Origin: Nitrospira lenta
GTDB lineage: Bacteria > Nitrospirota > Nitrospiria > Nitrospirales > Nitrospiraceae
Direction: 5' to 3'
Length of the DNA: 45,920 bases
NCBI GenBank assembly: GCA_945906715.1
Contig: CAMDRK010000001.1
Coordinates: forward strand, 1 to 45,920
Shown here: positions 1 to 45,920 of the stretch, piece after piece
Position numbering within the stretch: the first letter of the stretch is position 1
Layout: each line of letters opens with the position of its first letter
Position numbers and translations under genes: made by a program
Notes under the pieces: generated by a model
Databases searched by the model: none
The model's input: the letters and a program-made list of their open reading frames with translations, nothing else
What the model was told of the DNA's origin: nothing

Positions 1-854
1 TCGGCCACGGCCTGCATGCTTCCAAGGATCGTCTCCAGCCGCTCGCCCTTTCCCAGTCCTACGCCGACCATGTGGTTCCGGCTCAGGGCTCCGGTGCAGG
101 TCAATACCAAGTCGCCGACGCCGGACAATCCGTAGAATGTTCGTGGATCAGCGCCCATCGCAACGCCCAACCGCACCATTTCCGTTACTCCACGCGTAAT
201 CAACGCAGCCCGCACATTATGACCAAGATCCAATCCATCCACCACGCCGGCTGCAAGTGCCATCACGTTTTTGAGCGCGCCGCCGAGCTGGACGCCCAGC
301 ACATCGTTATCGGCGTATACCCGAAAGGCCGGCGTCATCAGCACGGTCTGGAATGTCTTGACCAGCTCCTCATCACTCCCGGCTAAACAGAGCACCGCCG
401 GCTTCCCTGCACTGACTTCAGTCGCGAAGCTCGGACCGGACAACACCATGAGATCCCGGTGCATAACAGGCGGAAGCACATCGGTCATGACCTGAGTCAT
501 CAAATTCAATGTATCTTCTTCAATCCCCTTCGTCGCACTGACGAACGGGGTCGGGGTGGAAAGGGACTGGACCAACTCGCGCAGCACAGGACGTGCCACG
601 TGGGACGGCACCGCAAAAATCAGCCCTTCGCACCGCTCGGTAAGTTCCGACAACGATCTGGTCGCAACGAGCGATGGGGGAAGCGCTACACCGGAGAGGA
701 AGACCGGATTCTCGTGTTTCCCATTGATCGCAGCTACGACCTCTCGCTCATAGGCCCAGAGCCGAGTTTCAAGGCCTTTCTCCGCCAGATGTTTCGCCAG
801 GGCCGTACCCCAGGCACCGGCCCCGATGACTCCTATTCGGCTGATAGTCTGCAT
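1..854 (-). CDS. gpsA: NAD(P)H-dependent glycerol-3-phosphate dehydrogenase, 3' end cut by window edge
   Basis: Absent from the ORF track because it has no stop inside the window. My reverse translation from ATG 854 reads [40 protein letters not shown] (GxGxxG Rossmann start). It stays open to nt 1 through ...[47 protein letters not shown]. The + strand ORFs 72-929 are antisense shadows. Confidence 0.9.
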   Translation of the reverse strand, partial: [284 protein letters not shown]

Positions 855-881
855 GCAGTGAATCCTAGCAGGAGGCTAAAA

Positions 882-1000
882 CTGGTTCATCTGGTTGGTC
901 TGGTTGCTCTGGTTTGTTTATCTGGTTGATTTGGTTCTTCTGGTTTAGCTGGTTGGTCCGGTTCAACCAAATGAACGAAAAAAACCAAACAAACCAAAGC
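882..1000. repeat. periodic-repeat hairpin, CTGGTTnnn about 9-nt units (nonamer family)
   Basis: The left arm holds about 9-10 CTGGTT units (882-966). The shorter right arm is AACCAAA-rich (966-1000). Lies between divergent gpsA and the zinc-ribbon gene. Confidence 0.8.
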
Positions 1001-1143
1001 ACCCAGTCAAGAGCAGGCGGATTATAGGAACCGCTTCTTTCACCTGTCAATGAACGAGAGGCGGTCCTTGCAATCCATCACGACATGAGAGACTCCACTG
1101 CGCTAGCAAACCGACGCACTTCCGTGTAGCCTAGGAACGATCT

Positions 1144-1509
1144 ATGAAACTCTGTCCTTCTTGCCGACGTGAGCTCCCGGAGATTAGCCGCTACTGTTCG
1201 CAGTGCGGTCAGCGGCTGCACGCAGACCCAGTTGAACTCCCCACGCCACCTGCGCCACCTGCGCCATCTGGACCGGGACAGCTCAACATCGAAGTGCTGT
1301 ATGGCATGGTGGCAATGCTATCCCTCGCGATCCTCTTCCCACCCTGGGAAACTCCGCCATCACAGGCTCCCGAATTCCTCGGCCTGCATTTCATCTTTTC
1401 GCCTCCCACAGCGGATGCCATCGTGAGCCGGCTGCTGCTGACAATCGAGGTCGTCACCATCGCCATCGCGGGGCTGTATGGATCTTTCTTCTTCCGGCAA
1501 AAACCCTGA
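1144..1509 (+). CDS. small zinc-ribbon (CxxC...CxxC) membrane protein, function unknown
   Basis: N-terminus is MKLCPSCRRELPEISRYCSQCGQ, followed by a Pro-rich linker and two hydrophobic segments. ATG start. The stop abuts a repeat element. Confidence 0.55.
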   Translation: MKLCPSCRRELPEISRYCSQCGQRLHADPVELPTPPAPPAPSGPGQLNIEVLYGMVAMLSLAILFPPWETPPSQAPEFLGLHFIFSPPTADAIVSRLLLTIEVVTIAIAGLYGSFFFRQKP

Positions 1510-1636
1510 GCAGGAAGCTGAAAAAGCCCGCCAGCATCGTTCTCAGTCGCTCGTCTCCCTGCAACGTACCGCAAGGGTACGCTTCGGTCGCCGAACTCCC
1601 TGCGGCCTTGATGGACGGGCTTTTCGAGCATCCTGC
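1510..1636 (+). repeat. 125-nt palindromic element (family P125), full copy
   Basis: GCAGGAAGCTGAAAAAGCCCGCCAGCATCGTTCTC...GTACCGCAAGGGTAC...GGGCTTTTCGAGCATCCTGC. Starts directly after the TGA of CDS 1144-1509. Confidence 0.85.
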
Positions 1637-1770
1637 ACGCGATTATCCTATTGTCCTAGAGTGGGGACCAGTGAACTTTTATCGCATTCACGATGGATGG
1701 TGGACAACGGTGACATTGCGCTCGAGAAGCGCGAGGAGCGAGGCTCGTGAGATTAGGGGGACAGGTGAAT

Positions 1771-1820
1771 AGGCTGAAGACTGAAGGTTGAGGTCCGAAA
1801 TTCCAAACCCTTCAGCCTGG
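1771..1820. repeat. periodic-repeat hairpin, CTGAAGG heptamer type
   Basis: AGGCTGAAGACTGAAGGTTGAGG, a loop, then CCCTTCAGCCTGG. Confidence 0.7.
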
Positions 1821-1969
1821 GCCAGGATGCGGCTTGGAACGTGAGGTTGGTCATGCCAGCGAGCCTCTTGGTTGGCGGCCGGCTTGGTGGCGGAATCGTC
1901 ATAGGTGAGCGGAGCCGCTGCGAGCACAGCATGGATCAGATCTGTCAGAGCCTTACTAAGCCAGTCGTT

Positions 1970-3042
1970 AGTAAAGCCTCATGCGGCCGCATAGGCGCAT
2001 GAGGGTGCGTGAAAGAAACTGCGGACTCGCTGTGGCCGCTGTTGCAGGCTACGCAGGATGCCATGGGCGCGGGCTTTCAACTCCGTCTTCGTCCGGGCTG
2101 CGCCCCGGCCCAGTTTCCCTTTCACGTGCGCCCAGGCCAACTCGTCGGGATTCAGGTCGGGCGAATAGGGCGGCAGCACGTATAGCTCCAGCCGGCCGGC
2201 CTGCGCCGCGACAAACTGCTGCACCCGCTTGGCCTTGTGTGTGGGATGCCCATCCACAATGAGGACGATCTTGCGGGTCATACCGTGGATCAGTCGCCGC
2301 AGGAACTCACAGAAGACCACGGCGGTCACCCGGCGCTCAATGATCATGAAGCGACACTGCCCGTTCGCGTTGACAGCCGAAATCATGTTGAACCCAAATC
2401 GAGCGCCCGTGGTCTTGACCACCGGGGTCGTGCCCTTGAGCCCCCAGGTGGTGCCGGCAGGTGCATCGGAACGCACCCCCGATTCGTCGGCGAAGAAGAT
2501 GGCAGCTCCCTCCTGCTTGGCTTGCGCGACAATCGCGGGATAGGCCTCCGTTCGCCACCGCTTCACGAGGATCGGATCCTGTTGCCAAGCGCGATAGAGG
2601 GGACGCTGGGGGGTGAAACCCAGCCGCCCCATCAGGCGGCCCACTGAGACTTCCGATAGACGCACGCCAAACTGACGCCGGATCACTTCCCGAATGATCG
2701 TCAACGTCCACAGGGCATATTCGAACTGTAATTGCTGGGGCGTCTTCGTGCGTACGATGCGCGCCAGTCTGGCCATCTGCACACCAGTCAGCTTGGTCGG
2801 AGCGCCGGGGATGGGCTTGGCCTTCAACGCGTTCACGCCGCCCGTGTGGTAGGCCGCGAGCCATCGGTAGATCGTCCGCCGGTTGAGCCCCAGGCCAGCT
2901 CCCACGAACTCGGGACTTTCGCCCGCTTCAACCCGCTGCACGGCGCTCCGCCGCACTTGCTCCAGGGCCTGATGGGACAACGTCCGCGCATCGAACGTCT
3001 TCTTACATCGCATGCGTGCATATTAGCACATGAGGCTTTACT
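1970..3042 (-). mobile_element. IS630-family insertion sequence, apparently intact
   Basis: Terminal inverted repeat AGTAAAGCCTCATG (1970-1983) matches CATGAGGCTTTACT (3029-3042). A weaker, gapped match extends to about 1951 and about 3064 (CCTTA..TAAGC). The transposase stop lies inside the left IR. T/TA bases flank the left end, consistent with TA targeting, but the duplication is not clean. Confidence 0.7.
1979..3013 (-). CDS. IS630-family DDE transposase
   Basis: 344 aa with an N-terminal HTH region. The DDE triad context is FADESG ... VDGHPTH ... PPYSPDLNPDE (D,D,35E spacing typical of IS630/Tc1). The ORF is intact. Confidence 0.9.
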   Translation of the reverse strand: MRCKKTFDARTLSHQALEQVRRSAVQRVEAGESPEFVGAGLGLNRRTIYRWLAAYHTGGVNALKAKPIPGAPTKLTGVQMARLARIVRTKTPQQLQFEYALWTLTIIREVIRRQFGVRLSEVSVGRLMGRLGFTPQRPLYRAWQQDPILVKRWRTEAYPAIVAQAKQEGAAIFFADESGVRSDAPAGTTWGLKGTTPVVKTTGARFGFNMISAVNANGQCRFMIIERRVTAVVFCEFLRRLIHGMTRKIVLIVDGHPTHKAKRVQQFVAAQAGRLELYVLPPYSPDLNPDELAWAHVKGKLGRGAARTKTELKARAHGILRSLQQRPQRVRSFFHAPSCAYAAA

Positions 3043-3097
3043 TGTGTATAGCTTAATAAATAAGGAGATTGGGCAGGCTGACGGCCAATGATTCGCT

Positions 3098-3907
3098 TTA
3101 GTCGAGGGCCAGCGTCAGACACTTCGCCGAGCCGCCCGATTTCATGAATTCATCGAGCGGGACTGGATGGGGAAGGTAGCCGCGCGAGGCCAACAGAAAT
3201 GCTGTTTCCGGACAACCTGCCGGCAACACGAGGTGTTTTCCGACACAGACAGCATTACAGGCAAACCTGAGAGCCTCAGCTTCCGGCGGCACGAGACGTC
3301 TGGCAGGGGCAATCCGTTCAGCAAGAACCTCCTGCCCATAGCGATCGAAAGCGGGAGGGAAATACAGGAGATCACCACCGCTCAAGGGGCACAAACAGGT
3401 ATCGAGGTGATAGAACCGATTGTCGACCAGTTCGAGGGGAATAATCTCTCGATGAAACCAGTCGCTGAGCGTCGAGTAGACACGAATATCCGATCGTTGT
3501 CGGTAACCTCCAAACCAGATGTCGGGAAATCCCAAGAGGTCGCCGGCCCCCTCGAAGAAGCTGCCAGGATCCAGCGTGACGACTTCGTACCCTTGCGCAC
3601 GAAACCAGTCCGCAAAGTAGACCTCTTCCTTCTGCCGTTCGACATAACGGAAACGGCTTGGCACCGCTTTGCCTCCAGCGACGATGCCGGCATTCGCTGT
3701 GAACACCAGGTCGGGCAGTCCCGGCACCGGTTTCATCCGCTCCAGAATCGCGCCGACATCCTGTTCGAGCACTTGCATAAGATGGTGCCACTGGCGGATG
3801 GCCTCATCCGAGTTGACGGCATTTGAACGGCGCATCCAGGGGTTAATCTCGTATTCGATTTTGAAGTAGTCCGGTGGGCAAACGAGCAGGCGACTCATGG
3901 CCTCCAC
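3098..3907 (-). CDS. amidinotransferase-fold (guanidino-group-modifying) enzyme, arginine dihydrolase-like
   Basis: 269 aa. Starts LLVCPPDYFKIEYEINPWM, contains HLDTC, and ends GGSAKCLTLALD with the catalytic-type Cys about 7 residues from the C-terminus, as in this superfamily. Lies next to a LOR/SDH gene. Confidence 0.8.
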   Translation of the reverse strand: MEAMSRLLVCPPDYFKIEYEINPWMRRSNAVNSDEAIRQWHHLMQVLEQDVGAILERMKPVPGLPDLVFTANAGIVAGGKAVPSRFRYVERQKEEVYFADWFRAQGYEVVTLDPGSFFEGAGDLLGFPDIWFGGYRQRSDIRVYSTLSDWFHREIIPLELVDNRFYHLDTCLCPLSGGDLLYFPPAFDRYGQEVLAERIAPARRLVPPEAEALRFACNAVCVGKHLVLPAGCPETAFLLASRGYLPHPVPLDEFMKSGGSAKCLTLALD

Positions 3908-3917
3908 CCCGGCAACC

Positions 3918-4015
3918 CGTGAGACGTAAAACGTGAAACGTGAAACGTAGGACTATCAAGTGCCCGCCTTCCCGAGAAATCTTTACATTTCACGTTTCAC
4001 CTTTTACCTTTCACG
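3918..4015. repeat. periodic-repeat hairpin, GTGAAAC heptamer type
   Basis: CGTGAGACGTAAAACGTGAAACGTGAAACGTAGG, a loop of about 30 nt, then CTTTACATTTCACGTTTCACCTTTTACCTTTCACG. The right arm contains the stop of CDS 4004-5263. Confidence 0.85.
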
Positions 4016-5263
4016 CATCGTTGAGCATCCTGCGAGCTCACGCGCCAGCTCGCGGAGGAACGACGCGGCGTCCATGACCAGCCCGACAGCCTGAAAACTT
4101 CCTCGATCTGCAAGTTTCGTCGGGACAGCTGGATTGACATCGACGCAGACGGATGGGATCGTAGCAGGCAACAAATTACCCGTCGCCACCGCGTGCAGCG
4201 TCGAGGCGACGAGCAAAGCCATTCCGATACCGGGGATTGCCTCCCGCATGGCTGCCTGGGCTTCCAGTGAATCCGTAATCACGCCAGGCAATGGGCCGTC
4301 ATCGCGAATCGTACCGGCCATGACGACCTGGACACCCCGTCTGACACAGGCCGCCATAATTCCGGTCTTGATGACTCCTGACTTGACCGCTGCTTCGAAG
4401 CTGCCGATGGCCCTGATCCGATTAATGGTTCGCAGATGGTGTTCATGCCCATGCGGCACAACGCGGCCAGCCGCATGCCCGTAGCCGAGGGACGTGCCAT
4501 AGAGATCGACTTCCATATCATGAGCCGGCAGCGCATTCCCGCAGAACAAGACATGGATGAATTCTTCATCTATGAGCCATGCCAGAGCCTCGCGCCCACC
4601 GGCGTGAACGATCGCCGGGCCTCCCGCAAGCAGCACCTTGTTGCCGGCTTTCCCCTCACGGAATCCTATTCGCAACTGCACGAGACGCTTGGCGATGTCG
4701 CCGATGACGCGCCCATGAGGACGTTCGGATGAGACCTGCGATTCCATGAAGCTGAATACGTCGCGGTTACGTGGCCGTTGGAGCGGGATGACCCGCACAC
4801 CCTCACGGCCGATCACAACCTGATCTCCCTGCTTCACCTCTCCCATCGGAACAGTCCTCGCAGTCAGACGAACCGGGTACACGAGAATTCCCAGATCCAT
4901 CTCGATTCCCTCCACCTCCACCCACTGGTCACGCACTCGCACCTGGGTGGGTAAATGGGTGGTCGCGTAGAACTCCTCTGGAAAGATACCCTCCGCCGGC
5001 GCCGCCGCCAGCCGGCAATCCCGTTCATTCTCGACTGACGCACCGTGAGGTTGAATGGCATGAAGAATCTCGCTGAGCAGTTTCGCAGAGGAAGCCTGTA
5101 CCATGACTCTAGCCCGCGACGGCTCCTCGCGGGTCTTGCCAATCTGCATATCTTGAAGATCGAATGTTCCTCCCATCATCAAAATCGTGTCCAGCACCTT
5201 CGCCAGGATCAACGAGTCGATGATATGCCCTTGGAGTAGGACGGTTTCTTGATCATGTAACAT
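4004..5263 (-). CDS. LOR/SDH-domain protein (TIGR00300-like; ornithine cyclodeaminase-type domain of ArgZ/AgrE)
   Basis: 419 aa. N-terminus is LLQGHIIDSLILAKVLDTILMMGGTFDLQDMQIGK. The long C-terminal region carries GGPAIVHAGG and CGNALPAHDME. The family call is from memory of the LOR/SDH family, not from a search. Confidence 0.7.
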   Translation of the reverse strand: MLHDQETVLLQGHIIDSLILAKVLDTILMMGGTFDLQDMQIGKTREEPSRARVMVQASSAKLLSEILHAIQPHGASVENERDCRLAAAPAEGIFPEEFYATTHLPTQVRVRDQWVEVEGIEMDLGILVYPVRLTARTVPMGEVKQGDQVVIGREGVRVIPLQRPRNRDVFSFMESQVSSERPHGRVIGDIAKRLVQLRIGFREGKAGNKVLLAGGPAIVHAGGREALAWLIDEEFIHVLFCGNALPAHDMEVDLYGTSLGYGHAAGRVVPHGHEHHLRTINRIRAIGSFEAAVKSGVIKTGIMAACVRRGVQVVMAGTIRDDGPLPGVITDSLEAQAAMREAIPGIGMALLVASTLHAVATGNLLPATIPSVCVDVNPAVPTKLADRGSFQAVGLVMDAASFLRELARELAGCSTMRER

Positions 5264-5370
5264 ACGTCAACCTCCCACTCTTCTATGGATAGGCTCCGCA
5301 CAGATTCTACCACCCAATTCAATCGCTGCCGATCTCCGGCGGTGAAGAACTCGCAAAGCGCTCAACCATG

Positions 5371-5477
5371 TACAAGCTGCTCAAAATGGCCGCCCAACAA
5401 GGCCGCAGGCGAAAAGAAACCGGAGGCGTAGCCTCTCGGCTACGTTGAGGATTTGTTCGAGTCGAGAACGACGCTAT
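5371..5477 (-). repeat. P125 element, inverted orientation, one terminus missing
   Basis: ..AAGCTGCTCAAAATGGCCGCCCAACAAGGCCGCAGGCGA...GTAGCCTCTCGGCTAC.... It ends abruptly where the next copy starts. Confidence 0.8.
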
Positions 5478-5603
5478 GCAGGCTGCTCAAAATGCTCCGA
5501 TAGCAAGGCCGCAGGCGAGTGAACACCGGAGGCGTACCCTCTGGGTACGCTGAGGATTTTCACGACCCGAGAACGAAGCTAGCGGACATTTTCAGCAGCC
5601 TGC
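5478..5603 (-). repeat. P125 element, inverted orientation, full copy
   Basis: GCAGGCTGCTCAAAATGCTCC...GTACCCTCTGGGTAC...GGACATTTTCAGCAGCCTGC. It contains the last 8 sense codons and the TAG of truD. Confidence 0.85.
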
Positions 5604-6628
5604 GAGTCGGTCTTCATGAGTTCGCGAAGTACGCTGGTCGCATAAGCGCCGGGTGGGAGCGAAAAAGAAAGCGTGAGCACAGTGCCTTCCAGAGCCCACT
5701 CCAAATCGGCAAGGGGGATTCGGAACGAGCGCCGTTCACCGCGAAACCCGCAGGACTTCGCGGCTTCGGTAAGACCCTCCGGTGTCGCCCCGCTCTCGAC
5801 AACCACAGCCCGTTCGATTTCACCCGGTTCCCCGCTGGCCCATGAGGCGCGTGATCCGAACAAGATACCGGTGGGACTGATTTCGAACCGGTCGGCCCGT
5901 GGCTGTTCCGCCGCGGCATCCTCAACCAGAAAACAGGCGCCGTTCTCCATCTTCATAGCCCAGTCTCCAACCAGGATACGATCGAGTCGATCCAGGCGTC
6001 GGGCCAACATGTCATTAAAGAAATGCGATTGATAGGCGTTGAGGTACCACATGCGCTTGGACCGGCTCAGCCTGTTTCGACGAGCAGAGTCCACCAGGAG
6101 TTCGGCACCAGTCTGGTAATTCTGTCCGCTCCGCCCTTGCCGTTGCGGGCCGAAATAGTTCGGCACGCCTCGTTGCACCAATATGTCCGTGACCAGGGGC
6201 ACCGTCTCACGAGCGTGCGGGGCGACATCCCGAATCACCAACCGAAAGTGATTGCCTGCATGGTGCCCAGGGCGCAAGCGATTACGATGCCAGCCCAGCA
6301 CCTCCACAGACAAGAGCTGCTCGTCCAATTTCAGCCGTTCCAGCCGTTCAGGCGGGACGCCGAGAAGTGAGATCATCTGTGTGGTCACAGCCCGGGCGTC
6401 TTTGAGACCTGCTACTCCGATCGCTTGCGCTTTCATCCCCAAGACCGAAGACAGTCGCAGGACGAGATCCGGAGTCGAGATCAGACGTTTTCTAATTTTA
6501 ATGTAGAGATGCTCACCCTCTCCGCAAGGAAGATAGAGCGGACGTTCTTCGACCTGGAAGTCTTCCGGAACAGTCCGCATCTGTCCGCCAATGCCTGGCA
6601 GTGCCGCTGTCAAATAAGGCATGGTCAT
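5579..6628 (-). CDS. truD: tRNA pseudouridine(13) synthase TruD
   Basis: Contains MTMPYLTAALPGIGGQMRTVPEDFQVEE...GLKDARAVTTQ, and the FGPQRQG motif region is present. Start chosen at ATG 6628 (ATG 6622 is also possible). The track start at 6682 is an alternative-codon extension. Confidence 0.85.
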   Translation of the reverse strand: MTMPYLTAALPGIGGQMRTVPEDFQVEERPLYLPCGEGEHLYIKIRKRLISTPDLVLRLSSVLGMKAQAIGVAGLKDARAVTTQMISLLGVPPERLERLKLDEQLLSVEVLGWHRNRLRPGHHAGNHFRLVIRDVAPHARETVPLVTDILVQRGVPNYFGPQRQGRSGQNYQTGAELLVDSARRNRLSRSKRMWYLNAYQSHFFNDMLARRLDRLDRILVGDWAMKMENGACFLVEDAAAEQPRADRFEISPTGILFGSRASWASGEPGEIERAVVVESGATPEGLTEAAKSCGFRGERRSFRIPLADLEWALEGTVLTLSFSLPPGAYATSVLRELMKTDSQAAENVR

Positions 6629-6723
6629 GGTGCAAGAGACCTCTTCTTCATTCGCACGTGATCGCCCTCGCCACTCAGTCAATCTCGATAGGGGTCAAGC
6701 GACGTGCATGGTATACTTTCTCC

Positions 6724-7401
6724 ATGGTTTTTGGCCAAGCCTCCAACCCAAATATCTGTTCCAAGCATCATGCACTGATACGCGGTCGGCCTGATACACC
6801 GCTGTTAGCGGCAGGGATGTTCCTCACTGTATTAACATATGGTCTCTTCCCTGGGGACTCGTTGGGTAGAGAGAGCACGGTCTTTCAACAGTTCACCCGG
6901 CACATCGACCGGCAGATCCATACAGACAAACAGGCCTTTGCCCAAGCGAACCGCTGTGTCTCGTGGTTTTACAGAGAGAAAAAGGCCCCTCCTCCGTCCG
7001 CACAAGGAATCAGCTGGAATGCCATTCCTGCGTCCCAGTCCGAGATGGATTGCCTTCATGCCTATCCAAACGGGATGGACGGTGCGCGCGATGACTTTGC
7101 CAAGACACAGACTATTCTTGCGGTCAGTCTGACCTTCTACGAATTCGCCTTGGTTGCCGACCGGAATGACGATGCAATCTACAATCCCACAGAAATCACA
7201 GATTTGCTCCGCTCCCTCTCCCTCTCGTACTATGATGGAGAACCACCCTCAAAGCAGGTCACGGCACTCACGGAACAATTCGACAACTGGCACCGCAGCC
7301 GCAACATGGACGCCTTAATGCAAGGCATGAGCGATCTCTATGCACGAGGCTATCGCGTAACCCCATCCGATCGCGTTGAGCTGGATCGGGTGATGGGATG
7401 A
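6724..7401 (+). CDS. hypothetical protein with one EF-hand-like loop
   Basis: Start moved to ATG 6724 to clear truD. It overlaps the next gene by 4 nt (ATGA). Contains DRNDDAIYNPTE, which resembles a 12-residue Ca-binding loop. Confidence 0.5.
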   Translation: MVFGQASNPNICSKHHALIRGRPDTPLLAAGMFLTVLTYGLFPGDSLGRESTVFQQFTRHIDRQIHTDKQAFAQANRCVSWFYREKKAPPPSAQGISWNAIPASQSEMDCLHAYPNGMDGARDDFAKTQTILAVSLTFYEFALVADRNDDAIYNPTEITDLLRSLSLSYYDGEPPSKQVTALTEQFDNWHRSRNMDALMQGMSDLYARGYRVTPSDRVELDRVMG

Positions 7402-8252
7402 CCAGGCACGAGAAATCCTGGCCCGATCAAGCCCGTTCCTTTATCGGATATTGTCTGAGCGAACCTCTCTACCGGCTCTTTAGTCTCGTTCCCGACTGGG
7501 AAGTGGGACTTTCCAGACACGAGATTTCACAACTCAGCTACGCTCACAACCCTTTGGCCGGTCGACGAGCCGTTCATCTGAGCGATCTGCATCTCGATCG
7601 TTATCTGCCACGGCACGATCGCATCGTCGCCACCGTCGGCGAGCTCCGACCCGACTGGATCTTTATCACCGGCGACCTGCTCAACGTGCCGGAGGGTCTA
7701 CCCCATGTATTTCGATTTCTCGCCGGCTTGCGCACAATTGCGCCGGTCTTCGTTACGTTGGGCAACCATGACCATTACAGCGGCGTGCCGATCGATCGAT
7801 ATTGCGAACTCGCCGATCGCCACAAGATCACCCTCTTGATCAATCAGACTACCTTCATTTCCACAGACGGCGGCGAGATCGCCATTGTCGGCGTCGACGA
7901 TCCCTCATTGCATCGGGCCGACTTGCGCTGCCTCCCGCCTCGCGCAAAGGACAGATACGTCCTCTTGCTGGCCCATGCGCCGAACATCCTCGACCAGCTG
8001 GAAGACCACCACTCCGTCGATCTGATCCTCTGCGGGCACAGTCACGGAGGCCAGTGGCGCATACCGGGCGTACCGACGTTCTGGCTCCCGCCCGGATGCA
8101 ATGGGCGGATCGATGGACATCACGGAAAGCCTGGCCGCCAGCTCTATGTCAATCGTGGGCTCGGATGGTCGTTTCTTCCGCTGCGGTGGAATTGCACACC
8201 GGAAATCGCCTGCGTTGAATGGGTCAACGAACAGGCTCACCCAGCAGGCTGA
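7398..8252 (+). CDS. calcineurin-like metallophosphoesterase
   Basis: All four motifs are present: LSDLHLD, ITGDLLN, TLGNHD and CGHSHGGQ. Confidence 0.85.
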   Translation: MTRHEKSWPDQARSFIGYCLSEPLYRLFSLVPDWEVGLSRHEISQLSYAHNPLAGRRAVHLSDLHLDRYLPRHDRIVATVGELRPDWIFITGDLLNVPEGLPHVFRFLAGLRTIAPVFVTLGNHDHYSGVPIDRYCELADRHKITLLINQTTFISTDGGEIAIVGVDDPSLHRADLRCLPPRAKDRYVLLLAHAPNILDQLEDHHSVDLILCGHSHGGQWRIPGVPTFWLPPGCNGRIDGHHGKPGRQLYVNRGLGWSFLPLRWNCTPEIACVEWVNEQAHPAG

Positions 8253-8316
8253 AGGCCGAAGGCCGGGATTCGAAAGTTCGAACACTTCAGCCTTCGGTCT
8301 TCAGCCTACAGCCTGC
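8244..8316. repeat. periodic-repeat hairpin, CTGAAGG heptamer type
   Basis: GCAGGCTGAAGGCCGAAGGCCGGG, a loop, then TTCAGCCTTCGGTCTTCAGCCTACAGCCTGC. Lies between convergent genes. The TGA of the phosphoesterase is in the left arm. Confidence 0.85.
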
Positions 8317-8342
8317 TTCGCCTATTCGAAACGATTCCATAA

Positions 8343-8975
8343 CTACTTGATCCGCTCCAGCGCTTCCTTAGATCGGCTCCTGACAGTTTGATCCCAATCC
8401 TCCTTCATGACAGTCGTCAGCTTCTCCTTCGCCTCACCGGCGCGCAAACGGCCCAATCCCAACGCCGCACTGGAACGGACATAGGCATGCTCGTCCTCCA
8501 ACGCCTTCAGTAGAAGAGGGATCACGGTTCTATCGTTCAGAGCCCCAAGGTAACTGGCCGCCATGCCTCGAATCCGGTGCCGCTCATCACCCAATGCCCG
8601 CTGCAGCGTCATCGCAAAGAGGTCTCGTAATCCTGGTATCGCTGACTCCAACCCATCGGCTCGATACTCATTCACCTCCATCACCGCAAAGGCGATCTCC
8701 AGCTTCTTCTCTTGTATCGTGGCCCGTTCGAACGCAACCAACAACTTCGCGCGTTCCCGCCGTTGCGCCCTGCGGCGGTTGATCGCCCGGATCAACAGAA
8801 ACAGCCCCGCCGCAATCACCAATCCCGCAAACGCCACGGGAATAGCTTGATCGATCACATAGTCCTGGGTATCGAACGATAGACGCTTCCACCCCCAGAC
8901 GCCGGCAATCACGATACCGAGGACAACCCCGATGGCAATCAGATTGGTCTGGCCCGATTCAGAACGAGTGCTCAT
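8343..8975 (-). CDS. membrane-anchored HEAT-repeat protein
   Basis: Start set at ATG 8975 (MSTRSESGQTNLIAIGVVLGIVIAGVWGW, a TM segment). C-terminal HEAT-like repeats read YLGALNDRTVIPLLLKALEDEHAYVRSSAALGLG. The upstream extension in the track has poor coding character. Confidence 0.7.
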   Translation of the reverse strand: MSTRSESGQTNLIAIGVVLGIVIAGVWGWKRLSFDTQDYVIDQAIPVAFAGLVIAAGLFLLIRAINRRRAQRRERAKLLVAFERATIQEKKLEIAFAVMEVNEYRADGLESAIPGLRDLFAMTLQRALGDERHRIRGMAASYLGALNDRTVIPLLLKALEDEHAYVRSSAALGLGRLRAGEAKEKLTTVMKEDWDQTVRSRSKEALERIK

Positions 8976-10260
8976 GGGGATGGCATCATAACAGGATGGG
9001 AGGGGTGGAAGGGAGGGGCCAGGTGGGGAGTGGCGAGGCAGCTGGCATGGTCTCTGTGCTCGCAGAGCCCCCACGATAAAGCGGTGGTCGCTCGATGCGC
9101 GCAGTGGAGGCCACACCAGCCGCCTCGCTGAATGCGTGTAAAGAATTGAGTTCACCCGAGATAGCACGTTCATGAATCGTGAACAACGTGATTTAGTGAA
9201 CGGAACCGACTAAATCAACCCCGACAGCGACTAGAATTCGCCATTGGCGCGGAGGAGGAGCTGAAAGAGGTCGTCGAGACGGCGTCGGAAGACGGCTTGC
9301 GACATTTTATTTGGCGGCCGACTAGAAATGCCTCACGGTCACTACACTTCTTCTTTTACCGAGTTATGGCCATGCCTGGCTCTGCGGTTGATAGAGATAC
9401 TTCTGGAGGGCCACGAAGACGTTTCCGTTGGGCCGACCTGCAAGTCCTGGAAGAAGACCGGACCGCTCCTCGCCGATCGTAAAACACTGCCAGACCTTCG
9501 AGTTCTAATTCAAGACTTCGTGGACGGCAGTGCAAGCTCAAGCAATGACCCCCACGAATTTTCCCCTCAGCCGGTCTCCAACAACCCTGTGGTTGTTCCC
9601 TTTAGGGAAGGGGCTCGCCCGACAAGAGCCGTTGCGTCTGGATGATCGCCTCCAGCAATGCGCTCCGTTCCTCTTGCAGCTTCTTCGAAGGCGGCACGCG
9701 CGCCACAAATCGTTCCGCCGCTACCGCCAAGGCCTGCAACGTCTCGGCCATGTCCCCCTGCCTTGGGGCAGGCGACAACAAGGCTTCACGTAACAGCGCG
9801 CGCCTCCTCCTGGGCCCAACATACATCTGCGGGGCGGTCGGGTTATCTTTTTCCAACTCGGGTCGTCGAAATACCGCCATAGCTCCTCCAACGCATCAGA
9901 CAACGAGAAATAATCCGCACACTGTACTCGATTCGCGTCGGCAATTGCATCGGGGCGTGAGCACAGGGGGAATAGGGTGCCAAGCGGTGCAGCAGAATTT
10001 CTGATGTGGACGATGCGTGAGACGGCGCGACTGGCGGAAAGGATTCCGATTAAGTAGCCTGGTTTCTTTTACCTCTCCCAACGGTCAATGACCGATGGCA
10101 AGACCCGACCCAGATGTTGCCGGTCAAGAGCAACTGGGTGGCAGGAATCGGTGATGCCTGCCCGCCCTCAGGGGAGAAGATAGAGAAAACGTGGGCTGTG
10201 CGGCGGGAAAAGACTCCCGACCTCGCTTTCTTTTCCCTGGTACATTTTCTTTCTCATTTA

Positions 10261-10608
10261 TTAGTTTTCGTCGTACTTCCTTGCATTGCCGTAGGACTTT
10301 TCGACAGGGTACTTGGCTTCGTTCTTATTCATCTTCGAGAGGACTGCTGCGTTTAGATCAATGCTTAGGTCGTGGCACAGGTATGATAGAAGGATTGTAA
10401 CGTCGGCGATCTCATCCAAGACCTTCTCTCGGGAAGGACTGCTCAGCAAATGTGCAATCTCTTCCTCTGTTTTCCACAGGAATACTTCCTGCAACTCACT
10501 GGCCTCAACGGCAAGGGCAGTAGCCAGCTCTTTAGGCTTGTGGAACTGTTCCCAGTTTCGCTTGCGTCGAAATTCCAGTAGAGCTGTCATGACGCGTTCG
10601 TTTACCAT
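10261..10608 (-). CDS. MazG-like (all-alpha) nucleotide pyrophosphohydrolase, dCTPase-like
   Basis: Shows the EXXE...EXXD pattern (VEASELQEVF ... VLDEIADVTILL). ATG 10608 is preceded by GGAGAAGG. The alternative GTG 10629 would overlap the HNH stop (GTGA). Either way it is operonic with the HNH gene. Confidence 0.8.
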   Translation of the reverse strand: MVNERVMTALLEFRRKRNWEQFHKPKELATALAVEASELQEVFLWKTEEEIAHLLSSPSREKVLDEIADVTILLSYLCHDLSIDLNAAVLSKMNKNEAKYPVEKSYGNARKYDEN

Positions 10609-10625
10609 TGGCGCCTTCTCCTCAC

Positions 10626-11570
10626 TCACGCAAGATAGGTATTGCTGTTATGCCATTCCAAAAACTTTGACGAAGGCCTATCCTTTTCCGTTGCAGGCAC
10701 GACGACCAGCTTTCGGCCATGCAGCGCGTAGTAATCCCGCCCATTCTCAAATTCTTCTTTGATCTTTCTGCTTACTTCTACCGAAAGATCTGGCGTGACT
10801 GACAAATAGCCAGAATCAAATAGTTTGTGAAGGTCTGAGCGCAGCAGCAAGCCGTTAGTCGTAACGTTTGGGCCCGACTTTGCAAACGGTTGGATGTGCG
10901 CGGCCTCAAGTGCAGGGAGAGTGCGTTCGCCAGTGATCGCGCAGCGTCGCGTGTACGCGTCTGTAACAAGAACTCGAAAGGCCCCTTGGCCAAGTCTGGC
11001 CCTGGTTAGGAATTCAGCACCGTACCTTGCGACCTCTTCGGCCGATGGGGAGGCGCCGCCTGCTCGAAGCGGAGGCTCCTTGGGAACTATTCTGGCAAGC
11101 CGATCTTGGACTTCCATCCATATTTCTCGCCCAATTCTCTCCTCGCTCTCATAACTCTTCCCTTGGACAATGCTCGGCGCCCAATTGGATGGAGCGGGAA
11201 TCCAATCTCGCCTTTGAAGAAAGAAAGGATCAGCTAAAATAGTACATCCGATGGTCGGGTCGTGCTCGTGTGGCTTGTTCGATCTGAATTTCTCAATCAT
11301 TGCCCGCAGCGTTTCGAGAGAAGCAGCGCCATTCTTCTCGCCGAACGCTTCCCACGCTAGTGACAGCGGCAGATTAGAGTGGCTGACAAAGAAACCACCT
11401 CCCGCTATGAAATTATCCGGGCTATGTAGTTTGAAAAGAAAAGGCGCACCAGGCGGGATTATCTGGAATGATCCAGACCCACCAGGCCGCCAGAAATTGA
11501 CCTCATCAGGTTTGCGGCTGGCAAGAAAATCGAACCACTTGTTGTCTGTTACACCGACGTAGAATTTCAT
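10626..11570 (-). CDS. HNH endonuclease with an unassigned N-terminal domain of about 190 aa
   Basis: The C-terminal HNH region is RRCAITGERTLPALEAAHIQPFAKSGPNVTTNGLLLRSDLHKLFD. The N-terminus is MKFYVGVTDNKWFDFLASRKPDEVNFWRPGG...FLFKLHSPDNFIAGGGFF. Sits in AT-richer DNA. Confidence 0.85.
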   Translation of the reverse strand: MKFYVGVTDNKWFDFLASRKPDEVNFWRPGGSGSFQIIPPGAPFLFKLHSPDNFIAGGGFFVSHSNLPLSLAWEAFGEKNGAASLETLRAMIEKFRSNKPHEHDPTIGCTILADPFFLQRRDWIPAPSNWAPSIVQGKSYESEERIGREIWMEVQDRLARIVPKEPPLRAGGASPSAEEVARYGAEFLTRARLGQGAFRVLVTDAYTRRCAITGERTLPALEAAHIQPFAKSGPNVTTNGLLLRSDLHKLFDSGYLSVTPDLSVEVSRKIKEEFENGRDYYALHGRKLVVVPATEKDRPSSKFLEWHNSNTYLA

Positions 11571-11877
11571 AGAATCATGATGCCACCGGCTTGCGCGCCC
11601 CTTACCTAAATCACTCGCAATCAGACAGATTTCATAGAGGGCAATTTCGAGATCAGCGGCGATTCCTTTGGCAATGATGCCAGATAAGATTTACGGTAAA
11701 TGGCTCCTCGTATCTCTCGACTTATGGCACGATGCTGCTGCCCATGAAGCATTGGGGCATGATAGACCGTTGGTTCCATAGTCGCTCCCAGAGCGCATGG
11801 ACGGCAGAATACCCTTTTCCCTAAGAGAAATCACTCCGACTTGGGGGGACGTGAGTGCACAGATGGCGAGACGGGGG

Positions 11878-11961
11878 TTGGTCTGTCTAGTTGGCCAGAT
11901 CGGGAACCTCACCAGAGAAACCAGACAGATCAGATAGACCAAATAGACAAGAGAGACAAGG
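11878..11961. repeat. periodic-repeat hairpin, nonamer family, right-arm dominant
   Basis: TTGGTCTGTCTAGTTGGCC ... ACCAGAGAAACCAGACAGATCAGATAGACCAAATAGACAAGAGAGACAAGG. Confidence 0.75.
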
Positions 11962-11976
11962 ATCGAGGGGCTCCCC

Positions 11977-12494
11977 TCAAGTCTTGAACCCGATGCGGCG
12001 GGATTTCGATGGAGGCGGTCCGATTAGTTGGCGGATGGCGTCAAAGAGGGACTGAATCTGTCCATCATGGCCACCTACCTTCCGTTCGAGTTGTGCCAAC
12101 TTGGTCGCCAACCCCCTATAGCTCGCCACCAGTTCCCGCAGCTTCACGAATGCTCGCATAATGCGATATTCACTTGGATCGCACGCTTGCTTCGCAACGC
12201 ACTGGACAGCATTGCGACACCTTGTTCCGTGAATACGTAGGGCGCGTATCGGCGACCTCCTCTCCCCCTGGGTTTTGATATTCCAATTTGAAATGTCAAA
12301 GCCGCTGCTTCTTGTGCGGATAATCGAAACATAAAGTCATCGGGAAACCGATCAGCATTCCTCTTTACGGCTTTATTGAGATTGAACGTCGTGACTCCAT
12401 ACAGTTTTGCAAGGTCCGAGTCCAGCATGACTCGATGACCACGGATCAGAAGAATTGCCTGCTCAATTCTTTCACGAGGAACCAGAACGCTCAT
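11977..12494 (-). pseudogene. ORF6N-domain DNA-binding protein split by a 1-nt frameshift
   Basis: ORF 12144-12494 ends ...RAIQVNIALCEHS*. The +1 frame continues MRAFVKLRELVASYRGLATKLAQLERK...RIGFKT (11977-12159), which is the usual C-terminal half of this family. The junction is near 12160-12163. Confidence 0.7.
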
Positions 12495-12619
12495 ATTCTT
12501 TTCCGTTCTGTGCGAGAGGACTCGGGGCGAACAGAAATACCGTTTTTATCATGGAAAATCAACGCGGACGCACCTGAAATAGAACCATTCGAATGGGTGG
12601 AACAGGAGCAAAGGGCGGG

Positions 12620-12964
12620 CTAGGCTTTCTCGCCAAGGGCTTCGAGGAGGCGGTCGATCTTTTGTTTCAGAACCGGCAAGTCTCGTTCGACCACATCCCA
12701 CACCAGTTGCAAATTGACTCCAAAATAATCGTGAATCAGTTTATCTCTCATGCCGGCGATGGGCTTCCACGCTATGTCAGAGTGAGCCTCTTTCAGCGTG
12801 ACGGATACGCGCTTGATTGCTTCCCCGATGATTTCGAGGTTACGCACAACCGCATCTTGGGTCTTTCGGTCGGAAAAGAAGCTCTCCTTTCCTGTTGCTG
12901 TATAGCTCATGATGTGCTGAATGGCGTCTCGAACGTGCAGGAGATAGATGCGGTCGTCCTTCAT
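12620..12964 (-). CDS. hepT: HepT-like (DUF86) toxin, HEPN RNase
   Basis: Carries the Rx4HxY motif in GMRDKLIHDYFGV. 114 aa. Its ATG overlaps the mntA stop by 4 nt. Confidence 0.85.
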   Translation of the reverse strand: MKDDRIYLLHVRDAIQHIMSYTATGKESFFSDRKTQDAVVRNLEIIGEAIKRVSVTLKEAHSDIAWKPIAGMRDKLIHDYFGVNLQLVWDVVERDLPVLKQKIDRLLEALGEKA

Positions 12965-13251
12965 AGAGGGACAGCTTCGGCATGGATTCGCTGCTCAAGG
13001 TATGGACTCAGGCCCTGATCGGTGAGGATATCGACTTTGCGCTGTAGTAATGTTTCGAGGTCTTGGCTGAGTTCGATGAGATCCAGCAAGCTACGCCCAT
13101 TATCCATCTCAACAAGGAAGTCGACATCGCTTTCCGGACGCGCCTCCCCTCTTGCCACAGACCCAAAGATCCGCACGTTGTGGGCTCCGTGTGCCTGCGC
13201 GAGGCGCAGTATTTCCGGCCGTTTGAATTTGAGCAAGTCTGCGATACCCAT
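12961..13251 (-). CDS. mntA: MntA-like nucleotidyltransferase antitoxin
   Basis: Carries FGSVARGEARPESDVDFLV (GSxxRG...SDxD). Start set at ATG 13251 (96 aa). The 254-aa track ORF runs upstream through non-coding repeat units. Confidence 0.85.
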   Translation of the reverse strand: MGIADLLKFKRPEILRLAQAHGAHNVRIFGSVARGEARPESDVDFLVEMDNGRSLLDLIELSQDLETLLQRKVDILTDQGLSPYLEQRIHAEAVPL

Positions 13252-13426
13252 TTTACGCTCCCTGAGAAGTATCTCGTCCTTGGAGGATACTGATTTACTC
13301 ACGGCCTGACAAGCAGTACTTGCTAAGCGTTGAGGCTCAGGAGTGCGCGCGTTCCTTCGGAAGGTCTTGGAACGACGCTTTTCCAATTCGCTATGCCTCA
13401 CTCTAGGGGATCGGCCGAGGTTGTCT

Positions 13427-13973
13427 TTTACTGCGCGCATCGAGCGATATACATGTTCCCTCCAAGCTTGCTCGTTTCTCTCTAGGGATGGGGGCTGACG
13501 GATCTTCCACTGCGCGCGTCCAACGAGGGCCTTCTCAGGCCGCGCGTTGCGCGAGCACAGAAGATCATCAGGCTCCATCCCCTCCTCTGTTCTGCGAGCA
13601 AGAAGGGCACCTGGCCACTCCTTCTCATCCCTCCAGGCTTGTTTACTGTACCTCTCTGGGAATGGCACTCGTAGTGGTCCAACTGCGCACGTCGAGCGAG
13701 CACATTCCGATCGTGCGCGCTCCACCTTCTACTTGGAGGGCGGGCTAGATGGTCTCCCACTGCGCGTGTCCAACGAGGGGTTTCTGAGGCCGCGCGTTGC
13801 ACGAGCACAGGAGACCGTCTAGCCTGACCTCTCATGCTCCCTCCAAGCTCGCTCGCTATTTTCTCAGGGATGGGGCCTGATTGATCTTCCACTGCGCGCG
13901 TCCAACGAGGGCCTTCCCAGGCCGCGCGTTGCGCGAGCACAGAAGATCATCAGGCCCCATCCCCTCCCCCTCT
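13427..13973 (+). repeat. tandem array of CACTGCGCGC-core palindromic elements (family PCORE)
   Basis: Three full A-type units lie at about 13452-13583, 13740-13825 and 13834-13973. Their core is CCACTGCGCG(C/T)GTCCAACGAGGG-N-GGCCGCGCGTTGC(G/A)CGAGCACAG. B-type variants lie at about 13427-13450 and 13660-13735 (ACTGCGC(G/A)C(A/G)TCGAGCGA). A shared leader CATG(T/C)TCCCTCCAAGCT(T/C)GCTCG is seen twice. Confidence 0.85.
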
Positions 13974-14008
13974 TGAATCTTCGTCCTAGTACGGACTACT
14001 CTTCCGCT

Positions 14009-14455
14009 ATGGAGTTACCGCATCTGAAGGATGATCCCTATCTGAAAGTGTTGCGGCCGCTCGTCGAGGCCTATCTTGCCTTTTGGCGTATCGACACCCG
14101 CCATATCAAATCTCTTCGGCTGACGCCCTCACAGTTCGACGTCATCGCCACGCTAGGAGATACGGAGGGCATGACCTGCTCAGAACTCTCTACCCAAACG
14201 CTCGTCACCAAAGGCACGCTCACCGGCGTCCTCGATCGCCTCGTCGCCAAAGGTCTGATCCGGCGGGATGCGATGAAGGGAGATCGCCGTTGCACCAAGA
14301 TCTCGTTAACCGTGAAAGGCGATGCGCTCTTTCGCAAGACTTTTGCAGCCCACTTGGCCTTTCTTCGCCCATTCTTTGAACGGGCCTTGAACCCCGAAGA
14401 AGTGAACCAAACGCGCGCGCTACTCCTGCGCCTTCGGGATAGCTTTCAACAATAG
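14009..14455 (+). CDS. MarR-family transcriptional regulator
   Basis: The winged-HTH region is LTPSQFDVIATLGDTEGMTCSELSTQTLVTKGTLTGVLDRLVAKGLIRR. ATG 14009 is preferred over TTG 13973, which lies inside a repeat. Confidence 0.85.
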   Translation: MELPHLKDDPYLKVLRPLVEAYLAFWRIDTRHIKSLRLTPSQFDVIATLGDTEGMTCSELSTQTLVTKGTLTGVLDRLVAKGLIRRDAMKGDRRCTKISLTVKGDALFRKTFAAHLAFLRPFFERALNPEEVNQTRALLLRLRDSFQQ

Positions 14456-14473
14456 GTTGAGGTGATCTGATCT

Positions 14474-15229
14474 ATGCGTTTAACAATTCTCGGCTCCGGC
14501 ACAAACATACATCCCACGCGCGCAGCCTCTGGCTACCTCGTCCGCACTGACCATACAATCCTATTGGACTTTGGCCCTCGCACACTGGCGAATCTCCTAA
14601 AGACCGGCGTGAACCGGCATCGGATCACCCATATTCTTTTCTCCCATTACCACGCCGATCACTTTTCAGACTTCATCACCTATTTCTTCGATGCGATGAT
14701 CTTTACGAAATATCAAGGAGGGACAAGGCCGCCGCTGACCGTCATCGGCCCTCGCGGGACGAAGAAGTTCTTCCAGACCCTCTTCACTACCATGCCAGGC
14801 TTTACACAGGCGCCGTTTGCGGTTCATTTCAAAGAAGTCGCCGATCGGGCGTTTATGATCGGAAAGACAACCGTGATTCCCCGAACGGTGACCCACACAG
14901 AGAACCTCCATTGCCTGGGATATCGAATTGAGTATGGAGGGAAGGCGCTGGCCTATTCCGGCGACTCGCAATACTGCGACAGCCTCGTGCGCCTCTGTGG
15001 AGACGCCGATCTCGCAGTGCTGGACTGCTCTTTCCCGGCAAGTCGACCGAACCCGGTTCATCTGCATGCCGGTCAATGTGGGCAGGTGGCTAAAGAAGCT
15101 GGAATCGGCCAACTCGTCTTATCGCACTTCTATCCAGTTACAGACCGATACAATGTGCGGGAACAGGCAGGGGAACCGTTCGGGGGAAAGATTATCGTCG
15201 GGCGGGACTTGCTCACAATCAAACTCTAG
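14474..15229 (+). CDS. MBL-fold metallo-hydrolase (RNase Z/BN-like)
   Basis: HxHxDH motif in SHYHADHFSD. 251 aa, with later His and Asp ligands present. Confidence 0.85.
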   Translation: MRLTILGSGTNIHPTRAASGYLVRTDHTILLDFGPRTLANLLKTGVNRHRITHILFSHYHADHFSDFITYFFDAMIFTKYQGGTRPPLTVIGPRGTKKFFQTLFTTMPGFTQAPFAVHFKEVADRAFMIGKTTVIPRTVTHTENLHCLGYRIEYGGKALAYSGDSQYCDSLVRLCGDADLAVLDCSFPASRPNPVHLHAGQCGQVAKEAGIGQLVLSHFYPVTDRYNVREQAGEPFGGKIIVGRDLLTIKL

Positions 15230-15246
15230 CAAGATGCTGAAAAGGT
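15229..15246 (+). repeat. P125 left-terminus fragment
   Basis: GCAAGATGCTGAAAAGGT begins on the G of the MBL gene's TAG. It runs straight into a nonamer hairpin. Confidence 0.5.
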
Positions 15247-15248
15247 AG

Positions 15249-15330
15249 CCTGTCTGTCTTGTTCATTTGGTCTGTCCGGTCTGTCTGGTTTGTGGACCAG
15301 ATAGACGGAATAGACCAGACAGACTGGTCC
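15249..15330. repeat. periodic-repeat hairpin, nonamer family
   Basis: CCTGTCTGTCTTGTTCATTTGGTCTGTCCGGTCTGTCTGGTTTGTGG / ACCAGATAGACGGAATAGACCAGACAGACTGGTCC. Lies between convergent genes. Confidence 0.85.
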
Positions 15331-15337
15331 GCGCCGG

Positions 15338-16225
15338 TTACAGTCCGCCTTCTTTGTTGTCGCAGCCCAGGATCTCGATAAACTTCGTGAGGCGGGCCTT
15401 TCTGAGGGGATCGTCGAGTTTGGCATAGATGGCTAAAAGGTTCTTGATCATGCGGGAGAGAATGGCGCGCACCGGGCTTTCTTGTAGATATTTCTCGTCG
15501 AACCCATAGCCGGCTTCGGTGAGAAACCGCTGGCAGTTTTTCTCGGTCAGCAATGCCCCCCCGTTAAAACAATCGACGAACACCTTGTAACGATCCGATT
15601 CGTACTTCACTAAGAAGTGCCCCGGCATTCCTATCCCATGAACCGGAAGGCCCAGCCGCTTCCCCACCAGGAGATACACCGTCGAAAGGCTGATCGGAAT
15701 ACCCGTCCGCCGGTCGATTACACAGTTGAGATAACTATTCTCCAACTCATAATAGTTCTTCGTGTTGCCTTTGAAGCCCTGTTCCGTGAAGAGGTAGCGG
15801 TTCAATGTCTTGATCGTTTCCTCCCCTGACGCCCGGGGACCGATCCGATCTTGTACTTCCTGTGCCATCTCATCGAGCTGTCGCCTATACGAGTCGACCG
15901 TCAGGGAGGGGTAGGCATAACGGGCGATCAGAAAAGCGCTGCGTTCAAGATCCATCGAGCCGTCCGGCAGCGCCGCCAGCTGTGTGAGTTCATCCTCGAG
16001 ATTCCCACCGCGGATTTCCTCGAGTATCGACACAAGGCGGTCGGCCATTTCCGGCTGTTCAATTTCCGCTTCCTGAAGCAGGGGAACCGCAGTGGGGCCG
16101 ATGTCGATGAGTTTTCCGCTGATGGTCTGGACGATCTTCTCGTCCTCATCGGCCAGCAGCCGGATCAGCGCTCGGATTTGGCTTTCGTTTATCAGCATGG
16201 TGGGATTCCCGGACAGCCCGCTCAT
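15338..16225 (-). CDS. transglutaminase-like / SirB1-type protein with helical repeats
   Basis: Core reads GIPISLSTVYLLVGKRLGLPVHGIGMPGHFLVKY, with a HEAT/TPR-like N-terminus. ATG 16225 shares one base with the permease stop (TGATG). Confidence 0.7.
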   Translation of the reverse strand: MSGLSGNPTMLINESQIRALIRLLADEDEKIVQTISGKLIDIGPTAVPLLQEAEIEQPEMADRLVSILEEIRGGNLEDELTQLAALPDGSMDLERSAFLIARYAYPSLTVDSYRRQLDEMAQEVQDRIGPRASGEETIKTLNRYLFTEQGFKGNTKNYYELENSYLNCVIDRRTGIPISLSTVYLLVGKRLGLPVHGIGMPGHFLVKYESDRYKVFVDCFNGGALLTEKNCQRFLTEAGYGFDEKYLQESPVRAILSRMIKNLLAIYAKLDDPLRKARLTKFIEILGCDNKEGGL

Positions 16226-17004
16226 CAGCCCATCGCCCGACGGAACACTTTGGCGCTCCCGTAGAGACAAAGGGCGTCGAAAATCACCATGACGATCACC
16301 ACCATCCCGACATGGGGGAGCGCCTCGGTCCAGCCTGTCAGAATCAAAGGCCGCACCGCGTCGATTGCCCAGGTCATGGGATTGAAGCGCGCCAGGAACC
16401 CCATCCAGGCAGGCATCCCCGCCAAGGGCACCAAGGCTGAACTCAAGAAAATCGCCGGAAGCGACAGAAACCCCAGGACCGAAAAGAAATCGCCGTGACT
16501 TTTCACGGAAAAGGCCATCGCCATGGAAATCGCCGTGAGACCGACGCCAAAGAGCATCCCGATCATCAAGATCGCCGCAATGCCAAGAAGCCCCGTGGCC
16601 GGCTGGACGCCGAACAGAAAGGCCACCCCGAGAATCACGAGCACTTGGAGTGAGGTAATCGTCATGACAAAAATAAACCGGCTCAGGATCACGGAGCTTC
16701 GATGGATCGGCGTGGTCATCAACCGTTCCAGAAACCCGTTCTCCTTGTCGAACAGCAGATCGACTCCCCCGGCGAGCCCATTGTTGAGCACCGTCATGAC
16801 GACGACGCCGGCCGTCAGGAAGCTGATGTAGTCCGGGGCCTGCGTTATTTGCATATCCGCGGCCCGCTGGAACAGGTTGCCGAAAAAGATCAGCCAGAAC
16901 AGCATCGGCTGCACGAGCGTGAACAACATACTGAACTTCTCACGGCTGAGCCGCTTGACCCACCGCATCGTCAGCGCACTGATTTCTTGCCAATACTCCG
17001 CCAC
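16225..17004 (-). CDS. ABC-2-type transporter permease
   Basis: About six hydrophobic segments and a typical ABC-2 N-terminus (RWVKRLSREKFSMLFTLVQPMLFWLIFFG). GTG 17004 is preceded by GGAGAG. Confidence 0.85.
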   Translation of the reverse strand: MAEYWQEISALTMRWVKRLSREKFSMLFTLVQPMLFWLIFFGNLFQRAADMQITQAPDYISFLTAGVVVMTVLNNGLAGGVDLLFDKENGFLERLMTTPIHRSSVILSRFIFVMTITSLQVLVILGVAFLFGVQPATGLLGIAAILMIGMLFGVGLTAISMAMAFSVKSHGDFFSVLGFLSLPAIFLSSALVPLAGMPAWMGFLARFNPMTWAIDAVRPLILTGWTEALPHVGMVVIVMVIFDALCLYGSAKVFRRAMG

Positions 17005-17013
17005 TGTCTCTCC

Positions 17014-17985
17014 TTATACTGTCTGAATGTCTTGGACCGATTCGGTCATAGACCGCCCTGTGTGGGCGATGAATACGTCGTCCAACCGAGGCCTGTGATA
17101 CTCGATAAATTCCAGTTGGCAATCCAATTGATTGGCGGACTCGAGGATTGCGGGCAGAGCCTTCTCGGGCGACTCAACCCGAATATCCAGGCCGGTCGGC
17201 GTCGCCTTGACCGCTCGCATAGCCGGTTGTTTCGTCAACGCAGTGACCAACGTGGAGATCTTACTCTGGTCCTTCAAGGTCAACGACACGATATCGCCGC
17301 CCAGCCCGATCTTCAGCTCAGCCGGAGATCCGAGTGCCATCAGCTTTCCCTTGTCGATGATGGCCAGCCGATCGCAGAGCCGGTCCGCCTCATCCAAATA
17401 ATTCGTCGTCATCACGATCGTCATGCCGCGCGCCTTCAACATCCTCACGTAGTCCCAGATCCGGAGCCGGCTCTGCACATCCAATCCCAGCGTCGGCTCG
17501 TCGAGGAATAAAATCTTGGGATCAGGGAGAAGACCGCAGGCAATGTCGAGCTTCCGCTTCATTCCCCCGGAGTAGGTTTTCGCCGCGCGATCGGCCGCCT
17601 CTTCCAATTCCACGAGCTTCAGCAGCTCAGCGATGCGTCTCGCAGCTTCGGCCTTGGACAAGTGGTACAGCGCGCCGAGGAGTTCGAGGTGTTCCCGGCC
17701 GGTGAGAAAGCGATCGATGGCCCGCTCTTGAGGCACGTAACCGATGAGTCGGCGGACGACATCCGCCTCGCGCACCGTATCGTGGCCCAAGACGCTGGCC
17801 GTGCCGGACGTCGGCGTCAGCAGCGTGATGAGCGTTCTGAGCGTGGTGCTTTTCCCCGCCCCGTTCGGCCCCAGCAGTCCAAAAATCTCGCCTGCATAGA
17901 CCTCAAACGACAGGTCGGAGACGGCCGTATGCTTATCATAGGCCTTCGTAAGCTGGGACACCTGGATTGCGATGGCGCGATCCAT
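17014..17985 (-). CDS. ABC transporter ATP-binding protein
   Basis: Walker A GPNGAGKST, signature YSGGMKRKL and Walker B ILFLDEPT are present. ATG 17985 shares one base with the upstream stop (TGATG). The track's N-terminal extension is rejected. Confidence 0.9.
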   Translation of the reverse strand: MDRAIAIQVSQLTKAYDKHTAVSDLSFEVYAGEIFGLLGPNGAGKSTTLRTLITLLTPTSGTASVLGHDTVREADVVRRLIGYVPQERAIDRFLTGREHLELLGALYHLSKAEAARRIAELLKLVELEEAADRAAKTYSGGMKRKLDIACGLLPDPKILFLDEPTLGLDVQSRLRIWDYVRMLKARGMTIVMTTNYLDEADRLCDRLAIIDKGKLMALGSPAELKIGLGGDIVSLTLKDQSKISTLVTALTKQPAMRAVKATPTGLDIRVESPEKALPAILESANQLDCQLEFIEYHRPRLDDVFIAHTGRSMTESVQDIQTV

Positions 17986-18674
17986 CAACCCCAGCCCTTC
18001 GCGCCAGATTGATCGTGCATCATGAACTCGATGAGGTCGCTGAGACGGCGGGCTTGTTGGTGAAGACTGTCGGCTTCCAACAGAAACTGCTTTTCCAAGG
18101 GCGTACACTCCAAATAGGTGGATAGGGTATTGACGAAAATCTCGTCGCTGACTTCTTCCCGGAAAAACTCCTGCCATGTCGGCGCGTCGTCGCGGGACCG
18201 GAGATAGGACTCCAGAGTGGTGAACAGGCGTCGGCGGACTGTGGGATCCAGCGACGTCTCTGTGCTCCGAACAGTAATCGAAATCGTGGCCTCACGATAG
18301 GCGTGGTCGTACCACTCGCGTTCAATCTCAAATCGTTCCAGTCCTTGCAGCAGGATGTTGGATCGCCCATCGGCCAAGGACTGCACACTGGCCAATCGAC
18401 CGACACAGCCCATGGAGAACACGGGCGGATGGCCATAATAGTCCGTTTCCCATCCATCCTTGAGCAGGGCCATGCCGATACACTGCCCGCTCATCGCCGC
18501 ATCCGAAACCATGGCGCGGTAGCGCGGCTCAAAGATATGCAGAGGAAGATAGGTCTTAGGGAATAGCGCGATATTCGGAAGCGGGAACACCGGAATTCGA
18601 GTCGGAATGGGAAACGGCGTCGCACTGTGAGGCTGCTCGCGCCCCGGCTGATCTCGCTCGTGATCGGTCTGCAT
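17985..18674 (-). CDS. LON N-terminal (substrate-binding) domain protein, no ATPase or protease domain
   Basis: Reads IPVFPLPNIALFPKTYLPLHIFEPRYRAMV ... GCVGRLASVQSLADGRSNILLQGLERFEI. 229 aa. Confidence 0.8.
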   Translation of the reverse strand: MQTDHERDQPGREQPHSATPFPIPTRIPVFPLPNIALFPKTYLPLHIFEPRYRAMVSDAAMSGQCIGMALLKDGWETDYYGHPPVFSMGCVGRLASVQSLADGRSNILLQGLERFEIEREWYDHAYREATISITVRSTETSLDPTVRRRLFTTLESYLRSRDDAPTWQEFFREEVSDEIFVNTLSTYLECTPLEKQFLLEADSLHQQARRLSDLIEFMMHDQSGAKGWG

Positions 18675-18842
18675 AGTTCACGATAGCTGATGGCCGACAA
18701 AGTTGTCAACGGCGAGAGATGGACATCCTTCACCCATCGAGTTGAATAAAACCCTTATCAATACAGGAGATTTGTGCCGCCTGGCGAAGCGTGGTATAAG
18801 CGCACCCGACGATTCCTCCGCTTCATGGTCGGGCCGTTGCAC

Positions 18843-19976
18843 ATGCATAAATTACTGCGCGATCTCCGGTGCCTCTTAGTCCTTGCGAGTAGTCTGCTGG
18901 TCGTCGTGCCAGGACTCGCAGCCGATACAGCACAAGAATTCCAAGTCGCCACGGAAGGCTATCGATATTCGTTCCCGCGCGATCACGGAGCGCATGAAGC
19001 GTTTCGCACCGAATGGTGGTACTACACCGGCCAGGTCACAACGAAAGACGGTCGGCCATTCGGCTATGAACTCACCTTCTTTCGCCGTGGCATGCCGCGC
19101 GAACAGACGAAGACCCTTCCGTCGAAGTGGGCCGTCTCTCACCTGTACCTGGCCCATTTTGCCATCAGCGACCTCAGTAAGGGCCGGTTTCACTATGCAG
19201 ACAAAATGAGCCGGGCTGGGCTGGGTAAGGCCGGCGCGGCGCAGGATCGGCTCCATGTCTGGATCGATCAGTGGAGCGCCGAATCGCCATCGGCCGCTCC
19301 CGGCACGCAAACCCTCCAGGCAGCGGAGGGCGACATAGCTATCCAATTCACGGTCTCGTCGGGAAAACCGCTGGTCGTGCATGGCACAGCCGGAATCAGC
19401 CGCAAAGGCTCAGTCGCCGGACAGGCCTCTCACTACTATTCCTTCACCAGACTGGCCACGACCGGCAAACTCACGATCGGAAATGAATCGTTCGACGTGA
19501 CCGGCACAAGTTGGATGGACCATGAGTTCGGGTCCGCCGATCTCGACAAAGATCTGGTCGGATGGGACTGGTTCAGTCTGCAACTCGACGACCAGAGGGA
19601 ACTCATGCTCTACCGGCTCCGCCGAGCTGACGGATCGGCCCACCCTGCCTCGAGCGGCACGTTGATCGACCGAGACGGCCATGGGCGCCATCTTGAGCTC
19701 GGAGACTTCACATTAGAACCGACGAGCTACTGGACCAGCCCTACAAGCAAGGCCCGCTACCCTCAGCGTTGGCGCCTAACCATTCCCTCGCAACAACTCT
19801 CGCTGGAACTGGTCCCCCGCATGGCAGAGCAAGAACTCTCCCCCAAACGCAGCACCCAAATTACCTATTGGGAGGGCGCCATCGAGACCACCGGCACGGC
19901 ACAAGGAAAGCCCATTCACGGACAGGGCTACATGGAACTGACCGGCTATGCGGAACGAATCCCCAGCACGATGTGA
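18843..19976 (+). CDS. secreted CrtC/AttH-like lipocalin-domain hydrolase-hydratase family protein
   Basis: Contains FPRDHGAHEAFRTEWWYYTGQV ... SWMDHEFGS ... WDWFSLQL. The signal-like start MHKLLRDLRCLLVLASSLLVVVPGLAA is at ATG 18843 (18825 or 18774 are also possible). Confidence 0.75.
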   Translation: MHKLLRDLRCLLVLASSLLVVVPGLAADTAQEFQVATEGYRYSFPRDHGAHEAFRTEWWYYTGQVTTKDGRPFGYELTFFRRGMPREQTKTLPSKWAVSHLYLAHFAISDLSKGRFHYADKMSRAGLGKAGAAQDRLHVWIDQWSAESPSAAPGTQTLQAAEGDIAIQFTVSSGKPLVVHGTAGISRKGSVAGQASHYYSFTRLATTGKLTIGNESFDVTGTSWMDHEFGSADLDKDLVGWDWFSLQLDDQRELMLYRLRRADGSAHPASSGTLIDRDGHGRHLELGDFTLEPTSYWTSPTSKARYPQRWRLTIPSQQLSLELVPRMAEQELSPKRSTQITYWEGAIETTGTAQGKPIHGQGYMELTGYAERIPSTM

Positions 19977-20031
19977 CCGCGCTCGGTGCCATTCCGAGTG
20001 AAGCATATTTCGTGAGGCGCGAGCGGTGGAG

Positions 20032-20448
20032 CTAGGATTTACGTTTGAGGTGGTGGAGGAAGTTCGTCACGGAAACGATCTCGACCGAATCAACCTTGTG
20101 GAGGGAAAGCAGGTCATTGTCCCCACTGACAAGCCAGGGCACTCTTCCCGATATCGCACAGGCAAGAAATTTCATGTCGTCTGGATCTCTCAGTGTTGGG
20201 ACCGAGATGGGTTTTGCCCGAACGGTGTCAACAAAAGGGAGGAGATCTTCTTCAATGAGGCCGACAATCTCCGAACTCGTAAGCTTGAATTTGGGATAGG
20301 CCAGCACACGAATATATTCTTCCAGTATCTCGGCTGAGACGACTGGGCAGAGACGACCACCTTGCCAAGCTGGAACAAGCTGAGAGGGAGGACCGGTGAA
20401 CAGTAGAGCCGAAACGAGGACGTTGGTGTCCAGGACAGCTCGGATCAC
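20032..20448 (-). CDS. PIN-domain toxin (VapC-like)
   Basis: Contains VLDTNVLVSAL ... DPDDMKFLACA ... LVSGDNDLL. GTG 20448 overlaps the antitoxin stop (GTGA). The track start at 20478 is an alternative. Confidence 0.8.
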   Translation of the reverse strand: MIRAVLDTNVLVSALLFTGPPSQLVPAWQGGRLCPVVSAEILEEYIRVLAYPKFKLTSSEIVGLIEEDLLPFVDTVRAKPISVPTLRDPDDMKFLACAISGRVPWLVSGDNDLLSLHKVDSVEIVSVTNFLHHLKRKS

Positions 20449-20693
20449 CGCCGCCGCCGCCCTTGCCCCCTGGCCCACTGAATGGCCTGGCCGATGTCAG
20501 AAGACTTGATCCCCAGATCGCGTATTTTCTTTCGGATGGTCGCGAGCCGACTCCCATGCTCTGCGACAGTGACCGGTCGGAGCACCACGTTTCCTTCCCG
20601 TAGGGACACATCGAAGTAGTCGGTGTCCGGTATCTCGCTCAGAATCTTCTTCGGCAACGTCACTTGGTTCTTCGATGTCTTCTTGGCTAACAT
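20445..20693 (-). CDS. AbrB/SpoVT-type antitoxin (VapB-like)
   Basis: MLAKKTSKNQVTLPKKILSEIPDTDYFDV is a swapped-hairpin-type N-terminus. Start set at ATG 20693. Confidence 0.75.
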   Translation of the reverse strand: MLAKKTSKNQVTLPKKILSEIPDTDYFDVSLREGNVVLRPVTVAEHGSRLATIRKKIRDLGIKSSDIGQAIQWARGQGRRRR

Positions 20694-20842
20694 GGGCCGT
20701 ACCTCCGGAAATTCAGAATATCTTACTTCCTTACTATAAGGCAACTGAACGCCTATCGCCCTGCAGTTTAGCAGCTTCCGGAAGCTGCTATGCCGGCGGT
20801 GCGCCGCACCACCTGGTCGATCGACACCATTTCTTACTCAAC

Positions 20843-20972
20843 GGTCCCTCTCAAGCTCGCTCGTTATCCTCTTTTAGGGGTGGCCTGGGTTGGTCCCCAA
20901 CTGCGCGCATCGGACGAGCACAGTTTTATCGTGCGCGTTCTGCGAGCACGGGGGACCAACCAGGTTACCCCT
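20843..20972 (+). repeat. PCORE element, B-type, single copy
   Basis: Leader GGTCCCTCTCAAGCTCGCTCG, then AGGGGTGGCCTGGGTTGGTCCCC-AACTGCGCGCATCGGACGAGCACAG..GTGCGCGTTCTGCGAGCACG-GGGGACCAACCAGGTTACCCCT. Ends at the stop of the EcsC-like gene. Confidence 0.8.
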
Positions 20973-21751
20973 TACATCCGCTCATATTCCGCCCGCACCA
21001 ACTGCGGGGCATATGTGCGCTCTAACCTTCTGACAATGAAGTGGCCCCGTGCCATCTCCTGGAAATGGTCGATGAACAGGACGTTGATCACGACGCCTCC
21101 GGCAGCACCGATCACCGGGACAGCTTGCGCGGCGACCTTCTCGGAGACATTCACGCCGAAGCGCGTAGCCAATTGTGCGATGAGCCTGACGATTGCTGGC
21201 GCGCCCTCCTCCACCAAACCTCTCTGGGCAATGTACCCCGCAGCCTCTGAAACCGATTTCGCCAGAGCGGCACGCATCAGGAAGTAGGCAGATTCGCTCG
21301 CGTCATCGCTCTTACTGGGCCCGCCAAGAGCGAAGACCTCAAGGCAGGCCAGTTTGGCATCCGGCATCCGGAGATGTTCACCCTCACTGCGTGCGATATC
21401 TGCAATAGAGCGCAGCATGATCGTGGTGGAGAGGGGCAGTTCAAATGGGAGACCAAGCAATCCGAAGGCACCTCCCCCAGCACCGGTCGCCACCACGGCA
21501 AGCTTGTGCAGCAACTCCCAAGAGTTCGCCTGCGGTTTGTCGTCAAGCGTCAGCAATGCGGCCTGTAGTGCCGTCTCCAGCGACCTCCTTGTCGCCTCAT
21601 TGACGACCTGTGCCCATTTCTCCGGAAGCAGCTGGAGGGCCTTCTCAATCGGCATGCCGATCAATCCCGTGATCTTCGCAGCAAGGCCAGGATTCTCAAG
21701 GAGAGCCTTCGCGTATCGCAGAGCTTCCTTATCTTCGTATGATAGATTCAC
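20972..21751 (-). CDS. EcsC-family protein (assignment from memory)
   Basis: Contains LRYAKALLENPGLAAKITGLIGMPIEKALQLLPEKW and the Gly-rich VATGAGGGAFGLLGLPFELP. 259 aa. Confidence 0.6.
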   Translation of the reverse strand: MNLSYEDKEALRYAKALLENPGLAAKITGLIGMPIEKALQLLPEKWAQVVNEATRRSLETALQAALLTLDDKPQANSWELLHKLAVVATGAGGGAFGLLGLPFELPLSTTIMLRSIADIARSEGEHLRMPDAKLACLEVFALGGPSKSDDASESAYFLMRAALAKSVSEAAGYIAQRGLVEEGAPAIVRLIAQLATRFGVNVSEKVAAQAVPVIGAAGGVVINVLFIDHFQEMARGHFIVRRLERTYAPQLVRAEYERM

Positions 21752-21975
21752 GCGACCCTCATTCTCCCTGGAATATCACTCGCTCATATGGACTTGTCAA
21801 TTGCCCAGACTCAGACATGGAAGCCACTGTCGATTTTAACCGATCCAGACGACTAACTTACGTCGACAATACATCAGTCACGCGCTCCACGCCTCACGCC
21901 AGACCATGACCTTGACTCCCCTCCAACCGCTGTGATTAGGTCTCTCGCCGATCTTCTCTGTACAGGCTATCCATC

Positions 21976-23028
21976 ATGAACATGCTTCGATCCCGCCAGA
22001 TCCAGCCACTGTTACTCGCGTGCGCCCTCGCCCTATTCCTCTGCTTAACCAGCGCCGGCTGTCAAAAGGAGAGCGAGGCGATTGTCTCGATTGCCCTGCA
22101 CCCGACGAACGCGAACATTCTCTATGTGGCGACGAACGATGCGGTCTATAAATCGCGCGATGAGGGCCAGCTGTGGGAGCGGTTCCCGAGTTTCAGCGCC
22201 AGGCGGGTGACGACGCTCGCGATCGATCCTGAATTTCCCGCCACGATCTATGCCGGCACCATGGCCGATGCCGTCTACAAGAGCCCGGATGGCGGGCAAC
22301 ATTGGCTTCCCCACAACGTCGGACTCAAAGAACACGTCTCCTTCATCAATCAATTCGTTTTCCACCCGACAGACCACGACCAGATCTACGCCGCCACGAC
22401 CGTCGGCGCCTTTTATACCAAAGACGGCGGGCGGGAATGGGAAGAACGCATGGCGGGGATGAAGGAAGTCCACATCGTGGTCTCCATCGCCATTCATCCC
22501 CGCGATCCTCGGGTTCTCTATGCAGGAACGACGGGAGGGGTCTACCGATCCGACAACGCGGCAATGGGATGGAAGAAAATCAACAATGGCCTGATTCCCG
22601 AACAGGAGCTAATGGGGGCGATGGCGCTGGGGGTCAATATGATCGTCTTCGATGTGGTCAACCCGGACATCCTCTATGCCGGAACTACGAAGGGCCTTTT
22701 CCGTACCGCGACGCGCGGGGAACAGTGGGAGCGAATCGGGCAATCGCTCCCCGATCTCTTCGTCAGCAGTATCCTCCTCGACCCGGCCCAGCCGAAAACC
22801 CTCTATATCGGTGGAACGGGGGGAGTCTGGAAAAGCCCTGACAGCGGGCAGACCTGGACCGCCATCAACAGCGGTTTAGGCTCACTGAATATTCGGGCCC
22901 TGGCGATGAGCCAGCGCGATCCGCGCCTCCTCTATGCCGGCACGAATGGCAGCGGCCTCTACCGCTCGACCGACTCCGGCGCAACCTGGACGCCCCTGCC
23001 GCTCAAGGCCGCGCCGGCTCAACCTTAG
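21976..23028 (+). CDS. BNR/Asp-box-like beta-propeller lipoprotein (Ycf48-like)
   Basis: Lipobox LTSAGC. Repeated blocks read LYAGT..G.Y(K/R)S.D.G..W. 350 aa. Confidence 0.75.
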   Translation: MNMLRSRQIQPLLLACALALFLCLTSAGCQKESEAIVSIALHPTNANILYVATNDAVYKSRDEGQLWERFPSFSARRVTTLAIDPEFPATIYAGTMADAVYKSPDGGQHWLPHNVGLKEHVSFINQFVFHPTDHDQIYAATTVGAFYTKDGGREWEERMAGMKEVHIVVSIAIHPRDPRVLYAGTTGGVYRSDNAAMGWKKINNGLIPEQELMGAMALGVNMIVFDVVNPDILYAGTTKGLFRTATRGEQWERIGQSLPDLFVSSILLDPAQPKTLYIGGTGGVWKSPDSGQTWTAINSGLGSLNIRALAMSQRDPRLLYAGTNGSGLYRSTDSGATWTPLPLKAAPAQP

Positions 23029-23048
23029 CCTCGACCTTAGCCTTTCAG
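23018..23048. repeat. single-arm fragment of CCTCAA/CCTTAG hexamer repeat
   Basis: CTCAACCTTAGCCTCGACCTTAGCCTTTCAG resembles the right arm of the 39222-39312 hairpin. I see no partner arm. It contains the TAG of CDS 21976-23028. Confidence 0.5.
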
Positions 23049-23527
23049 TAGCCTGACTTCGGCGCCGCCTCGCTAGGTTTATATCGACTGCTGTAGGCCA
23101 ACATCTGGTCCGACAAGGTCTTCCACTCCTCGGCCGTCATGAGATCCTTCATCCTGAAACGGAGCAAGAGAATCTTCGTTGCCGACTGCATTCGCCGATT
23201 GTTTGCGTCATCCAGGGCGTTGGTAAACTCTTCCGGGGTCGCCGCGTAGTTTGCGCTCAACTCATAGAGCCGACGATGCCCCGCGCGCTCCAGCTCGCGG
23301 CTAGCCTTCAACTCCGTGACAATCTCGCTCACGATCGATTTGACCTGCCCGGCCTTCTCCTGATCCTTGACTGTCCGATCGATCAAGGCGGCCATGTCCT
23401 GCTGACCCTTCTGCCAGTAGGCCTCCCCTTTCCCTTCGCCGCCCATCCCATGGTGACGGTGGGACGAACAACCGGCCAAGGTGAGCACGACAACGAGTCC
23501 GATAACATATCCCTGAATGCGCGTCAT
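23045..23527 (-). CDS. periplasmic lipoprotein, possibly Spy/CpxP-like
   Basis: Lipobox LTLAGC with a strong SD (AAAGAGGAGG) before ATG 23527. The body is helical and charged. The family call is weak. Confidence 0.6.
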   Translation of the reverse strand: MTRIQGYVIGLVVVLTLAGCSSHRHHGMGGEGKGEAYWQKGQQDMAALIDRTVKDQEKAGQVKSIVSEIVTELKASRELERAGHRRLYELSANYAATPEEFTNALDDANNRRMQSATKILLLRFRMKDLMTAEEWKTLSDQMLAYSSRYKPSEAAPKSGY

Positions 23528-23546
23528 AAAAAAACCTCCTCTTTAT

Positions 23547-23684
23547 GGTCTATCTGGACTATCCAGTCGGTCTGGTCTGTCTTGTTTATTTGGTTTGTTT
23601 GGCTTGTCTTGTTTATTTGGTTGAATCAGACCAACTCGATGAACTAACCAAACCAAATAGACCAGATCAACCAGACAAACCAGG
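23547..23684. repeat. periodic-repeat hairpin, nonamer family, with conserved central core
   Basis: Long GGTCT/GTTTG-type left arm (23547-23629), then core TTTGGTTGAATCAGACCAACTCGATGAACTAACC, then right arm AACCAAACCAAATAGACCAGATCAACCAGACAAACCAGG. Lies between divergent genes. Confidence 0.85.
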
Positions 23685-23741
23685 CTTGCCCAGGCCTGTT
23701 GTCACAACGGCGATGCTTCTCGTATCATCCTTCTAATTACT

Positions 23742-24086
23742 ATGTCTGAACTGACTGCTCCCCCAACCGATCATACCTTGGCGCTTCGAGAGGAATTTCG
23801 CCATCACCTCGAAATGTTCTATGCCCAGCTCAAGCTGGCGCCGCCCTATGAGAGCGTGGAGAAGGCCATTCGTTCCCTCACGACTTCGATCCACGCTCTG
23901 CCGCCGTTGGAACGAGCGAGCCTGGCCACCGATGCTACAGCGCGCTGGCAGCATTTTCGCCAGGCCTTTGAATCGTCCGGGCTCAGCAAGAAACATCGAG
24001 GCATCATCGCCGGTCTCGCCCGCAACCGGTCCAGCCTGAATCTTCCTGCCGAATATGATCTGTTCTTGAGTCTGTATCTCTCCTGA
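23742..24086 (+). CDS. hypothetical protein
   Basis: 114-aa ORF with reasonable composition and no recognisable motifs. Flanked on both sides by nonamer-repeat hairpins. Confidence 0.45.
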   Translation: MSELTAPPTDHTLALREEFRHHLEMFYAQLKLAPPYESVEKAIRSLTTSIHALPPLERASLATDATARWQHFRQAFESSGLSKKHRGIIAGLARNRSSLNLPAEYDLFLSLYLS

Positions 24087-24087
24087 A

Positions 24088-24198
24088 TTGGTCTGTCTGG
24101 TCTGTTCGGTCTATCTGGTCTATTCGGTCTGTCTGGTTGCATGAGACTAACCAGATCGACCAGACAGACAAGAAAGACCGAACAGACCAGACAGACCC
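24088..24198. repeat. periodic-repeat hairpin, nonamer family, most regular copy
   Basis: Left arm is five 9-nt units: GGTCTGTCT GGTCTGTTC GGTCTATCT GGTCTATTC GGTCTGTCT GGTT. The loop is GCATGAGACT. The right arm is AACC AGATCGACC AGACAGACA AGAAAGACC GAACAGACC AGACAGACC. Confidence 0.9.
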
Positions 24199-24206
24199 GG
24201 CTTGTT

Positions 24207-24863
24207 TCAAGACGGCAGTCTTGTTCCCTCAATCGCCTCCCTGAGTTCTTGATACAGCATCATGAGCCGGGCATTCTCCAGCCGATAGGCAAATACGACC
24301 GTAATGGCGCCTGAGAGTAAAAAAACAGCTCCCAACCCGATAATCCCGAACGCCAGCACCGTTCCACCAGGCGCCGTCATTTCTCCCTCGATGAACAAGG
24401 AGATCACCGCCCCCACCGTACCGACAGCCACCACGGCAAACCAGAGCGCGGTAAGAAGCGCCGAGGACCAGGGAGTGAGTTTTCTGCAGAGCACCGCCAG
24501 CGCATCGCCTTCAGGAGACAGGGAGATCAGCCCTTTCAATGGCCACAAGGTTCGAAAGCCCATAACGAACAGCCGGTATTTCTGGCGAATCACAATCTGG
24601 TTCACATCCCGGGACAACCGGGCAGTTCCATGCGGCAATGTCAAGAAACCGCCGGCATCGAACCGGTCGGCCAGCTGCATCATGGTCGTATGCGTGAATC
24701 GATCCTGCGTGCGGGCCACTCCGCATCCATACCGCCCGGCATCCGGTGTGAGACGCATAAAGTAGAACCAGTCTCCAAGAATGAGGCCGAGGCACATGGC
24801 ACCCGCGAAAAAGCCAGCGAGAATCATGCCGGTACCTATCCCATAGGGACGCAGATGAATCAA
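24207..24863 (-). CDS. hypothetical membrane protein
   Basis: 218 aa with hydrophobic segments at the N-terminus and in the C-terminal third. No motifs recognised. Confidence 0.55.
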   Translation of the reverse strand: MIHLRPYGIGTGMILAGFFAGAMCLGLILGDWFYFMRLTPDAGRYGCGVARTQDRFTHTTMMQLADRFDAGGFLTLPHGTARLSRDVNQIVIRQKYRLFVMGFRTLWPLKGLISLSPEGDALAVLCRKLTPWSSALLTALWFAVVAVGTVGAVISLFIEGEMTAPGGTVLAFGIIGLGAVFLLSGAITVVFAYRLENARLMMLYQELREAIEGTRLPS

Positions 24864-24885
24864 GGGATGGGCCTAAGATAATCTG

Positions 24886-24914
24886 TTGACTCGCCCCATC
24901 GAGTTGGCTATTGT
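24886..24914 (+). promoter_or_regulatory. candidate sigma70-type promoter
   Basis: TTGACT (24886-24891), a 17-nt spacer, then TATTGT (24909-24914). It lies about 146 nt upstream of the methyltransferase ATG. Pattern match only. Confidence 0.25.
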
Positions 24915-25060
24915 AGCTTTGGTGCTGGTCAGGCGGGTCTCCTCGCTCCATTCAGGTGCTCCGCCGCACAAAGAGTTTACCCCTAAGTAGCTACGGCAGT
25001 CGGCTCATCCCTCGCTGGCCGAGGAGCGCAAGTCGCCTTTAATGTGGAGTCGGAGGTGAT

Positions 25061-25792
25061 ATGGATTTAGCGAAGGTCGAGCGCGTCTATACCTCGTACG
25101 CCAAGATCTACGATCGAATTTTCGGAAAGGTGTTTCACGAAGGACGCCAGTCGGTGATTCGCAACCTGGACGTCCAGCCGGACGAAGAAATTCTCGAAGT
25201 GGGAGTCGGGACCGGGCTGGCCCTGCCGATGTACCCCCGCCATTGTCGGATCGTCGGGATCGACTTCTCAGAAGGGATGCTGGACCAAGCAAAGCAGAAA
25301 GCCGCAGAATACCAAATGGACCATGTGCAACTGCACCGAATGGATGCCGGCGCAATGGATTTCAAAGACGATAGTTTCGACACAGTTGTCGCAGCCTACG
25401 TCGTCACCGCTGTCCCCGACTATCGCAAGGTCGTCAGTGAAATGATCCGCGTCTGCCGACCAGGCGGACGGATCATTATGCTGAATCACTTCGCCAACGA
25501 CAATAAAATCATCGCCGCTATCGAAAAAGTGCTGTCCCCCATCACGAAGAACTTAGGGTGGCGCACAGACCTGGCCCTCCAGACCGTGCTGGAAGGAACG
25601 CCCCTGCACGTCGCTCGGAAACAGAATGTGAATCCGATGCGGCTCTGGGCTTTGGTGGAATGTGTGAACGGAAAGAACGGGAACGGGAAGACCCACATCA
25701 ACGGTGCGAAAAACGGAAACGGCTCCGCAGCCTACGCACATATCAACGGCACGCGTCTCTCGGAACAGGCCAGCGGACAGGCGCTGGGCTAG
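25061..25792 (+). CDS. class I SAM-dependent methyltransferase, phospholipid N-methyltransferase (PmtA)-like, with an Asn/Gly-rich tail
   Basis: Motif I is ILEVGVGTGLAL. The N-terminus YAKIYDRIFGKVFHEGR resembles PmtA-type enzymes (from memory). The C-terminal tail is NGKNGNGKTHINGAKNGNGSAAYAHING. Confidence 0.8.
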   Translation: MDLAKVERVYTSYAKIYDRIFGKVFHEGRQSVIRNLDVQPDEEILEVGVGTGLALPMYPRHCRIVGIDFSEGMLDQAKQKAAEYQMDHVQLHRMDAGAMDFKDDSFDTVVAAYVVTAVPDYRKVVSEMIRVCRPGGRIIMLNHFANDNKIIAAIEKVLSPITKNLGWRTDLALQTVLEGTPLHVARKQNVNPMRLWALVECVNGKNGNGKTHINGAKNGNGSAAYAHINGTRLSEQASGQALG

Positions 25793-25916
25793 CAGGCCGT
25801 TGAAAAAGCCCGCCAGCTTCGTTCTCGCATCGTTCAGACCCTCAACGTACCCCAAGGGTACGCCTCGGCCCTTCACTCGCTGCGGCCTCGCTGAACAGTC
25901 TTTTTGAACAGCCTGC
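25792..25916 (+). repeat. P125 element, full copy
   Basis: GCAGGCCGTTGAAAAAGCCCGCCAGCTTCGTTCTCGCATCG...GTACCCCAAGGGTAC...CTTTTTGAACAGCCTGC. Starts on the G of the methyltransferase TAG and is followed directly by a nonamer hairpin. Confidence 0.85.
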
Positions 25917-25999
25917 TTACTTGGTTCATTTGGTTTGTTTAGTTCGTCGAGCTGGCCCGATTCAACCAAATAAACAAGACAAACCAAAGAGACTAAATA
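25917..25999. repeat. periodic-repeat hairpin, nonamer family, core inverted relative to 23547-23684
   Basis: TTACTTGGTTCATTTGGTTTGTTTAGTTCGTCGAGCTGGCCCGATTCAACCAAATAAACAAGACAAACCAAAGAGAC. It directly abuts a P125 copy. Confidence 0.8.
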
Positions 26000-26008
26000 A
26001 CAATCTCT

Positions 26009-26848
26009 TCAGCCTATATCGCTCGCCGTTGCTTTATCAGCCGCGCGCTGCTGCTCGAATGATTTCCAATTCTGCCATTCCCCGCCGGGAATGATCGTAT
26101 TGCCCACCAGACACTGGCCGGAGAATCGTTGGGCGATCAAGTCCGCCAGGAGCGAGAGCACCTGACCGGTCCGGCGATCCTGTACCCCACGCACCCGCAA
26201 CACCACGCCGAACCCTGGCCCATCGAGCGGCCCATACAACATACAGTGAACCCCTGTGACACCCTTCGATTCCCGCATCGACGCCGGAAGCAAATCTCCT
26301 TCCCACTGGATGGAAGGATGCCGCCCGGATGATGACGCGGTAGCTCGCCAGGTACAAGGCACTCCGGCCACATCCAGCTCCGCCAAGAGCCAAGTGACCG
26401 TCGGCCAGTCAGGCATTTCACTTTGAAAGGTCCATTGCGCCACCTGCTCTAGCGACAAGGGTTCAAGGCTCGGCGCTGCCACTTCTTCCAGCTGCGCTTC
26501 TTCGCATACCACATAGAGTTCTCCCTGCGGATCAAACCAGAAGCGGAGTCTCCCGTCGGTCAACTCCGCTTGGATCACCCCCAGCGTCGAACAATCGGCC
26601 CCCTCCTGTTCAAACATCGAGAAATCCGTGACACCGGTCATCGTGAGTTTCGCGACGCGCGCCATCTGGCGAATACGATAGCGAATCACGACCATGACCG
26701 TGGTTCCCGCCGCCACCTCACGGCCCGACGCCTCATCCAGCAGGCGTCGCTTCGACACCTGCACATCCGTCACGTAGCCGCCGCGAAACCCGCCGGTTTG
26801 GCCCAGCAACCAACGGAGGTCGTCTTTCGACTTGATGGATTGTTGCAT
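26009..26848 (-). CDS. hypothetical protein
   Basis: Long ORF with normal composition. ATG 26848 is preferred over TTG 26878. No family recognised. Confidence 0.55.
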   Translation of the reverse strand: MQQSIKSKDDLRWLLGQTGGFRGGYVTDVQVSKRRLLDEASGREVAAGTTVMVVIRYRIRQMARVAKLTMTGVTDFSMFEQEGADCSTLGVIQAELTDGRLRFWFDPQGELYVVCEEAQLEEVAAPSLEPLSLEQVAQWTFQSEMPDWPTVTWLLAELDVAGVPCTWRATASSSGRHPSIQWEGDLLPASMRESKGVTGVHCMLYGPLDGPGFGVVLRVRGVQDRRTGQVLSLLADLIAQRFSGQCLVGNTIIPGGEWQNWKSFEQQRAADKATASDIG

Positions 26849-27001
26849 GAGGGGAATTGTAGCGCAGCGGGAAACCAAAGGGCTAGCCCCTCTCCCACGA
26901 GACAGACCTTGCTGTCAATCATACGACCGTGTATGTTTCCGGCTAGAAGAACTACCCGGCACAAATAGTTATCGTTCATCGTCATTGCACGAGATCTTCT
27001 G

Positions 27002-27685
27002 ATGCGCGCTGTCTGCCTGAAACATGTTCCCTTTGAAGGGCCAGGAGCCTTCGCGACGGCGCTGACTGAGCGCGGCGTGAGCCTGGAGCGCTATCTCGTT
27101 CCGCAAGACGGACTGCCGAAGGATGCGGGCGATCTGTTGATCGTGATGGGCGGGCCGATGTCGGTGAACGAGCCTGATCCGTGGATTGCGGAAGAGACAT
27201 CGTTTATCCGGTCAGCGCTCCACGCGGGCACGCCTGTAATCGGCGTGTGCCTGGGCAGCCAGTTCATGGCTAAATCGTTGGGCGCCACCATACGTTCTGG
27301 CAAGGCGCTGGAAATCGGCATGACGCAAGTCAGGCTGACGGCTGAGGCGAAACAAGACCCTGTGTTCAGCACGCTGCCCGAGTCATTCGAGGTCTTCGAG
27401 TGGCATGGCGAGGTGTTCGACCTCCCCAAAGACTCTGTGCCCTTAGCTGGCTCCGACATCGCTCCCCTGCAAGCCTTCCGCTATGGCGCGCTCGCCTACG
27501 GGCTGCTGTTTCATTTGGAGATGGAAGAAAATGGAATCGACTCATTGTGCCAGGAATGTGCGCCGGACCTCACGAAAGCGCGCTTGACTGCACAACAGAT
27601 AAAAGCGACAGCCCTCCCTCATCTCCCGCAACTCCATCAGGTCGCCGATCGTCTGATCGACCACCTTCTCTTTCCCCAGCGTTGA
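27002..27685 (+). CDS. class I glutamine amidotransferase-like protein
   Basis: Nucleophile elbow is GVCLGSQ, and the later FHLE carries the His/Glu. 227 aa. Confidence 0.85.
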   Translation: MRAVCLKHVPFEGPGAFATALTERGVSLERYLVPQDGLPKDAGDLLIVMGGPMSVNEPDPWIAEETSFIRSALHAGTPVIGVCLGSQFMAKSLGATIRSGKALEIGMTQVRLTAEAKQDPVFSTLPESFEVFEWHGEVFDLPKDSVPLAGSDIAPLQAFRYGALAYGLLFHLEMEENGIDSLCQECAPDLTKARLTAQQIKATALPHLPQLHQVADRLIDHLLFPQR

Positions 27686-27721
27686 TTACTTCCTTGCTCC
27701 TGAAGTAGTCTTAATCACCTT

Positions 27722-27820
27722 GTCCAAAAGTCGAATGTCATCAAGTCGAAAGTCTTCCGGAATTCTCACGACTTGACGACTTTCTGACTTGAAGGCTTGA
27801 CGACCTGATGACGTTACGAC
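27722..27820. repeat. periodic-repeat hairpin, GACTTGAC octamer type
   Basis: The left arm is GTCCAAAAGTCGAATGTCATCAAGTCGAAAGTC. The right arm is GACTTGAC GACTTTCT GACTTGAA GGCTTGAC GACCTGAT GACGTTAC GAC. Confidence 0.75.
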
Positions 27821-27857
27821 TATCCGACCGATTAATTTACAAAGGAGAAGATCGGAC

Positions 27858-29033
27858 ATGCCTGGTTTTCCGATAGAAGTTGCCACACGAATCAAGACCC
27901 TGCCTCCCTATCTGTTTGCCGCCATCGACAAGATGAAGCAGGCCGCGATTGCCAAGGGCATCGACATCATCAATCTTGGCATCGGTGACCCGGATTTGCC
28001 GACACCGACGCCGATCATTGAAAGCCTGGCGATAGCAGCCAAGGATCCCAAGCACCATCAATATCCCTCGTATGAGGGCATGCTGTCCTTCAGAAAAGCC
28101 GTTGCAGACTGGTACAAGCGGCGGTTCAACGTGACACTCAACCCGGCCGATGAAGTGCTCACCCTCATCGGCTCGAAGGAAGGCATCGGACATATTCCAC
28201 TCGCATTCGTCGATCCGGGCGATATCGTGCTCGTCCCGAGTCCCGGCTATCCGGTCTATCCTGTTGGAACCAGTTTCGCCGGTGGCGTCGCACACCTCAT
28301 GCCGCTCACGAAGCAGAATGGCTTCTTGCCGGACTTGAAGGCCATCCCTAAGGACGTGGCGAAAAAAGCGAAGCTGATGTTTCTGAACTCCCCAAACAAC
28401 CCGACGTCGGTCATCATGAGCAAGGACTACTTCAAGCGCGTTGTGGACTTTGCCGGGGAAAACCAGATCATCGTCTGCCACGACGCGGCCTATTCAGAGA
28501 TTTTCTACGACGGCAAACCCCCGGCGAGCTTCATGGAAGTCGATGGCGCAAAAGATGTAGGCATCGAGTTCCACTCGCTCTCGAAGACCTACAACATGAC
28601 TGGCTGGCGCATCGGATTTGCCGTCGGAAACACACAGGTTCTCGCAGGACTGGGCAAGGTGAAGAGCAACCTCGACTCTGGCTGTTTCCAGGCCATTCAG
28701 GAAGCCGGCATCACCGCGCTCAATCTGGATGACTCTGTGACTGACGGCTTGCGCAAGATCTATCAGGAGCGGCGCGACACTCTGGTCCCAGGCCTCAAAC
28801 AGCTTGGGCTTGAGGTCGATCCGCCTCCGGCGGCGTTCTATATCTGGGTCACGGTGCCGAAGGGGTACACCTCCACTTCGTTCACAGCTCACTTGCTGGA
28901 GAAAGCCGGAATCGTCACGACACCAGGCAATGGTTTCGGCGCGCCGGGCGAAGGCTATATCAGGATGACCGTCTGCACGTCGAAAGAGCGATTGGCGGAG
29001 GCGGTGGAACGGATTAAGAAGGTGGGGTTCTGA
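27858..29033 (+). CDS. dapL: LL-diaminopimelate aminotransferase-like class I aminotransferase
   Basis: Contains RIKTLPPYLFAAIDKMK, NSPNNPT and the PLP-Lys context SLSKTYNMTGWRIG. dapA, dapB and lysA are in the same window. Confidence 0.75.
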   Translation: MPGFPIEVATRIKTLPPYLFAAIDKMKQAAIAKGIDIINLGIGDPDLPTPTPIIESLAIAAKDPKHHQYPSYEGMLSFRKAVADWYKRRFNVTLNPADEVLTLIGSKEGIGHIPLAFVDPGDIVLVPSPGYPVYPVGTSFAGGVAHLMPLTKQNGFLPDLKAIPKDVAKKAKLMFLNSPNNPTSVIMSKDYFKRVVDFAGENQIIVCHDAAYSEIFYDGKPPASFMEVDGAKDVGIEFHSLSKTYNMTGWRIGFAVGNTQVLAGLGKVKSNLDSGCFQAIQEAGITALNLDDSVTDGLRKIYQERRDTLVPGLKQLGLEVDPPPAAFYIWVTVPKGYTSTSFTAHLLEKAGIVTTPGNGFGAPGEGYIRMTVCTSKERLAEAVERIKKVGF

Positions 29034-29035
29034 AA

Positions 29036-29118
29036 CTCGTGAGGCGTGAGGGGAATCGACTCGGAACCTCCGTCTTCTTAACTGTATCACCTAACGCCTC
29101 ACGCCTAACCCCTCACGG
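29036..29118. repeat. periodic-repeat hairpin, GTGAGGC heptamer type
   Basis: CTCGTGAGGCGTGAGGGG ... CACCTAACGCCTCACGCCTAACCCCTCACGG. Lies between dapL and folK. Confidence 0.8.
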
Positions 29119-29124
29119 TATATT

Positions 29125-29676
29125 ATGGAGACTGTCTTCATCGGATTCGGTTCGAATGTCAGCGATCGAGTCGATTTCTGCGACCGTGCGGTGACGTTGT
29201 TGAGCCTGCTGCCGCACTCCCAACTCTCGGGGGTGTCGTTGCTCTATGAAACCGAGCCGGTGAACGATTTTGCCCAGCCTGGCGATGGCTGGTTCTTGAA
29301 CGGGGTCGTACAGCTTGAGACGGATGTCACGCCGAAGAGCCTCTTGGCTATACTCCGTGAGATCGAGTGCTCGCTCGGCCGGGATGAGGAGAACCGATCA
29401 GGCCCCAGAACCATCGATTTGGATATCTTGTTCTACGGCCAACGGATCATCGACGAACCGGATCTCGTGGTGCCGCATCCTCGCATGCACCGCCGCCGGT
29501 TCGTCCTAATGCCGTTGAGCGAACTCGATCCGCTGTTCGTCCATCCATTACTCCAACGCACCATCAGCCAATTGCTCGCCGAAGCCGGGAAGCAGCCGGA
29601 GGTTCGCCTCCTGTTTCCCCAACCCTCGACCCGCTACGGGTCTCGCCCTGCTTGCAGCCCGCCTCCAGGCTCATGA
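29125..29676 (+). CDS. folK: 2-amino-4-hydroxy-6-hydroxymethyldihydropteridine diphosphokinase
   Basis: Contains FIGFGSN...LYETEPV...RTIDLDILFYG...VPHPRMHRRRFVLMPL. The stop overlaps the panC ATG (ATGA). Confidence 0.9.
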   Translation: METVFIGFGSNVSDRVDFCDRAVTLLSLLPHSQLSGVSLLYETEPVNDFAQPGDGWFLNGVVQLETDVTPKSLLAILREIECSLGRDEENRSGPRTIDLDILFYGQRIIDEPDLVVPHPRMHRRRFVLMPLSELDPLFVHPLLQRTISQLLAEAGKQPEVRLLFPQPSTRYGSRPACSPPPGS

Positions 29677-30596
29677 AAATTATCCGCACCCCACGATCTA
29701 TGACTGCATGGAGCGAAGGATTACGCCGGGAAGGGGTGATCATCGGATTCGTGCCCACGATGGGCGCGCTGCATGACGGCCATCGTTCCCTCATTCGAGC
29801 CGCACGATTACAATGCGATGCGCTCGTTGTGAGTATCTTCGTGAATCCGACGCAGTTTGCGCCGACCGAAGACCTGACGAAGTACCCGCGGCCCATCGCG
29901 AAGGATCGCGCGCTCTGCCGGGAGGAAGGGGTGGATGTCTGTTTTGAACCGACATCCCAGGCCATGTATCCTGAGGGTTTCCAAACGACCGTGACGGTGC
30001 CGGCGCTCGCGCGCCGATGGGAGGGGGCGGCCCGGCCTCATCATTTTGCCGGCGTCGCCACGGTGGTGACGAAACTCTTCGGCATGGTACAGCCACAACG
30101 TGCCCTGTTTGGCCAGAAAGACTACCAGCAGACAGCGCTGGTTCGGCAACTTGTGAACGATCTCAATCTCGGCGTGGCGATTCTGGTACGTCCGACCGTC
30201 AGAGAGCGCGATGGGTTGGCTATGAGTTCGCGTAATGTCTATCTCAGCCCGGACGAACGTCGGATGGCTCCCTTGCTTTTTCAATCGCTCCAAGCCGGCA
30301 GACAGATGATCGAGGGTGGGGAAAGCGACGTGGCTGCAATCGAACGGATCATGCGACAGACTATCGAACGGGAGCCCACCATTCATGTCGAGTACCTGGC
30401 CGTCTGCGATCCGGACAGTCTGGAGCCTCTGCCCGTCGTCGCAGCTCGTGCGGTACTCTTAGGCGCAATCCGGCTCGGACCGGTCCGCTTGATCGATAAT
30501 CTGCTGGTGAAGATGCCGGGCAGGAAGGTGCCTAATCAGGGGTTCAGGCTGAAGGCTGAAGGTGGTTTCGACGATCTTGGGTTCAAACAAAAATGA
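29673..30596 (+). CDS. panC: pantoate--beta-alanine ligase
   Basis: Starts MKIIRT and contains FVPTMGALHDGH and later RLIDN. ATG 29673 is preferred over TTG 29652. The C-terminal tail runs about 31 aa past RLIDN into a repeat hairpin. Confidence 0.9.
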   Translation: MKIIRTPRSMTAWSEGLRREGVIIGFVPTMGALHDGHRSLIRAARLQCDALVVSIFVNPTQFAPTEDLTKYPRPIAKDRALCREEGVDVCFEPTSQAMYPEGFQTTVTVPALARRWEGAARPHHFAGVATVVTKLFGMVQPQRALFGQKDYQQTALVRQLVNDLNLGVAILVRPTVRERDGLAMSSRNVYLSPDERRMAPLLFQSLQAGRQMIEGGESDVAAIERIMRQTIEREPTIHVEYLAVCDPDSLEPLPVVAARAVLLGAIRLGPVRLIDNLLVKMPGRKVPNQGFRLKAEGGFDDLGFKQK

Positions 30597-30650
30597 ATCC
30601 TCGTTGGGCAAGAAGCCCAACCCCTAAAAGCCTTCAGCCTATCTACCTGA
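30544..30650. repeat. periodic-repeat hairpin, CTGAAGG heptamer type
   Basis: TCAGGCTGAAGGCTGAAGGTGG ... AAAAGCCTTCAGCCTATCTACCTGA. The left arm is translated as the panC tail (FRLKAEGG). Confidence 0.8.
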
Positions 30651-30672
30651 GTAGTTTCGTGGGAAAAGCGCG

Positions 30673-31182
30673 CTACGCGTTGACCGGGAGATCAAGGCCT
30701 TGACCGACTAAGAGCCCGAGAACCACCTGAGCCAGACGACGGTGATGCTCCAGTTGCACATCCAGAAAGCGGATGCCGATCGATGAGGGGCGAACGGAAC
30801 AGACCATTGCCTTTTGAATACGGATCGTTTCATCTTCCACCGTCGGCTTCAAGACCAATTCGATAAAGGCCCCCTTCTGGAGCCCGGTCGTCTGCAGGGT
30901 ACAGCCATCCATTGAGATGTCGGTGATTCGATTGGTCACGGACGGCTGCTTGCTGTCGAGAACCTGGGCCTCGATGGAGGCTGTCAGGCGTGTATACTGA
31001 CGCCGATCGGACGTTTCCGTATTGTGGCGCGCACCGGAATAGAATACACGAAAACGATTCGTGCACAACTGGCATCGAAACGGAAACAGGTTGACGAGGC
31101 TCAACAAGCGCTCGATCCCGCCCTCGCAATTAGTCGCGCGGACAAATGAGCTCCCACAAGTCTGACAATGCACTGTCTTCAT
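30673..31182 (-). CDS. zinc-ribbon + PilZ-domain protein (putative c-di-GMP receptor)
   Basis: Contains MKTVHCQTCG...FRCQLC, then RRQYTR (RxxxR) and DISMDGC (D/NxSxxG). ATG 31182 overlaps the upstream stop (ATGA). Confidence 0.75.
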   Translation of the reverse strand: MKTVHCQTCGSSFVRATNCEGGIERLLSLVNLFPFRCQLCTNRFRVFYSGARHNTETSDRRQYTRLTASIEAQVLDSKQPSVTNRITDISMDGCTLQTTGLQKGAFIELVLKPTVEDETIRIQKAMVCSVRPSSIGIRFLDVQLEHHRRLAQVVLGLLVGQGLDLPVNA

Positions 31183-31580
31183 GAGTCTGAACGGGCCTCG
31201 CTTTGGACAGACCCCTGCTCCGCTAGAATCGGTTCGATGCGCGCCGGCGAATACGTGGCCGGCTTCACCCATTTCCCATCTTCACGCTTATAGCCACCGA
31301 CCTTGCTCATGTTGGACCGATGGACTTCTCGAAAGACGGGATCCATGTCGATACCATAGGACACCGCTGTTCCATAAACGACATACAAGAGATCGGCCAT
31401 TTCCTTCGCCACGGCCGCCAAGTCACCCCCGGCCATGGACTCTTTCAATTCGTCGAACTCCTCGTCGATTAGACGAACGCGCAGCCGTTTCGTTTCCTCA
31501 TCCAGATCCGTAGGAATTGATTGCGCCACGATGCTGAATTTACGGTGAAATTCCTCCACCATGGCCTGTTCATCCCTCAT
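31179..31580 (-). CDS. MazG-like all-alpha NTP pyrophosphohydrolase family protein
   Basis: Shows the EXXE...EXXD pattern: LIDEEFDELKE ... AKEMADLLYVVYG. 133 aa. Starts 13 nt after rmuC. Confidence 0.7.
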   Translation of the reverse strand: MRDEQAMVEEFHRKFSIVAQSIPTDLDEETKRLRVRLIDEEFDELKESMAGGDLAAVAKEMADLLYVVYGTAVSYGIDMDPVFREVHRSNMSKVGGYKREDGKWVKPATYSPARIEPILAEQGSVQSEARSDS

Positions 31581-31593
31581 CGTGGCTCCTTAC

Positions 31594-32982
31594 TTAGGGC
31601 TCATAGGGTAAAGATTTGCGCGAGACCAGCTCCACTGGATCCAACATGGGAATCTCTTTTTCCGACGAAACACCCAACTCCTTGAAGCGACGGGCCGCCG
31701 GCAGGATTCTCGTTTCGAGCGACCCGACCGCCTTATTGTATGACAGGACGCTCTTCCCGAGCGCCTGGCCAACGTCGTTCAAATGCTCTGTCAGCACGGC
31801 CATCCGTTCATAGAGATCCTTCCCCAACCGCCCGGCCTCCTCGGCATGCTCAGTCAATCGCTCTTGCCGCCATCCGTAGGCGACTGCGCGTAAGAGCGCC
31901 ATGAGCGTCGTGGGAGTGGCAAGGACCACACTTCGAAGGAATCCATCTTCTATGAGGCGTGGGTCATGCTCCAGTGCCGCGCCAAGAAACTGTTCTCCCG
32001 GTAAGAAGAGCACGACAAATTCAGGCGCCTGCGCGAATTGATTCCAATAGGCTTTCAGGCTCAGCTCATCCATGCGCGACCGGACTTGTGCGGCATGACG
32101 GCGCATCCCTTCAAGACGCTGCTCCTCAGTCCCCGCTTCGTGCGCGTCGAGATAGCCTGCCAATACGGTCTTCGCATCCACGATGATCTGCCGCCCACCA
32201 GGCAACTGGACCACCATGTCGGGACGGAGCCGTCCACCATCGACCGTGATGGACTCCTGCTCATAAAAATCGCAATGCGCCACCATGCCGGCCAGCTCGG
32301 CCACGCGCTTGAGCGTGATCTCTCCCCATTGGCCACGGATGGCCGGCGCGCGCAACGCCTTCACCAGGTTGCCGGTCTCCGACTGCAGGCGCTGCTGTGA
32401 CTCGGCCAAAAGCTTGAGATGCTGATCGAGACCTCCATAAGCCGCTTGCCGTGATTGCTCTAGTTGGCGGAGCTGGTCGTCGTATCGAGACAGCGAGTCT
32501 TGGAGGGGCTTGACCAGACTATCGATCGCCTGTTGCCGCTGAGCGAGATCGCCCTTAGCCTCGGCTTGGAGCGTTTCGAATGAACTGCGGGCAAGGGTGA
32601 GAAAGGCTTCGTTGTTCTGCTTGAGGGCTTCGCCGGAGAGAGCTTGGAAAGTCTCGGCCAATTCCTGTCTGGCCTGGCCCAACAGAGTCCTTTGTTCGTC
32701 GAGATGGAGCGCGGCCTCAGCCGCCTTGGTCTCCGCTACCGCACGGGCTTGGGAGGCCTCTGAAAGATCCTGCCTCGTTCGATCGAGATCGAGACGATCC
32801 TGTGACGCCTGACGGCGCAATTCGTCTGCGAGTGATTCTGCCCGCTGCGCCCGTTCGCCGGCAGTCAGCAGTTGCGCCTGTACGTTCGCGCGTATGCGGG
32901 CGGCAATCCAGAACCCGACGATCAGCGCGCCGAGGAGACATCCGACGAGAACACCAGCACCAAAGACTGTGCCATCAATCAT
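31594..32982 (-). CDS. rmuC: DNA recombination protein RmuC
   Basis: N-terminal TM segment, a long coiled-coil, then a C-terminal nuclease-like region (PDMVVQLPGGRQIIVDAKT ... FVVLFLPGEQF). Confidence 0.9.
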   Translation of the reverse strand: MIDGTVFGAGVLVGCLLGALIVGFWIAARIRANVQAQLLTAGERAQRAESLADELRRQASQDRLDLDRTRQDLSEASQARAVAETKAAEAALHLDEQRTLLGQARQELAETFQALSGEALKQNNEAFLTLARSSFETLQAEAKGDLAQRQQAIDSLVKPLQDSLSRYDDQLRQLEQSRQAAYGGLDQHLKLLAESQQRLQSETGNLVKALRAPAIRGQWGEITLKRVAELAGMVAHCDFYEQESITVDGGRLRPDMVVQLPGGRQIIVDAKTVLAGYLDAHEAGTEEQRLEGMRRHAAQVRSRMDELSLKAYWNQFAQAPEFVVLFLPGEQFLGAALEHDPRLIEDGFLRSVVLATPTTLMALLRAVAYGWRQERLTEHAEEAGRLGKDLYERMAVLTEHLNDVGQALGKSVLSYNKAVGSLETRILPAARRFKELGVSSEKEIPMLDPVELVSRKSLPYEP

Positions 32983-33195
32983 GGGTGACCGTCCAGATCG
33001 TGCCGCCAGCTAAGATTCGACAGAGTTGTTGGGTGTTGCAATGAGACAAGCACGCGGCTAAAGATTACGTAACCACTCGCGAAAGGTCAAGACCGCAAAA
33101 CGACTAGCCCGTATTACTCATGAAGGCGAATCGCGAAAGCGTGCCAACGGGCCAGGCCAGTGGCGCGAGGCTAGTGGCTAGAGGGAAGAGCCATG

Positions 33196-35862
33196 CTATT
33201 GACTGGAGGTCTTTGCCCCTAGCCTCTGGCCCCATGCCTCTCGCCCATGAACGACGATCTCGCCTCGCTCTGCATCCAAGCTGATCCAATCGCCTTCCTT
33301 CAGCCTGGCAGTAATGCCGGCCACATTCGCAACGGCCGGCAATCCGTACTCGCGAGCAATAATCGCTCCGTGCGACAATGTCCCGCCCATCTCGGCGACC
33401 AACCCCGCTGCCACGCCAAACAACGGCGCCATACCTGGATCGATGACCGAGACCACGAGAATGTCTCCGCGGCAGACTCGGCTCCAATCCTCCATCGATC
33501 GAACGAAGCGAACCGGCCCCACGACCTGCCCCCCACTGATGGGAATACCGTGCAGTATCCCCTCCGAAGCCACAACGGACGATGTGTACGTACCTCTGAC
33601 CATCTCGCGCCAATCCTGAATCGTGTCTGGAACACTGACCGTGGCGTTGCGGTCTCGCTCGGCTCTGCGAACCTGAATCATCCCTTTCCAATCGCTCGCT
33701 CTTCCCGCTAGCAAGTCGGCACGCGCTTCGATCGTAAGATAGAAAACATCCTCCTGCGACGAAAGCCGCCCCTGTTCGACCAGCCACTCGCCCAAGCGAA
33801 GCAGAAGGCTTCGTGTTGCCGCCGAGTAGTACATCAAATGATGCCGGTTCGCTTCCCGCAGGGCAAAGAACCGGCAGAGCCGTCGATACCACCAGGAAAA
33901 GATGGCCCACCGGTGGAATCGCCATCCGAATCTCGTGCGAATCTCTGCAAGCGCTCGTTCTCGCACCATTGTTTGACGTTGAAGAATGTCCGCCGGAGCG
34001 GCGTTGGTCGGAGCCAGAATCTGCGTTCGTAATACCGACAACAACAGTTCGGGCTTGTCTGCGAACCGAGGTGACATGGGGTCCGACTCACCGACCCCTC
34101 GGTGACCATAGTCGTCGAGATACCGGTTAAAGGCACGGAGCACGTCGGTTCCTTCGAGCTTGCGACAAGCCGCAACCGGATTCCACCCCTCTTCGGTAAA
34201 CAGCGACATCACTGACGGGTCACGCCGAACCATCTCGGCCATTTCCGCCAGGCGGACAATCTGTTGCGCGCTGATCACCACCGCTTGACCCTGGAGCGCC
34301 CCGTTCAGCAGAGATCTCCAATCTCCGCCTAGCCAGCGGGGCAGTACACCGCCTAACGCCTGCAAGCAATGCGCAACCCCTCCTGCGGTGGCAAATGTCA
34401 GTTCCCGTTCATCGAGCCATTGCGCCAGGGCATCGAGGCGTGAAGCGATGTCTTCGGCTGAGAGAGTCCGAATACAATCAGGGCGATGTTCTGCAGCCAT
34501 CGCTTTCATCTCCGCGAACCAGGCCGGTCCACAACGCACAGCTTTTCTCATCTCGGCCATCATCGCAACCCCGGCGCGGACCACCGCAAACCACCCAAGC
34601 GGGCGGACCTCCGGCACCTTTGCAAGGATTTCTCCTCCCATCTGCTCCGTCATTAAAGAGGGATCTCCCCGCAGTTGTGCAATGAGAGAGTAAAACAACG
34701 TCATATTGATATAGGGACGTCCCTTGAACGTACGGACCGACGTGATCCCTTCCGGAATCTGGCATCCCATACGCCGATAGGGTGCAACAATATATCGCTC
34801 CATGAACTGCTCGAGAAACGACAGGCCGAGCGGGCTCGGCAACTCCGGCAACGTCTCCTTGAAGTTGGCGCGCGACCATTCGCAATCGTCATTGGTCAGT
34901 GGTCTAGGCCCGGCTAGGCCGGAGATGGCCCGTGCTTGAAGCAGCCACAGGCCACCCTCATCGTAGAGCCATTCGACATCCACAGGATGGCCGAATGATT
35001 TTTCAATCTGCTTGGCCGCACGGGCCAGGGCGAGCAGCTGATCGTCCGACAACGTGGCACGACCCACCGCCTCGTCCGATAGCGGCACTTCACAAAGACC
35101 CTGGCCTGTCACCCTCAAGGCCTGAGTTTGCCTGGCAATCGTCCGTTGACTGACCCGGGAGGGCTGACCGTTCTCTGCGATCTCAACCACATACTGGTCC
35201 GGCGTCGCGCTCCCATCCACGAGGGCTGCCGCGAGCCCCGCCACCGCATTGACCATCACCTGGGTCTCTCTGCCTGTAAGTGGATGGACGGAATAGGCCA
35301 CGCCGGCGGCGCTCGCCTCTAGCAGCGGTTGAATCACGATTGCCATGGCGGGAGGTGTTTCGTTCAACCCCGATGTTGCATGGTAATTCAGAACCCGCTC
35401 ATCCCAGATCGACAGCCACAGATCCTTGACTGCCGAACCTATCTCCTCCAGCGAAACGCCGAGGCGCGTACGGTAGACTCCGGCAAAACTCGCATGAACT
35501 CCATCCTCGTTCGTCGCCGACGACCGCACCGCCCACAGCCCATGCGGCGCCAGATCCAGCCGGTGAACCTGTTCGATGATCTGAGCCGTCAACTCATCGA
35601 TCGCGCAATCCCGAATGATGGTGTGGCAACGGGAGAGTATCCGTTGGCGCTCAGATCCGGAGGAATGCAGAGCTGCCTGCCACTCCTTCGTTGGAGAAAA
35701 TCCCTGCGTCCGAAGCGCGTGCTCATAGGCCTCCGTCGTGATGCAGAGTCCGGCTGGAACGGAAAATCCTCCTGCGAGCAGACGAGCTAAGCCCAGGGCT
35801 TTCCCACCGACAAGGGATGGTTGCGTGCAGGCGGCCAAGGGAAGAAGGAGAGGACGGTCCAT
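33196..35862 (-). CDS. PEP-utilising-enzyme family phosphotransferase (ATP-grasp N-domain + C-terminal swivel His domain, no TIM-barrel domain)
   Basis: The N-terminus LVGGKALGLARLLAGGFSVPAGLCITTEAY is PPDK_N-like. The C-terminus GGTLSHGAIIAREYGLPAV is a phospho-His swivel motif. 888 aa. Confidence 0.85.
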   Translation of the reverse strand: MDRPLLLPLAACTQPSLVGGKALGLARLLAGGFSVPAGLCITTEAYEHALRTQGFSPTKEWQAALHSSGSERQRILSRCHTIIRDCAIDELTAQIIEQVHRLDLAPHGLWAVRSSATNEDGVHASFAGVYRTRLGVSLEEIGSAVKDLWLSIWDERVLNYHATSGLNETPPAMAIVIQPLLEASAAGVAYSVHPLTGRETQVMVNAVAGLAAALVDGSATPDQYVVEIAENGQPSRVSQRTIARQTQALRVTGQGLCEVPLSDEAVGRATLSDDQLLALARAAKQIEKSFGHPVDVEWLYDEGGLWLLQARAISGLAGPRPLTNDDCEWSRANFKETLPELPSPLGLSFLEQFMERYIVAPYRRMGCQIPEGITSVRTFKGRPYINMTLFYSLIAQLRGDPSLMTEQMGGEILAKVPEVRPLGWFAVVRAGVAMMAEMRKAVRCGPAWFAEMKAMAAEHRPDCIRTLSAEDIASRLDALAQWLDERELTFATAGGVAHCLQALGGVLPRWLGGDWRSLLNGALQGQAVVISAQQIVRLAEMAEMVRRDPSVMSLFTEEGWNPVAACRKLEGTDVLRAFNRYLDDYGHRGVGESDPMSPRFADKPELLLSVLRTQILAPTNAAPADILQRQTMVRERALAEIRTRFGWRFHRWAIFSWWYRRLCRFFALREANRHHLMYYSAATRSLLLRLGEWLVEQGRLSSQEDVFYLTIEARADLLAGRASDWKGMIQVRRAERDRNATVSVPDTIQDWREMVRGTYTSSVVASEGILHGIPISGGQVVGPVRFVRSMEDWSRVCRGDILVVSVIDPGMAPLFGVAAGLVAEMGGTLSHGAIIAREYGLPAVANVAGITARLKEGDWISLDAERGEIVVHGREAWGQRLGAKTSSQ

Positions 35863-35876
35863 GAAGTGGATACTAC

Positions 35877-37208
35877 CTAGAGGACAAGAAGGAGGTAAAG
35901 GTCATTCACGTTGGTGCCGGTGGGACCAGTCATGATGAGCTGATTGAGCCGCTTCAACGCGGGATAGGTGTCGTGATGCTTCAACGCGCCCTTCAGGTCC
36001 ACCGAAAGGGGCTGTGCGCGCGCCACGGTATTGCCATCAATCACGGCGCCTGCCGCGTCAGTCGGACCGTCTGTGCCATCGGTACCGATCGCCACTACCC
36101 ACACCTTGGCCAGGCCTGCGATTTCTAACGCAGCTGCAGCAGCAAATTCTTGCGCCCTCCCGCCCGTTCCCTTTCCAGTGACAGTCACAGTGGTTTCCCC
36201 GCCGGCTACCACACAACAGGGCCTCTTGACCGGTTTGCCTGATCGCACTATGCTTTTCGCGAGGGCGCCGAACCTCTGCCCTTCATCTCGCGCCTCTCCA
36301 GTTAAGGCCGACCTATTCACGAAAGTTCGCAGACCTGACTCGCCGGCTGCCTGTGCCACTGCCATAACGGCCGCTTCGTTGTTCCCGACGATATGATGAT
36401 GGACTCGACGAAACAGAGAGGAGCCAGGCTTTGGAGTCTCATCCACAAGTCCCTGATATCCACGTTCGAGATGCAGGCGCACTCGCTGAGGGACCGCCCG
36501 CCAGATGCGACGGCGTTTCAAAATCGTGACCGCCTCTTGATAGGTTGTCGGGTCCGGGACTGTCGGCCCTGAGGCAATGGCGCTGAGGTCATCACCCAAC
36601 ACATCAGACAGAATCAGCGTCACAACGGTGGCTTCGGTCAATTCGGCAAGACGTCCGCCCTTGATGCGGGAGAGATGTTTTCTGACGGTATTGATTTCAC
36701 GGATACTCGCTCCGCATCGCAAGAGTTCCTGCGTGGTCCGTTGCTTGTCGGCTAGCGTAATCCCTGCAACAGGAGCAGGCAATAAACTCGAAGCCCCACC
36801 GGATAGAAGCACGATCAAGAGGTCTCGCCGGCCAAGTCCTGCGGCCATGGCACTAAGCCTGGCTGCCGCCTGCCGCCCGAACCGATCGGGAACTGGATGA
36901 CCTGCTTCTGCAACAACAATCCGTTTCGTCGGCACAACATGGCCATGCTTGACCACGACGAAGCCGCCTTGCAATCGAGGGCCCAGCCGCTGTTCTACCG
37001 CCTGGGCCATCGAAGCCGTGGCCTTCCCTGCCCCGACCACAACTACGCGCTCATATCGACGCAGGTCATATCGACGCCGGCCAATGACCAGCTCGTTGCC
37101 GTTTCTTGAGATGGCGCGACCGACCGCCTTCCTGGCGTCGACCGCACCCAGTCCTTGACGAATTAATTTCTTCAGAAGTGGCCGGATAGGAGAGGAAGGA
37201 ATCTGCAT
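35877..37208 (-). CDS. glycerate 2-kinase / MOFRL-family protein
   Basis: Contains VVVGAGKATASMA...AGHPVPD...LLSGGASSLL...VAGGETTVTV...GTDGTDGPTDAAGA. ATG 37208 (GTG 37211 is in the track). Confidence 0.85.
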   Translation of the reverse strand: MQIPSSPIRPLLKKLIRQGLGAVDARKAVGRAISRNGNELVIGRRRYDLRRYERVVVVGAGKATASMAQAVEQRLGPRLQGGFVVVKHGHVVPTKRIVVAEAGHPVPDRFGRQAAARLSAMAAGLGRRDLLIVLLSGGASSLLPAPVAGITLADKQRTTQELLRCGASIREINTVRKHLSRIKGGRLAELTEATVVTLILSDVLGDDLSAIASGPTVPDPTTYQEAVTILKRRRIWRAVPQRVRLHLERGYQGLVDETPKPGSSLFRRVHHHIVGNNEAAVMAVAQAAGESGLRTFVNRSALTGEARDEGQRFGALAKSIVRSGKPVKRPCCVVAGGETTVTVTGKGTGGRAQEFAAAAALEIAGLAKVWVVAIGTDGTDGPTDAAGAVIDGNTVARAQPLSVDLKGALKHHDTYPALKRLNQLIMTGPTGTNVNDLYLLLVL

Positions 37209-37220
37209 CACGCTGCTGAT

Positions 37221-37347
37221 GGGCTCGCTGTGTACGTCATCTTAGGATGGTCCGGTGAGTCCCCCACTGCGCGCGTCCAACGAGGGTCTTCTGAGACCGC
37301 GCGTTGCGCGAGCACAGGGGACTCACCGGACCATCCCCCTTCTAAGG
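37221..37347 (+). repeat. PCORE element, A-type, single copy
   Basis: CTTAGGATGGTCCGGTGAGTCCCC-CACTGCGCGCGTCCAACGAGGGTCTTCTGAGACCGCGCGTTGCGCGAGCACAG-GGGACTCACCGGACCATCCCCCTTCTAAGG. The stop of the SLT gene lies in the right outer stem. Confidence 0.85.
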
Positions 37348-38415
37348 AGTCTTGTCCTGCTTGAAACAACGGCTCGGACAAGTCTGCCGAGGGACTTTCA
37401 TTTGATAGGTTCCGCGTGGAAGCACATCTTTCTTGAATTCAGGATTCAGCATCTTGAGTTCCAAGAAGTAGGTTCCATATTCTTCGGCAATCGAGGTGAG
37501 GGCTCGTTGGGAATCTTTCACGTTGACGGTGACTGTTTCAATTTCCATCGGCACATACAGGTCTTTCTTGCTCAGCCCCAAGTACTTCTCAGGCTGCGAA
37601 TAGATTTCCTTGGCGGCGATGATTCTCGGGACATAGCGCATCGTTTCCCTCGGCCCGTGCATCTTCCAGTAGTCGGTAATATTTTGATCCTTCAAAAGCT
37701 TGCGAACTCGTTCTTCACCGGCATTGTACGAAGCCATGGCCATGAACCAATCGTTTTCCTTGAAATCCTTGAGATAGCGCAAATACTTGACCGCCGCTTC
37801 CGTCGACATTTCCAGATTGCGGCGTTCGTCCAGGACCGCGTCGCTCTTGAGACGATAGCGTCGTCCGGTGGAAGGGATAAACTGCCATGGCCCGGACGCT
37901 TTCGCCTTTGAATAGGCGGCGGCCACACACTTGCTCTCCACCAGCAACATATACTTGAGGTCGTCCGGTAACCCGGCCTCGGCCAACTGTTTTTCGGCGG
38001 GAGGGAAACAACGTCCGGTTCGTTTGGCGAGAATGATACTTTCGCCCTGATCCTCCAAAAATTGATAGAACTCATATTCGATACGTTCCCGTACCTGCCA
38101 GTTATCGAGCGGAACCGGTTGGCCGGCAAAGGTCAACTTGTCAGGCAGCTTAAACGAACTAAGGAAGTAGCGCTCTCCATCTCGCTTGATTTCCGGAAGA
38201 ATGACGAGGCGATCTTCTGGCTCGTTGGGATCCTCAAGAGGATCGACCAAGATTACCTCTCGGTCTGGTTCTCCAGTGGCTCCAGATCGAGGCGTACTCT
38301 CTTTTGCCTCGGACTGTTCAGGTTGCGCCTGTGCCCCCGTCACAATCGGAAGCATGAGCACCATCCACAACCCGTTGAGCGCCAATACTCTTCGAACCCA
38401 TGTCGTCATGCCCAT
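37342..38415 (-). CDS. secreted lytic transglycosylase (SLT domain)
   Basis: Contains LLVESKC...GPWQFIPSTG...ASYNAGE. ATG 38415 is preceded by AGGAGG and followed by a signal peptide (MGMTTWVRRVLALNGLWMVLMLPIVTGAQA). Confidence 0.8.
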   Translation of the reverse strand: MGMTTWVRRVLALNGLWMVLMLPIVTGAQAQPEQSEAKESTPRSGATGEPDREVILVDPLEDPNEPEDRLVILPEIKRDGERYFLSSFKLPDKLTFAGQPVPLDNWQVRERIEYEFYQFLEDQGESIILAKRTGRCFPPAEKQLAEAGLPDDLKYMLLVESKCVAAAYSKAKASGPWQFIPSTGRRYRLKSDAVLDERRNLEMSTEAAVKYLRYLKDFKENDWFMAMASYNAGEERVRKLLKDQNITDYWKMHGPRETMRYVPRIIAAKEIYSQPEKYLGLSKKDLYVPMEIETVTVNVKDSQRALTSIAEEYGTYFLELKMLNPEFKKDVLPRGTYQMKVPRQTCPSRCFKQDKTP

Positions 38416-38506
38416 CCTGCCTCCTACGTACAGTGAACGATCCATAGCAACTTTGTATGCTAACAGTCTGATAAGGGACCGGCAAGCATGATCGACTTTC
38501 AGATTC

Positions 38507-39223
38507 GTGCTAGACTGCGCGACTATGCGTGCGCTGGTCCTCCTCAACGATCGCATCACCCACTGCACTGCCTGTTCACGGCTCGTCACCTATCGGGAGA
38601 CGATTGCCAGAGAGAAGCGGAAGCAGTATGAGGACTGGACCTATTGGGGACGTCCGGTCCCTGGATTCGGGGACTCCCATGCCCGCCTCTACGTGCTCGG
38701 ACTCGCGCCTGCTGCCCACGGTGCCAACCGAACTGGGCGGGTATTTACAGGCGATCGCAGCGGGGACTGGCTCTATGACGCCTTACACCGATTTGGCTTC
38801 GCCAACCAACCAGGCTCACACCACCGGGATGACGGGCTGAAGCTATCGGACTGTTATATTGGCGCCACGATCCGTTGCGCGCCGCCAGACAACAAACCGG
38901 CCCCTGAAGAATTCAAGGCCTGCCGCCCCTATCTGAGCGAAGAGCTCCGGTCATTACGGAGGATTCGAGTGGTTGTGGCGCTGGGCAAGATTGCGTTCGA
39001 TCATTACTTGAAAGTCTGCCGTGATGAGGGATTGCAACTTCCCTCACCGCTCCCGAAATTTTCCCATGGAACCGTGCAAGTTCTTCCCTGGGGCATTACT
39101 CTGATCGGCTCATACCATCCCAGCCAACAAAATACCTTCACCGGACTATTGACCAGGCCGATGTTTCACCACATCTTCGCAACCGCTCGCCAACGACTTG
39201 CCGAGGCGGAGCGAGTGAAGTAG
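38507..39223 (+). CDS. uracil-DNA glycosylase superfamily protein, family 4/5 (UDGb-like motif)
   Basis: Contains CTACSRL, GLAPAAHGANRTGRVFTGD and GSYHPSQQN. The start is GTG 38507 or ATG 38525. Confidence 0.85.
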   Translation: MLDCATMRALVLLNDRITHCTACSRLVTYRETIAREKRKQYEDWTYWGRPVPGFGDSHARLYVLGLAPAAHGANRTGRVFTGDRSGDWLYDALHRFGFANQPGSHHRDDGLKLSDCYIGATIRCAPPDNKPAPEEFKACRPYLSEELRSLRRIRVVVALGKIAFDHYLKVCRDEGLQLPSPLPKFSHGTVQVLPWGITLIGSYHPSQQNTFTGLLTRPMFHHIFATARQRLAEAERVK

Positions 39224-39312
39224 GTTGAGGCCGAGGTCAAGGTCAAGGTCAAGATTGAGCGAAGATCTAATGTTCTCATCTTAGCCTCAACCTTAGCCTG
39301 AACCTCAACCTT
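39222..39312. repeat. periodic-repeat hairpin, GGTCAA/CCTCAA hexamer type
   Basis: AGGTTGAGGCCGAGGTCAAGGTCAAGGTCAAGATTGAG, a loop, then CTCATCTTAGCCTCAACCTTAGCCTGAACCTCAACCTT. Lies between convergent UDG and tal. Confidence 0.85.
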
Positions 39313-39323
39313 CCTGCTAGTTT

Positions 39324-39971
39324 TTACTTCTTGGCTTGTGCTTCCCAATCCGCCAGAAACTTCTTGAGTCCGCTATCGGTCAGGGGGTGTTTTACCATCT
39401 GCTGAAAAATCGAGAAGGGCATCGTACAAATATGTCCACCGGCGAGCGCAGCTTCGACGACATGCTGAGGATGACGCACACTTGCCACCAACACCTGGGT
39501 CTTATAGTCATAATTGCGGTAGATGGTCAGGATCTGGCGGATCAGTTCCATCCCGTTTGAACTGATGTCGTCAAGCCGACCGATGAAGGGTGAGACGCAC
39601 CAGGCACCGGCTTTTGCTGCAAGAAGCGCCTGGGTTGGAGAAAAGCACAACGTGACGTTCACCTTGATGCCCTCGGCGGCCAATCGTTTGGTGGCCTTCA
39701 ATCCCTCTGCAATCAACGGCACCTTTACGACAATGTTCTTATGGATCTTTGCAAGTTCCTTCCCTTCCTTCACCATGGCATCGGCTTCGAGGCTGACAAC
39801 TTCTGCACTGATCGGCCCATCCACGATGTTGCAAATCTCGACGAGCATTTCCTTAAAGCTTCGTCCTTCCTTGGCGACAAGCGACGGATTCGTGGTTACT
39901 CCGTCAAGAAGTCCGAGGCTGGCCGCCTCCTGGATTTCCTTGACGTTGGCTGTATCAAGAAAGAATTTCAT
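39324..39971 (-). CDS. tal: short-type transaldolase / fructose-6-phosphate aldolase family
   Basis: Contains [13 protein letters not shown]...GVTTNPSL...VVKVP...SPFIGRLDD. 215 aa. Confidence 0.9.
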
Positions 39972-40166
39972 GGCATTGTCCTTTCATGTCGAAATGAGAA
40001 ATCATTGTGGTCAGTTCATTATCGGTTATTCTATGAAGAACTCAACCTGGCTACAATCCTCCACCAAGCATATGCCAGTTTGACAGGCCCAAGACTGCCG
40101 GTTAGAATCCGGCTTCACCATGGCTCGTTTCTACGCTGCTTATATCCATACGACCGGGGAGAATGC

Positions 40167-40481
40167 ATGATGCAACGATCGGCCTGGGTACTCCTGTTTA
40201 GTCTGATCCTGACCGGCTGCGGCGGTGGAAATCCCTATCTTGAACAGTCACTCAAACCGGCTGAGCTTCAAGGCAAGGACAAGGCCTGGTTTGAGAAAAA
40301 CTGGGGAGCCCCGAGCGGCAAAGCCACCAGATTTTTTGGCGGCGAAACCTGGACCTACTATCGCATCGCCGGCGGAAAATCAGGCCCACCTTTCTTTAAC
40401 TTCACCCCTAATCAGTGCCAGATCACGCTCAAATTCGACAAAGAAGAAAAGCTGTCCGACTCCAGTTACTCAGGCTGTTAA
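40167..40481 (+). CDS. small lipoprotein, function unknown
   Basis: MMQRSAWVLLFSLILTGCGG carries a lipobox, with GGGGAG upstream. The track ORF from 39741 is an antisense extension over tal. Confidence 0.6.
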   Translation: MMQRSAWVLLFSLILTGCGGGNPYLEQSLKPAELQGKDKAWFEKNWGAPSGKATRFFGGETWTYYRIAGGKSGPPFFNFTPNQCQITLKFDKEEKLSDSSYSGC

Positions 40482-40729
40482 CCGGCAAGTTTTTCCTGAA
40501 ATTTGTGTGCGCAGGATTGGCTACAGAAATAATACTTCTGCCCCCCAATATCTTGCGTTATTGCCACTTCCCGTGGAACAAATACTAAACAAACAGGATC
40601 CTGAACCATGTGATCCTTATCCGGGAGTAGACCATCCGGTTCACCCGGGCCTTTGAGCGCCCGAACGGCACGCCGGATAAGAAAATACAGCACCACAAGC
40701 AACCCGAGAATGAGGATAATTCTATACAT
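40478..40729 (-). CDS. membrane-anchored YHS/TRASH-like metal-binding domain protein
   Basis: N-terminal TM segment MYRIILILGLLVVLYFLI, then DPVCLVFVPREVAI...YYFCSQSCAHKF. Confidence 0.55.
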   Translation of the reverse strand: MYRIILILGLLVVLYFLIRRAVRALKGPGEPDGLLPDKDHMVQDPVCLVFVPREVAITQDIGGQKYYFCSQSCAHKFQEKLAG

Positions 40730-40909
40730 AGTGGGGTGTCCTTACTGATGCCACAATCCTATGGGACAGCGTGACCACTGTCAAGGGTTCCCCATTCTAT
40801 CTTGGCCGATATACTAACGAATTCTCGTTCCCATCTTCTATTCAAACGGCCTAGCTGCATATGGGCGGAAGGGCCTACCTTTAAAGATAAATCAGTACTT
40901 CAGGTGGGT

Positions 40910-41095
40910 ATGCTTCCGCATTCCATCATGGTAGATTGCGCCATGACGATTTGTGATAAATGCCGCGGGGCGATGTTACCGGAACGGGCAGTGGATCTGA
41001 ACGCAGGGCTTGCGATCACAGTGTTCGCGTGTTTGAACTGTGGTCGCCGGAAATCAGCGGATCAGGAACCTCGGCCTATTACCGCACGACATTAA
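40910..41095 (+). CDS. small zinc-ribbon protein (uncertain)
   Basis: CDKC...CLNC pairs. ATG 40910 follows AGGTGG. The start is uncertain (40943 is also possible). Confidence 0.35.
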   Translation: MLPHSIMVDCAMTICDKCRGAMLPERAVDLNAGLAITVFACLNCGRRKSADQEPRPITARH

Positions 41096-41103
41096 CCGGC
41101 GCT

Positions 41104-41298
41104 ATGACAGAACCGAAACCGCTCACGTACGACGAGCACAAGGCAGCTGAAGCCGCCTTCCGTGGCGATCCGCCCAATGCCGATTGGACAGACTCAGCCC
41201 AGGAAATTTATGCTCGTCTATCTGCAGCGATCGCCACACGAAGAGCCGCTGTGCTCGCTCACTCAAGCGAGCGGGATCTTGAGACAATCGGTCGATAA
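41104..41298 (+). CDS. small hypothetical protein (uncertain)
   Basis: MTEPKPLTYDEHKAAEAAFRG.... 64 aa. Starts 8 nt after the previous stop, with no clear SD. Confidence 0.35.
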   Translation: MTEPKPLTYDEHKAAEAAFRGDPPNADWTDSAQEIYARLSAAIATRRAAVLAHSSERDLETIGR

Positions 41299-41461
41299 CC
41301 CATAATGCAGTCCCCCTCGTACGCCACACGATAGCTGCCCCCACATCGTCTCAACTTCTTGCTTGTTATGGATCTGATGATGCCTCAACAGAGGATCCGT
41401 CGCGACAGCGGTAATTGCTGTTCAAATTTATAATGTAGGGAGCCGGAGCAGAGAAGAGAAT

Positions 41462-42265
41462 CTATCGAAGACTCAGTACATCCATCATGTCGTACAGACC
41501 TGGCTGCTGCCGGACCACCCACCGAGCAGCACGTAGAGCGCCTCCTGCGAAGGTATCTCGGCTACTCGCTCGATGCGTCACTTCGATACGTTCACCCATT
41601 CCACCAAAGAGAATCGTGTGGTCGCCGACAATGTCGCCTGCACGAATGGTTTGAATCCCGATTTCGCCTTTCTTCCGTTCCCCGACAAGACCTTTTCTGG
41701 CGTAGACGCCGACCTGATCCAGATCGCGGTTCACGGCATGCGCCAAGACTTCCGCAATCTTGAGCGCCGTCCCGCTCGGCGCATCCTTTTTCAGACGATG
41801 ATGGGCTTCAATCACTTCAATGTCGTATTCGTCCCCTAACGTCTTCGCCATCTCACTAATGATCTTATAGATCAGATTGACGCCCACGCTCATGTTGGGG
41901 GACAACACACAGGGAACTTGGCGGGCAAGCGATTTCAGCTCTTCAAGCTGAGGAACGGAAAATCCTGTCGTACCGATCACCATCGCTCTTTTGTGCTGCG
42001 CCACCGTACGTAGATGATGCAAGGTCGCTTCAGGGGAGGAAAAATCGACGACCACTTCTCCTCTATCAAGGAGCCCCGCGAGATCGTCGGTAATCGGGAG
42101 GCTCGCACGGCCACAACCAGCCGTCTCTCCGGCATCATCACCCACAGCGTGATGGCCCTTTCCTTCGACCGCACCGGCCAACGTCAGGGTGGTCGAATCT
42201 TTGATAAGAGCGACCAGCCGACAGCCCATGCGACCGGCTGCCCCTGCAACAATAACGTTAATCAT
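41462..42265 (-). CDS. dapB: 4-hydroxy-tetrahydrodipicolinate reductase
   Basis: Contains MINVIVAGAAGRMG...EAHHRLKKDAPSGTA... Confidence 0.9.
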   Translation of the reverse strand: MINVIVAGAAGRMGCRLVALIKDSTTLTLAGAVEGKGHHAVGDDAGETAGCGRASLPITDDLAGLLDRGEVVVDFSSPEATLHHLRTVAQHKRAMVIGTTGFSVPQLEELKSLARQVPCVLSPNMSVGVNLIYKIISEMAKTLGDEYDIEVIEAHHRLKKDAPSGTALKIAEVLAHAVNRDLDQVGVYARKGLVGERKKGEIGIQTIRAGDIVGDHTILFGGMGERIEVTHRASSRDTFAGGALRAARWVVRQQPGLYDMMDVLSLR

Positions 42266-42288
42266 CCGAACACTTACCCCTTACGCTA

Positions 42289-42412
42289 GCAGGATGCTGA
42301 AAAAGTCCGCCAGCATCGTTCTCGCATCGCTCAGAGGCTCAACGTACCGAAGCGTACGCCTCGCCTCTTCGCTCGCTGCGGCCTTGCTGGACGGCCATTT
42401 TGAGCATCCTGC
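42289..42412 (+). repeat. P125 element, full copy
   Basis: GCAGGATGCTGAAAAAGTCCGCCAGCATCGTTCTCGCATCG...GTACCGAAGCGTAC...GGCCATTTTGAGCATCCTGC. Lies between dapA and dapB. Confidence 0.85.
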
Positions 42413-42487
42413 GACTATCTTGACCTCAGCGCCATCGGTAAGATGCCATTGGCGGTTTATGTATAAATCGAATTTCCCCGCAGCCTG

Positions 42488-43360
42488 CTAGATGAGGCCT
42501 GCATCCTTTAAGACCCGCGTCAGTTGATCCTTTGTCTCGGCCGCCATGGCGCAAAGCGGCAGCCGCAGCTCCGGATCGATTTTGCCCATCATGCCCAGCG
42601 CAGTTTTCACCGGAATCGGGTTAGTCTCATAAAAGAGCGCGGAGAAGAGCGGCGATAGTGCGAAATGAATCCGGCGCGCTTCGTCGATGCGTCCGCTCAA
42701 GAAGGCCTTAACCAATTGCGCCATCTCGGATGGGACAACGTTCGATGTCACGCTAATGACCCCTTTCCCTCCGACTGCCATCATGGGCAACGTCAGGGCA
42801 TCATCTCCGGCAAGAACGATCATCCGGTCGCCACACGTCTGCGCGATCTCAGAGGCCTGCTGGACTGACCCGCTCCCCTCTTTGATCCCGACAATGCTCT
42901 GCAATCCACAGAGTCTCGCGACTGTGGATGGCAGCATGTTCACACCGGTCCTTCCGGGTATGTTATACAGAACTTGCGGAAGATCCACGGATTCCGCAAT
43001 CGCCTTATAGTGCCGGTACAACCCCTCTTGCGTCGGCTTGTTGTAATAGGGCGTAATGATCAGTGCCCCGTCGGCCCCTGCCTGCTTGGCATGCTTCGTG
43101 AGGGACACCGCTTCTTCCGTACTGTTGGAGCCGGTCCCGGCAATCACGGGAACGCGGCGATTGACCACTTCGACGGTCAATTCAACTACGCGATGGTGTT
43201 CCTGATGCGAGAGGGTGGCGGACTCTCCGGTGGTGCCACAGGGCACAATTCCGTTCGTCCCGTTGGCAATTTGCCATTCTATAAGGTCGCCGAAGGCCCG
43301 CTCGTCAACCTTGCCATTCCTGAACGGGGTCACTATGGCAATCAATGCGCCGGTAAACAT
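42488..43360 (-). CDS. dapA: 4-hydroxy-tetrahydrodipicolinate synthase
   Basis: Contains MFTGALIAIVTPF...GTTGESATLS...YNIPGRTG...IVGIKEGSG. ATG 43360 is preceded by GGAGGGG. Confidence 0.9.
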   Translation of the reverse strand: MFTGALIAIVTPFRNGKVDERAFGDLIEWQIANGTNGIVPCGTTGESATLSHQEHHRVVELTVEVVNRRVPVIAGTGSNSTEEAVSLTKHAKQAGADGALIITPYYNKPTQEGLYRHYKAIAESVDLPQVLYNIPGRTGVNMLPSTVARLCGLQSIVGIKEGSGSVQQASEIAQTCGDRMIVLAGDDALTLPMMAVGGKGVISVTSNVVPSEMAQLVKAFLSGRIDEARRIHFALSPLFSALFYETNPIPVKTALGMMGKIDPELRLPLCAMAAETKDQLTRVLKDAGLI

Positions 43361-43389
43361 GTTCACCCCTCCGCCGCGGAATCCATTCC

Positions 43390-44652
43390 TCAATTAAGGA
43401 ATGCCGGAATCGTTTCGCCCTTTATCAAGTCCTCGTACGTCTCTCTGGCCTTGATGACGTGGATCTCCCCATCCTTGATCAAGACTTCCGGCACCCGAGG
43501 CCGTGAATTATAATTCGAGGCCATCACAAATCCATAGGCCCCTGCGCTCATCACCGCCAGCATGTCCCCAGGATTGACCTCCGGCAACGACCGGTCTTTC
43601 GCCAGAAAATCTCCGGACTCGCAGACCGGACCGACCACATCCACGTGATGCTTGGGCCGCTGTAACACCGCCTCTGACAAGGGGCGAATCTCGTGATAGG
43701 CCCCGTAGAGGCTCGGCCGGATCAGGTCATTCATCGCTGCATCGACGATGATGAACCGCTTTGCTTCGCCGTCTTTCCGATATAACACCTTCGTTACGAG
43801 AATACCTGCGTTGCCCACGATGACACGACCAGGCTCCATGATCAGGGTGATATTCAAATCCTTCAGCAGTGGCGACACGGCATCTGCAAGATCCTGCGGC
43901 AACGGCGGCGTTTCGTCCGAGTAGGTAATACCAAGGCCGCCGCCGATATTGACATAGCGGATGTTGATGCCCTGCGACTTCAAAGCTCCAACCAGCTTCA
44001 CCACCTTCTTCACGGCCTCGACGAACGGCGTGACTTCGGTCAACTGTGACCCGATATGCTTGTGAACCCCGACGACATCGATGTTGGCGAGCGAGGAAGC
44101 CAGGGCGAACTCTTCGAGCGCCCGGTCGGCGGCAATCCCAAACTTGCTCTTTTTGAGACCGGTCGAAATGTAGGGGTGCGTTTTCGGATCGATGTCAGGA
44201 TTGATGCGGAGGGCGACTCTCGCCTTGGTTCCGACGGAAGCCGCCACTTCATTCAGCGCCTGCAGCTCGGCCGAGGACTCGACGTTGAACATGAGGACGT
44301 CGGCCTTCAGGGCCTCGCGAATCTCCTCCGCGCTCTTGCCGACGCCCGCAAAAACGATCTTTGAGGGAAGGACGCCCGCCTTGAGCGCCCGAAAGAGTTC
44401 TCCCCCTGACACAATATCCACCCCGCTCCCCTCCTTGGCCATAAGGCGGAGGATCGCGATATTGGAATTGGCCTTCATGGCGAAGGCAATCACATGGGGA
44501 ATACTTTTGAAGGCCCCGTCATAGGCCCGGTAATGACGAACGAGGGTCGTGTAGCTGTAGACGTAACACGGCGTGCCGACCTCCTTGGCGATCCGGCTAA
44601 CCGGCACCTGCTCGCAATAGAGTTCACCGTGTCGATACTCAAAATTATGCAT
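43390..44652 (-). CDS. lysA: diaminopimelate decarboxylase
   Basis: Contains TPCYVYS, the PLP-Lys context FAMKANSN, IGGGLG and CESGD. ATG 44652 overlaps the upstream gene's end by 8 nt. Confidence 0.9.
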   Translation of the reverse strand: MHNFEYRHGELYCEQVPVSRIAKEVGTPCYVYSYTTLVRHYRAYDGAFKSIPHVIAFAMKANSNIAILRLMAKEGSGVDIVSGGELFRALKAGVLPSKIVFAGVGKSAEEIREALKADVLMFNVESSAELQALNEVAASVGTKARVALRINPDIDPKTHPYISTGLKKSKFGIAADRALEEFALASSLANIDVVGVHKHIGSQLTEVTPFVEAVKKVVKLVGALKSQGINIRYVNIGGGLGITYSDETPPLPQDLADAVSPLLKDLNITLIMEPGRVIVGNAGILVTKVLYRKDGEAKRFIIVDAAMNDLIRPSLYGAYHEIRPLSEAVLQRPKHHVDVVGPVCESGDFLAKDRSLPEVNPGDMLAVMSAGAYGFVMASNYNSRPRVPEVLIKDGEIHVIKARETYEDLIKGETIPAFLN

Positions 44653-45920
44653 CCTGCAAATCTTCGTTGAGATGCTCGATACCTGCAAGCGGGAAGCCTT
44701 GCAATGAGGCTTCGAACGCATCCTTGAATTTACGATAGCGAACCTTCACATTCGGAATGGCTATCTTCATCGCGTCTGAGGCCACCAACGCTTTGAGGGC
44801 GTCTGGCGTCGCCAGCTTGAGGTGCTCGAAGTTGACGATGATGTCCATGCTTGCCTGATTGGCCGCTTCCTTGATTCGCTTGATCAATTCCAAGGCATTC
44901 AGGCGATCGAGCGTGCCCTCAAGATCTACAAACAACGCGGCAAACTTGTCATGCCGCTTGGCCTTGATGTGGAAAATCAACTGTTGCGCCGAGAGCGCGT
45001 TCGGATCTAATGCCTGCTTCAGTGCATGCAACGCGCTAGGAATTAATTTCTCCTTGTCCAACACCGGGAGCTTCGCTTGGAGATTCTTCAACACCCCCGC
45101 GAGCGGCGATAGGGACGCTTTGGGACAGGTTCGCTTGACCAATTTCCGGAACTCCCGATTCATCTCCAATCGCGGAATGAGCCGTTGACTCGTGCCCGAC
45201 AACCGTTTCCAGATTGAAGGGATCGAATAGAATTCATGATTGGCCCAGTGGAAGCCATCTTGTAGTTGCTCAACCGTCATACGGCTAGGCTGGTACACCA
45301 CATGCTTGCCATCGTACTTCGCCCAGTCCCTATCGAAGATACGACCGGCCTTTTCATAGCGGTCGTACAGCGTCGTACCGGGAAGGGGCGTCAGCACGTT
45401 GAAGTACGCCAATTCCACCTGGTTCTTCGTCAAGAAGTCGACGGCCCGTTCGAACACGGTCACATCGTCGCTGTCGAATCCGAACACGATCCCAGGATTC
45501 ACCATAATGCCGTAATCGTGGAACATCTTGATTTCATCGGAGAACTTCTTGACTCGGTTAAACGGCTTGTTCGTTTCATCCAACGCGTCTTCATCGAGCG
45601 ATTCCATCCCGACGAAGACCGACACGCAACCGCTCTCAGCCGCAAGCTTGACCATCTCCTCGTCGTCAGCGAGGAACATCGTGGACTGGCAACCCCATTT
45701 AATCTTGAGCGGCTTCAGCGCGGCCCAGAGCTCACGGCAATAGGTACGGTTGCTGTTGTGCAAGTCATCGACAAACGCGACAATGCTGCCGTCCTCGATT
45801 CCTACACGAATTCGAAGCGCGGTAACGAAGGCGGTCCACATCGGCTCGTCTCGCAAACGCTCGACCAATTCGCTGCGAATCCATCGCTGAACATTGCGAA
45901 GTTCCGTGATCACTTCCGGC
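44645..45920 (-). CDS. radical-SAM (B12-binding-type) protein with extra C-terminal STAS-like region; 5' end outside window
   Basis: The frame is open to the window edge (..PEVITELRNVQRW). Reads FVDDLHNSNR...VFVGMESLDEDALDETNKP...VNPGIVFGFDSD...LTPLPGT. The CxxxCxxC cluster would lie upstream of the window. Confidence 0.8.
   Translation of the reverse strand, partial: PEVITELRNVQRWIRSELVERLRDEPMWTAFVTALRIRVGIEDGSIVAFVDDLHNSNRTYCRELWAALKPLKIKWGCQSTMFLADDEEMVKLAAESGCVSVFVGMESLDEDALDETNKPFNRVKKFSDEIKMFHDYGIMVNPGIVFGFDSDDVTVFERAVDFLTKNQVELAYFNVLTPLPGTTLYDRYEKAGRIFDRDWAKYDGKHVVYQPSRMTVEQLQDGFHWANHEFYSIPSIWKRLSGTSQRLIPRLEMNREFRKLVKRTCPKASLSPLAGVLKNLQAKLPVLDKEKLIPSALHALKQALDPNALSAQQLIFHIKAKRHDKFAALFVDLEGTLDRLNALELIKRIKEAANQASMDIIVNFEHLKLATPDALKALVASDAMKIAIPNVKVRYRKFKDAFEASLQGFPLAGIEHLNEDLQDA

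Follow-up and report, generated by a model that had tools for sequence, protein, structure and literature searches.

A mobile cassette of a predicted PUA-like HNH restriction endonuclease and a DCTPP1-like MazG pyrophosphohydrolase in Nitrospira lenta

Gene layout and mobility of the cassette

The window analysed here, that is, the whole stretch of 45,920 nt from contig CAMDRK010000001.1 of Nitrospira lenta, carries two neighbouring genes on its minus strand. The upstream gene (10626..11570, minus strand, ATG start) encodes an HNH protein of 314 aa. The downstream MazG-like ORF has a longest form of 122 aa with a GTG start (10261..10629, minus strand) and, from an internal ATG, a form of 115 aa (10261..10608, minus strand) predicted to be a DCTPP1-like, all-alpha NTP pyrophosphohydrolase. 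Both ORFs agree with the original prediction for this locus, and the HNH ORF holds every motif quoted in it. That prediction also offered two starts for the second gene, either in a GTGA overlap with the first or 17 nt downstream behind its own Shine-Dalgarno sequence, and the sequence reading bears out both. The HNH stop codon (TGA, 10628-10626) overlaps a GTG at 10629-10627, giving the GTGA, and 17 nt past this stop comes the in-frame ATG at 10608, with a GAGGAG about 9 nt upstream. The intergenic spacer with this Shine-Dalgarno sequence (10609..10625, minus strand) reads GTGAGGAGAAGGCGCCA in reverse complement, immediately followed by the MazG ATG. Since most MazG homologues have 114-115 aa, the ATG at 10608 is the likelier start. 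The two genes would be organised as one small, horizontally mobile operon, co-transcribed and probably translationally coupled.

The HNH and MazG genes move together as one cassette into unrelated flanks. Nucleotide homology to the closest relatives is confined to a mobile two-gene unit made of a leader, the HNH gene and the MazG gene (10236..11708, minus strand): identity is 91% over 10236-11708 with locus L001 and 89% over 10268-11708 with locus L085. The flanks are unrelated between these three loci, leaving a common unit of 1.47 kb. The alignment with both relatives continues past the HNH start codon for about 140 nt on the upstream side and then ends, delimiting a conserved 5' leader or promoter region (11571..11708, minus strand), which is not kept in the more distant loci L002-L004. 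A scan for the sigma-70 consensus found no promoter on the minus (coding) strand, and no terminator was found near the cassette. Its ends carry only short flanking repeats, probably due to chance, and Rfam gave no matches across 8500-13000. The G+C content is 0.51-0.52 over 10-13 kb, as compared with about 0.57 elsewhere in the window. The cassette adjoins a HepT-MntA toxin-antitoxin pair in the window and a Fic gene in L001.

Domain composition of the two proteins

The C-terminal HNH motif originally read in the 314-aa protein is confirmed by Pfam HNH_2 (PF13391), which matches residues 210-258 (E 1.2e-13, 51 bits vs a cutoff of 21), within a beta-beta-alpha-Me nuclease part spanning residues 193-314 and the stop codon (10626..10994, minus strand). 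This half aligns with VcaM4I (6yex) at 3e-6 across AAHIxP...NGLLL...DLHxLFDxGY and with TagI at 3e-3, the motifs AAHIxP, NGLLL and DxLFD being common. H225, N239, N240 and H248 are invariant among 36 HNH-protein sequences (N240 numbered as in that alignment), so that the catalytic His/Asn/His of a beta-beta-alpha-Me HNH nuclease is found consistently in the Pfam match, the VcaM4I alignment and the family. The PADLOC HNH model PDLC04132 also matches the protein (2.4e-17).

The N-terminal domain had been described as unassigned, and at the sequence level it is: searches with the single sequence and with a 36-sequence profile both retrieve no Pfam, NCBIfam or PDB match. The original extent of about 190 aa needs correction. 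The domain covers about 160 residues (11091..11570, minus strand, a predicted modified-base reader), followed by a variable and probably flexible linker (residues 161-192; 10995..11090, minus strand). Residues 1-160 are mostly modelled by AlphaFold2 at pLDDT 82-93, with one 10-residue block (31-40) at 64, and residues 164-192 fall below 50; the region 161-192 is also where the 36-sequence alignment varies most and has the most gaps. Using Foldseek, the best match of the whole protein is VcaM4I (E 2.8e-6, probability 1.00), and ZmASCH and af2351 are retrieved at E 1e-4 with target-normalised TM scores of 0.64-0.72. Several ASCH structures reach probability 1.00, and weaker matches include TagI (rank 12, whole chain), YqfB and the McrB N-domain. 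The model therefore predicts a PUA-superfamily (ASCH/EVE-like) fold, no further from ASCH than from EVE, which agrees with the suggestion of a nucleic-acid-reading fold in the original prediction; the resemblance of the whole modelled protein is to the type IV enzymes VcaM4I and TagI. The fold matches span EVE-HNH and ASCH proteins and the sequence profiles match neither, so that the domain is not placed in a named PUA clade. Its invariant aromatics in the family alignment are W12, F26, W27, F44 and W73.

This N-domain is also fused to an Mrr_cat nuclease instead of HNH in two proteins (P0291 and P0333), and the same pattern of swapping between nucleases is known for EVE readers (PMC7641849). 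No fusion of the N-domain or of the HNH domain with MazG was found in longer proteins among the best 150 representatives.

Together with the fold, the organisation of the protein points to the class of VcaM4I and TspA15I (EVE-HNH) and TagI (SRA-HNH), whose 309-311 aa compare with 314 aa here (6yex, 6ghs; PMC6765204, PMC7897488). The order is the same, with an N-terminal PUA-superfamily reader, a linker and a C-terminal HNH_2 nuclease. Enzymes of this class are reported without an adjacent DNA methyltransferase, and likewise no methyltransferase was found by Pfam among the ten ORFs scanned over 5.6-16.3 kb of the window, which encode TruD, a protein without a Pfam match (6601-7401), a metallophosphoesterase, a HEAT protein, ORF6N, HepT, MntA, MarR, a metallo-beta-lactamase-fold protein and a transglutaminase-like protein. 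Methyltransferases are also few among the 65 same-strand neighbours of the relatives (one Pfam N6_Mtase; one type I and two type III methyltransferases by PADLOC), and these matches fall in restriction-modification islands. In contrast to the known members, sequence comparison detects no similarity of this N-domain to EVE, to SRA or to any other family in Pfam, and the published accounts of this class mention no dNTP pyrophosphatase partner, whereas a MazG partner is present here. We therefore predict that the first gene encodes a type IV restriction endonuclease, whose cleavage would depend on DNA modification, perhaps of cytosine; some PUA-HNH enzymes respond to 6mA, e.g., ScoA3V (PMC6765204). 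Membership of the phosphorothioate-dependent SBD-HNH enzymes of the ScoMcrA type (NF045808) was considered and rejected: the score is 73 bits vs a 180-bit cutoff, and only residues 182-310 (the HNH_2 half) align, to profile positions 149-281, whereas the sulfur-binding N-half does not.

The second protein was expected to be a small, all-alpha MazG-like enzyme of 115-122 aa with an EXXE...EXXD pattern, and this holds: Pfam MazG-like (PF12643) matches at E 3.4e-16 (59.7 bits vs a cutoff of 27), and E35, E38, E66 and D69 (115-aa numbering), which make up the pattern, are invariant in 31 homologues. W19, H23, W45 and Y100 show little or no variation in the same set. By sequence it is a close relative of mammalian DCTPP1 (RS21-C6/XTP3-TPA): its PDB matches are human and mouse DCTPP1 (2e-19, over about 105 residues) and an Archaeoglobus pyrophosphatase (4qgp, 1e-17). 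The two share RxWxQFH, FxWK and EXXE...EXXD, the Trp47/Trp73 sandwich, His51 and Tyr129, and the metal ligands E35, E38, E66 and D69 align to DCTPP1 E63, E66, E95 and D98. Unlike DCTPP1, the protein described here is bacterial, has only 115 aa without the eukaryotic N- and C-terminal extensions, and is encoded in a mobile operon with a nuclease.

Mapping the DCTPP1 alignment by hand onto a published residue list (PMC13291643), we found that the pocket residues W47, W73, F41, F50, H51, I101 and Y129 (DCTPP1 numbering) are kept, and that His38 and Tyr102 are both replaced by Leu. His38 and His51 are the two proposed cytosine selectivity filters of DCTPP1, and Trp47/Trp73 form its base sandwich (PMC13291643). 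Therefore, the cytosine specificity of this MazG is not assured. Nevertheless, since the established role of DCTPP1 is to keep methylated dCTP from being incorporated (PMC13291643, PMC4491611), the likeness would point to sanitising of modified dCTP rather than to depletion of the whole pool.

Recurrence of the pairing across genomes

The adjacency of HNH and MazG genes goes far beyond chance. A MazG-like gene lies within 2.5 kb and on the same strand in 17 of the 80 independent HNH loci, which belong to many phyla, and reciprocally an HNH gene accompanies MazG in 10 of 80 MazG loci, both samples being the best-scoring matches and not phylogenetically balanced. Chance would give about 0.04 cases per 80 loci, a rough estimate of ours, rather than a computed value, for a single-copy gene within 1 kb. 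In the paired HNH loci the MazG gene is nearly always immediately downstream of the HNH gene, and no MazG match occurs elsewhere in the 80 loci beyond these 17. Pairs were found in Nitrospirota, Burkholderiales, other Gammaproteobacteria, Bacteroidota, Krumholzibacteriota and FCPU426, with gaps of about 17-60 nt or overlaps and in three gene orders or orientations. The expectation that homologues of both genes would be neighbours in other genomes is thus borne out in several phyla, with short gaps and a varying order. On the HNH tree the pairing was gained or lost about 10 times, and the paired copies are dispersed over the MazG tree. The identities of the partners are correlated (Mantel r = 0.73, a value reached by none of 5000 permutations), which could partly reflect shared host phylogeny.

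Nevertheless, about 80% of the HNH homologues have no adjoining MazG gene and about 85% of the MazG homologues have no adjoining HNH gene, some of the latter in housekeeping-looking contexts, so that on neither side is the partner present in most homologous loci. Therefore, the pair must be regarded as an accessory association instead of an obligate two-gene system, and the nuclease does not need MazG. Beside the HNH homologues without MazG, no recurrent family of replacement partners (Nudix, dUTPase, HAD or other) was found.

The neighbourhoods of the relatives often contain type I, type ISP and GmrSD restriction systems, AbiEii, Fic and PADLOC candidate families, in line with the defence-island setting originally foreseen. 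The pair corresponds to no named system in PADLOC-DB v2.0, where MazG matches no model and the models matched by the HNH protein are all generic ones, for HNH or type II restriction enzymes. Full-text literature searches retrieved no description of a PUA-HNH and MazG pair, and MazG is said to have been predicted in conflict systems by Burroughs and colleagues in 2015. A different, unannotated His-Me group, "Group 23", adjoins MazG genes (Jablonska et al., 2017). From its sequence, the cassette is therefore best described as a predicted MazG-linked variant of PUA-HNH type IV enzymes, known in kind but with a pairing for which no description was found.

The original two-gene scope was incomplete, as it missed a further partnership of MazG. 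Among the relatives, MazG pairs more often with an SLFN-g3/DUF2075 helicase than with the HNH gene, and three-gene versions (HNH, MazG and helicase) exist. These two nucleic-acid enzymes are the only recurrent partner families, with MazG as their hub. The helicase shows weak matches to PADLOC PDC-S41, AbiO and Nhi, and its N-terminal ~250 residues have no explaining PDB or NCBIfam match. It is absent from the window; a decayed DUF2075 helicase in the ORF-poor 1.1-kb stretch 9174-10260 was considered and rejected, as tblastn found nothing there.

Proposed role and alternative explanations

The best reading of the cassette, which we hold tentatively and with a little less than even confidence, is a type IV restriction enzyme accompanied by an accessory enzyme that sanitises the nucleotide pool. 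MazG would be a dNTP pyrophosphatase of the DCTPP1 type, converting dCTP-like triphosphates to monophosphates, and its substrate would most plausibly be a C5-modified dCTP, e.g., 5-methyl- or 5-hydroxymethyl-dCTP, salvaged from degraded foreign DNA or synthesised by phages. As an optional accessory, it may clear this modified dCTP so that the host chromosome is spared the mark attacked by its own nuclease, and the same activity may deprive phages of the precursor for their protective modification. The original proposal, in which the pair combines DNA cleavage with dNTP hydrolysis, thus stands in part: the fold and the co-localisation favour it, but the pairing is optional and the hydrolysis would serve sanitising rather than depletion.

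The closest analogue is the type IV enzyme SauUSI, which acts on 5mC/5hmC and whose gene, in 60 genomes or more, is linked to that of a MutT/Nudix pyrophosphohydrolase (PMC3141236); there, too, a modified-cytosine nuclease is combined with a small nucleotide pyrophosphohydrolase. SauUSI is a PLD-helicase-DUF3427 protein and its partner has a Nudix fold, both unrelated to the HNH and MazG proteins described here, so that the resemblance would have arisen by convergence.

Depleting nucleotides is a well-established means of defence, used by dCTP deaminase and dGTPase systems, which act on the whole nucleotide pool. The two genes might accordingly be independent defences in one operon, where MazG is antiviral by lowering dCTP or destroying modified dNTPs of phages, so slowing phage DNA synthesis, and the HNH protein cuts modified DNA. 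Each would then contribute its own layer of protection, with neither requiring nor shielding the other. The absence of an HNH gene from most MazG loci and the pairing of MazG with a defence-type SLFN-g3/DUF2075 helicase agree with this idea, as do the prediction of MazG domains as defensive, although never validated (PMC13092281), and their proposal as NTP-targeting effectors (PMC12871103). We nevertheless consider it unlikely. A 115-aa MazG without a sensor or regulatory domain would be constitutively active, and a strong depleter of dCTP should then be toxic, whereas the relatives of DCTPP1 sanitise rather than deplete. Moreover, the restriction of MazG to two recurrent partner families and the identity correlation (r = 0.73) suggest a specific partnership, and the lack of a PADLOC model for MazG also counts against an antiviral enzyme acting on its own.

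Alternatively, the adjacency could be coincidental or selfish, with a housekeeping MazG as a landing site for, or a hitch-hiker with, a mobile HNH gene. Within Nitrospira, relatives with a 75-77% identical MazG lack the HNH gene and have this MazG beside Y1 and IS110 transposases, and close homologues occur alone in contigs of the Nitrospira defluvii type. In loci L088-L092, MazG has an alpha/beta hydrolase on one side and a PurU-like formyltransferase on the other, which looks like a housekeeping context, and most genomes carry the HNH gene on its own. Against these observations, the pairing recurs in all the lineages listed above, in three gene orders and with about 10 independent transitions; both genes travel as a 1.47-kb unit into unrelated flanks, all 17 MazG matches are within 2.5 kb of the HNH gene and on its strand, and the catalytic residues are invariant in the HNH-linked MazG copies. 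Mere coincidence is thus quite improbable.

A circuit comparable to PUA-Cal-HAD, described in a preprint, has even less in its favour. By analogy, it also joins a PUA-like domain to an enzyme attacking nucleoside triphosphates, the sensing of m6-dAMP by the PUA-like domain driving dNTP depletion (PMC12871103), and the same source records PUA-like-HNH fusions and rare variants with MazG in place of the calcineurin-like effector. The PUA-like domain described here would then sense a free modified mononucleotide set loose in the course of infection and switch on the nuclease, MazG or both, with DNA damage and loss of dNTPs resulting in abortive infection. Membership of PUA-Cal-HAD or of its MazG variant was rejected: the motifs VWWGWWxKxxExxP and TPxYY (motifs II and V) are absent from residues 1-165 and from the family consensus. 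MazG is here a separate protein without additional domains or a HAD partner, unlike in PUA-Cal-HAD; no HAD gene is present in the neighbourhood within the window or among the 25 most frequent neighbour Pfam families of the relatives. In addition, it is the HNH nuclease, not MazG, that carries the PUA domain, and the best structural matches are type IV enzymes that read DNA, which makes such a circuit very improbable.

Finally, we give the lowest probability to an addiction module with an HNH toxin and a MazG protector, maintained by post-segregational killing rather than defence: the small size, mobility and tight coupling of the cassette favour it, as do the neighbours HepT-MntA (here) and Fic (in L001), but most HNH homologues survive without MazG, unexpectedly for an antitoxin-dependent toxin, the intact catalytic site of MazG does not suggest a binding-only role, and a nuclease gene placed ahead of its protector would be uncommon among toxin-antitoxin systems of type II. 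The position of E. coli mazG in the mazEF operon also speaks for such a module (as cited in PMC5714182).

Returning to the type IV enzyme with an accessory sanitiser, a broader reading would have the DCTPP1-like MazG serve modification-dependent nucleases in general as an "immunity" factor, in an inverted form of restriction-modification where it is the hub of a three-part network with the PUA-like-HNH nuclease and the SLFN-g3/DUF2075 helicase, and SauUSI-Nudix a convergent case; this generalisation is speculative and we regard it as unlikely. Classical restriction-modification relies on a methyltransferase to mark self DNA; if the general reading is true, a pool sanitiser instead prevents self DNA from acquiring the foreign mark. 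The usual view of type IV restriction enzymes is that their genes stand alone and that self-protection is not a problem for them, and the recurrent mobile link with MazG suggests that incorporating modified nucleotides, whether salvaged or made by phages, is a real hazard, or an opportunity. If true, the sanitiser model would also account for the linkage between SauUSI and Nudix, unexamined since 2011. The N-domain family, with 2,573 clusters at 50% identity and no Pfam model or solved structure, probably consists of modified-base readers, judging from the modelled fold, and could supply new enzymes for epigenetic mapping. For the bacterial homologues of DCTPP1, the pairing gives a directly testable role.

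Domains of the HNH protein and its MazG-like partner

The HNH and MazG-like gene pair of the original prediction was confirmed by the open reading frames, the motifs and above-threshold Pfam matches. The HNH gene (10626..11570, minus strand) encodes a 314-aa protein containing all the motifs then quoted, with HNH_2 on residues 210-258, and it is followed by an ORF assigned to the MazG-like family PF12643 (10261..10629, minus strand; 122 aa from a GTG start), both above the curated Pfam thresholds. Read directly from the sequence, the HNH stop codon TGA (10628-10626) and this GTG (10629-10627) form a GTGA overlap. The likelier start is the in-frame ATG at 10608, 17 nt beyond the HNH stop and preceded by GAGGAG: it would give 115 aa, and the MazG homologues are mostly 114-115 aa long.

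The HNH half of the large protein aligns to those of two characterised type IV modification-dependent restriction enzymes, VcaM4I (EVE-HNH, 309 aa; 3e-6) and TagI (SRA-HNH, 311 aa), which are almost identical to it in length and have the motifs AAHIxP, NGLLL and DLHxLFDxGY in common with it. Residues H225, N239, N240 and H248 are invariant across 36 HNH homologues (59-89% identity). The NCBIfam phosphorothioate-dependent model was rejected, its match being confined to the HNH half and far under the cutoff. Among the window genes close by, no methyltransferase was found.

The N-terminal ~165 residues retrieved no Pfam or PDB sequence match, either as a single sequence or as a 36-sequence profile. 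In the AlphaFold2 model (mean pLDDT 73), residues 1-160 are confident (pLDDT mostly 82-93, with one 10-residue block at 64) and residues 164-192 form a disordered linker. The top Foldseek match in the PDB was VcaM4I (2.8e-6), followed by the ASCH-domain structures ZmASCH and af2351 (E ~1e-4, target-normalised TM 0.64-0.72) and, more weakly, by TagI, by YqfB (ASCH-like) and by archaeal McrB N-domains that read modified bases. The matches to VcaM4I and the ASCH structures argue for a PUA-superfamily fold, placed at the superfamily level and not in one named clade, and the PUA-like fold suspected at the N-terminus is thereby borne out by the model. Searched alone against 1.84 billion representative proteins, the N-domain defines a family of 2,573 clusters at E ≤ 1e-3; the best 150 matches are nearly all proteins of ≤ 350 aa, and those checked have HNH_2, except two. 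These two, P0291 and P0333, have the same PUA-like N-terminal domain, likewise without annotation, joined to an Mrr_cat PD-(D/E)XK nuclease in place of HNH. Such swapping of a reader domain between unrelated nucleases is a signature of modification-dependent restriction enzymes, and EVE-HNH and EVE-PD(D/E)XK pairs have been described (PMC7641849). The PUA-reader-HNH architecture is already known; the present reader family has no Pfam model and no solved structure, and no characterised member was found in the sources searched. The PUA-HNH enzyme ScoA3V is known to respond to 6mA, by analogy a possible modified base for the large protein.

The best solved relatives of the small protein are human and mouse DCTPP1 (2e-19), followed by an Archaeoglobus pyrophosphatase (1e-17). 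Mapping the alignment onto the residue list of PMC13291643, the DCTPP1 metal ligands E63, E66, E95 and D98 are kept, as are the Trp47/Trp73 base sandwich, Phe41, Phe50, Ile101, Tyr129 and the selectivity filter His51, while His38 and Tyr102 are both replaced by Leu. Across 31 MazG homologues, HNH-linked copies from other phyla among them, the catalytic residues do not vary. DCTPP1 is described as preferring dCTP and C5-modified dCTP and as stopping the misincorporation of methylated dCTP, and we infer a DCTPP1-type activity for the small protein. PADLOC contains no model for it, and its subfamily is rare in phage genomes (15/50,697 records). MazG as a defence domain has been predicted only, never validated (PMC13092281), and a classification of His-Me finger nucleases includes an unannotated bacterial Group 23 defined only by MazG adjacency (PMC5714182).

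Linkage and mobility of the pair

Co-localisation, proposed earlier as a check, was found from both sides in best-hit sets: a same-strand MazG-like gene is present in 17/80 HNH loci (one-genome-per-species contigs, 51-94% identity, many phyla), and an adjoining HNH homologue in 10/80 metagenome MazG loci (42-87% identity). In the 17 linked HNH loci, MazG is directly downstream in 13, directly upstream in one (L062), ~2 kb upstream in two (L048, L066) and apparently frameshifted in the remaining one (L019). No MazG match was found elsewhere in these loci; L044 has one additional weak match, ~90 nt downstream. Among the ten MazG-side pairs, L134 is divergent, L093 has the order reversed, and L099 and L107 involve distant HNH_2 paralogues. 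The L019 copy (L019:6978-7293), located between the HNH gene and a helicase as two tblastn segments in different frames, may be decaying or reflect a sequencing error.

The association is optional: about 80% of the HNH homologues lack an adjoining MazG gene, and no recurrent substitute partner was found among their same-strand neighbours. Linked loci are scattered on the NJ tree of HNH proteins (~10 parsimony changes), and linked copies occur in several clades of the MazG tree, intermingled with unlinked ones. The pairwise identities of the partners are correlated (Mantel r = 0.73, reached in 0/5000 permutations), also without the Nitrospira clade. Two defence genes acting independently would be an unlikely explanation, albeit the best placed of the alternatives; a coincidental adjacency appears less likely still. 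Nucleotide homology to the closest relatives (L001, 91%; L085, 89%) is confined to 10236-11708, comprising the two genes, a ~140 nt leader and a ~25 nt trailer between unrelated flanks, and this region is low in G+C (0.51-0.52 vs ~0.57), which argues that the pair travels as a 1.47-kb cassette.

Modular partners and defence neighbourhood

The gene most often found beside MazG encodes an SLFN-g3/DUF2075 helicase (PF09848) of ~620-740 aa, its start usually 3-10 nt beyond the MazG stop. The N-terminal ~250 residues of this helicase have no domain assignment, and in PADLOC it gives weak hits to PDC-S41, AbiO and Nhi. It is present in 18/80 MazG-side loci (with MazG at L120:3040-5255, L132:4001-6171, L150:3036-6258 and L022:6001-10186, among others) and 8/80 HNH-side loci, seven of these eight with MazG. 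Three-gene HNH-MazG-helicase loci include L022, L038, L047, L056 and L150, and four-gene versions add a second HNH_2 paralogue to the PUA-like-HNH gene, MazG and helicase. Shared by the HNH and helicase pairings, MazG thus stands at the centre of a modular set, of which the window, where this helicase was not found, has a two-gene subset.

Other MazG settings were observed. The Nitrospira defluvii-type contigs L081-L084 carry a solitary MazG of 75% identity, without HNH gene and flanked by a Y1 (REP-associated-type) transposase, with an IS110 transposase inserted directly upstream of MazG in L083. In four loci, MazG has an alpha/beta hydrolase gene on one side and a PurU-like gene on the other. 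At L121:2007-6543 and L136:1418-3397, a ~660-aa TPR protein precedes MazG, followed by a helicase with GIY-YIG nuclease and S24 peptidase domains at its N- and C-termini, respectively.

The gene order in the window is TruD, metallophosphoesterase, HEAT protein, an ORF-poor stretch, the MazG-HNH cassette, an ORF6N gene, HepT-MntA and MarR. No convincing ORF was recognised in the ORF-poor stretch (9174-10260, ~1.1 kb), which separates the cassette from the HEAT-repeat gene; its G+C is host-like (0.58), Rfam gave no match, and no trace of the helicase partner was detected in it. The ORF6N-domain (KilA-N-like) gene (12144-12494, minus strand), which lies close upstream of the HNH gene, may recur in this position; ORF6N is also beside the HNH gene in L007 (5484-5984, Pfam-confirmed), and BLAST clustering suggests this arrangement in L026 and L051. 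The HepT-MntA toxin-antitoxin pair (12620-13725), inside the low-G+C stretch of the cassette, consists of a HepT-like RNase (12620-12964, minus strand) overlapping the MntA nucleotidyltransferase ORF (12961-13725, minus strand), whose true start is probably later because its domain occupies only residues ~182-250.

The neighbours in relatives include type I HsdR, GmrSD, UvrD-like helicases, Fic, NucS/DUF5655 and second HNH_2 paralogues, as well as strong PADLOC matches to PDC-S18, PDC-S02, PDC-S41 and type I/III methyltransferases. On a Mesorhizobium plasmid, the neighbours are AbiEii and a type ISP enzyme. The suggested defence-island location holds often, though not always. Second HNH_2 paralogues of ~300 aa adjoin the primary HNH gene in ~5/80 loci (L022:9284-10186, L031:2446-3387, L079:6912-7820), presumably carrying different N-terminal reader domains as tandem type IV-like enzymes.

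A putative restriction and pool-cleaning operon

On the best-supported reading, the large protein would be a type IV restriction enzyme that recognises a modified base through its PUA-like domain, and the small protein would hydrolyse dCTP-like triphosphates, probably C5-modified, both being co-expressed from a single mobile operon. A sensor-effector circuit of the PUA-Cal-HAD type is improbable, the PUA motifs of that family and its HAD partner both being absent here, and an addiction module seems the least probable reading of all. Full-text literature searches found no description of the PUA-HNH/DCTPP1-like MazG pairing or of the three-part network, and no paper combining MazG and DUF2075. 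In at least 60 genomes, a MutT/Nudix pyrophosphohydrolase accompanies SauUSI, a type IV enzyme dependent on 5mC/5hmC, and the authors assigned no function to this partner (PMC3141236; linkage also mentioned in PMC7641849). As a convergent precedent, the SauUSI linkage supports the pool-cleaning proposal. In the proposed operon, we suggest, MazG would clear modified dCTP from the pool, which would spare the chromosome the target mark of the nuclease and starve phages of their modification precursor.

Follow-up and report, generated by a model that had tools for sequence, protein, structure and literature searches.

A five-unit array beside a marR gene of Nitrospira lenta belongs to a Nitrospira-wide family of interspersed hairpin repeats

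The array at positions 13406-13973 of a 45,920-nt stretch of Nitrospira lenta DNA (contig CAMDRK010000001.1, hereafter the window) groups five units of a non-coding hairpin repeat that is interspersed Nitrospira-wide. It fills the spacer separating two divergently oriented promoters, and the site is a hot spot at which lineages exchange small defence or accessory genes. The family is a new mosaic repeat family of the REP/BIME/ERIC-like kind, and is neither a gene nor an RNA leader. To the whole of our best explanation, in which such a hairpin repeat family is combined with foldback copying, a polar obstacle to transcription and homology for exchange, we assign a probability of roughly 0.6.

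All five units, of approximately 100 nt each, lie on the plus strand and belong to one palindromic hairpin family (Table 1), as expected from the original prediction of a non-coding, single-family array in one orientation. A repeat search of the window returned a 102-nt unit in three copies (13484-13585, 13734-13835 and 13866-13967) and five plus-strand copies of a CACTGCGCGC box (at 13424, 13503, 13676, 13753 and 13885), and a 22-nt core word was found four times in the window versus 0.01 occurrences expected by chance. Both strands of the array region folded far better than shuffled sequences (z = -7.7 and -7.6). With a size of about 100 nt, spacings of 250 and 132 nt and mutual differences in sequence, the units do not resemble those of a CRISPR array.

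Table 1. Repeat units, promoters and neighbouring genes in the window.
Feature	Position	Strand	Description and basis
HEAT-repeat gene, conserved	8343-8975		
B2-type unit	9030..9130	-	covariance-model match, 49.3 bits; other border of accessory islet
HepT	12620-12964	-	Pfam
MntA, 97 aa	12961-13254	-	Pfam
Sigma-70-like promoter for mntA-hepT	13284..13312	-	TTGTCA, 17-nt spacer, TATCCT; consensus match only
Host B1-type unit, left half	13406..13447	+	degenerate outer-stem arm and left box TTACTGCGCGCATCGAGCGA; sequence
Leader of A1, TATACATGTTCCCTCCAAGCTTGCTCGTTTCTCTCTA	13448..13484	+	C-rich, G-poor; direct repeat D3
Unit A1, type-1 hairpin	13485..13581	+	covariance-model match, 109.6 bits; fold
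Host B1-type unit, right half	13590..13621	+	right box CTGCGAGCA and arm AGAAGGGCACCTGGCCACTCC; closes nest around A1
B3-type unit	13626..13723	+	leader TCCCTCCAGGCTTGTTTACTGTACCTCTCT, left arm GGGAATGGCACTCGTAGTGGTCCA, left box AACTGCGCACGTCGAGCGA, apex
Unit A2, type-2 hairpin	13724..13832	+	covariance-model match, 98.7 bits
Unit A3	13833..13973	+	leader 13833-13865, type-1 hairpin 13866-13963, C-rich trailer; covariance-model match, 112.2 bits
Putative marR promoter	13973..14002	+	TTGAAT, 18-nt spacer, TACTCT; conserved block
MarR	14009-14455	+	Pfam
Solitary B1-type unit with leader	20874..20975	+	covariance-model match, 62.4 bits
Solitary type-3 A unit	37241..37341	+	covariance-model match, 109.6 bits

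In unit A1, an outer stem (GGGATGGGGGCTGACGGATCTTC / GAAGATCATCAGGCTCCATCCC) encloses a 52-nt core at 13508-13559, and the unit and its leader are together nested inside the apical loop of a host unit of the B1 type. The left half of this host fits the consensus GGGGAGTGGCCAAGGCTGCCCTTT-ACTGCGCGCATCGAACGA derived from intact B1 units, and its right arm is shared by 26 intact B1 units that precede marR genes. The consensus of the major family is itself a nest, split in the same way as the host B1 around A1. Two B-type variants had been described in the array; both exist, but the first (13424-13447) proved to be the left half of the host, and the second is the B3-type unit, which is cut off at its right box, where A2 starts. 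The latter gave only a weak covariance-model match (13691-13723), and intact homologues were found at three other loci (L123, L131 and L159). Unit A2 carries a 15-nt linker (ACCTTCTACTTGGAG), a stem formed by GGAGGGCGGGCTAGATGGTCTCC and GGAGACCGTCTAGCC, and a compensatory CGTG/CACG variant in its core, where a C-G pair is replaced by U-A in nine sequences. Thus a leader of about 35 nt is common to A1 and A3, but not to A2, which has the different linker and is fused to the truncated B-type unit. Across 55 type-1 copies, the A1-type leader is 80-99% conserved. The 254-aa "MntA extension" and the ORFs of 85-152 aa in this region run through the repeat units; they are translation artefacts, as had been suspected. 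Translations of the repeat units also group into a spurious "protein family" across loci.

The family extends well beyond the array. An exact 21-nt core word was present in more than 117 stretches in GTDB genomes, with every record among the matches listed belonging to Nitrospira, Nitrospiraceae or Nitrospirota, and the covariance model located eight units or half-units at four loci within the 46 kb of the window. The 3' foot of the solitary B1-type unit overlaps the stop codon of a minus-strand EcsC-family gene (Pfam). The type-3 A unit occupies the 131-nt spacer of two minus-strand genes, encoding an SLT transglycosylase and a MOFRL glycerate kinase (Pfam), and is antisense to their transcription; at the orthologous site in L024, a different repeat is found. 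Amongst 128 crude family matches, 97 fell outside called ORFs. The nearest genes of 150 dispersed units were ordinary housekeeping genes, as judged by Pfam analysis of the nearest ORFs, and HepT-MntA adjoins the array in only four loci, both of which speak against the association of units with toxin-antitoxin genes that had been suggested for testing. All-against-all clustering of approximately 900 ORFs from 117 loci yielded no recurrent neighbour gene and, together with the Pfam analysis of the 150 nearest ORFs, no transposase family recurring beside units. A scan of the whole window against Rfam 15 gave no family at gathering score; with the E limit relaxed to 10, nothing but chance hits to miRNA hairpin models appeared. 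Type-1 units are approximately 87% identical between species and 90% within a genome. By these identities, the copies are not recent; constraint over a long time accounts for the values no less well than continuing transposition would.

That units A1 and A3 are 95% identical is what a chance local tandem duplication of no wider meaning would produce, and the original prediction had named such a private duplication as the finding that would overturn it. The probability of this explanation is now negligible: different unit types lie between A1 and A3, further copies occur in the window, the family is genus-wide, and 55 of 79 loci carry a unit at the same place ahead of marR.

A unit is built from a 5' leader, C-rich and 15-35 nt long, a hairpin of about 100 nt and a short trailer, also C-rich (CCCCTCCTCTG) rather than a T-run. 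The 5' foot reads YTMAG|GG and contains no GTAG. In the outer stem, of 20-23 bp, sequence is free and pairing is kept; the asymmetric 52-nt core (CACTGCGCGYGTCCAACGAGG..loop..GCGCGTTGCRCGAGCACAG) is nearly invariant, its mismatches and a UC bulge included. Amongst 62 diverse copies, compensatory changes were found in 13 of 26 predicted pairs, and 96.9% of cells were paired, versus 25-57% when the partners were slid; none of 500 shuffles matched any of the covariation measures. Stem arms scored a median of 32 with their own partners and 16 with arms taken from other copies. B-type cores retain the 42-nt spacing of the boxes and add compensatory exchanges of their own, from CAACG/CGTTG to GAACG/CGTTC and from CGCG to GCCG/CGG. 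The two strands are not equivalent, as the outer stems can form 139 G-U pairs on the plus strand and 75 on the minus strand. In 77 of 98 stems the plus strand gave the more stable fold, as it did, when stems were grouped into 26 families, in 19 of the 23 that showed a strand difference; this better folding was independent of the direction of the flanking genes.

These features could also be read as those of a functional structured RNA encoded by the plus strand, i.e., a multicopy small RNA or protein-binding RNA module kept by host-level selection and not by mobility. Strong covariation, the invariant core and the better folding of the plus strand through G-U pairs would all agree with this, as would whole-unit identity of about 87% across species without species-specific homogenization. 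Contigs derived from the repeats are also abundant in an rRNA-depleted metatranscriptome, with a summed depth of 745-1113 at 13403-13480 versus 10-150 on hepT/mntA, but this depth adds up many copies and populations on strandless contigs. Furthermore, Rfam holds no matching family, the leader has no promoter-like sequence, in most tandem contexts units run antisense to the genes around them, chimeras persist although their arms do not pair, and units nest in and truncate each other, which a functional RNA gene would not tolerate. We consider an RNA-gene origin improbable, and favour a dispersed repeat family.

The array had been proposed to act as a long structured 5' leader of mntA-hepT, and a riboregulator of marR would be the corresponding possibility on its other side. 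The array does lie between both genes, is highly structured and, in 55 of 79 loci, includes a unit just upstream of marR. However, a sigma-70-like promoter predicted for mntA-hepT lies between the array and mntA. On the other side, a promoter-like block that begins directly after the last unit, and so sets the outer limit of the array with A3 adjoining its -35 box, is conserved in 79 of 79 loci, 11 unit-less ones included. The promoter scan did not call this site, which is for that reason given here as a putative marR promoter; the marR ATG lies 6 nt beyond its -10 box, and the marR mRNA is thus likely to be leaderless. RNA contig depth, which carries no strand information, showed a dip at 13989-14010, between array and marR, and a rise inside marR. 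Most array-bearing loci lack hepT-mntA, and the same units occur at many unrelated sites (>117 stretches). Flanked on its two sides by the likely promoters of mntA and marR, the array is no leader, and a riboregulatory role of this kind is very improbable. No sigma-70 promoter was found in the unit leaders by promoter scan and consensus inspection, and a search for intrinsic terminators gave one weak site in the region, no more than in shuffled sequences, with no U-tract after the hairpin. A ribosome-binding-site reading of the minus-strand leader (GGAGGGAGCATG) was rejected, as in the window this starts an ORF of just 8 codons, and neither sucD nor the MOFRL gene makes use of it.

The setting of the array was compared across 79 orthologous marR loci, in which a backbone of a metallophosphoesterase gene, the HEAT-repeat gene, a variable stretch, marR and MBL is kept. 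The marR/MBL side is constant, whereas the DNA between the array and the HEAT-repeat gene ranges from approximately 0.2 to 6 kb and differs in its cargo. In 55 loci a unit keeps a constant distance to the marR start, its core ending 64-72 nt ahead of the ATG, and all array units at marR loci (84/84) point as marR does; 11 more distant marR loci have no unit, only a short spacer. Units on the opposite side point as the HEAT-repeat gene does. In the window, the unit on that side lies 55 nt upstream of the start of the HEAT-repeat gene and in the same direction, a placement and orientation that recur in at least nine orthologous loci. The islet is bracketed by inverted units, with lineage-dependent cargo, and units are also present at "empty" hot spots. 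The view of the array as the right boundary of a lower-GC accessory segment holds for its position at the marR-side border, but the drop in GC is only modest (51-52% at 10-13 kb versus about 55-60% elsewhere in the window).

Several comparisons between loci captured gains and losses of units. In the syntenic locus of Nitrospira sp. CG24C (L064), alignment showed that A3 and hepT-mntA are both absent. In the sucC-sucD spacer, L075 differs from L106 by the insertion of a unit together with its leader, accompanied by a direct repeat of 7 bp. Comparison of L158 and L163 with L166 likewise showed one unit lodged within the apex of a second, with a direct repeat of 5 bp. A single transposase would not usually leave direct repeats of two lengths (5 and 7 bp), as at these two clean insertions, and microhomology could be their source. 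Twelve of 57 marR-proximal units are chimeras with non-matching arms from different types, and their persistence shows that an intact hairpin is not required at that site. Taken together, the data demonstrate that units occur singly, head-to-tail or nested in apical loops, and that arrays are remodelled by recombination between units.

Given this setting, the hairpins might instead be recombination sites active as single-stranded DNA, either attC-like or RAYT-served REPs, which capture and exchange defence cargo. Bracketing of a lineage-dependent islet by inverted units would be expected of such sites, as would strand-specific folding with conserved extrahelical features in the core, and in L128 hepT-mntA has units on both sides. 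However, the window contains neither an integrase nor a HUH gene, and none recurs among the loci: Pfam found no integrase among the 20 window ORFs scanned, and a tblastn search of 1.39 Mb of Nitrospira DNA with an approximate YafM query detected no RAYT (best E = 1.7). By the covariance model, no units separate the cargo genes of the window islet. Most units lie beside housekeeping genes without cargo, units occur at the empty hot spots, and a conserved centre with a variable outer part is the reverse of attC. Active cargo capture is, on this evidence, as doubtful as an RNA-gene origin.

The repeat family that we favour has a marked orientation relative to transcription. In counts that rest on a crude ORF caller, units between same-direction genes were 7 sense and 31 antisense in spacers of <350 nt, 12 sense and 26 antisense at 350-700 nt, and 9 sense and 6 antisense at >700 nt; in convergent contexts, the counts were 16 and 15. 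The excess of antisense units in short same-direction spacers suggests an orientation-dependent effect on transcription, and these statistics, taken by themselves, would suggest that units act as transcription barriers. The plus strand of the units was the C-rich strand in 86 of 124 cases. An IS608-like model of copying from the lagging-strand template was rejected, as it predicts the opposite orientation relative to GC skew.

We propose that new copies would arise from single-stranded foldback of the plus strand, and that a putative trans-acting factor may recognize the asymmetric core with its invariant sequence. Once established, a unit might form an orientation-dependent obstacle to transcription or a processing site, and inside operons would be tolerated only when antisense. 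Sense units just upstream of promoters, as at both borders of the islet, could shield the flanking core genes from read-through, and the direct repeats may provide homologous stretches through which neighbouring DNA is gained, lost or swapped. A bolder version, which we regard as unlikely, would make the 52-nt core the recognition site of a novel Nitrospira system that acts on folded single-stranded DNA or RNA, is neither a RAYT nor an integron integrase, and copies units into hairpin loops and beside promoters, so building the borders of defence-gene hot spots. If true, this would constitute a new hairpin-targeting mechanism of mobility or recombination rather than a passive repeat.

Nitrospira are the main nitrite oxidizers, including complete ammonia oxidizers, of soils, fresh water and water treatment, and most of their genomes are metagenome assemblies. 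A hairpin repeat of 100-250 nt, whose copy number per genome is estimated at a few hundred by extrapolation from four loci in 46 kb, breaks such assemblies. It also creates false ORFs, e.g., the 254-aa "MntA", and can be mistaken for regulatory RNA; with a family consensus, the repeats can be masked and annotated. The family is in addition a marker for intergenic hot spots of defence and toxin-antitoxin gene exchange, and its strong orientation bias in operons and strand-specific folding make it a testable case of interplay between repeats and transcription. Our literature search found no description of this Nitrospira family, nor of such repeats in the phylum; the RepRanger paper gives only palindrome counts for N. 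moscoviensis.

Amongst known systems, integron attC sites share a strand-selective single-stranded hairpin with conserved unpaired bases, and likewise adjoin small accessory or toxin-antitoxin cassettes. In attC, however, the outer R and L boxes are conserved and the centre is variable, which is reversed in the Nitrospira units. Furthermore, attC sites need intI and attI nearby, neither of which is found here, and follow each cassette, which is not so inside the window islet. Identity with attC was rejected, since GTCCAAC fits RYYYAAC but its partner GTTGCGC misfits GTTRRRY, the B-type cores depart from the motif as well, and the boxes lie in the centre instead of at the ends. The neisserial intergenic mosaic elements (NIMEs) and "minimal mobile element" hot spots are similar in that repeat arrays lie among conserved genes where strains differ in accessory genes. 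NIMEs, however, consist of 20-bp dRS3 repeats that flank RS units, whereas the Nitrospira units are long hairpins; exchange at NIME sites relies on natural transformation, which is not known for Nitrospira. The variable outer arms and the direct repeats of 7 and 5 bp also differ from the terminal inverted repeats and fixed-length duplications of DDE-type MITEs.

Closer parallels are provided by the REP/BIME elements of E. coli and Pseudomonas, which act as mRNA stabilizers, Rho-dependent attenuators, recombination substrates and insertion targets for other elements. The gene for the RAYT that goes with them, a Y1 HUH transposase, typically has REPs on both sides. These form intergenic mosaic clusters of palindromic units and conserved linker motifs, and the present array likewise mixes A, B1 and B3 units with leader, linker and trailer motifs. 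Placement after stop codons or between operon genes, and an imperfect palindrome with conserved asymmetries, are also shared. However, REPs measure 20-40 nt versus about 100 nt here, BIME units alternate in orientation, whereas all units of the window array (5/5) and of the marR arrays (84/84) lie on the same strand, and the GTAG-type 5' tetranucleotide of REPs with a RAYT is lacking in the Nitrospira units.

ERIC/IRU elements are imperfect palindromes of approximately 127 bp in Enterobacteriaceae and Vibrio, with similar MITE-like repeats known as YPAL in Yersinia and Correia in Neisseria; in Yersinia, orientation-dependent effects of ERIC on flanking mRNA have been reported. Unlike Correia elements, the Nitrospira units have neither a TA target nor Correia-type terminal inverted repeats. 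ERIC differs in sequence and phylum, and is conserved throughout, whereas the Nitrospira units combine an invariant centre with a variable but compensated outer stem, and have a one-sided 5' leader, direct arrays and nests. Both are intergenic hairpins of about 100-130 nt, often co-transcribed, with many dispersed copies conserved across related species, as seen here in more than 117 Nitrospiraceae stretches and at four loci in the 46-kb window, and in both, insertions at fixed positions inside the element give rise to larger variants. Finally, ERIC in Yersinia is reported to affect flanking mRNA according to its orientation, and the Nitrospira units display an orientation bias in short tandem spacers.

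The repeat array predicted upstream of marR was borne out by the sequence itself and spans window positions 13406-13973. A repeat search of the window recovered a 102-nt unit in three copies (13484-13585, 13734-13835 and 13866-13967) and a 24-nt box with ACTGCGCGC in five copies, all on the + strand, while the 22-nt core word CACTGCGCGCGTCCAACGAGGG had four occurrences in the window, where chance would give 0.01, its fourth copy lying at 37265. On either strand, the array region folded far more stably than its shuffled versions (z = -7.7 and -7.6). The boxes previously described as B-type variants are sister units that share the 42-nt box spacing and differ in their apical parts. The long ORFs across the array proved, as anticipated, to be translations of the repeats, and on clustering their pseudo-peptides formed a false "family" across unrelated loci.

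Layout of the array and positions of neighbouring features in the window
Feature	Position	Strand	Source
B1 host unit, in two halves	13406-13447 and 13590-13621	+	array layout
A1 with leader, nested inside apical loop of B1 host	13448-13581	+	array layout
B3-type unit with own leader, truncated at right box	13626-13723	+	array layout
A2, fused to B3 unit	13724-13832	+	array layout
A3 with leader	13833-13973	+	array layout
HEAT-repeat gene	8343-8975	-	
60-aa ORF	11977-12159	-	
ORF6N gene	12144-12494	-	
HepT	12620-12964	-	Pfam
MntA, 97 aa	12961-13254	-	Pfam
MarR	14009-14455	+	Pfam
MBL-fold protein	14474-15229	+	Pfam
B-type unit	9030-9130	-	covariance model
B-type unit	20874-20975	+	covariance model
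Second palindromic family	882-998, 11880-11957, 15249-15330, 24089-24197		
Third short motif	15229-15250		

A full unit is a hairpin of ~100 nt centred on a 52-nt core, CACTGCGCGYGTCCAACGAGG-(loop)-GCGCGTTGCRCGAGCACAG, whose imperfect helix has a CAC/CA internal loop, a G/A mismatch and a UC bulge as fixed irregularities. The surrounding outer stem of 20-23 bp varies in sequence among copies while its arms stay complementary, reading GGGATGGGGSCTGA..GATCTTC in A1 and A3, GGAGGGCGGGCTAGATGGTCTCC in A2 and GGATGGTCCGGTGAGTCCCC in the A-type copy at 37241. Many units have a C-rich leader on their 5' side (consensus CATGMTCCCTCCAAGCTYGCTCGTTATCTCTTCAG); on the 3' side comes a short trailer, also C-rich (CCCCTCC...).

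The structure of the units is under constraint. In a 62-sequence alignment, two-sided changes that kept the pair were found in 13 of the 26 predicted pairs, and 96.9% of cells were paired, as compared with 25-57% after partners had been shifted 1-3 columns out of register. No column shuffle out of 500 matched any of the five measures. A switch from C-G to U-A was seen at one core pair (nine sequences) and at one apical pair (fifteen), and the B-type core swaps CAACG/CGTTG for GAACG/CGTTC and CGCG for GCCG/CGG. Each arm paired with its own partner (median score 32) and failed to pair with the arms of other copies (16). Since the stems of all unit types can still be aligned (GGG-R-GG-SC-YRG...), they share a common ancestor, from which they diverged with compensated changes, and do not derive from capture of flanking DNA.

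Folding is also strand-specific. Outer stems contained 139 G-U pairs with the "+" strand, i.e., the strand as written, folded and 75 with its complement folded, and 77 of 98 distinct stems were more stable on "+". Grouped into 26 stem families, "+" was better in 19 and "-" in four (Wilcoxon p = 0.0004), independently of the direction of neighbouring genes. As "+" mostly lies on the C-rich strand (86/124), C-to-T mutation bias predicts an asymmetry opposite to that observed. We take the preference to mean that the "+" foldback, as RNA or single-stranded DNA, is selected when copies are made.

The units form a dispersed, structured, non-coding repeat family. Scanning one genome per species, the 21-nt core word was found in more than 117 stretches, which is a lower bound, and all among the matches listed were assigned to Nitrospira, Nitrospiraceae or Nitrospirota. 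Rfam contained no family matching the units, and a literature search found no description of this repeat family. A covariance model trained on 62 diverse copies added two B-type units in the window, giving four unit-bearing loci per 46 kb; by extrapolation, a genome would hold a few hundred copies if this density is typical. Type-1 units were 87% identical between species and 90% within a genome (the latter from four pairs only), and this similarity indicates an old, constrained family with no recent burst.

A MarR metagenome scan yielded 80 orthologous loci, 79 of which were analysed. Their backbone was conserved, comprising a metallophosphoesterase gene, the HEAT-repeat gene, a variable stretch (the islet), marR, the MBL gene and the gene at 15338-16270 in the window. 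The islet ranged from ~0.2 kb, with one or two units only, to ~6 kb, and its cargo differed by locus, with genes of the window (ORF6N/PDC-S05, HNH, MazG-like, HepT-MntA and an unknown ORF) recurring in varied combinations. The islet genes of the window score as candidate defence genes. HepT-MntA adjoined the array in only four of the 79 loci, i.e., the window, L128, L136 and L182. The ORF6N gene and the following 60-aa ORF correspond to successive parts of the candidate defence protein PDC-S05, and from their sequence look like one gene broken by a frameshift or stop.

Units kept to a fixed place next to the putative marR promoter and at the islet borders. A unit lay directly upstream of marR in 57 of the 79 loci, its core ending 64-72 nt before the ATG in 55 of these, and all 84 array units at marR loci were co-oriented with marR. 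The marR-proximal unit was of type B1 in 26 loci, A in 13, B2 in six, AB and B3 in four each, A2 in three and another type in one. Twelve of the 57 were chimeric, with arms from different types, the pattern left when direct repeats recombine. In 11 more distantly related loci (MarR 80-87% identical), the spacer was short and divergent and held no unit. On the other side, a co-oriented unit was present just upstream of the HEAT-repeat gene in the window and in nine or more other loci. Inverted units thus stand at both ends of the islet, their trailers toward the conserved genes. In L138, L150, L157, L172 and L179, the left box of the marR-proximal unit contained an inserted ~55-nt element with the hairpin GGCACGCCGAGACGTGCC, which was also present in L158 and L163.

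Directly after the last unit begins a block, TTGAMY-N17/18-TAYTCT with the ATG 6 nt on, that all marR loci conserve, whether or not they carry units. In the window (13973-14011), the -10-like TACTCT ends 6 nt before the ATG. Judging from sequence, this block is probably the promoter of marR, whose transcript would be leaderless or nearly so; the promoter scan made no call for it. Metatranscriptome contigs over marR had a depth of 40-440 (dataset X23), falling to 10 at 13989-14010. The sequence TTCTAGT-N4-ACTAYTC, situated between the -35 and -10 boxes, is a possible MarR operator and was conserved in the 79 loci. For mntA, the scan called a sigma-70-like site at 13312-13284, between array and gene, which places the array between two divergent promoters. 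The suggestion that the array is a structured 5' leader was therefore not upheld, both putative promoters lying outside it.

Comparison of orthologous sites revealed turnover, and units occurred in direct arrays, nests and chimeras. In Nitrospira sp. CG24C (L064), the marR side was 95-97% identical to the window, A3 and the entire hepT-mntA pair were missing, and the array directly adjoined the ORF6N gene. In the sucC-sucD spacer, L075 had one B unit with leader that L106 lacked, flanked by a 7-bp direct repeat; a unit was found in this spacer in four species, each time antisense to the operon. In L096 (1017-2046), the unit in this spacer is followed by a short, truncated duplicate of the beginning of sucD and an inserted gene, after which comes the real sucD. 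In the convergent spacer between the MBL gene and the 15338 gene, L162 and L120 had no unit, L166 had a solitary one, and in L158 and L163 the apical loop of this same unit housed a nested B1 unit with leader, flanked by a 5-bp repeat. The flanking repeats, being of differing lengths (5 and 7 bp), may be microhomologies. The site orthologous to that of the 37241 copy was occupied in L024 by an unrelated repeat.

Two other repeat elements were observed. A second palindromic family, unrelated to the units, has arms made of runs of a 9-nt unit (TGGTCTGTC / GACAGACCA), which appear in ORF translations as "PDRPDRPN". Of its copies in the window, one comes after the MBL gene and another is within the low-GC islet. 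In other Nitrospira, sequence resembling this family was inserted in A-unit apical loops (L016, L108) and, in L125, takes up the MBL spacer. The third element is a short motif, CAGGATGCTGAAAAAGG (reverse complement CCTTTTTCAGCATCCTG), that recurs downstream of MBL in L158, L163 and L166 and in the right flanks of many units (L008-L117). It begins right after stop codons, often adjoins hairpin units and often has an inverted partner at a distance of a few hundred nt; it may represent a terminal repeat belonging to some other small element, or a signal resembling a terminator.

The ORFs nearest to 150 dispersed units were ordinary genes (sigma-54 activators, PolA, SucD, PurA, TrpA, FKBP, DnaJ and others), with no transposase among their leading families. 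Only two were Gp49/HigB-like; the units have no general association with toxin-antitoxin loci. Unit orientation relative to transcription was non-random, with an antisense bias within tight gene pairs. Using crude gene calls, sense and antisense units between same-direction genes numbered 7 and 31 for spacers <350 nt, 12 and 26 for 350-700 nt, and 9 and 6 in the small last class (>700 nt); between convergent genes, 16 were "+" and 15 "-". That the bias changes with spacer length favours a link to transcription over one to replication. Units commonly abut stop codons of opposite-strand genes (median unit-gene distance 24-51 nt). The 3' foot (20972-20975) of a B1 unit overlaps the TAA stop of an EcsC-family gene, and 4 nt separate the end of the 37241-37341 unit from the SLT gene stop.

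We infer that units would be copied from the "+" strand foldback, with a trans factor recognising the invariant core; no copying or mobilising enzyme was identified. Sense-oriented units would hinder or process transcripts, which would account for their absence from operons, and those found upstream of promoters would insulate core genes against read-through from the islet. The repeats would also supply homology for islet turnover. Such behaviour is generally ascribed to REP/BIME and ERIC elements. Because the units differ from each of these in several defining features, we class them as a new repeat family of this general type, belonging to neither.

Follow-up and report, generated by a model that had tools for sequence, protein, structure and literature searches.

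Several families of dispersed intergenic repeats in Nitrospira fold into hairpins with tandem-repeat arms

Many spacers of the Nitrospira DNA analysed here contain hairpins whose two arms are tandem arrays of short units. Our comparisons show that these periodic-arm hairpins fall into several families of small dispersed repeats without coding function, each with its own 6-9-nt unit, loop and ends. Their sequences contradict an independent invention of each locus. We put a probability of roughly 55% on reading them as dispersed REP/MITE-like hairpin modules which most likely work at the RNA level, terminating or insulating transcripts or stabilising their 3' ends, a function that we infer from position alone.

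The window, i.e. the whole stretch of 45,920 nt under analysis, is a piece of Nitrospira chromosome with a G+C content of ~57%. The product of the aminotransferase gene at 27858-29033 shows 97% identity to its counterpart in an uncultured Nitrospira MAG and ~90% to many others. Gene positions were taken from the gene calls of a public metagenome-assembly contig with 99.9% identity to the window. Periodic-arm hairpins were detected as a periodic array with a complementary partner within 150 nt, and dinucleotide shuffles served as null model. The detector returned 13 matches in the window versus 0.07 per dinucleotide shuffle. The match at 2798-2950 within a transposase gene is probably spurious. 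A class of such hairpins with strong enrichment, as put forward in the original prediction together with tandem and inverted-repeat scans against shuffles as a check, is thus borne out for the window. Other approaches performed differently. An initial detector with strict periodicity picked up no more than 6 arrays and 0 pairs, and a strict ungapped inverted-repeat scan yielded 8 hairpins. A sliding RNAfold scan was unusable as detector (199 "hairpins"), given that any sequence yields long imperfect stems. In total the window holds 14 hairpins and one single arm, the arms being built from tandem units of 6-9(-14) nt. Three independent assemblies contain the focal hairpin in identical form, and since the hairpins recur in independent assemblies of other samples they are not assembly artefacts. 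Rfam gave no match at gathering thresholds. At E <= 0.5 only the focal hairpin was matched to a microRNA precursor model with 33.5 bits at a cut-off of 70, which is a generic hairpin match.

The focal hairpin takes up the spacer of a convergent gene pair with stop codons at 24086 (+) and 24207 (-).

24090-24197, no strand: focal 9-mer family hairpin, units GGTCTGTCT / AGACAGACC, loop GCATGAGACT

At 49 nt each, its arms (24090-24138 and 24149-24197) are 86% complementary and separated by a loop of 10 nt. Tandem Repeats Finder resolves both as period-9/18 arrays with 5.4 and 4.4 copies, and the arms pair as well when the register is displaced by 9 or 18 nt. Although the arms are inverted repeats, the 9-mer element has non-complementary outermost ends, TCTTGTTCATTTGG ... 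CCAGGCTTGTC. As RNA the focal locus has a minimum free energy of -74.7 kcal/mol versus -31.2 +/- 3.9 for shuffles (z = -11.2), and as DNA of -42.2 kcal/mol (z = -11.5). The fold suggested earlier for this locus is hence well supported for RNA and single-stranded DNA alike. A tandem array paired with a complementary array is found as well at 882, 3918, 8243, 15249, 23546, 25917, 27728, 29036, 30532 and 39222. The further members in the window are the following.

882-1005, no strand: 9-mer family hairpin (CTGGTTNNT), 5' arm of ~9 units and 3' arm of ~4, between the divergent starts of gpsA (854, -) and an ORF (1144, +) and preceded by the family III left-end fragment CTAGCAGGAGGCTAAAA
1771-1823, no strand: short GGCTGAA-type hairpin, ~2 units per arm, a weak member, in a convergent spacer and adjoining a family III copy
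3918-4015, no strand: heptamer hairpin GTGAAAC / GTTTCAC in a co-directional (-) gap, overlapping the stop at 4004 by 11 nt, ending 19 nt from the next start and followed by the family III right end GAGCATCCTGC
8243-8317, no strand: heptamer hairpin GGCTGAA/GGCCGAA, convergent spacer
11878-11960, no strand: 9-mer family hairpin with very unequal arms (~2 vs 5.5 units), co-directional (-) gap
15249-15327, no strand: 9-mer family hairpin, convergent spacer, with a family III left-end fragment upstream at 15229-15245
23018-23043, no strand: single arm of the hexamer/12-mer family (CTCAACCTTAGC x 2.2) in a 16-nt convergent spacer, overlapping the end of gene 21976-23028
23546-23684, no strand: 9-mer family hairpin, divergent spacer; gene 23045-23527 starts 19 nt away, and on the other side the conserved promoter-like site of gene 23742-24086 (23699-23728) follows shortly after
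25917-26000, no strand: 9-mer family hairpin, T-rich variant, convergent spacer, directly abutted by a complete family III copy (25792-25916)
27728-27829, no strand: octamer hairpin (GACTTGAC type), the 3' arm being the longer one with 6.8 units, co-directional (+) gap; the octamer motif is also found in the orthologous gap of L001, L006, L013 and L019
29036-29117, no strand: heptamer hairpin GTGAGGC / GCCTCAC, filling the 91-nt gap between aminotransferase stop and HPPK start from 2 nt after the stop to 7 nt before the ATG
30532-30654, no strand: long-loop GGCTGAA heptamer hairpin, convergent junction; the called panC ORF has a non-conserved C-terminal tail that contains the 5' arm
33154-33245, no strand: period-7/14 hairpin (AGGCCAGTGGCGAG / GCCCCTAGCCTCTGGCC), co-directional (-) gap, overlapping the stop at 33196; the arm motif recurs at other loci in L090 and L137
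39222-39311, no strand: hexamer hairpin AGGTCA/AGGTTG vs CTCAAC/CTTAGC in the convergent UDG-TAL spacer, with flanks CTAGCAGGA and CACTCGCT that derive from family III

The locus list drawn up earlier was right in the common design and in taking 23018 for a single arm. It included two loci which fit weakly (1771 and 11878), and it missed 33154.

Unrelated motifs that arose independently are not what the comparison reveals. Instead the hairpins form dispersed families with loops and ends common to non-orthologous loci. The motifs GTTCATYTGG, GGTTGAAT and CCAGGCTTG are common to the 9-mer copies. The hexamer hairpin at 39222 matches a copy in L135 at 72 of 81 positions, loop included and in inverted orientation, and this copy resides at the focal site inside a family III frame. 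Moreover, L128 has at its focal site a family III copy whose interior matches the GTGAAAC hairpin at 3918, and the focal-site copy in L137 matches the 14-mer hairpin at 33154. The GGCTGAA hairpin at 8243 and the focal-site element in L098 have the loop GAATCGAA(A/G)TTCGAACAC in common. Two further hairpin repeat families, family III (GCAGGATGCTGAAAAAG...CTTTTTGAGCATCCTGC) and family II (containing ...CCACTGCGCGCGTCCAACGAGG...), occupy most of the other 3' gaps. About half of the window hairpins touch a family III end or fragment, and GCAGG is present within 35 nt upstream of 4 of the 14 window hairpins versus 0.55 expected (p = 0.002). Owing to the contacts with its ends, family III may be the carrier, with an interior hairpin that evolves by slippage.

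The survey of the focal spacer drew on 80 metagenome loci in which the protein encoded upstream shows 85-96% identity. A total of 79 strains was classified as follows.

28 of 79 strains: family III element
25 of 79 strains: 9-mer hairpin homologous to the focal copy
8 of 79 strains: conventional inverted-repeat element, CTAG on both sides
8 of 79 strains: empty
10 of 79 strains: other

The CTAG on both sides of the conventional inverted-repeat element sets it apart from the periodic hairpins. Where the site is empty, only 1 nt separates the two stop codons, which together make up the palindrome TCCTGA.TCAGGA. Individual copies are dispensable, as is evident from the 8 strains with an empty focal site. 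Some hairpin former of at least five unrelated kinds is present at this junction in ~90% of strains, and such a high occupancy could reflect an insertion hot spot provided by the palindrome instead of selection. The states are mixed across the flanking-gene tree, with the nearest neighbour being in the same state for only 42 of 79 strains. More distant Nitrospira species have focal spacers of 6-60 nt without element.

Similar turnover is seen at other sites. The divergent spacer harbouring the 23546 hairpin has a periodic hairpin in 20 of 73 related strains examined, mostly of the 9-mer family. It measures 162-328 nt with a periodic hairpin and 76-96 nt in most strains without one. Hairpin presence there is independent of the state of the focal site, which is ~400 nt away. 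The spacer 8255-8342 is wholly replaced in the 99.9% identical contig by an unrelated spacer of 121 nt with a GAAGTTC-heptamer hairpin. At the TAL-UDG site, two strains with 99% identical flanks carry an unrelated 73-nt spacer that contains the 33154 arm motif. The aminotransferase-HPPK gap was compared in 26 genomes, of which 10 have periodic hairpins, 4 a long stem containing family II and ~8 no significant structure. A significant hairpin is kept in only ~14 of the 26, and the heptamers differ by species with a common GTGA core.

Empty sites in close relatives, hairpins decayed or absent in many orthologous gaps and fast turnover and replacement would all fit selfish or neutral MITE/REP-like parasites with no RNA role, which sit after stops only because selection removes other insertions. 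The ~90% of strains with a hairpin former at the focal junction, drawn from at least five unrelated element types, speak against this possible but in our view rather unlikely explanation. We return to it below together with the position of the elements.

Arm lengths change by whole units. An allelic series was obtained for the TAL-UDG spacer (39222-39311 in the window) from strains encoding an identical TAL protein. Two strains have 2 units and 58 nt, four strains 5 units and 94 nt, and the window type has one unit more than the latter and 100 nt. The step from 58 to 94 nt amounts to three hexamers gained in each arm. In strain L085, with flanks of 83% identity, the same loop and core stem occur with a single unit. 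The 23 sequenced 9-mer variants of the focal site range from 74 to 147 nt, every one of them forming a fold of 21-52 bp. The length of the GT-rich half says little about that of the AC-rich half (r = 0.19), which fits independent slippage in each arm. Gain and loss of units had been proposed from the unequal arms, which are indeed common, and a comparison of orthologous regions in relatives had been suggested. The whole-hexamer steps at TAL-UDG and the length range at the focal site confirm that unit number does change. Elements invert as well. The element of L103 agrees with that of L163 at 114 of 117 positions once one of the two is inverted. It is also inverted relative to that of L114, although the flanking genes of L103 and L114 are 98.7% identical, and the loop is inverted in some strains. 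For one pair the identity of the elements is slightly higher than that of the flanks (97% vs 92%).

The arms thus behave as microsatellites in which units are gained and lost largely independently per arm. Periodic arms can re-pair in a shifted register, so that the hairpin survives indels. Whole-element flips probably arise via recombination between the inverted arms, and occasional arm-to-arm templating or compensatory change may maintain complementarity. New copies appear without visible target duplication at stop-stop junctions, beside promoters and inside family III.

The TAL-UDG series, running from a one-unit stem in L085 via 2 to 5-6 units at constant loop, could also be taken to mean that each hairpin has grown in place from a small terminator stem by two-arm slippage and concerted evolution. 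No mobility would then be involved, and motifs would be alike by convergence. The different heptamers per species with the common GTGA core in the aminotransferase-HPPK gap point the same way, as does the resemblance of GGCTGAA arms to an amplified family III terminus GCAGGCTGAAGG. Such a local origin appears improbable to us, since non-orthologous copies have loops and flanks in common beyond the units, one family is independently present or absent at two sites ~400 nt apart and copies are nested within family III frames. The slightly higher identity of the elements compared to their flanks in the pair mentioned above argues against it, too.

Signs of a known mobility system were searched for. 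A comparison of filled and empty focal sites revealed no target-site duplication, the empty site reading tcctga-T-TCAGGACGG and the filled one tcctaa-[element]-TCAGGACGG. The IS630-like element (1979-3013), which is the only IS in the window, was rejected as parent of the hairpins because its ends GTAAAGCCTCATG are unrelated to any hairpin family. No RAYT or matching transposase is found among the gene calls of the window, and no GTAG or CGTC tag is common at the hairpin boundaries in the ends examined. Carriage by phages was considered as well. A scan of viral contigs for the 9-mer array gave at least 120 single matches, which is about the order expected by chance according to our estimate, and 2 of the matches listed carry a periodic hairpin. 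With only these 2 among those listed, phage carriage is unsupported. Decayed copies of one ordinary MITE had been named as an outcome that would overturn the proposed class. This holds in part: the elements are REP/MITE-like in their insertion polymorphism, inversion and nesting, but they constitute several families and not decayed copies of a single MITE.

The position relative to genes is uneven. The window has ten convergent junctions, seven with a full periodic hairpin and one with the single arm; the remaining two are an overlapping gene pair and a non-periodic structured spacer. Co-directional gaps hold 5 hairpins, and divergent junctions hold 2 among 10 (882, 23546). The gene calls hence agree with the initial description of a mostly convergent or 3' location with two divergent cases. 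Hairpins start between an 11-nt overlap with the stop codon and 42 nt past it (the latter at 27728), mostly at 0-20 nt. Several of them extend into called gene C-termini, e.g. of UDG and PanC, and some copies in co-directional gaps end 7-19 nt upstream of the next start codon. No T-tract follows the hairpins, judging from direct reading of the flanks and a consensus terminator scan. Consensus hairpin-plus-T terminators are not enriched between 20 and 40 kb (14 found vs 17 expected). The missing T-tracts, the divergent copies and those that end 7-19 nt before a start support the early view that a simple terminator role is insufficient.

A polarity is apparent. The 5' arm contains more G than C in 13 of 13 matches in the window and in 31 of 34 matches with a score >= 24, other phyla included (p = 8e-7). 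As the palindrome is identical on both strands, the identity of the G-rich arm is a real property. Detector density amounts to 28 per 100 kb in the window, 7.6 in other Nitrospira loci, 4.2 in loci from Thermodesulfovibrionia, Desulfobacterota and others, and ~1 in shuffled versions of these loci. The commonest period in related loci is 7.

With elements 0-20 nt past the stops and filling most convergent spacers, transcripts from either side would end in a 20-50-bp RNA hairpin without U-tract. Such a hairpin would most likely be a bidirectional, factor-independent or RNase-processed terminator or insulator. It would most likely also form a barrier to 3' exonucleases, as with REP and Correia-type elements. 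The copies 7-19 nt before a start codon speak against a strong terminator role, as strong termination would silence the downstream gene. A strand asymmetry in folding energy (G-U vs A-C) was seen neither for the 23 focal variants nor for the gap downstream of the aminotransferase gene, while the gap upstream of it shows a weak bias in the wrong direction. RNA-level selection is therefore not demonstrated. This lack of asymmetry and the copies which enter and change the C-termini of UDG and PanC would also suit parasites that are merely tolerated behind stop codons. Against tolerance as the sole cause stands the lack of canonical terminators in the region, for something must end these transcripts. 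Likewise, a G-rich 5' arm in 31 of 34 cases across phyla suggests a constraint that goes beyond tolerance.

An element acting in DNA would be another explanation, with the hairpins as cruciforms, as protein-binding arrays for a nucleoid protein, gyrase or recombinase (cf. BIMEs) or as G-quadruplex formers (cf. the Xanthomonas repeats). The fold as single-stranded DNA is highly significant (z = -11.5), an asymmetry between RNA strands is not seen, whole-element inversions imply an interaction of the arms in DNA and an oligomeric protein could bind short tandem units. We nevertheless rate this as very improbable. Unit sequence and period (6, 7, 8, 9 and 14 nt) vary by family, so that no single sequence-specific binder fits, and the placement close to stop codons suggests a link to the transcript. 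G-quadruplexes are excluded for most units by the lack of a GGG tract in GGTCTGTCT, GTGAAAC and GGCTGAA; AGGTCA and GACTTGAC lack GGG as well, and it occurs only in GTGAGGG(G).

Two other identities were rejected. Integron attC sites are imperfect palindromes 3' of a cassette ORF with RYYYAAC/GTTRRRY core sites, arranged in a co-directional array beside an integrase gene. Here the hairpins are flanked by core genes with genus-wide synteny, most hairpins are at convergent junctions, the window gene calls contain no integrase and the hairpin ends have no common core sites. CRISPR arrays are ruled out by context and sequence.

A more speculative and in our opinion doubtful reading takes the hairpins as a distinct mobile or self-propagating module. 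It would enter without target duplication at palindrome centres, i.e. abutting stops such as TCCTGA.TCAGGA or the interiors of other hairpin repeats. Slippage and arm-to-arm templating would renew the arms, so that motif families keep arising under a lasting architecture. The G-rich-5' polarity in Nitrospirota, Desulfobacterota and Xanthomonas would then be a common mechanistic constraint on making or using hairpins and not a matter of common descent.

If the hairpins end or insulate transcripts, much of the gene-boundary signalling of Nitrospira comes from fast-evolving, exchangeable repeat modules and not from fixed terminators. To our knowledge, this key genus of nitrifiers has no mapped terminators. 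The over-representation of intergenic heptamers in many bacteria, an old and unexplained observation, is now tied to hairpin-forming dispersed elements. Natural allelic series (empty, 1, 2, 5 or 6 units, inverted) make slippage, palindrome correction and hairpin inversion measurable. Moreover, hairpin loci are highly variable strain markers and likely break points when Nitrospira genomes are assembled from metagenomic short reads.

Among known systems, REP, BIME and REPIN elements of Enterobacteria and Pseudomonas resemble the Nitrospira hairpins as short, dispersed, imperfect palindromes at gene 3' ends that are polymorphic between strains. RAYT is a Y1 HUH transposase whose gene is flanked by REP repeats. 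In contrast to REP, which has non-periodic stems of 20-40 nt, a GTAG/CGTC tag and the RAYT transposase, the arms in Nitrospira are tandem arrays of 20-60 nt with no visible tag. Correia/NEMIS elements of Neisseria are small non-autonomous repeats at gene ends with presence/absence polymorphism between strains, and their transcripts fold into long hairpins which are terminators and RNase III substrates. Their arms are non-periodic, their terminal inverted repeats are defined and they come with a TA target duplication, whereas for the Nitrospira hairpins the comparison of filled and empty focal sites revealed no target duplication and the window no parent IS. MITE features are present in part, namely inverted-repeat arms without target-site duplication at the focal site. 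REP-type elements are located after stops and in convergent or intra-operon gaps, rarely in divergent ones, and are proposed as stabilisers of mRNA 3' ends and as terminators (PMC3116915, PMC3733652). Intrinsic terminators, including the "I-shaped" ones without U-tract, are alike in being a stable hairpin directly past the stop and symmetric at convergent junctions. The Nitrospira hairpins differ by the lack of a T-tract, by stems that are 3-5x longer and by some copies being located upstream of genes or before a start codon.

Intergenic tandem heptamers are a second point of comparison. Mazel et al. in 1990 and Elhai et al. in 2008 reportedly described cyanobacterial STRR as intergenic tandem heptamers with several motif families, small repeats nested in others and structured intergenic regions that differ strongly among close relatives. 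STRR are mainly direct arrays, and taxon and motifs are unlike those of the Nitrospira hairpins. Only few G-rich heptamer arrays are paired in Nostoc PCC 7120 (PMC4692102). In marine Beggiatoaceae, intergenic TAACTGA tandem heptamers are abundant and the repeat is found across phyla (MacGregor 2015; PMC4679880). These are direct repeats just upstream of start codons with one inverted pair in 170 sets (PMC4679880). They are intergenic tandem arrays like the Nitrospira elements but not hairpins.

The closest match was described by Rehm et al. in 2015. Tandem arrays of the 7-nt unit GGGAATC form 70-75 pairs per genome in Xanthomonas campestris and X. axonopodis, with an array and its complement close together on opposite strands in "convergent orientation" (PMC4692102). 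On either strand the G-rich arm of these pairs comes 5', most pairs are intergenic and their length varies between species; the mean distance to the stop of the upstream ORF is 28 nt, with occasional overlap (PMC4692102). Transcripts often start or stop within the repeats, which were read as G-quadruplex formers, and no association with mobile elements was reported (PMC4692102). These transcript ends are a precedent for the RNA role proposed here. The statement that no such class is described was therefore too strong, as inverted pairs of heptamer arrays are on record for Xanthomonas (PMC4692102). Our literature searches yielded no description of such elements in Nitrospira. Both systems are alike in the paired arrays, the G-rich-5' polarity and the position at stop codons. 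They differ by the single G-tract motif of Xanthomonas versus many motifs and periods, mostly without G-tracts, in Nitrospira. Loops, family structure, insertion polymorphism, inversion and nesting are found for the Nitrospira hairpins and undescribed for the Xanthomonas pairs (PMC4692102). Taken together, the paired-array architecture is already known from Xanthomonas, and what is new in Nitrospira is a multi-family, insertion-polymorphic and slippage-prone variant of it.

The convergent spacer at window 8255-8342 (88 nt) is replaced in its entirety in L084, a metagenome contig 99.9% identical to the window, which carries an unrelated spacer of 121 nt instead (L084 13229-13349). The identity of 99.9% holds on either side of the exchange, and its boundaries lie a few bases or less from both stop codons. 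Periodic hairpins, i.e. intergenic hairpins with arms of short tandem repeats, also reach into coding regions. The called C-termini of UDG (38525-39223) and PanC (29673-30596) enter hairpin arms; the UDG of the window comprises 232 aa and that of strains carrying another spacer 246 aa, and the C-terminal ~20 residues of PanC show no conservation in relatives. At a divergent spacer, the hairpin insertion is located directly upstream of a promoter-like site (TTGTCA-18-TATCAT, 23699-23728), which precedes the gene at 23742-24086 and is kept in strains with and without the insertion. The divergently oriented gene is located at 23045-23527.

The focal spacer, a convergent stop-stop junction harbouring a hairpin with ~9-nt units in the window, is occupied by a conventional MITE-like element of ~190 nt in the related strains L101, L105, L108, L109, L120 and L134. 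This element has the ends CCCGGATTATTCATGAATGCC...GGTATTCATGAATAGTCCGGG with a CTAG flank on each side, and its palindromic end ATTCATGAAT provides stop codons in both directions.

Two other hairpin repeat families and a transposase gene are found in the window.

Repeat families and transposase gene in the window
13485-13581, 13741-13826, 13867-13963, 20876-20972, 37245-37336: family II copies
1510-1636, 5478-5603, 25792-25916, 42289-42412: family III copies
15229-15245: family III fragment
1979-3013: IS630-family (DDE_3) transposase gene, inverted ends GTAAAGCCTCATG

The hairpin repeats of family II share a conserved core, ...CCACTGCGCGCGTCCAACGAGG..., and several further Nitrospira genomes (L002, L004, L015, L024, L025, L132, L136) have this core at the tip of long stems that differ from locus to locus. 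Family III is a ~125-nt repeat with 20-nt inverted ends (GCAGGATGCTGAAAAAG...CTTTTTGAGCATCCTGC), and its copies usually start at a stop codon or immediately 3' of one. Since its interior is exchanged for periodic hairpins or family II in other strains, family III may represent a modular carrier. The IS630-family ends show no relation to the hairpin families. The window additionally encodes a HepT/MNT-type toxin-antitoxin pair (HepT-like and NTP_transf_2) and a metallo-beta-lactamase-fold protein matching the Pfam family Anti-Pycsar_Apyc1 (12620-13251 and 14474-15229).

Clear periodic-arm hairpins are present in Thermodesulfovibrionia-like, Desulfobacteraceae and Syntrophobacteraceae MAGs (L032, L035, L036, L038, L040, L060, L080), mostly with units of 7-8 nt and a G-rich 5' arm. 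Hence the periodic-arm architecture is not restricted to Nitrospira but extends beyond this genus. Separately, a periodic hairpin of the 9-mer family occurs on two IMG/VR contigs classed as viral (L184 and L282).

Follow-up and report, generated by a model that had tools for sequence, protein, structure and literature searches.

Hairpin repeats of Nitrospira with a fixed irregular core on a basal stem of freely varying sequence

Several repeats in a 45,920-nt stretch of Nitrospira DNA, the whole of which is referred to here as the window, keep a nearly constant centre while the arms on either side of it differ from copy to copy and still pair with one another. This raises the question of what kind of element fixes its middle and leaves its stem free, and from where each copy obtains its stem. 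The initial annotation of the window named copies at 13484-13583, 13740-13825, 13866-13973 and 37241-37347, and a B-type copy at 20876-20972; these coordinates are correct, and the four arm pairs quoted with them are exact. With a covariance model built from 31 copies with different stems we count six full copies in the window, four of A-type, one of B-type and one further variant, alongside truncated pieces of the same hairpin repeat (Table 1). The A-type copies score 97-115 bits, the B-type copy 66 bits and the variant at 9027-9132 58 bits. The copies named in that annotation each fold into one long hairpin, with z-scores of -5.8 to -9.7 relative to shuffled sequences, and the 22-nt left part of the core occurs four times in the window against 0.01 occurrences expected by chance.

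Table 1. Hairpin-repeat features in the 45,920-nt window.
Feature	Position	Strand	Basis and remarks
C/T-rich 5' leader of A-type unit, GGGCTCGCTGTGTACGTCATCTTA	37221..37244	+	Within segment missing from empty site L123; GCTYGCTCG-type
Basal stem 5' arm, GGATGGTCCGGTGAGTCCCC	37245..37264	+	20/20 bases pair with 37317-37336; covarying helix 1
Conserved apical core	37265..37316	+	Fold, covariance model; unpaired bases invariant in 150 copies
Basal stem 3' arm, GGGGACTCACCGGACCATCC	37317..37336	+	Fold and covariance model
Enclosing B-type element, 5' part: basal arm then ACTGCGCGCATCGAGCGA	13405..13451	+	Consensus of 39 composites
A-type unit, dominant subfamily: leader 13452-13484, hairpin 13485-13581	13452..13581	+	Model, 97 bits
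Enclosing B-type element, 3' part: GTTCTGCGAGCA then basal arm	13589..13625	+	Composite consensus and fold
Truncated B-type element: basal 5' arm, core 5' half, part of 3' half	13658..13725	+	
A-type hairpin, stem GGGCGGGCTAGATGGTCTCC	13735..13831	+	Fold and model; L119 ortholog nearly identical
A-type unit: leader 13832-13866, hairpin 13867-13963	13832..13963	+	102 bits; missing in relative L119
B-type unit: leader 20846-20876, hairpin 20877-20971	20846..20971	+	Model; adjoins stop codon of EcsC-family gene
Core variant (B2-type), missed in the initial annotation	9027-9132	-	Model hit, 58 bits; fold z-score -5.2; element placed at 9033..9128

The hairpin is about 100 nt long and consists of a 52-nt irregular apical core carried on a basal stem of about 20 bp. 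From base to tip, the core at 37265-37316 comprises an internal loop (CAC/CA), a UGC/GCA helix, a G.A mismatch, a CGCG/CGCG helix, a UC bulge, a CAACG/CGUUG helix, an A.G mismatch and an apical stem-loop. The consensus for the basal half of the core is an internal loop of NAC (5') and CA (3'), the UGC/GCA helix, the G.A mismatch and a CGCR/YGCG helix, and for the tip half the UC bulge, an SAACG/CGUUS helix, the A.G mismatch and a variable apical stem-loop. Outside the hairpin are a C/T-rich 5' leader of 24-35 nt, in which AAGCTYGCTCG is often present, and a short C/T-rich tail; leaders of the GCTYGCTCG type are common to A-type and B-type units. The SLT gene on the minus strand has its stop codon (37342-37344) 5 nt past the 3' arm at 37317-37336, and the B2-type variant overlaps the N-terminal part of the HEAT-repeat ORF at 8343-9173. 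The truncated B-type element at 13658-13725 is without its 3' arm and falls in repeat families D6 and D14.

The B-type core is built from two tandem small hairpin-like halves of the form UGC-G-CG(loop)CG-A-GCA (TGCGCG..CGAGCA in DNA). These two related halves have the same orientation on one strand, and the long hairpin pairs their non-equivalent parts. The A-type core derives from the B-type core through pairing between the inner parts of its two halves. The centre had been described as nearly invariant across all five copies named at the outset; this holds for the A-type, while the B-type has in common with it only the junction motifs ACUGCGCGC, ACGAG, GCGCGUU and GCGAGCAC and not the whole core.

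To assess the fold we aligned 150 copies from Nitrospira genomes. Within this alignment 94.2% of the pair cells hold standard base pairs, against 72.5% after shuffling, and the observed pairing and covariation values were reached in none of 500 shuffles; when the partner was slid by one to three columns, pairing fell to 34-48%. The basal stem occurs in about 30 sequence versions, is 93% paired, and has changes on both sides at all 20 of its pairs. The bulged and mismatched bases of the core are by comparison invariant or nearly so (A39, C40, G45, U50, C57, A64, G201, G203 and A213), as is core helix 2, in which the window hairpin at 13735-13831 has a compensated CGUG/CACG change. The differences between A and B types in helix 3 are also compensated (CG in 105 copies versus GC in 43; AU in 136 versus GC in 11), with A-U alternating with G-C or G.U, and they therefore support the long-hairpin fold.

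The stems had also been called unrelated to each other. They are not all so: the stems of the copies at 13484 and 13866 are alike (95%). Many stems fit a loose GGGrTGG..CTG..TGrTCyyC pattern, which explains why arms swapped between copies still pair over 13.9 bp on average, compared with 20.4 bp for an arm and its own partner.

The genome scan fixed the left half of the core by design, and we therefore repeated the search in metagenomes using the right half only. This search matched more than 120 further stretches and gave 61 complete copies, in which the 19-nt left half has no mismatch in 40 copies, one in 17 and two in 4; the basal stems of these copies average 20.3 bp and form 27 arm clusters. 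The pattern of a fixed core on a free stem is thus repeated in an independently drawn sample and is not an artefact of ascertainment. The architecture proposed in the initial annotation, a fixed irregular core carried by a stem whose sequence is nearly free, is real.

When one genome of each prokaryotic species was scanned for the left core, at least 119 stretches matched, all of which belong to Nitrospira or Nitrospiraceae save for one chance match in a coding region; the first 80 loci alone represent at least 57 Nitrospira/Nitrospiraceae assemblies. Applied to 725 kb of Nitrospira loci, the covariance model gave 164 matches, often several per locus, of which a few are reverse-strand shadows of stronger ones. 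Nearly all copies lie between crude gene calls. None of the viral contigs scanned carries the core. The window has no match in Rfam at the gathering threshold, and in two permissive Rfam scans the only matches, to microRNA-hairpin models, a snoRNA and a viral intronic RNA, scored far below it. In the searchable literature on repeats, palindromes and MITEs of Nitrospira we found no description of this hairpin family, the nearest match being a generic palindrome-counting survey that lists N. moscoviensis; it is a kind of repeat not yet described for this genus.

Information on the source of the stems comes from orthologous sites. The SLT-glycerate kinase gene pair is syntenic in many Nitrospira, and this allowed us to compare the spacers between the two genes. 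In L123 the site is empty: the spacer is 15 nt long (TAG-TTCATCGCCAAT-GTG) and holds no palindrome, so that in the window and in L114 the leader and both arms belong to the insert. A second comparison is provided by the unit at 13832-13963, which is missing, leader, hairpin and both arms together, from L119, where the flanks are 95-97% identical. A third is a B-type unit that is present in L006 and missing, both arms included, in L065 and L050; its position is just 3' of an A-type hairpin, and the unit at 13832-13963 likewise lies 3' of the hairpin at 13735-13831. The empty site and the two absences of whole units indicate that the stems travel with the element. The L119 difference could reflect a deletion instead of an insertion. 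Loss of one L119 unit by core-to-core recombination was considered and rejected, as the element that remains there has matching arms and is no chimera. No consistent target sequence or target duplication emerges from the three comparisons, in all of which the sequence is C/T-rich and diverged; one unit is bounded by a CCCTCC-like repeat, and none is evident at the other two loci.

These sites bear directly on the notion that only the core is mobile and inserts into the loops of host palindromes that were there already, the outer stems being derived from the target. Units are indeed inserted within the apical loops of other repeat hairpins, and Nitrospira loci contain long hairpins that have short loops but lack the core. 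We nevertheless regard it as highly improbable: the three comparable loci contradict a target-site origin of the stems, identical stems recur at many unrelated loci, and an A-type stem without the core was found in none of 207 long hairpins. Pre-existing palindromes are accordingly rejected as the source of the stems by the empty sites in L123, L119 and L065/L050.

Copy-paste of whole units is real. The dominant stem version accounts for 42 of 104 copies, which lie at different loci and each have the same G:T wobble, G/G mismatch and T bulge. This runs against the opinion expressed in the initial annotation that mobile-element copy-paste could not give the pattern, an opinion further weakened by the whole unit that is present in the window and missing in a 97%-identical relative. 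New stems arise in at least two ways, by compensatory change in place and by recombination through the core. The first is seen in the orthologs L040 and L029, which differ by a G-C to A-T replacement, and the window copy differs from that of L004 by T-A to C-G; the second is seen in L006, L010, L048 and L056, where the two arms are chimeric and come from different subfamilies.

Copies also decay. In the SLT-glycerate kinase spacer of L120-122 the core has been deleted while the right arm and leader are kept, and this remnant is adjoined by a B-type unit and an unrelated hairpin repeat; in L124/125 and L045 other repeat families fill the spacer. The few bases past the SLT stop codon (window 37212-37341 and the spacers of L045, L114 and L120-L125) are a hot spot whose contents vary by genome, from 15 nt only through an intact A-type unit or decayed and added units to unrelated repeats. 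The core can persist without a stem, as orthologous core-only copies in L088 (2877-2930) and L111 (about 5041-5095) have a full A-type core without complementary basal arms.

Units are frequently found inside one another. In the consensus of 39 copies, the dominant A-type unit usually sits inside a B-type element, and the fold of the composite at 13405-13625 is a three-way junction, with the leader paired to the 5' half of the B-type element. In 20 metagenome cases B-type units lie inside the A-type apical loop, directly 5' of TTCTGAGGCC, and other apical-loop insertions are present in L003, L025 and L091. Nested and neighbouring units have the same orientation.

The two strands of the element are not equivalent. 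Among 34 independent stems, G:T and T:G wobbles on the plus strand number 43, against 19 A:C and C:A mismatches, and the basal stem is more stable on the plus strand in 84 copies versus 27. Mutational bias was judged an unlikely source of the G:T excess, since a bias in the other direction is predicted from the GC skew of the flanks. Co-orientation of neighbouring copies (48:4) persists where genes of either strand lie between them. By crude gene calls, the element is antisense to both of its flanking genes in 53 cases and in sense to both in 12, and the 118 fully classified contexts include 33 convergent and 20 divergent gene pairs. Rough 8-kb estimates place negative flanking GC skew on the element strand for about 72% of copies, in every gene context. 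The better-paired strand is the C-rich one and has the sequence of the nascent lagging strand. Co-orientation is a firm result; the gene calls and the 8-kb skew estimates are rough. These asymmetries suggest either a process that acts on one strand and depends on a regional property, for instance the direction of replication, or local copying in which orientation is kept.

If the core were a double-stranded DNA site bound by a host protein of high abundance (a nucleoid protein, regulator or topoisomerase, for example), the palindromic stems would be incidental. The core halves are direct repeats of each other and could then be read as a pair of half-sites in direct orientation, TGCGCG..CGAG(C/G)A, with a separation of about 31 bp; the elements lie between genes, some of them in divergent promoter regions, as at 13400-13975, where the repeats occupy the region between MNT/HepT genes and a MarR gene. 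However, such a site leaves the 20 covarying stem pairs, the strand-asymmetric wobbles and the co-orientation of neighbours unexplained, and the compensated changes between the core halves imply that pairing and not duplex sequence is conserved. We therefore consider it improbable.

The main rival to a mobile element is a structured RNA with a role in the cell, whether a cis-acting element that controls mRNA processing, mRNA stability or translation between cistrons, a small RNA present in many copies or a self-cleaving ribozyme of a new type. The core would then be a tertiary or protein-binding motif and the stem would be under structural selection. Strong covariation, invariant unpaired bases and a strand that favours G:U wobbles are all what such an RNA should display; copies occur directly after stop codons and within operons, and the three-way junction of the composite would also fit. 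At orthologous sites the core is more conserved than its flanks, which requires that copies be constrained once inserted, or undergo gene conversion, and would be compatible with a host function too. Against this, the better-folding strand is mostly antisense to both neighbours, by the 53 to 12 count given above, and operon transcripts should consequently carry mostly the other strand. We found no sigma-70-like promoter with the copies and no terminator-like site at the hairpins on either strand. At a given site units appear, disappear, become truncated or give way to unrelated repeats, and the genes remain undisturbed; no Rfam family matches, and six copies in 46 kb imply several hundred per genome if the window is typical. 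On balance we think a cellular RNA role unlikely, though it deserves to be taken seriously. The conserved motifs of the core do not seem to fit the K-turn, group II intron domain V or the twister, pistol and hairpin ribozymes.

The explanation that we favour, by a modest degree of belief, is a non-autonomous, strand-specific mobile hairpin element, comparable to REP, BIME and REPIN sequences in lifestyle and to the ends of single-strand transposons in logic, with the folded tip as its recognition site. This is close to the suggestion in the initial annotation of a protein-recognised core presented on a stem, to which it adds mobility. We infer recognition of a folded single strand, a protein partner and a link to replication. 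The moving unit would be the C/T-rich leader together with the hairpin of about 100 nt, and the apical core would be read by a trans-acting protein once one strand has folded. The fixed irregularities of the core are the 3x2 internal loop, G.A mismatch, UC bulge and A.G mismatch, and copies without the core would cease to propagate. The 20-bp basal stem would serve as a helix of free sequence that presents the core; it would travel with the element and define its subfamilies, drifting through compensatory and wobble changes and being reshuffled when copies recombine at their common core motifs. New units would insert into intergenic DNA rich in C and T, in many cases at an existing unit, either at its 3' foot or within its apical loop, and would take on its orientation; tandem and nested arrays would be built in this way.

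Several observations weigh against a mobile element of this kind. No mobilising enzyme was found in the approximately 0.95 Mb of Nitrospira DNA sampled, and the better-paired C-rich strand is opposite to the active strand of the IS608 model; the lack of a consistent target sequence and the higher conservation of the core than of its flanks at orthologous sites count against it as well. A tblastn search of those loci with E. coli RayT gave nothing better than E = 1, in a sampling that is far too thin to exclude a single-copy gene. All-against-all clustering of 796 ORFs from the loci recovered no recurrent neighbour gene beyond histidine kinases and response regulators, and the ORFs between neighbouring copies contain no recurring gene family.

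A more speculative possibility, which we rate as rather unlikely, is that the core is the handle of a mobilisation system not yet described, or a new catalytic or protein-guiding RNA motif. Three features depart from RAYT and IS608 systems: the ends have no repeats, units land in one orientation at the feet and in the loops of hairpins, and the strand that folds better matches the nascent lagging strand in sequence. All three would be compatible with a free single strand of the element being annealed into the replication fork by way of its C/T-rich leader and tail; this strand might be excised DNA, or cDNA of transcripts in which the element is mostly embedded in antisense.

Comparison with known systems places the repeat beside several named families and in none of them, since several of the features that define REPINs, MITEs, attC sites and terminators do not apply to it. 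It resembles the REP/BIME/REPIN-RAYT sequences of E. coli, Pseudomonas and Stenotrophomonas (SMAG) in being high-copy, extragenic, hairpin-forming and lineage-specific, in forming mosaic clusters, in having subfamily stems that differ by compensated changes, in persisting as populations by vertical descent, and in being enriched between convergent genes (33 of 118 contexts). As in REPs, these are high-copy, extragenic, imperfect palindromes, with six copies in 46 kb of the window and 150 model hits in 725 kb. REPs, however, conserve a GTAG tetranucleotide at the foot and have a short stem, whereas here conservation lies in the 52-nt apical core and the foot and basal stem vary. A REPIN consists of two REP units inverted around a spacer; the related core halves described here are in direct orientation, and the Nitrospira repeat adds the 20-bp stem of free sequence and the 5' leader and nests its units in loops. 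In REPIN systems the RAYT is a single-copy Y1 gene flanked by repeats, for which there was no tblastn match within the 0.95 Mb of loci.

Like the ends of IS200/IS605 elements and PATEs, and like IS91 and Helitrons, the repeat has no terminal inverted repeats and no clear target duplication, uses an irregular hairpin as its putative recognition element, is strand-specific and has strong orientation coherence. IS200/IS605 elements have distinct subterminal hairpins at their left and right ends, insert 3' of a defined short target, a tetranucleotide, and have an orientation tied to replication; the Nitrospira repeat has one large hairpin per unit, no such tetranucleotide was recognised in the three comparisons of filled and empty sites, and the better-paired strand is C-rich, contrary to expectation from IS608. 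No Y1 or Y2 HUH gene has been linked to this repeat. MITEs have terminal inverted repeats that are conserved from copy to copy and match those of an autonomous IS, and they have a target duplication of fixed length, whereas the arms here fall into 27-34 sequence clusters and the leader and tail are not inverted repeats of each other.

ERIC/IRU and Neisseria Correia (CREE/NEMIS) elements are similar in being intergenic imperfect palindromes of 100-150 bp that are co-transcribed with genes, but they are conserved along their whole length or at terminal inverted repeats, and the ends of the Nitrospira repeat vary; Correia elements also duplicate TA. Orientation-dependent effects of both on mRNA are known. 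Integron attC sites likewise act as folded single-strand recombination sites in which structure and a few extrahelical bases outweigh stem sequence. The initial annotation had rightly called the pattern the reverse of attC: the end boxes R''/L'' and L'/R' of attC are conserved and its centre is variable, while here the ends vary and the centre is fixed. An integrase or cassette context was not indicated, as no integrase domain occurs among the 30 window ORFs scanned. Intrinsic terminators consist of a G+C-rich hairpin followed by a U run; the tails of these hairpins are C/T-mixed on the plus strand and A/G-rich on the minus strand, and the hairpins coincide with no terminator-like site.

In soils, waters and treatment plants, Nitrospira are the main nitrite oxidisers and complete ammonia oxidisers. 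Should the window be typical, each of their genomes has, besides its several hundred units of this family, several other hairpin repeat families. These repeats shape intergenic regions, break assemblies and make false ORFs, two of which run through repeats in the window. The family separates the part that appears to be recognised, a fixed irregular tip, from a stem of free sequence that appears merely structural. The roughly 30 natural stem variants are a ready-made mutational series for a binding-protein search and for tests of hairpin recognition, and, as units grow by nesting and are strictly co-oriented, it can be tested directly how the spread of the repeats is linked to replication or transcription.

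Some ORFs of the window are lengthened or created by the repeats. ORFs cross repeats at 12961-13725, 13482-13940 and 8343-9173, all on the minus strand, and the first of these has a real domain match in its C-terminal third only. Toxin-antitoxin-type modules lie directly beside repeat clusters at 12620-13260 and 20032-20744 (both minus strand); one pairs a HepT-like RNase with a nucleotidyltransferase, and in the other a small ORF lies upstream of a PIN-domain protein. The only transposase in the window is an IS630-family DDE enzyme with DDE_3 and HTH domains (1979-3013, minus strand).

Other repeat families accompany the one described here. A separate hairpin family of about 125 nt with a CTAG end, GCTAGCAGGATGCTGAAAAAG...CTTTTTGAGCATCCTGC, is present at 1506-1636, 25788-25916 and 42285-42412, with a related sequence at 5373-5545; it is abundant in Nitrospira loci, often adjoins A-type units, fills the SLT-glycerate kinase spacer in L045 and is also there in L120-122. 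A MITE-like element of about 190-370 nt with conserved terminal inverted repeats (..CCCGCATTATTCATGA / TCATGAATAATGCGGG..) occurs in L124/L125 at 2040-2400 and in L006, L014, L017, L041 and L042, and fills the same spacer in some genomes. Hairpins with tandem arms of 9-nt units lie at window positions 876-1007, 11899-11966, 15252-15324, 23539-23680, 24082-24196 and 25905-25997; they have GGTCTGTCT or GGTTTGTTT on one arm and the complement on the other, with arms of up to 49 nt, and such hairpins recur in numerous Nitrospira loci, in one case (L025) within the apical loop of an A-type core. The hairpins at 3918-4015 and 8243-8317 also have periodic arms, with units of the CGTGAAA and GGCTGAAGGC types, and have relatives in several loci (L054, L057, L074 and L083).
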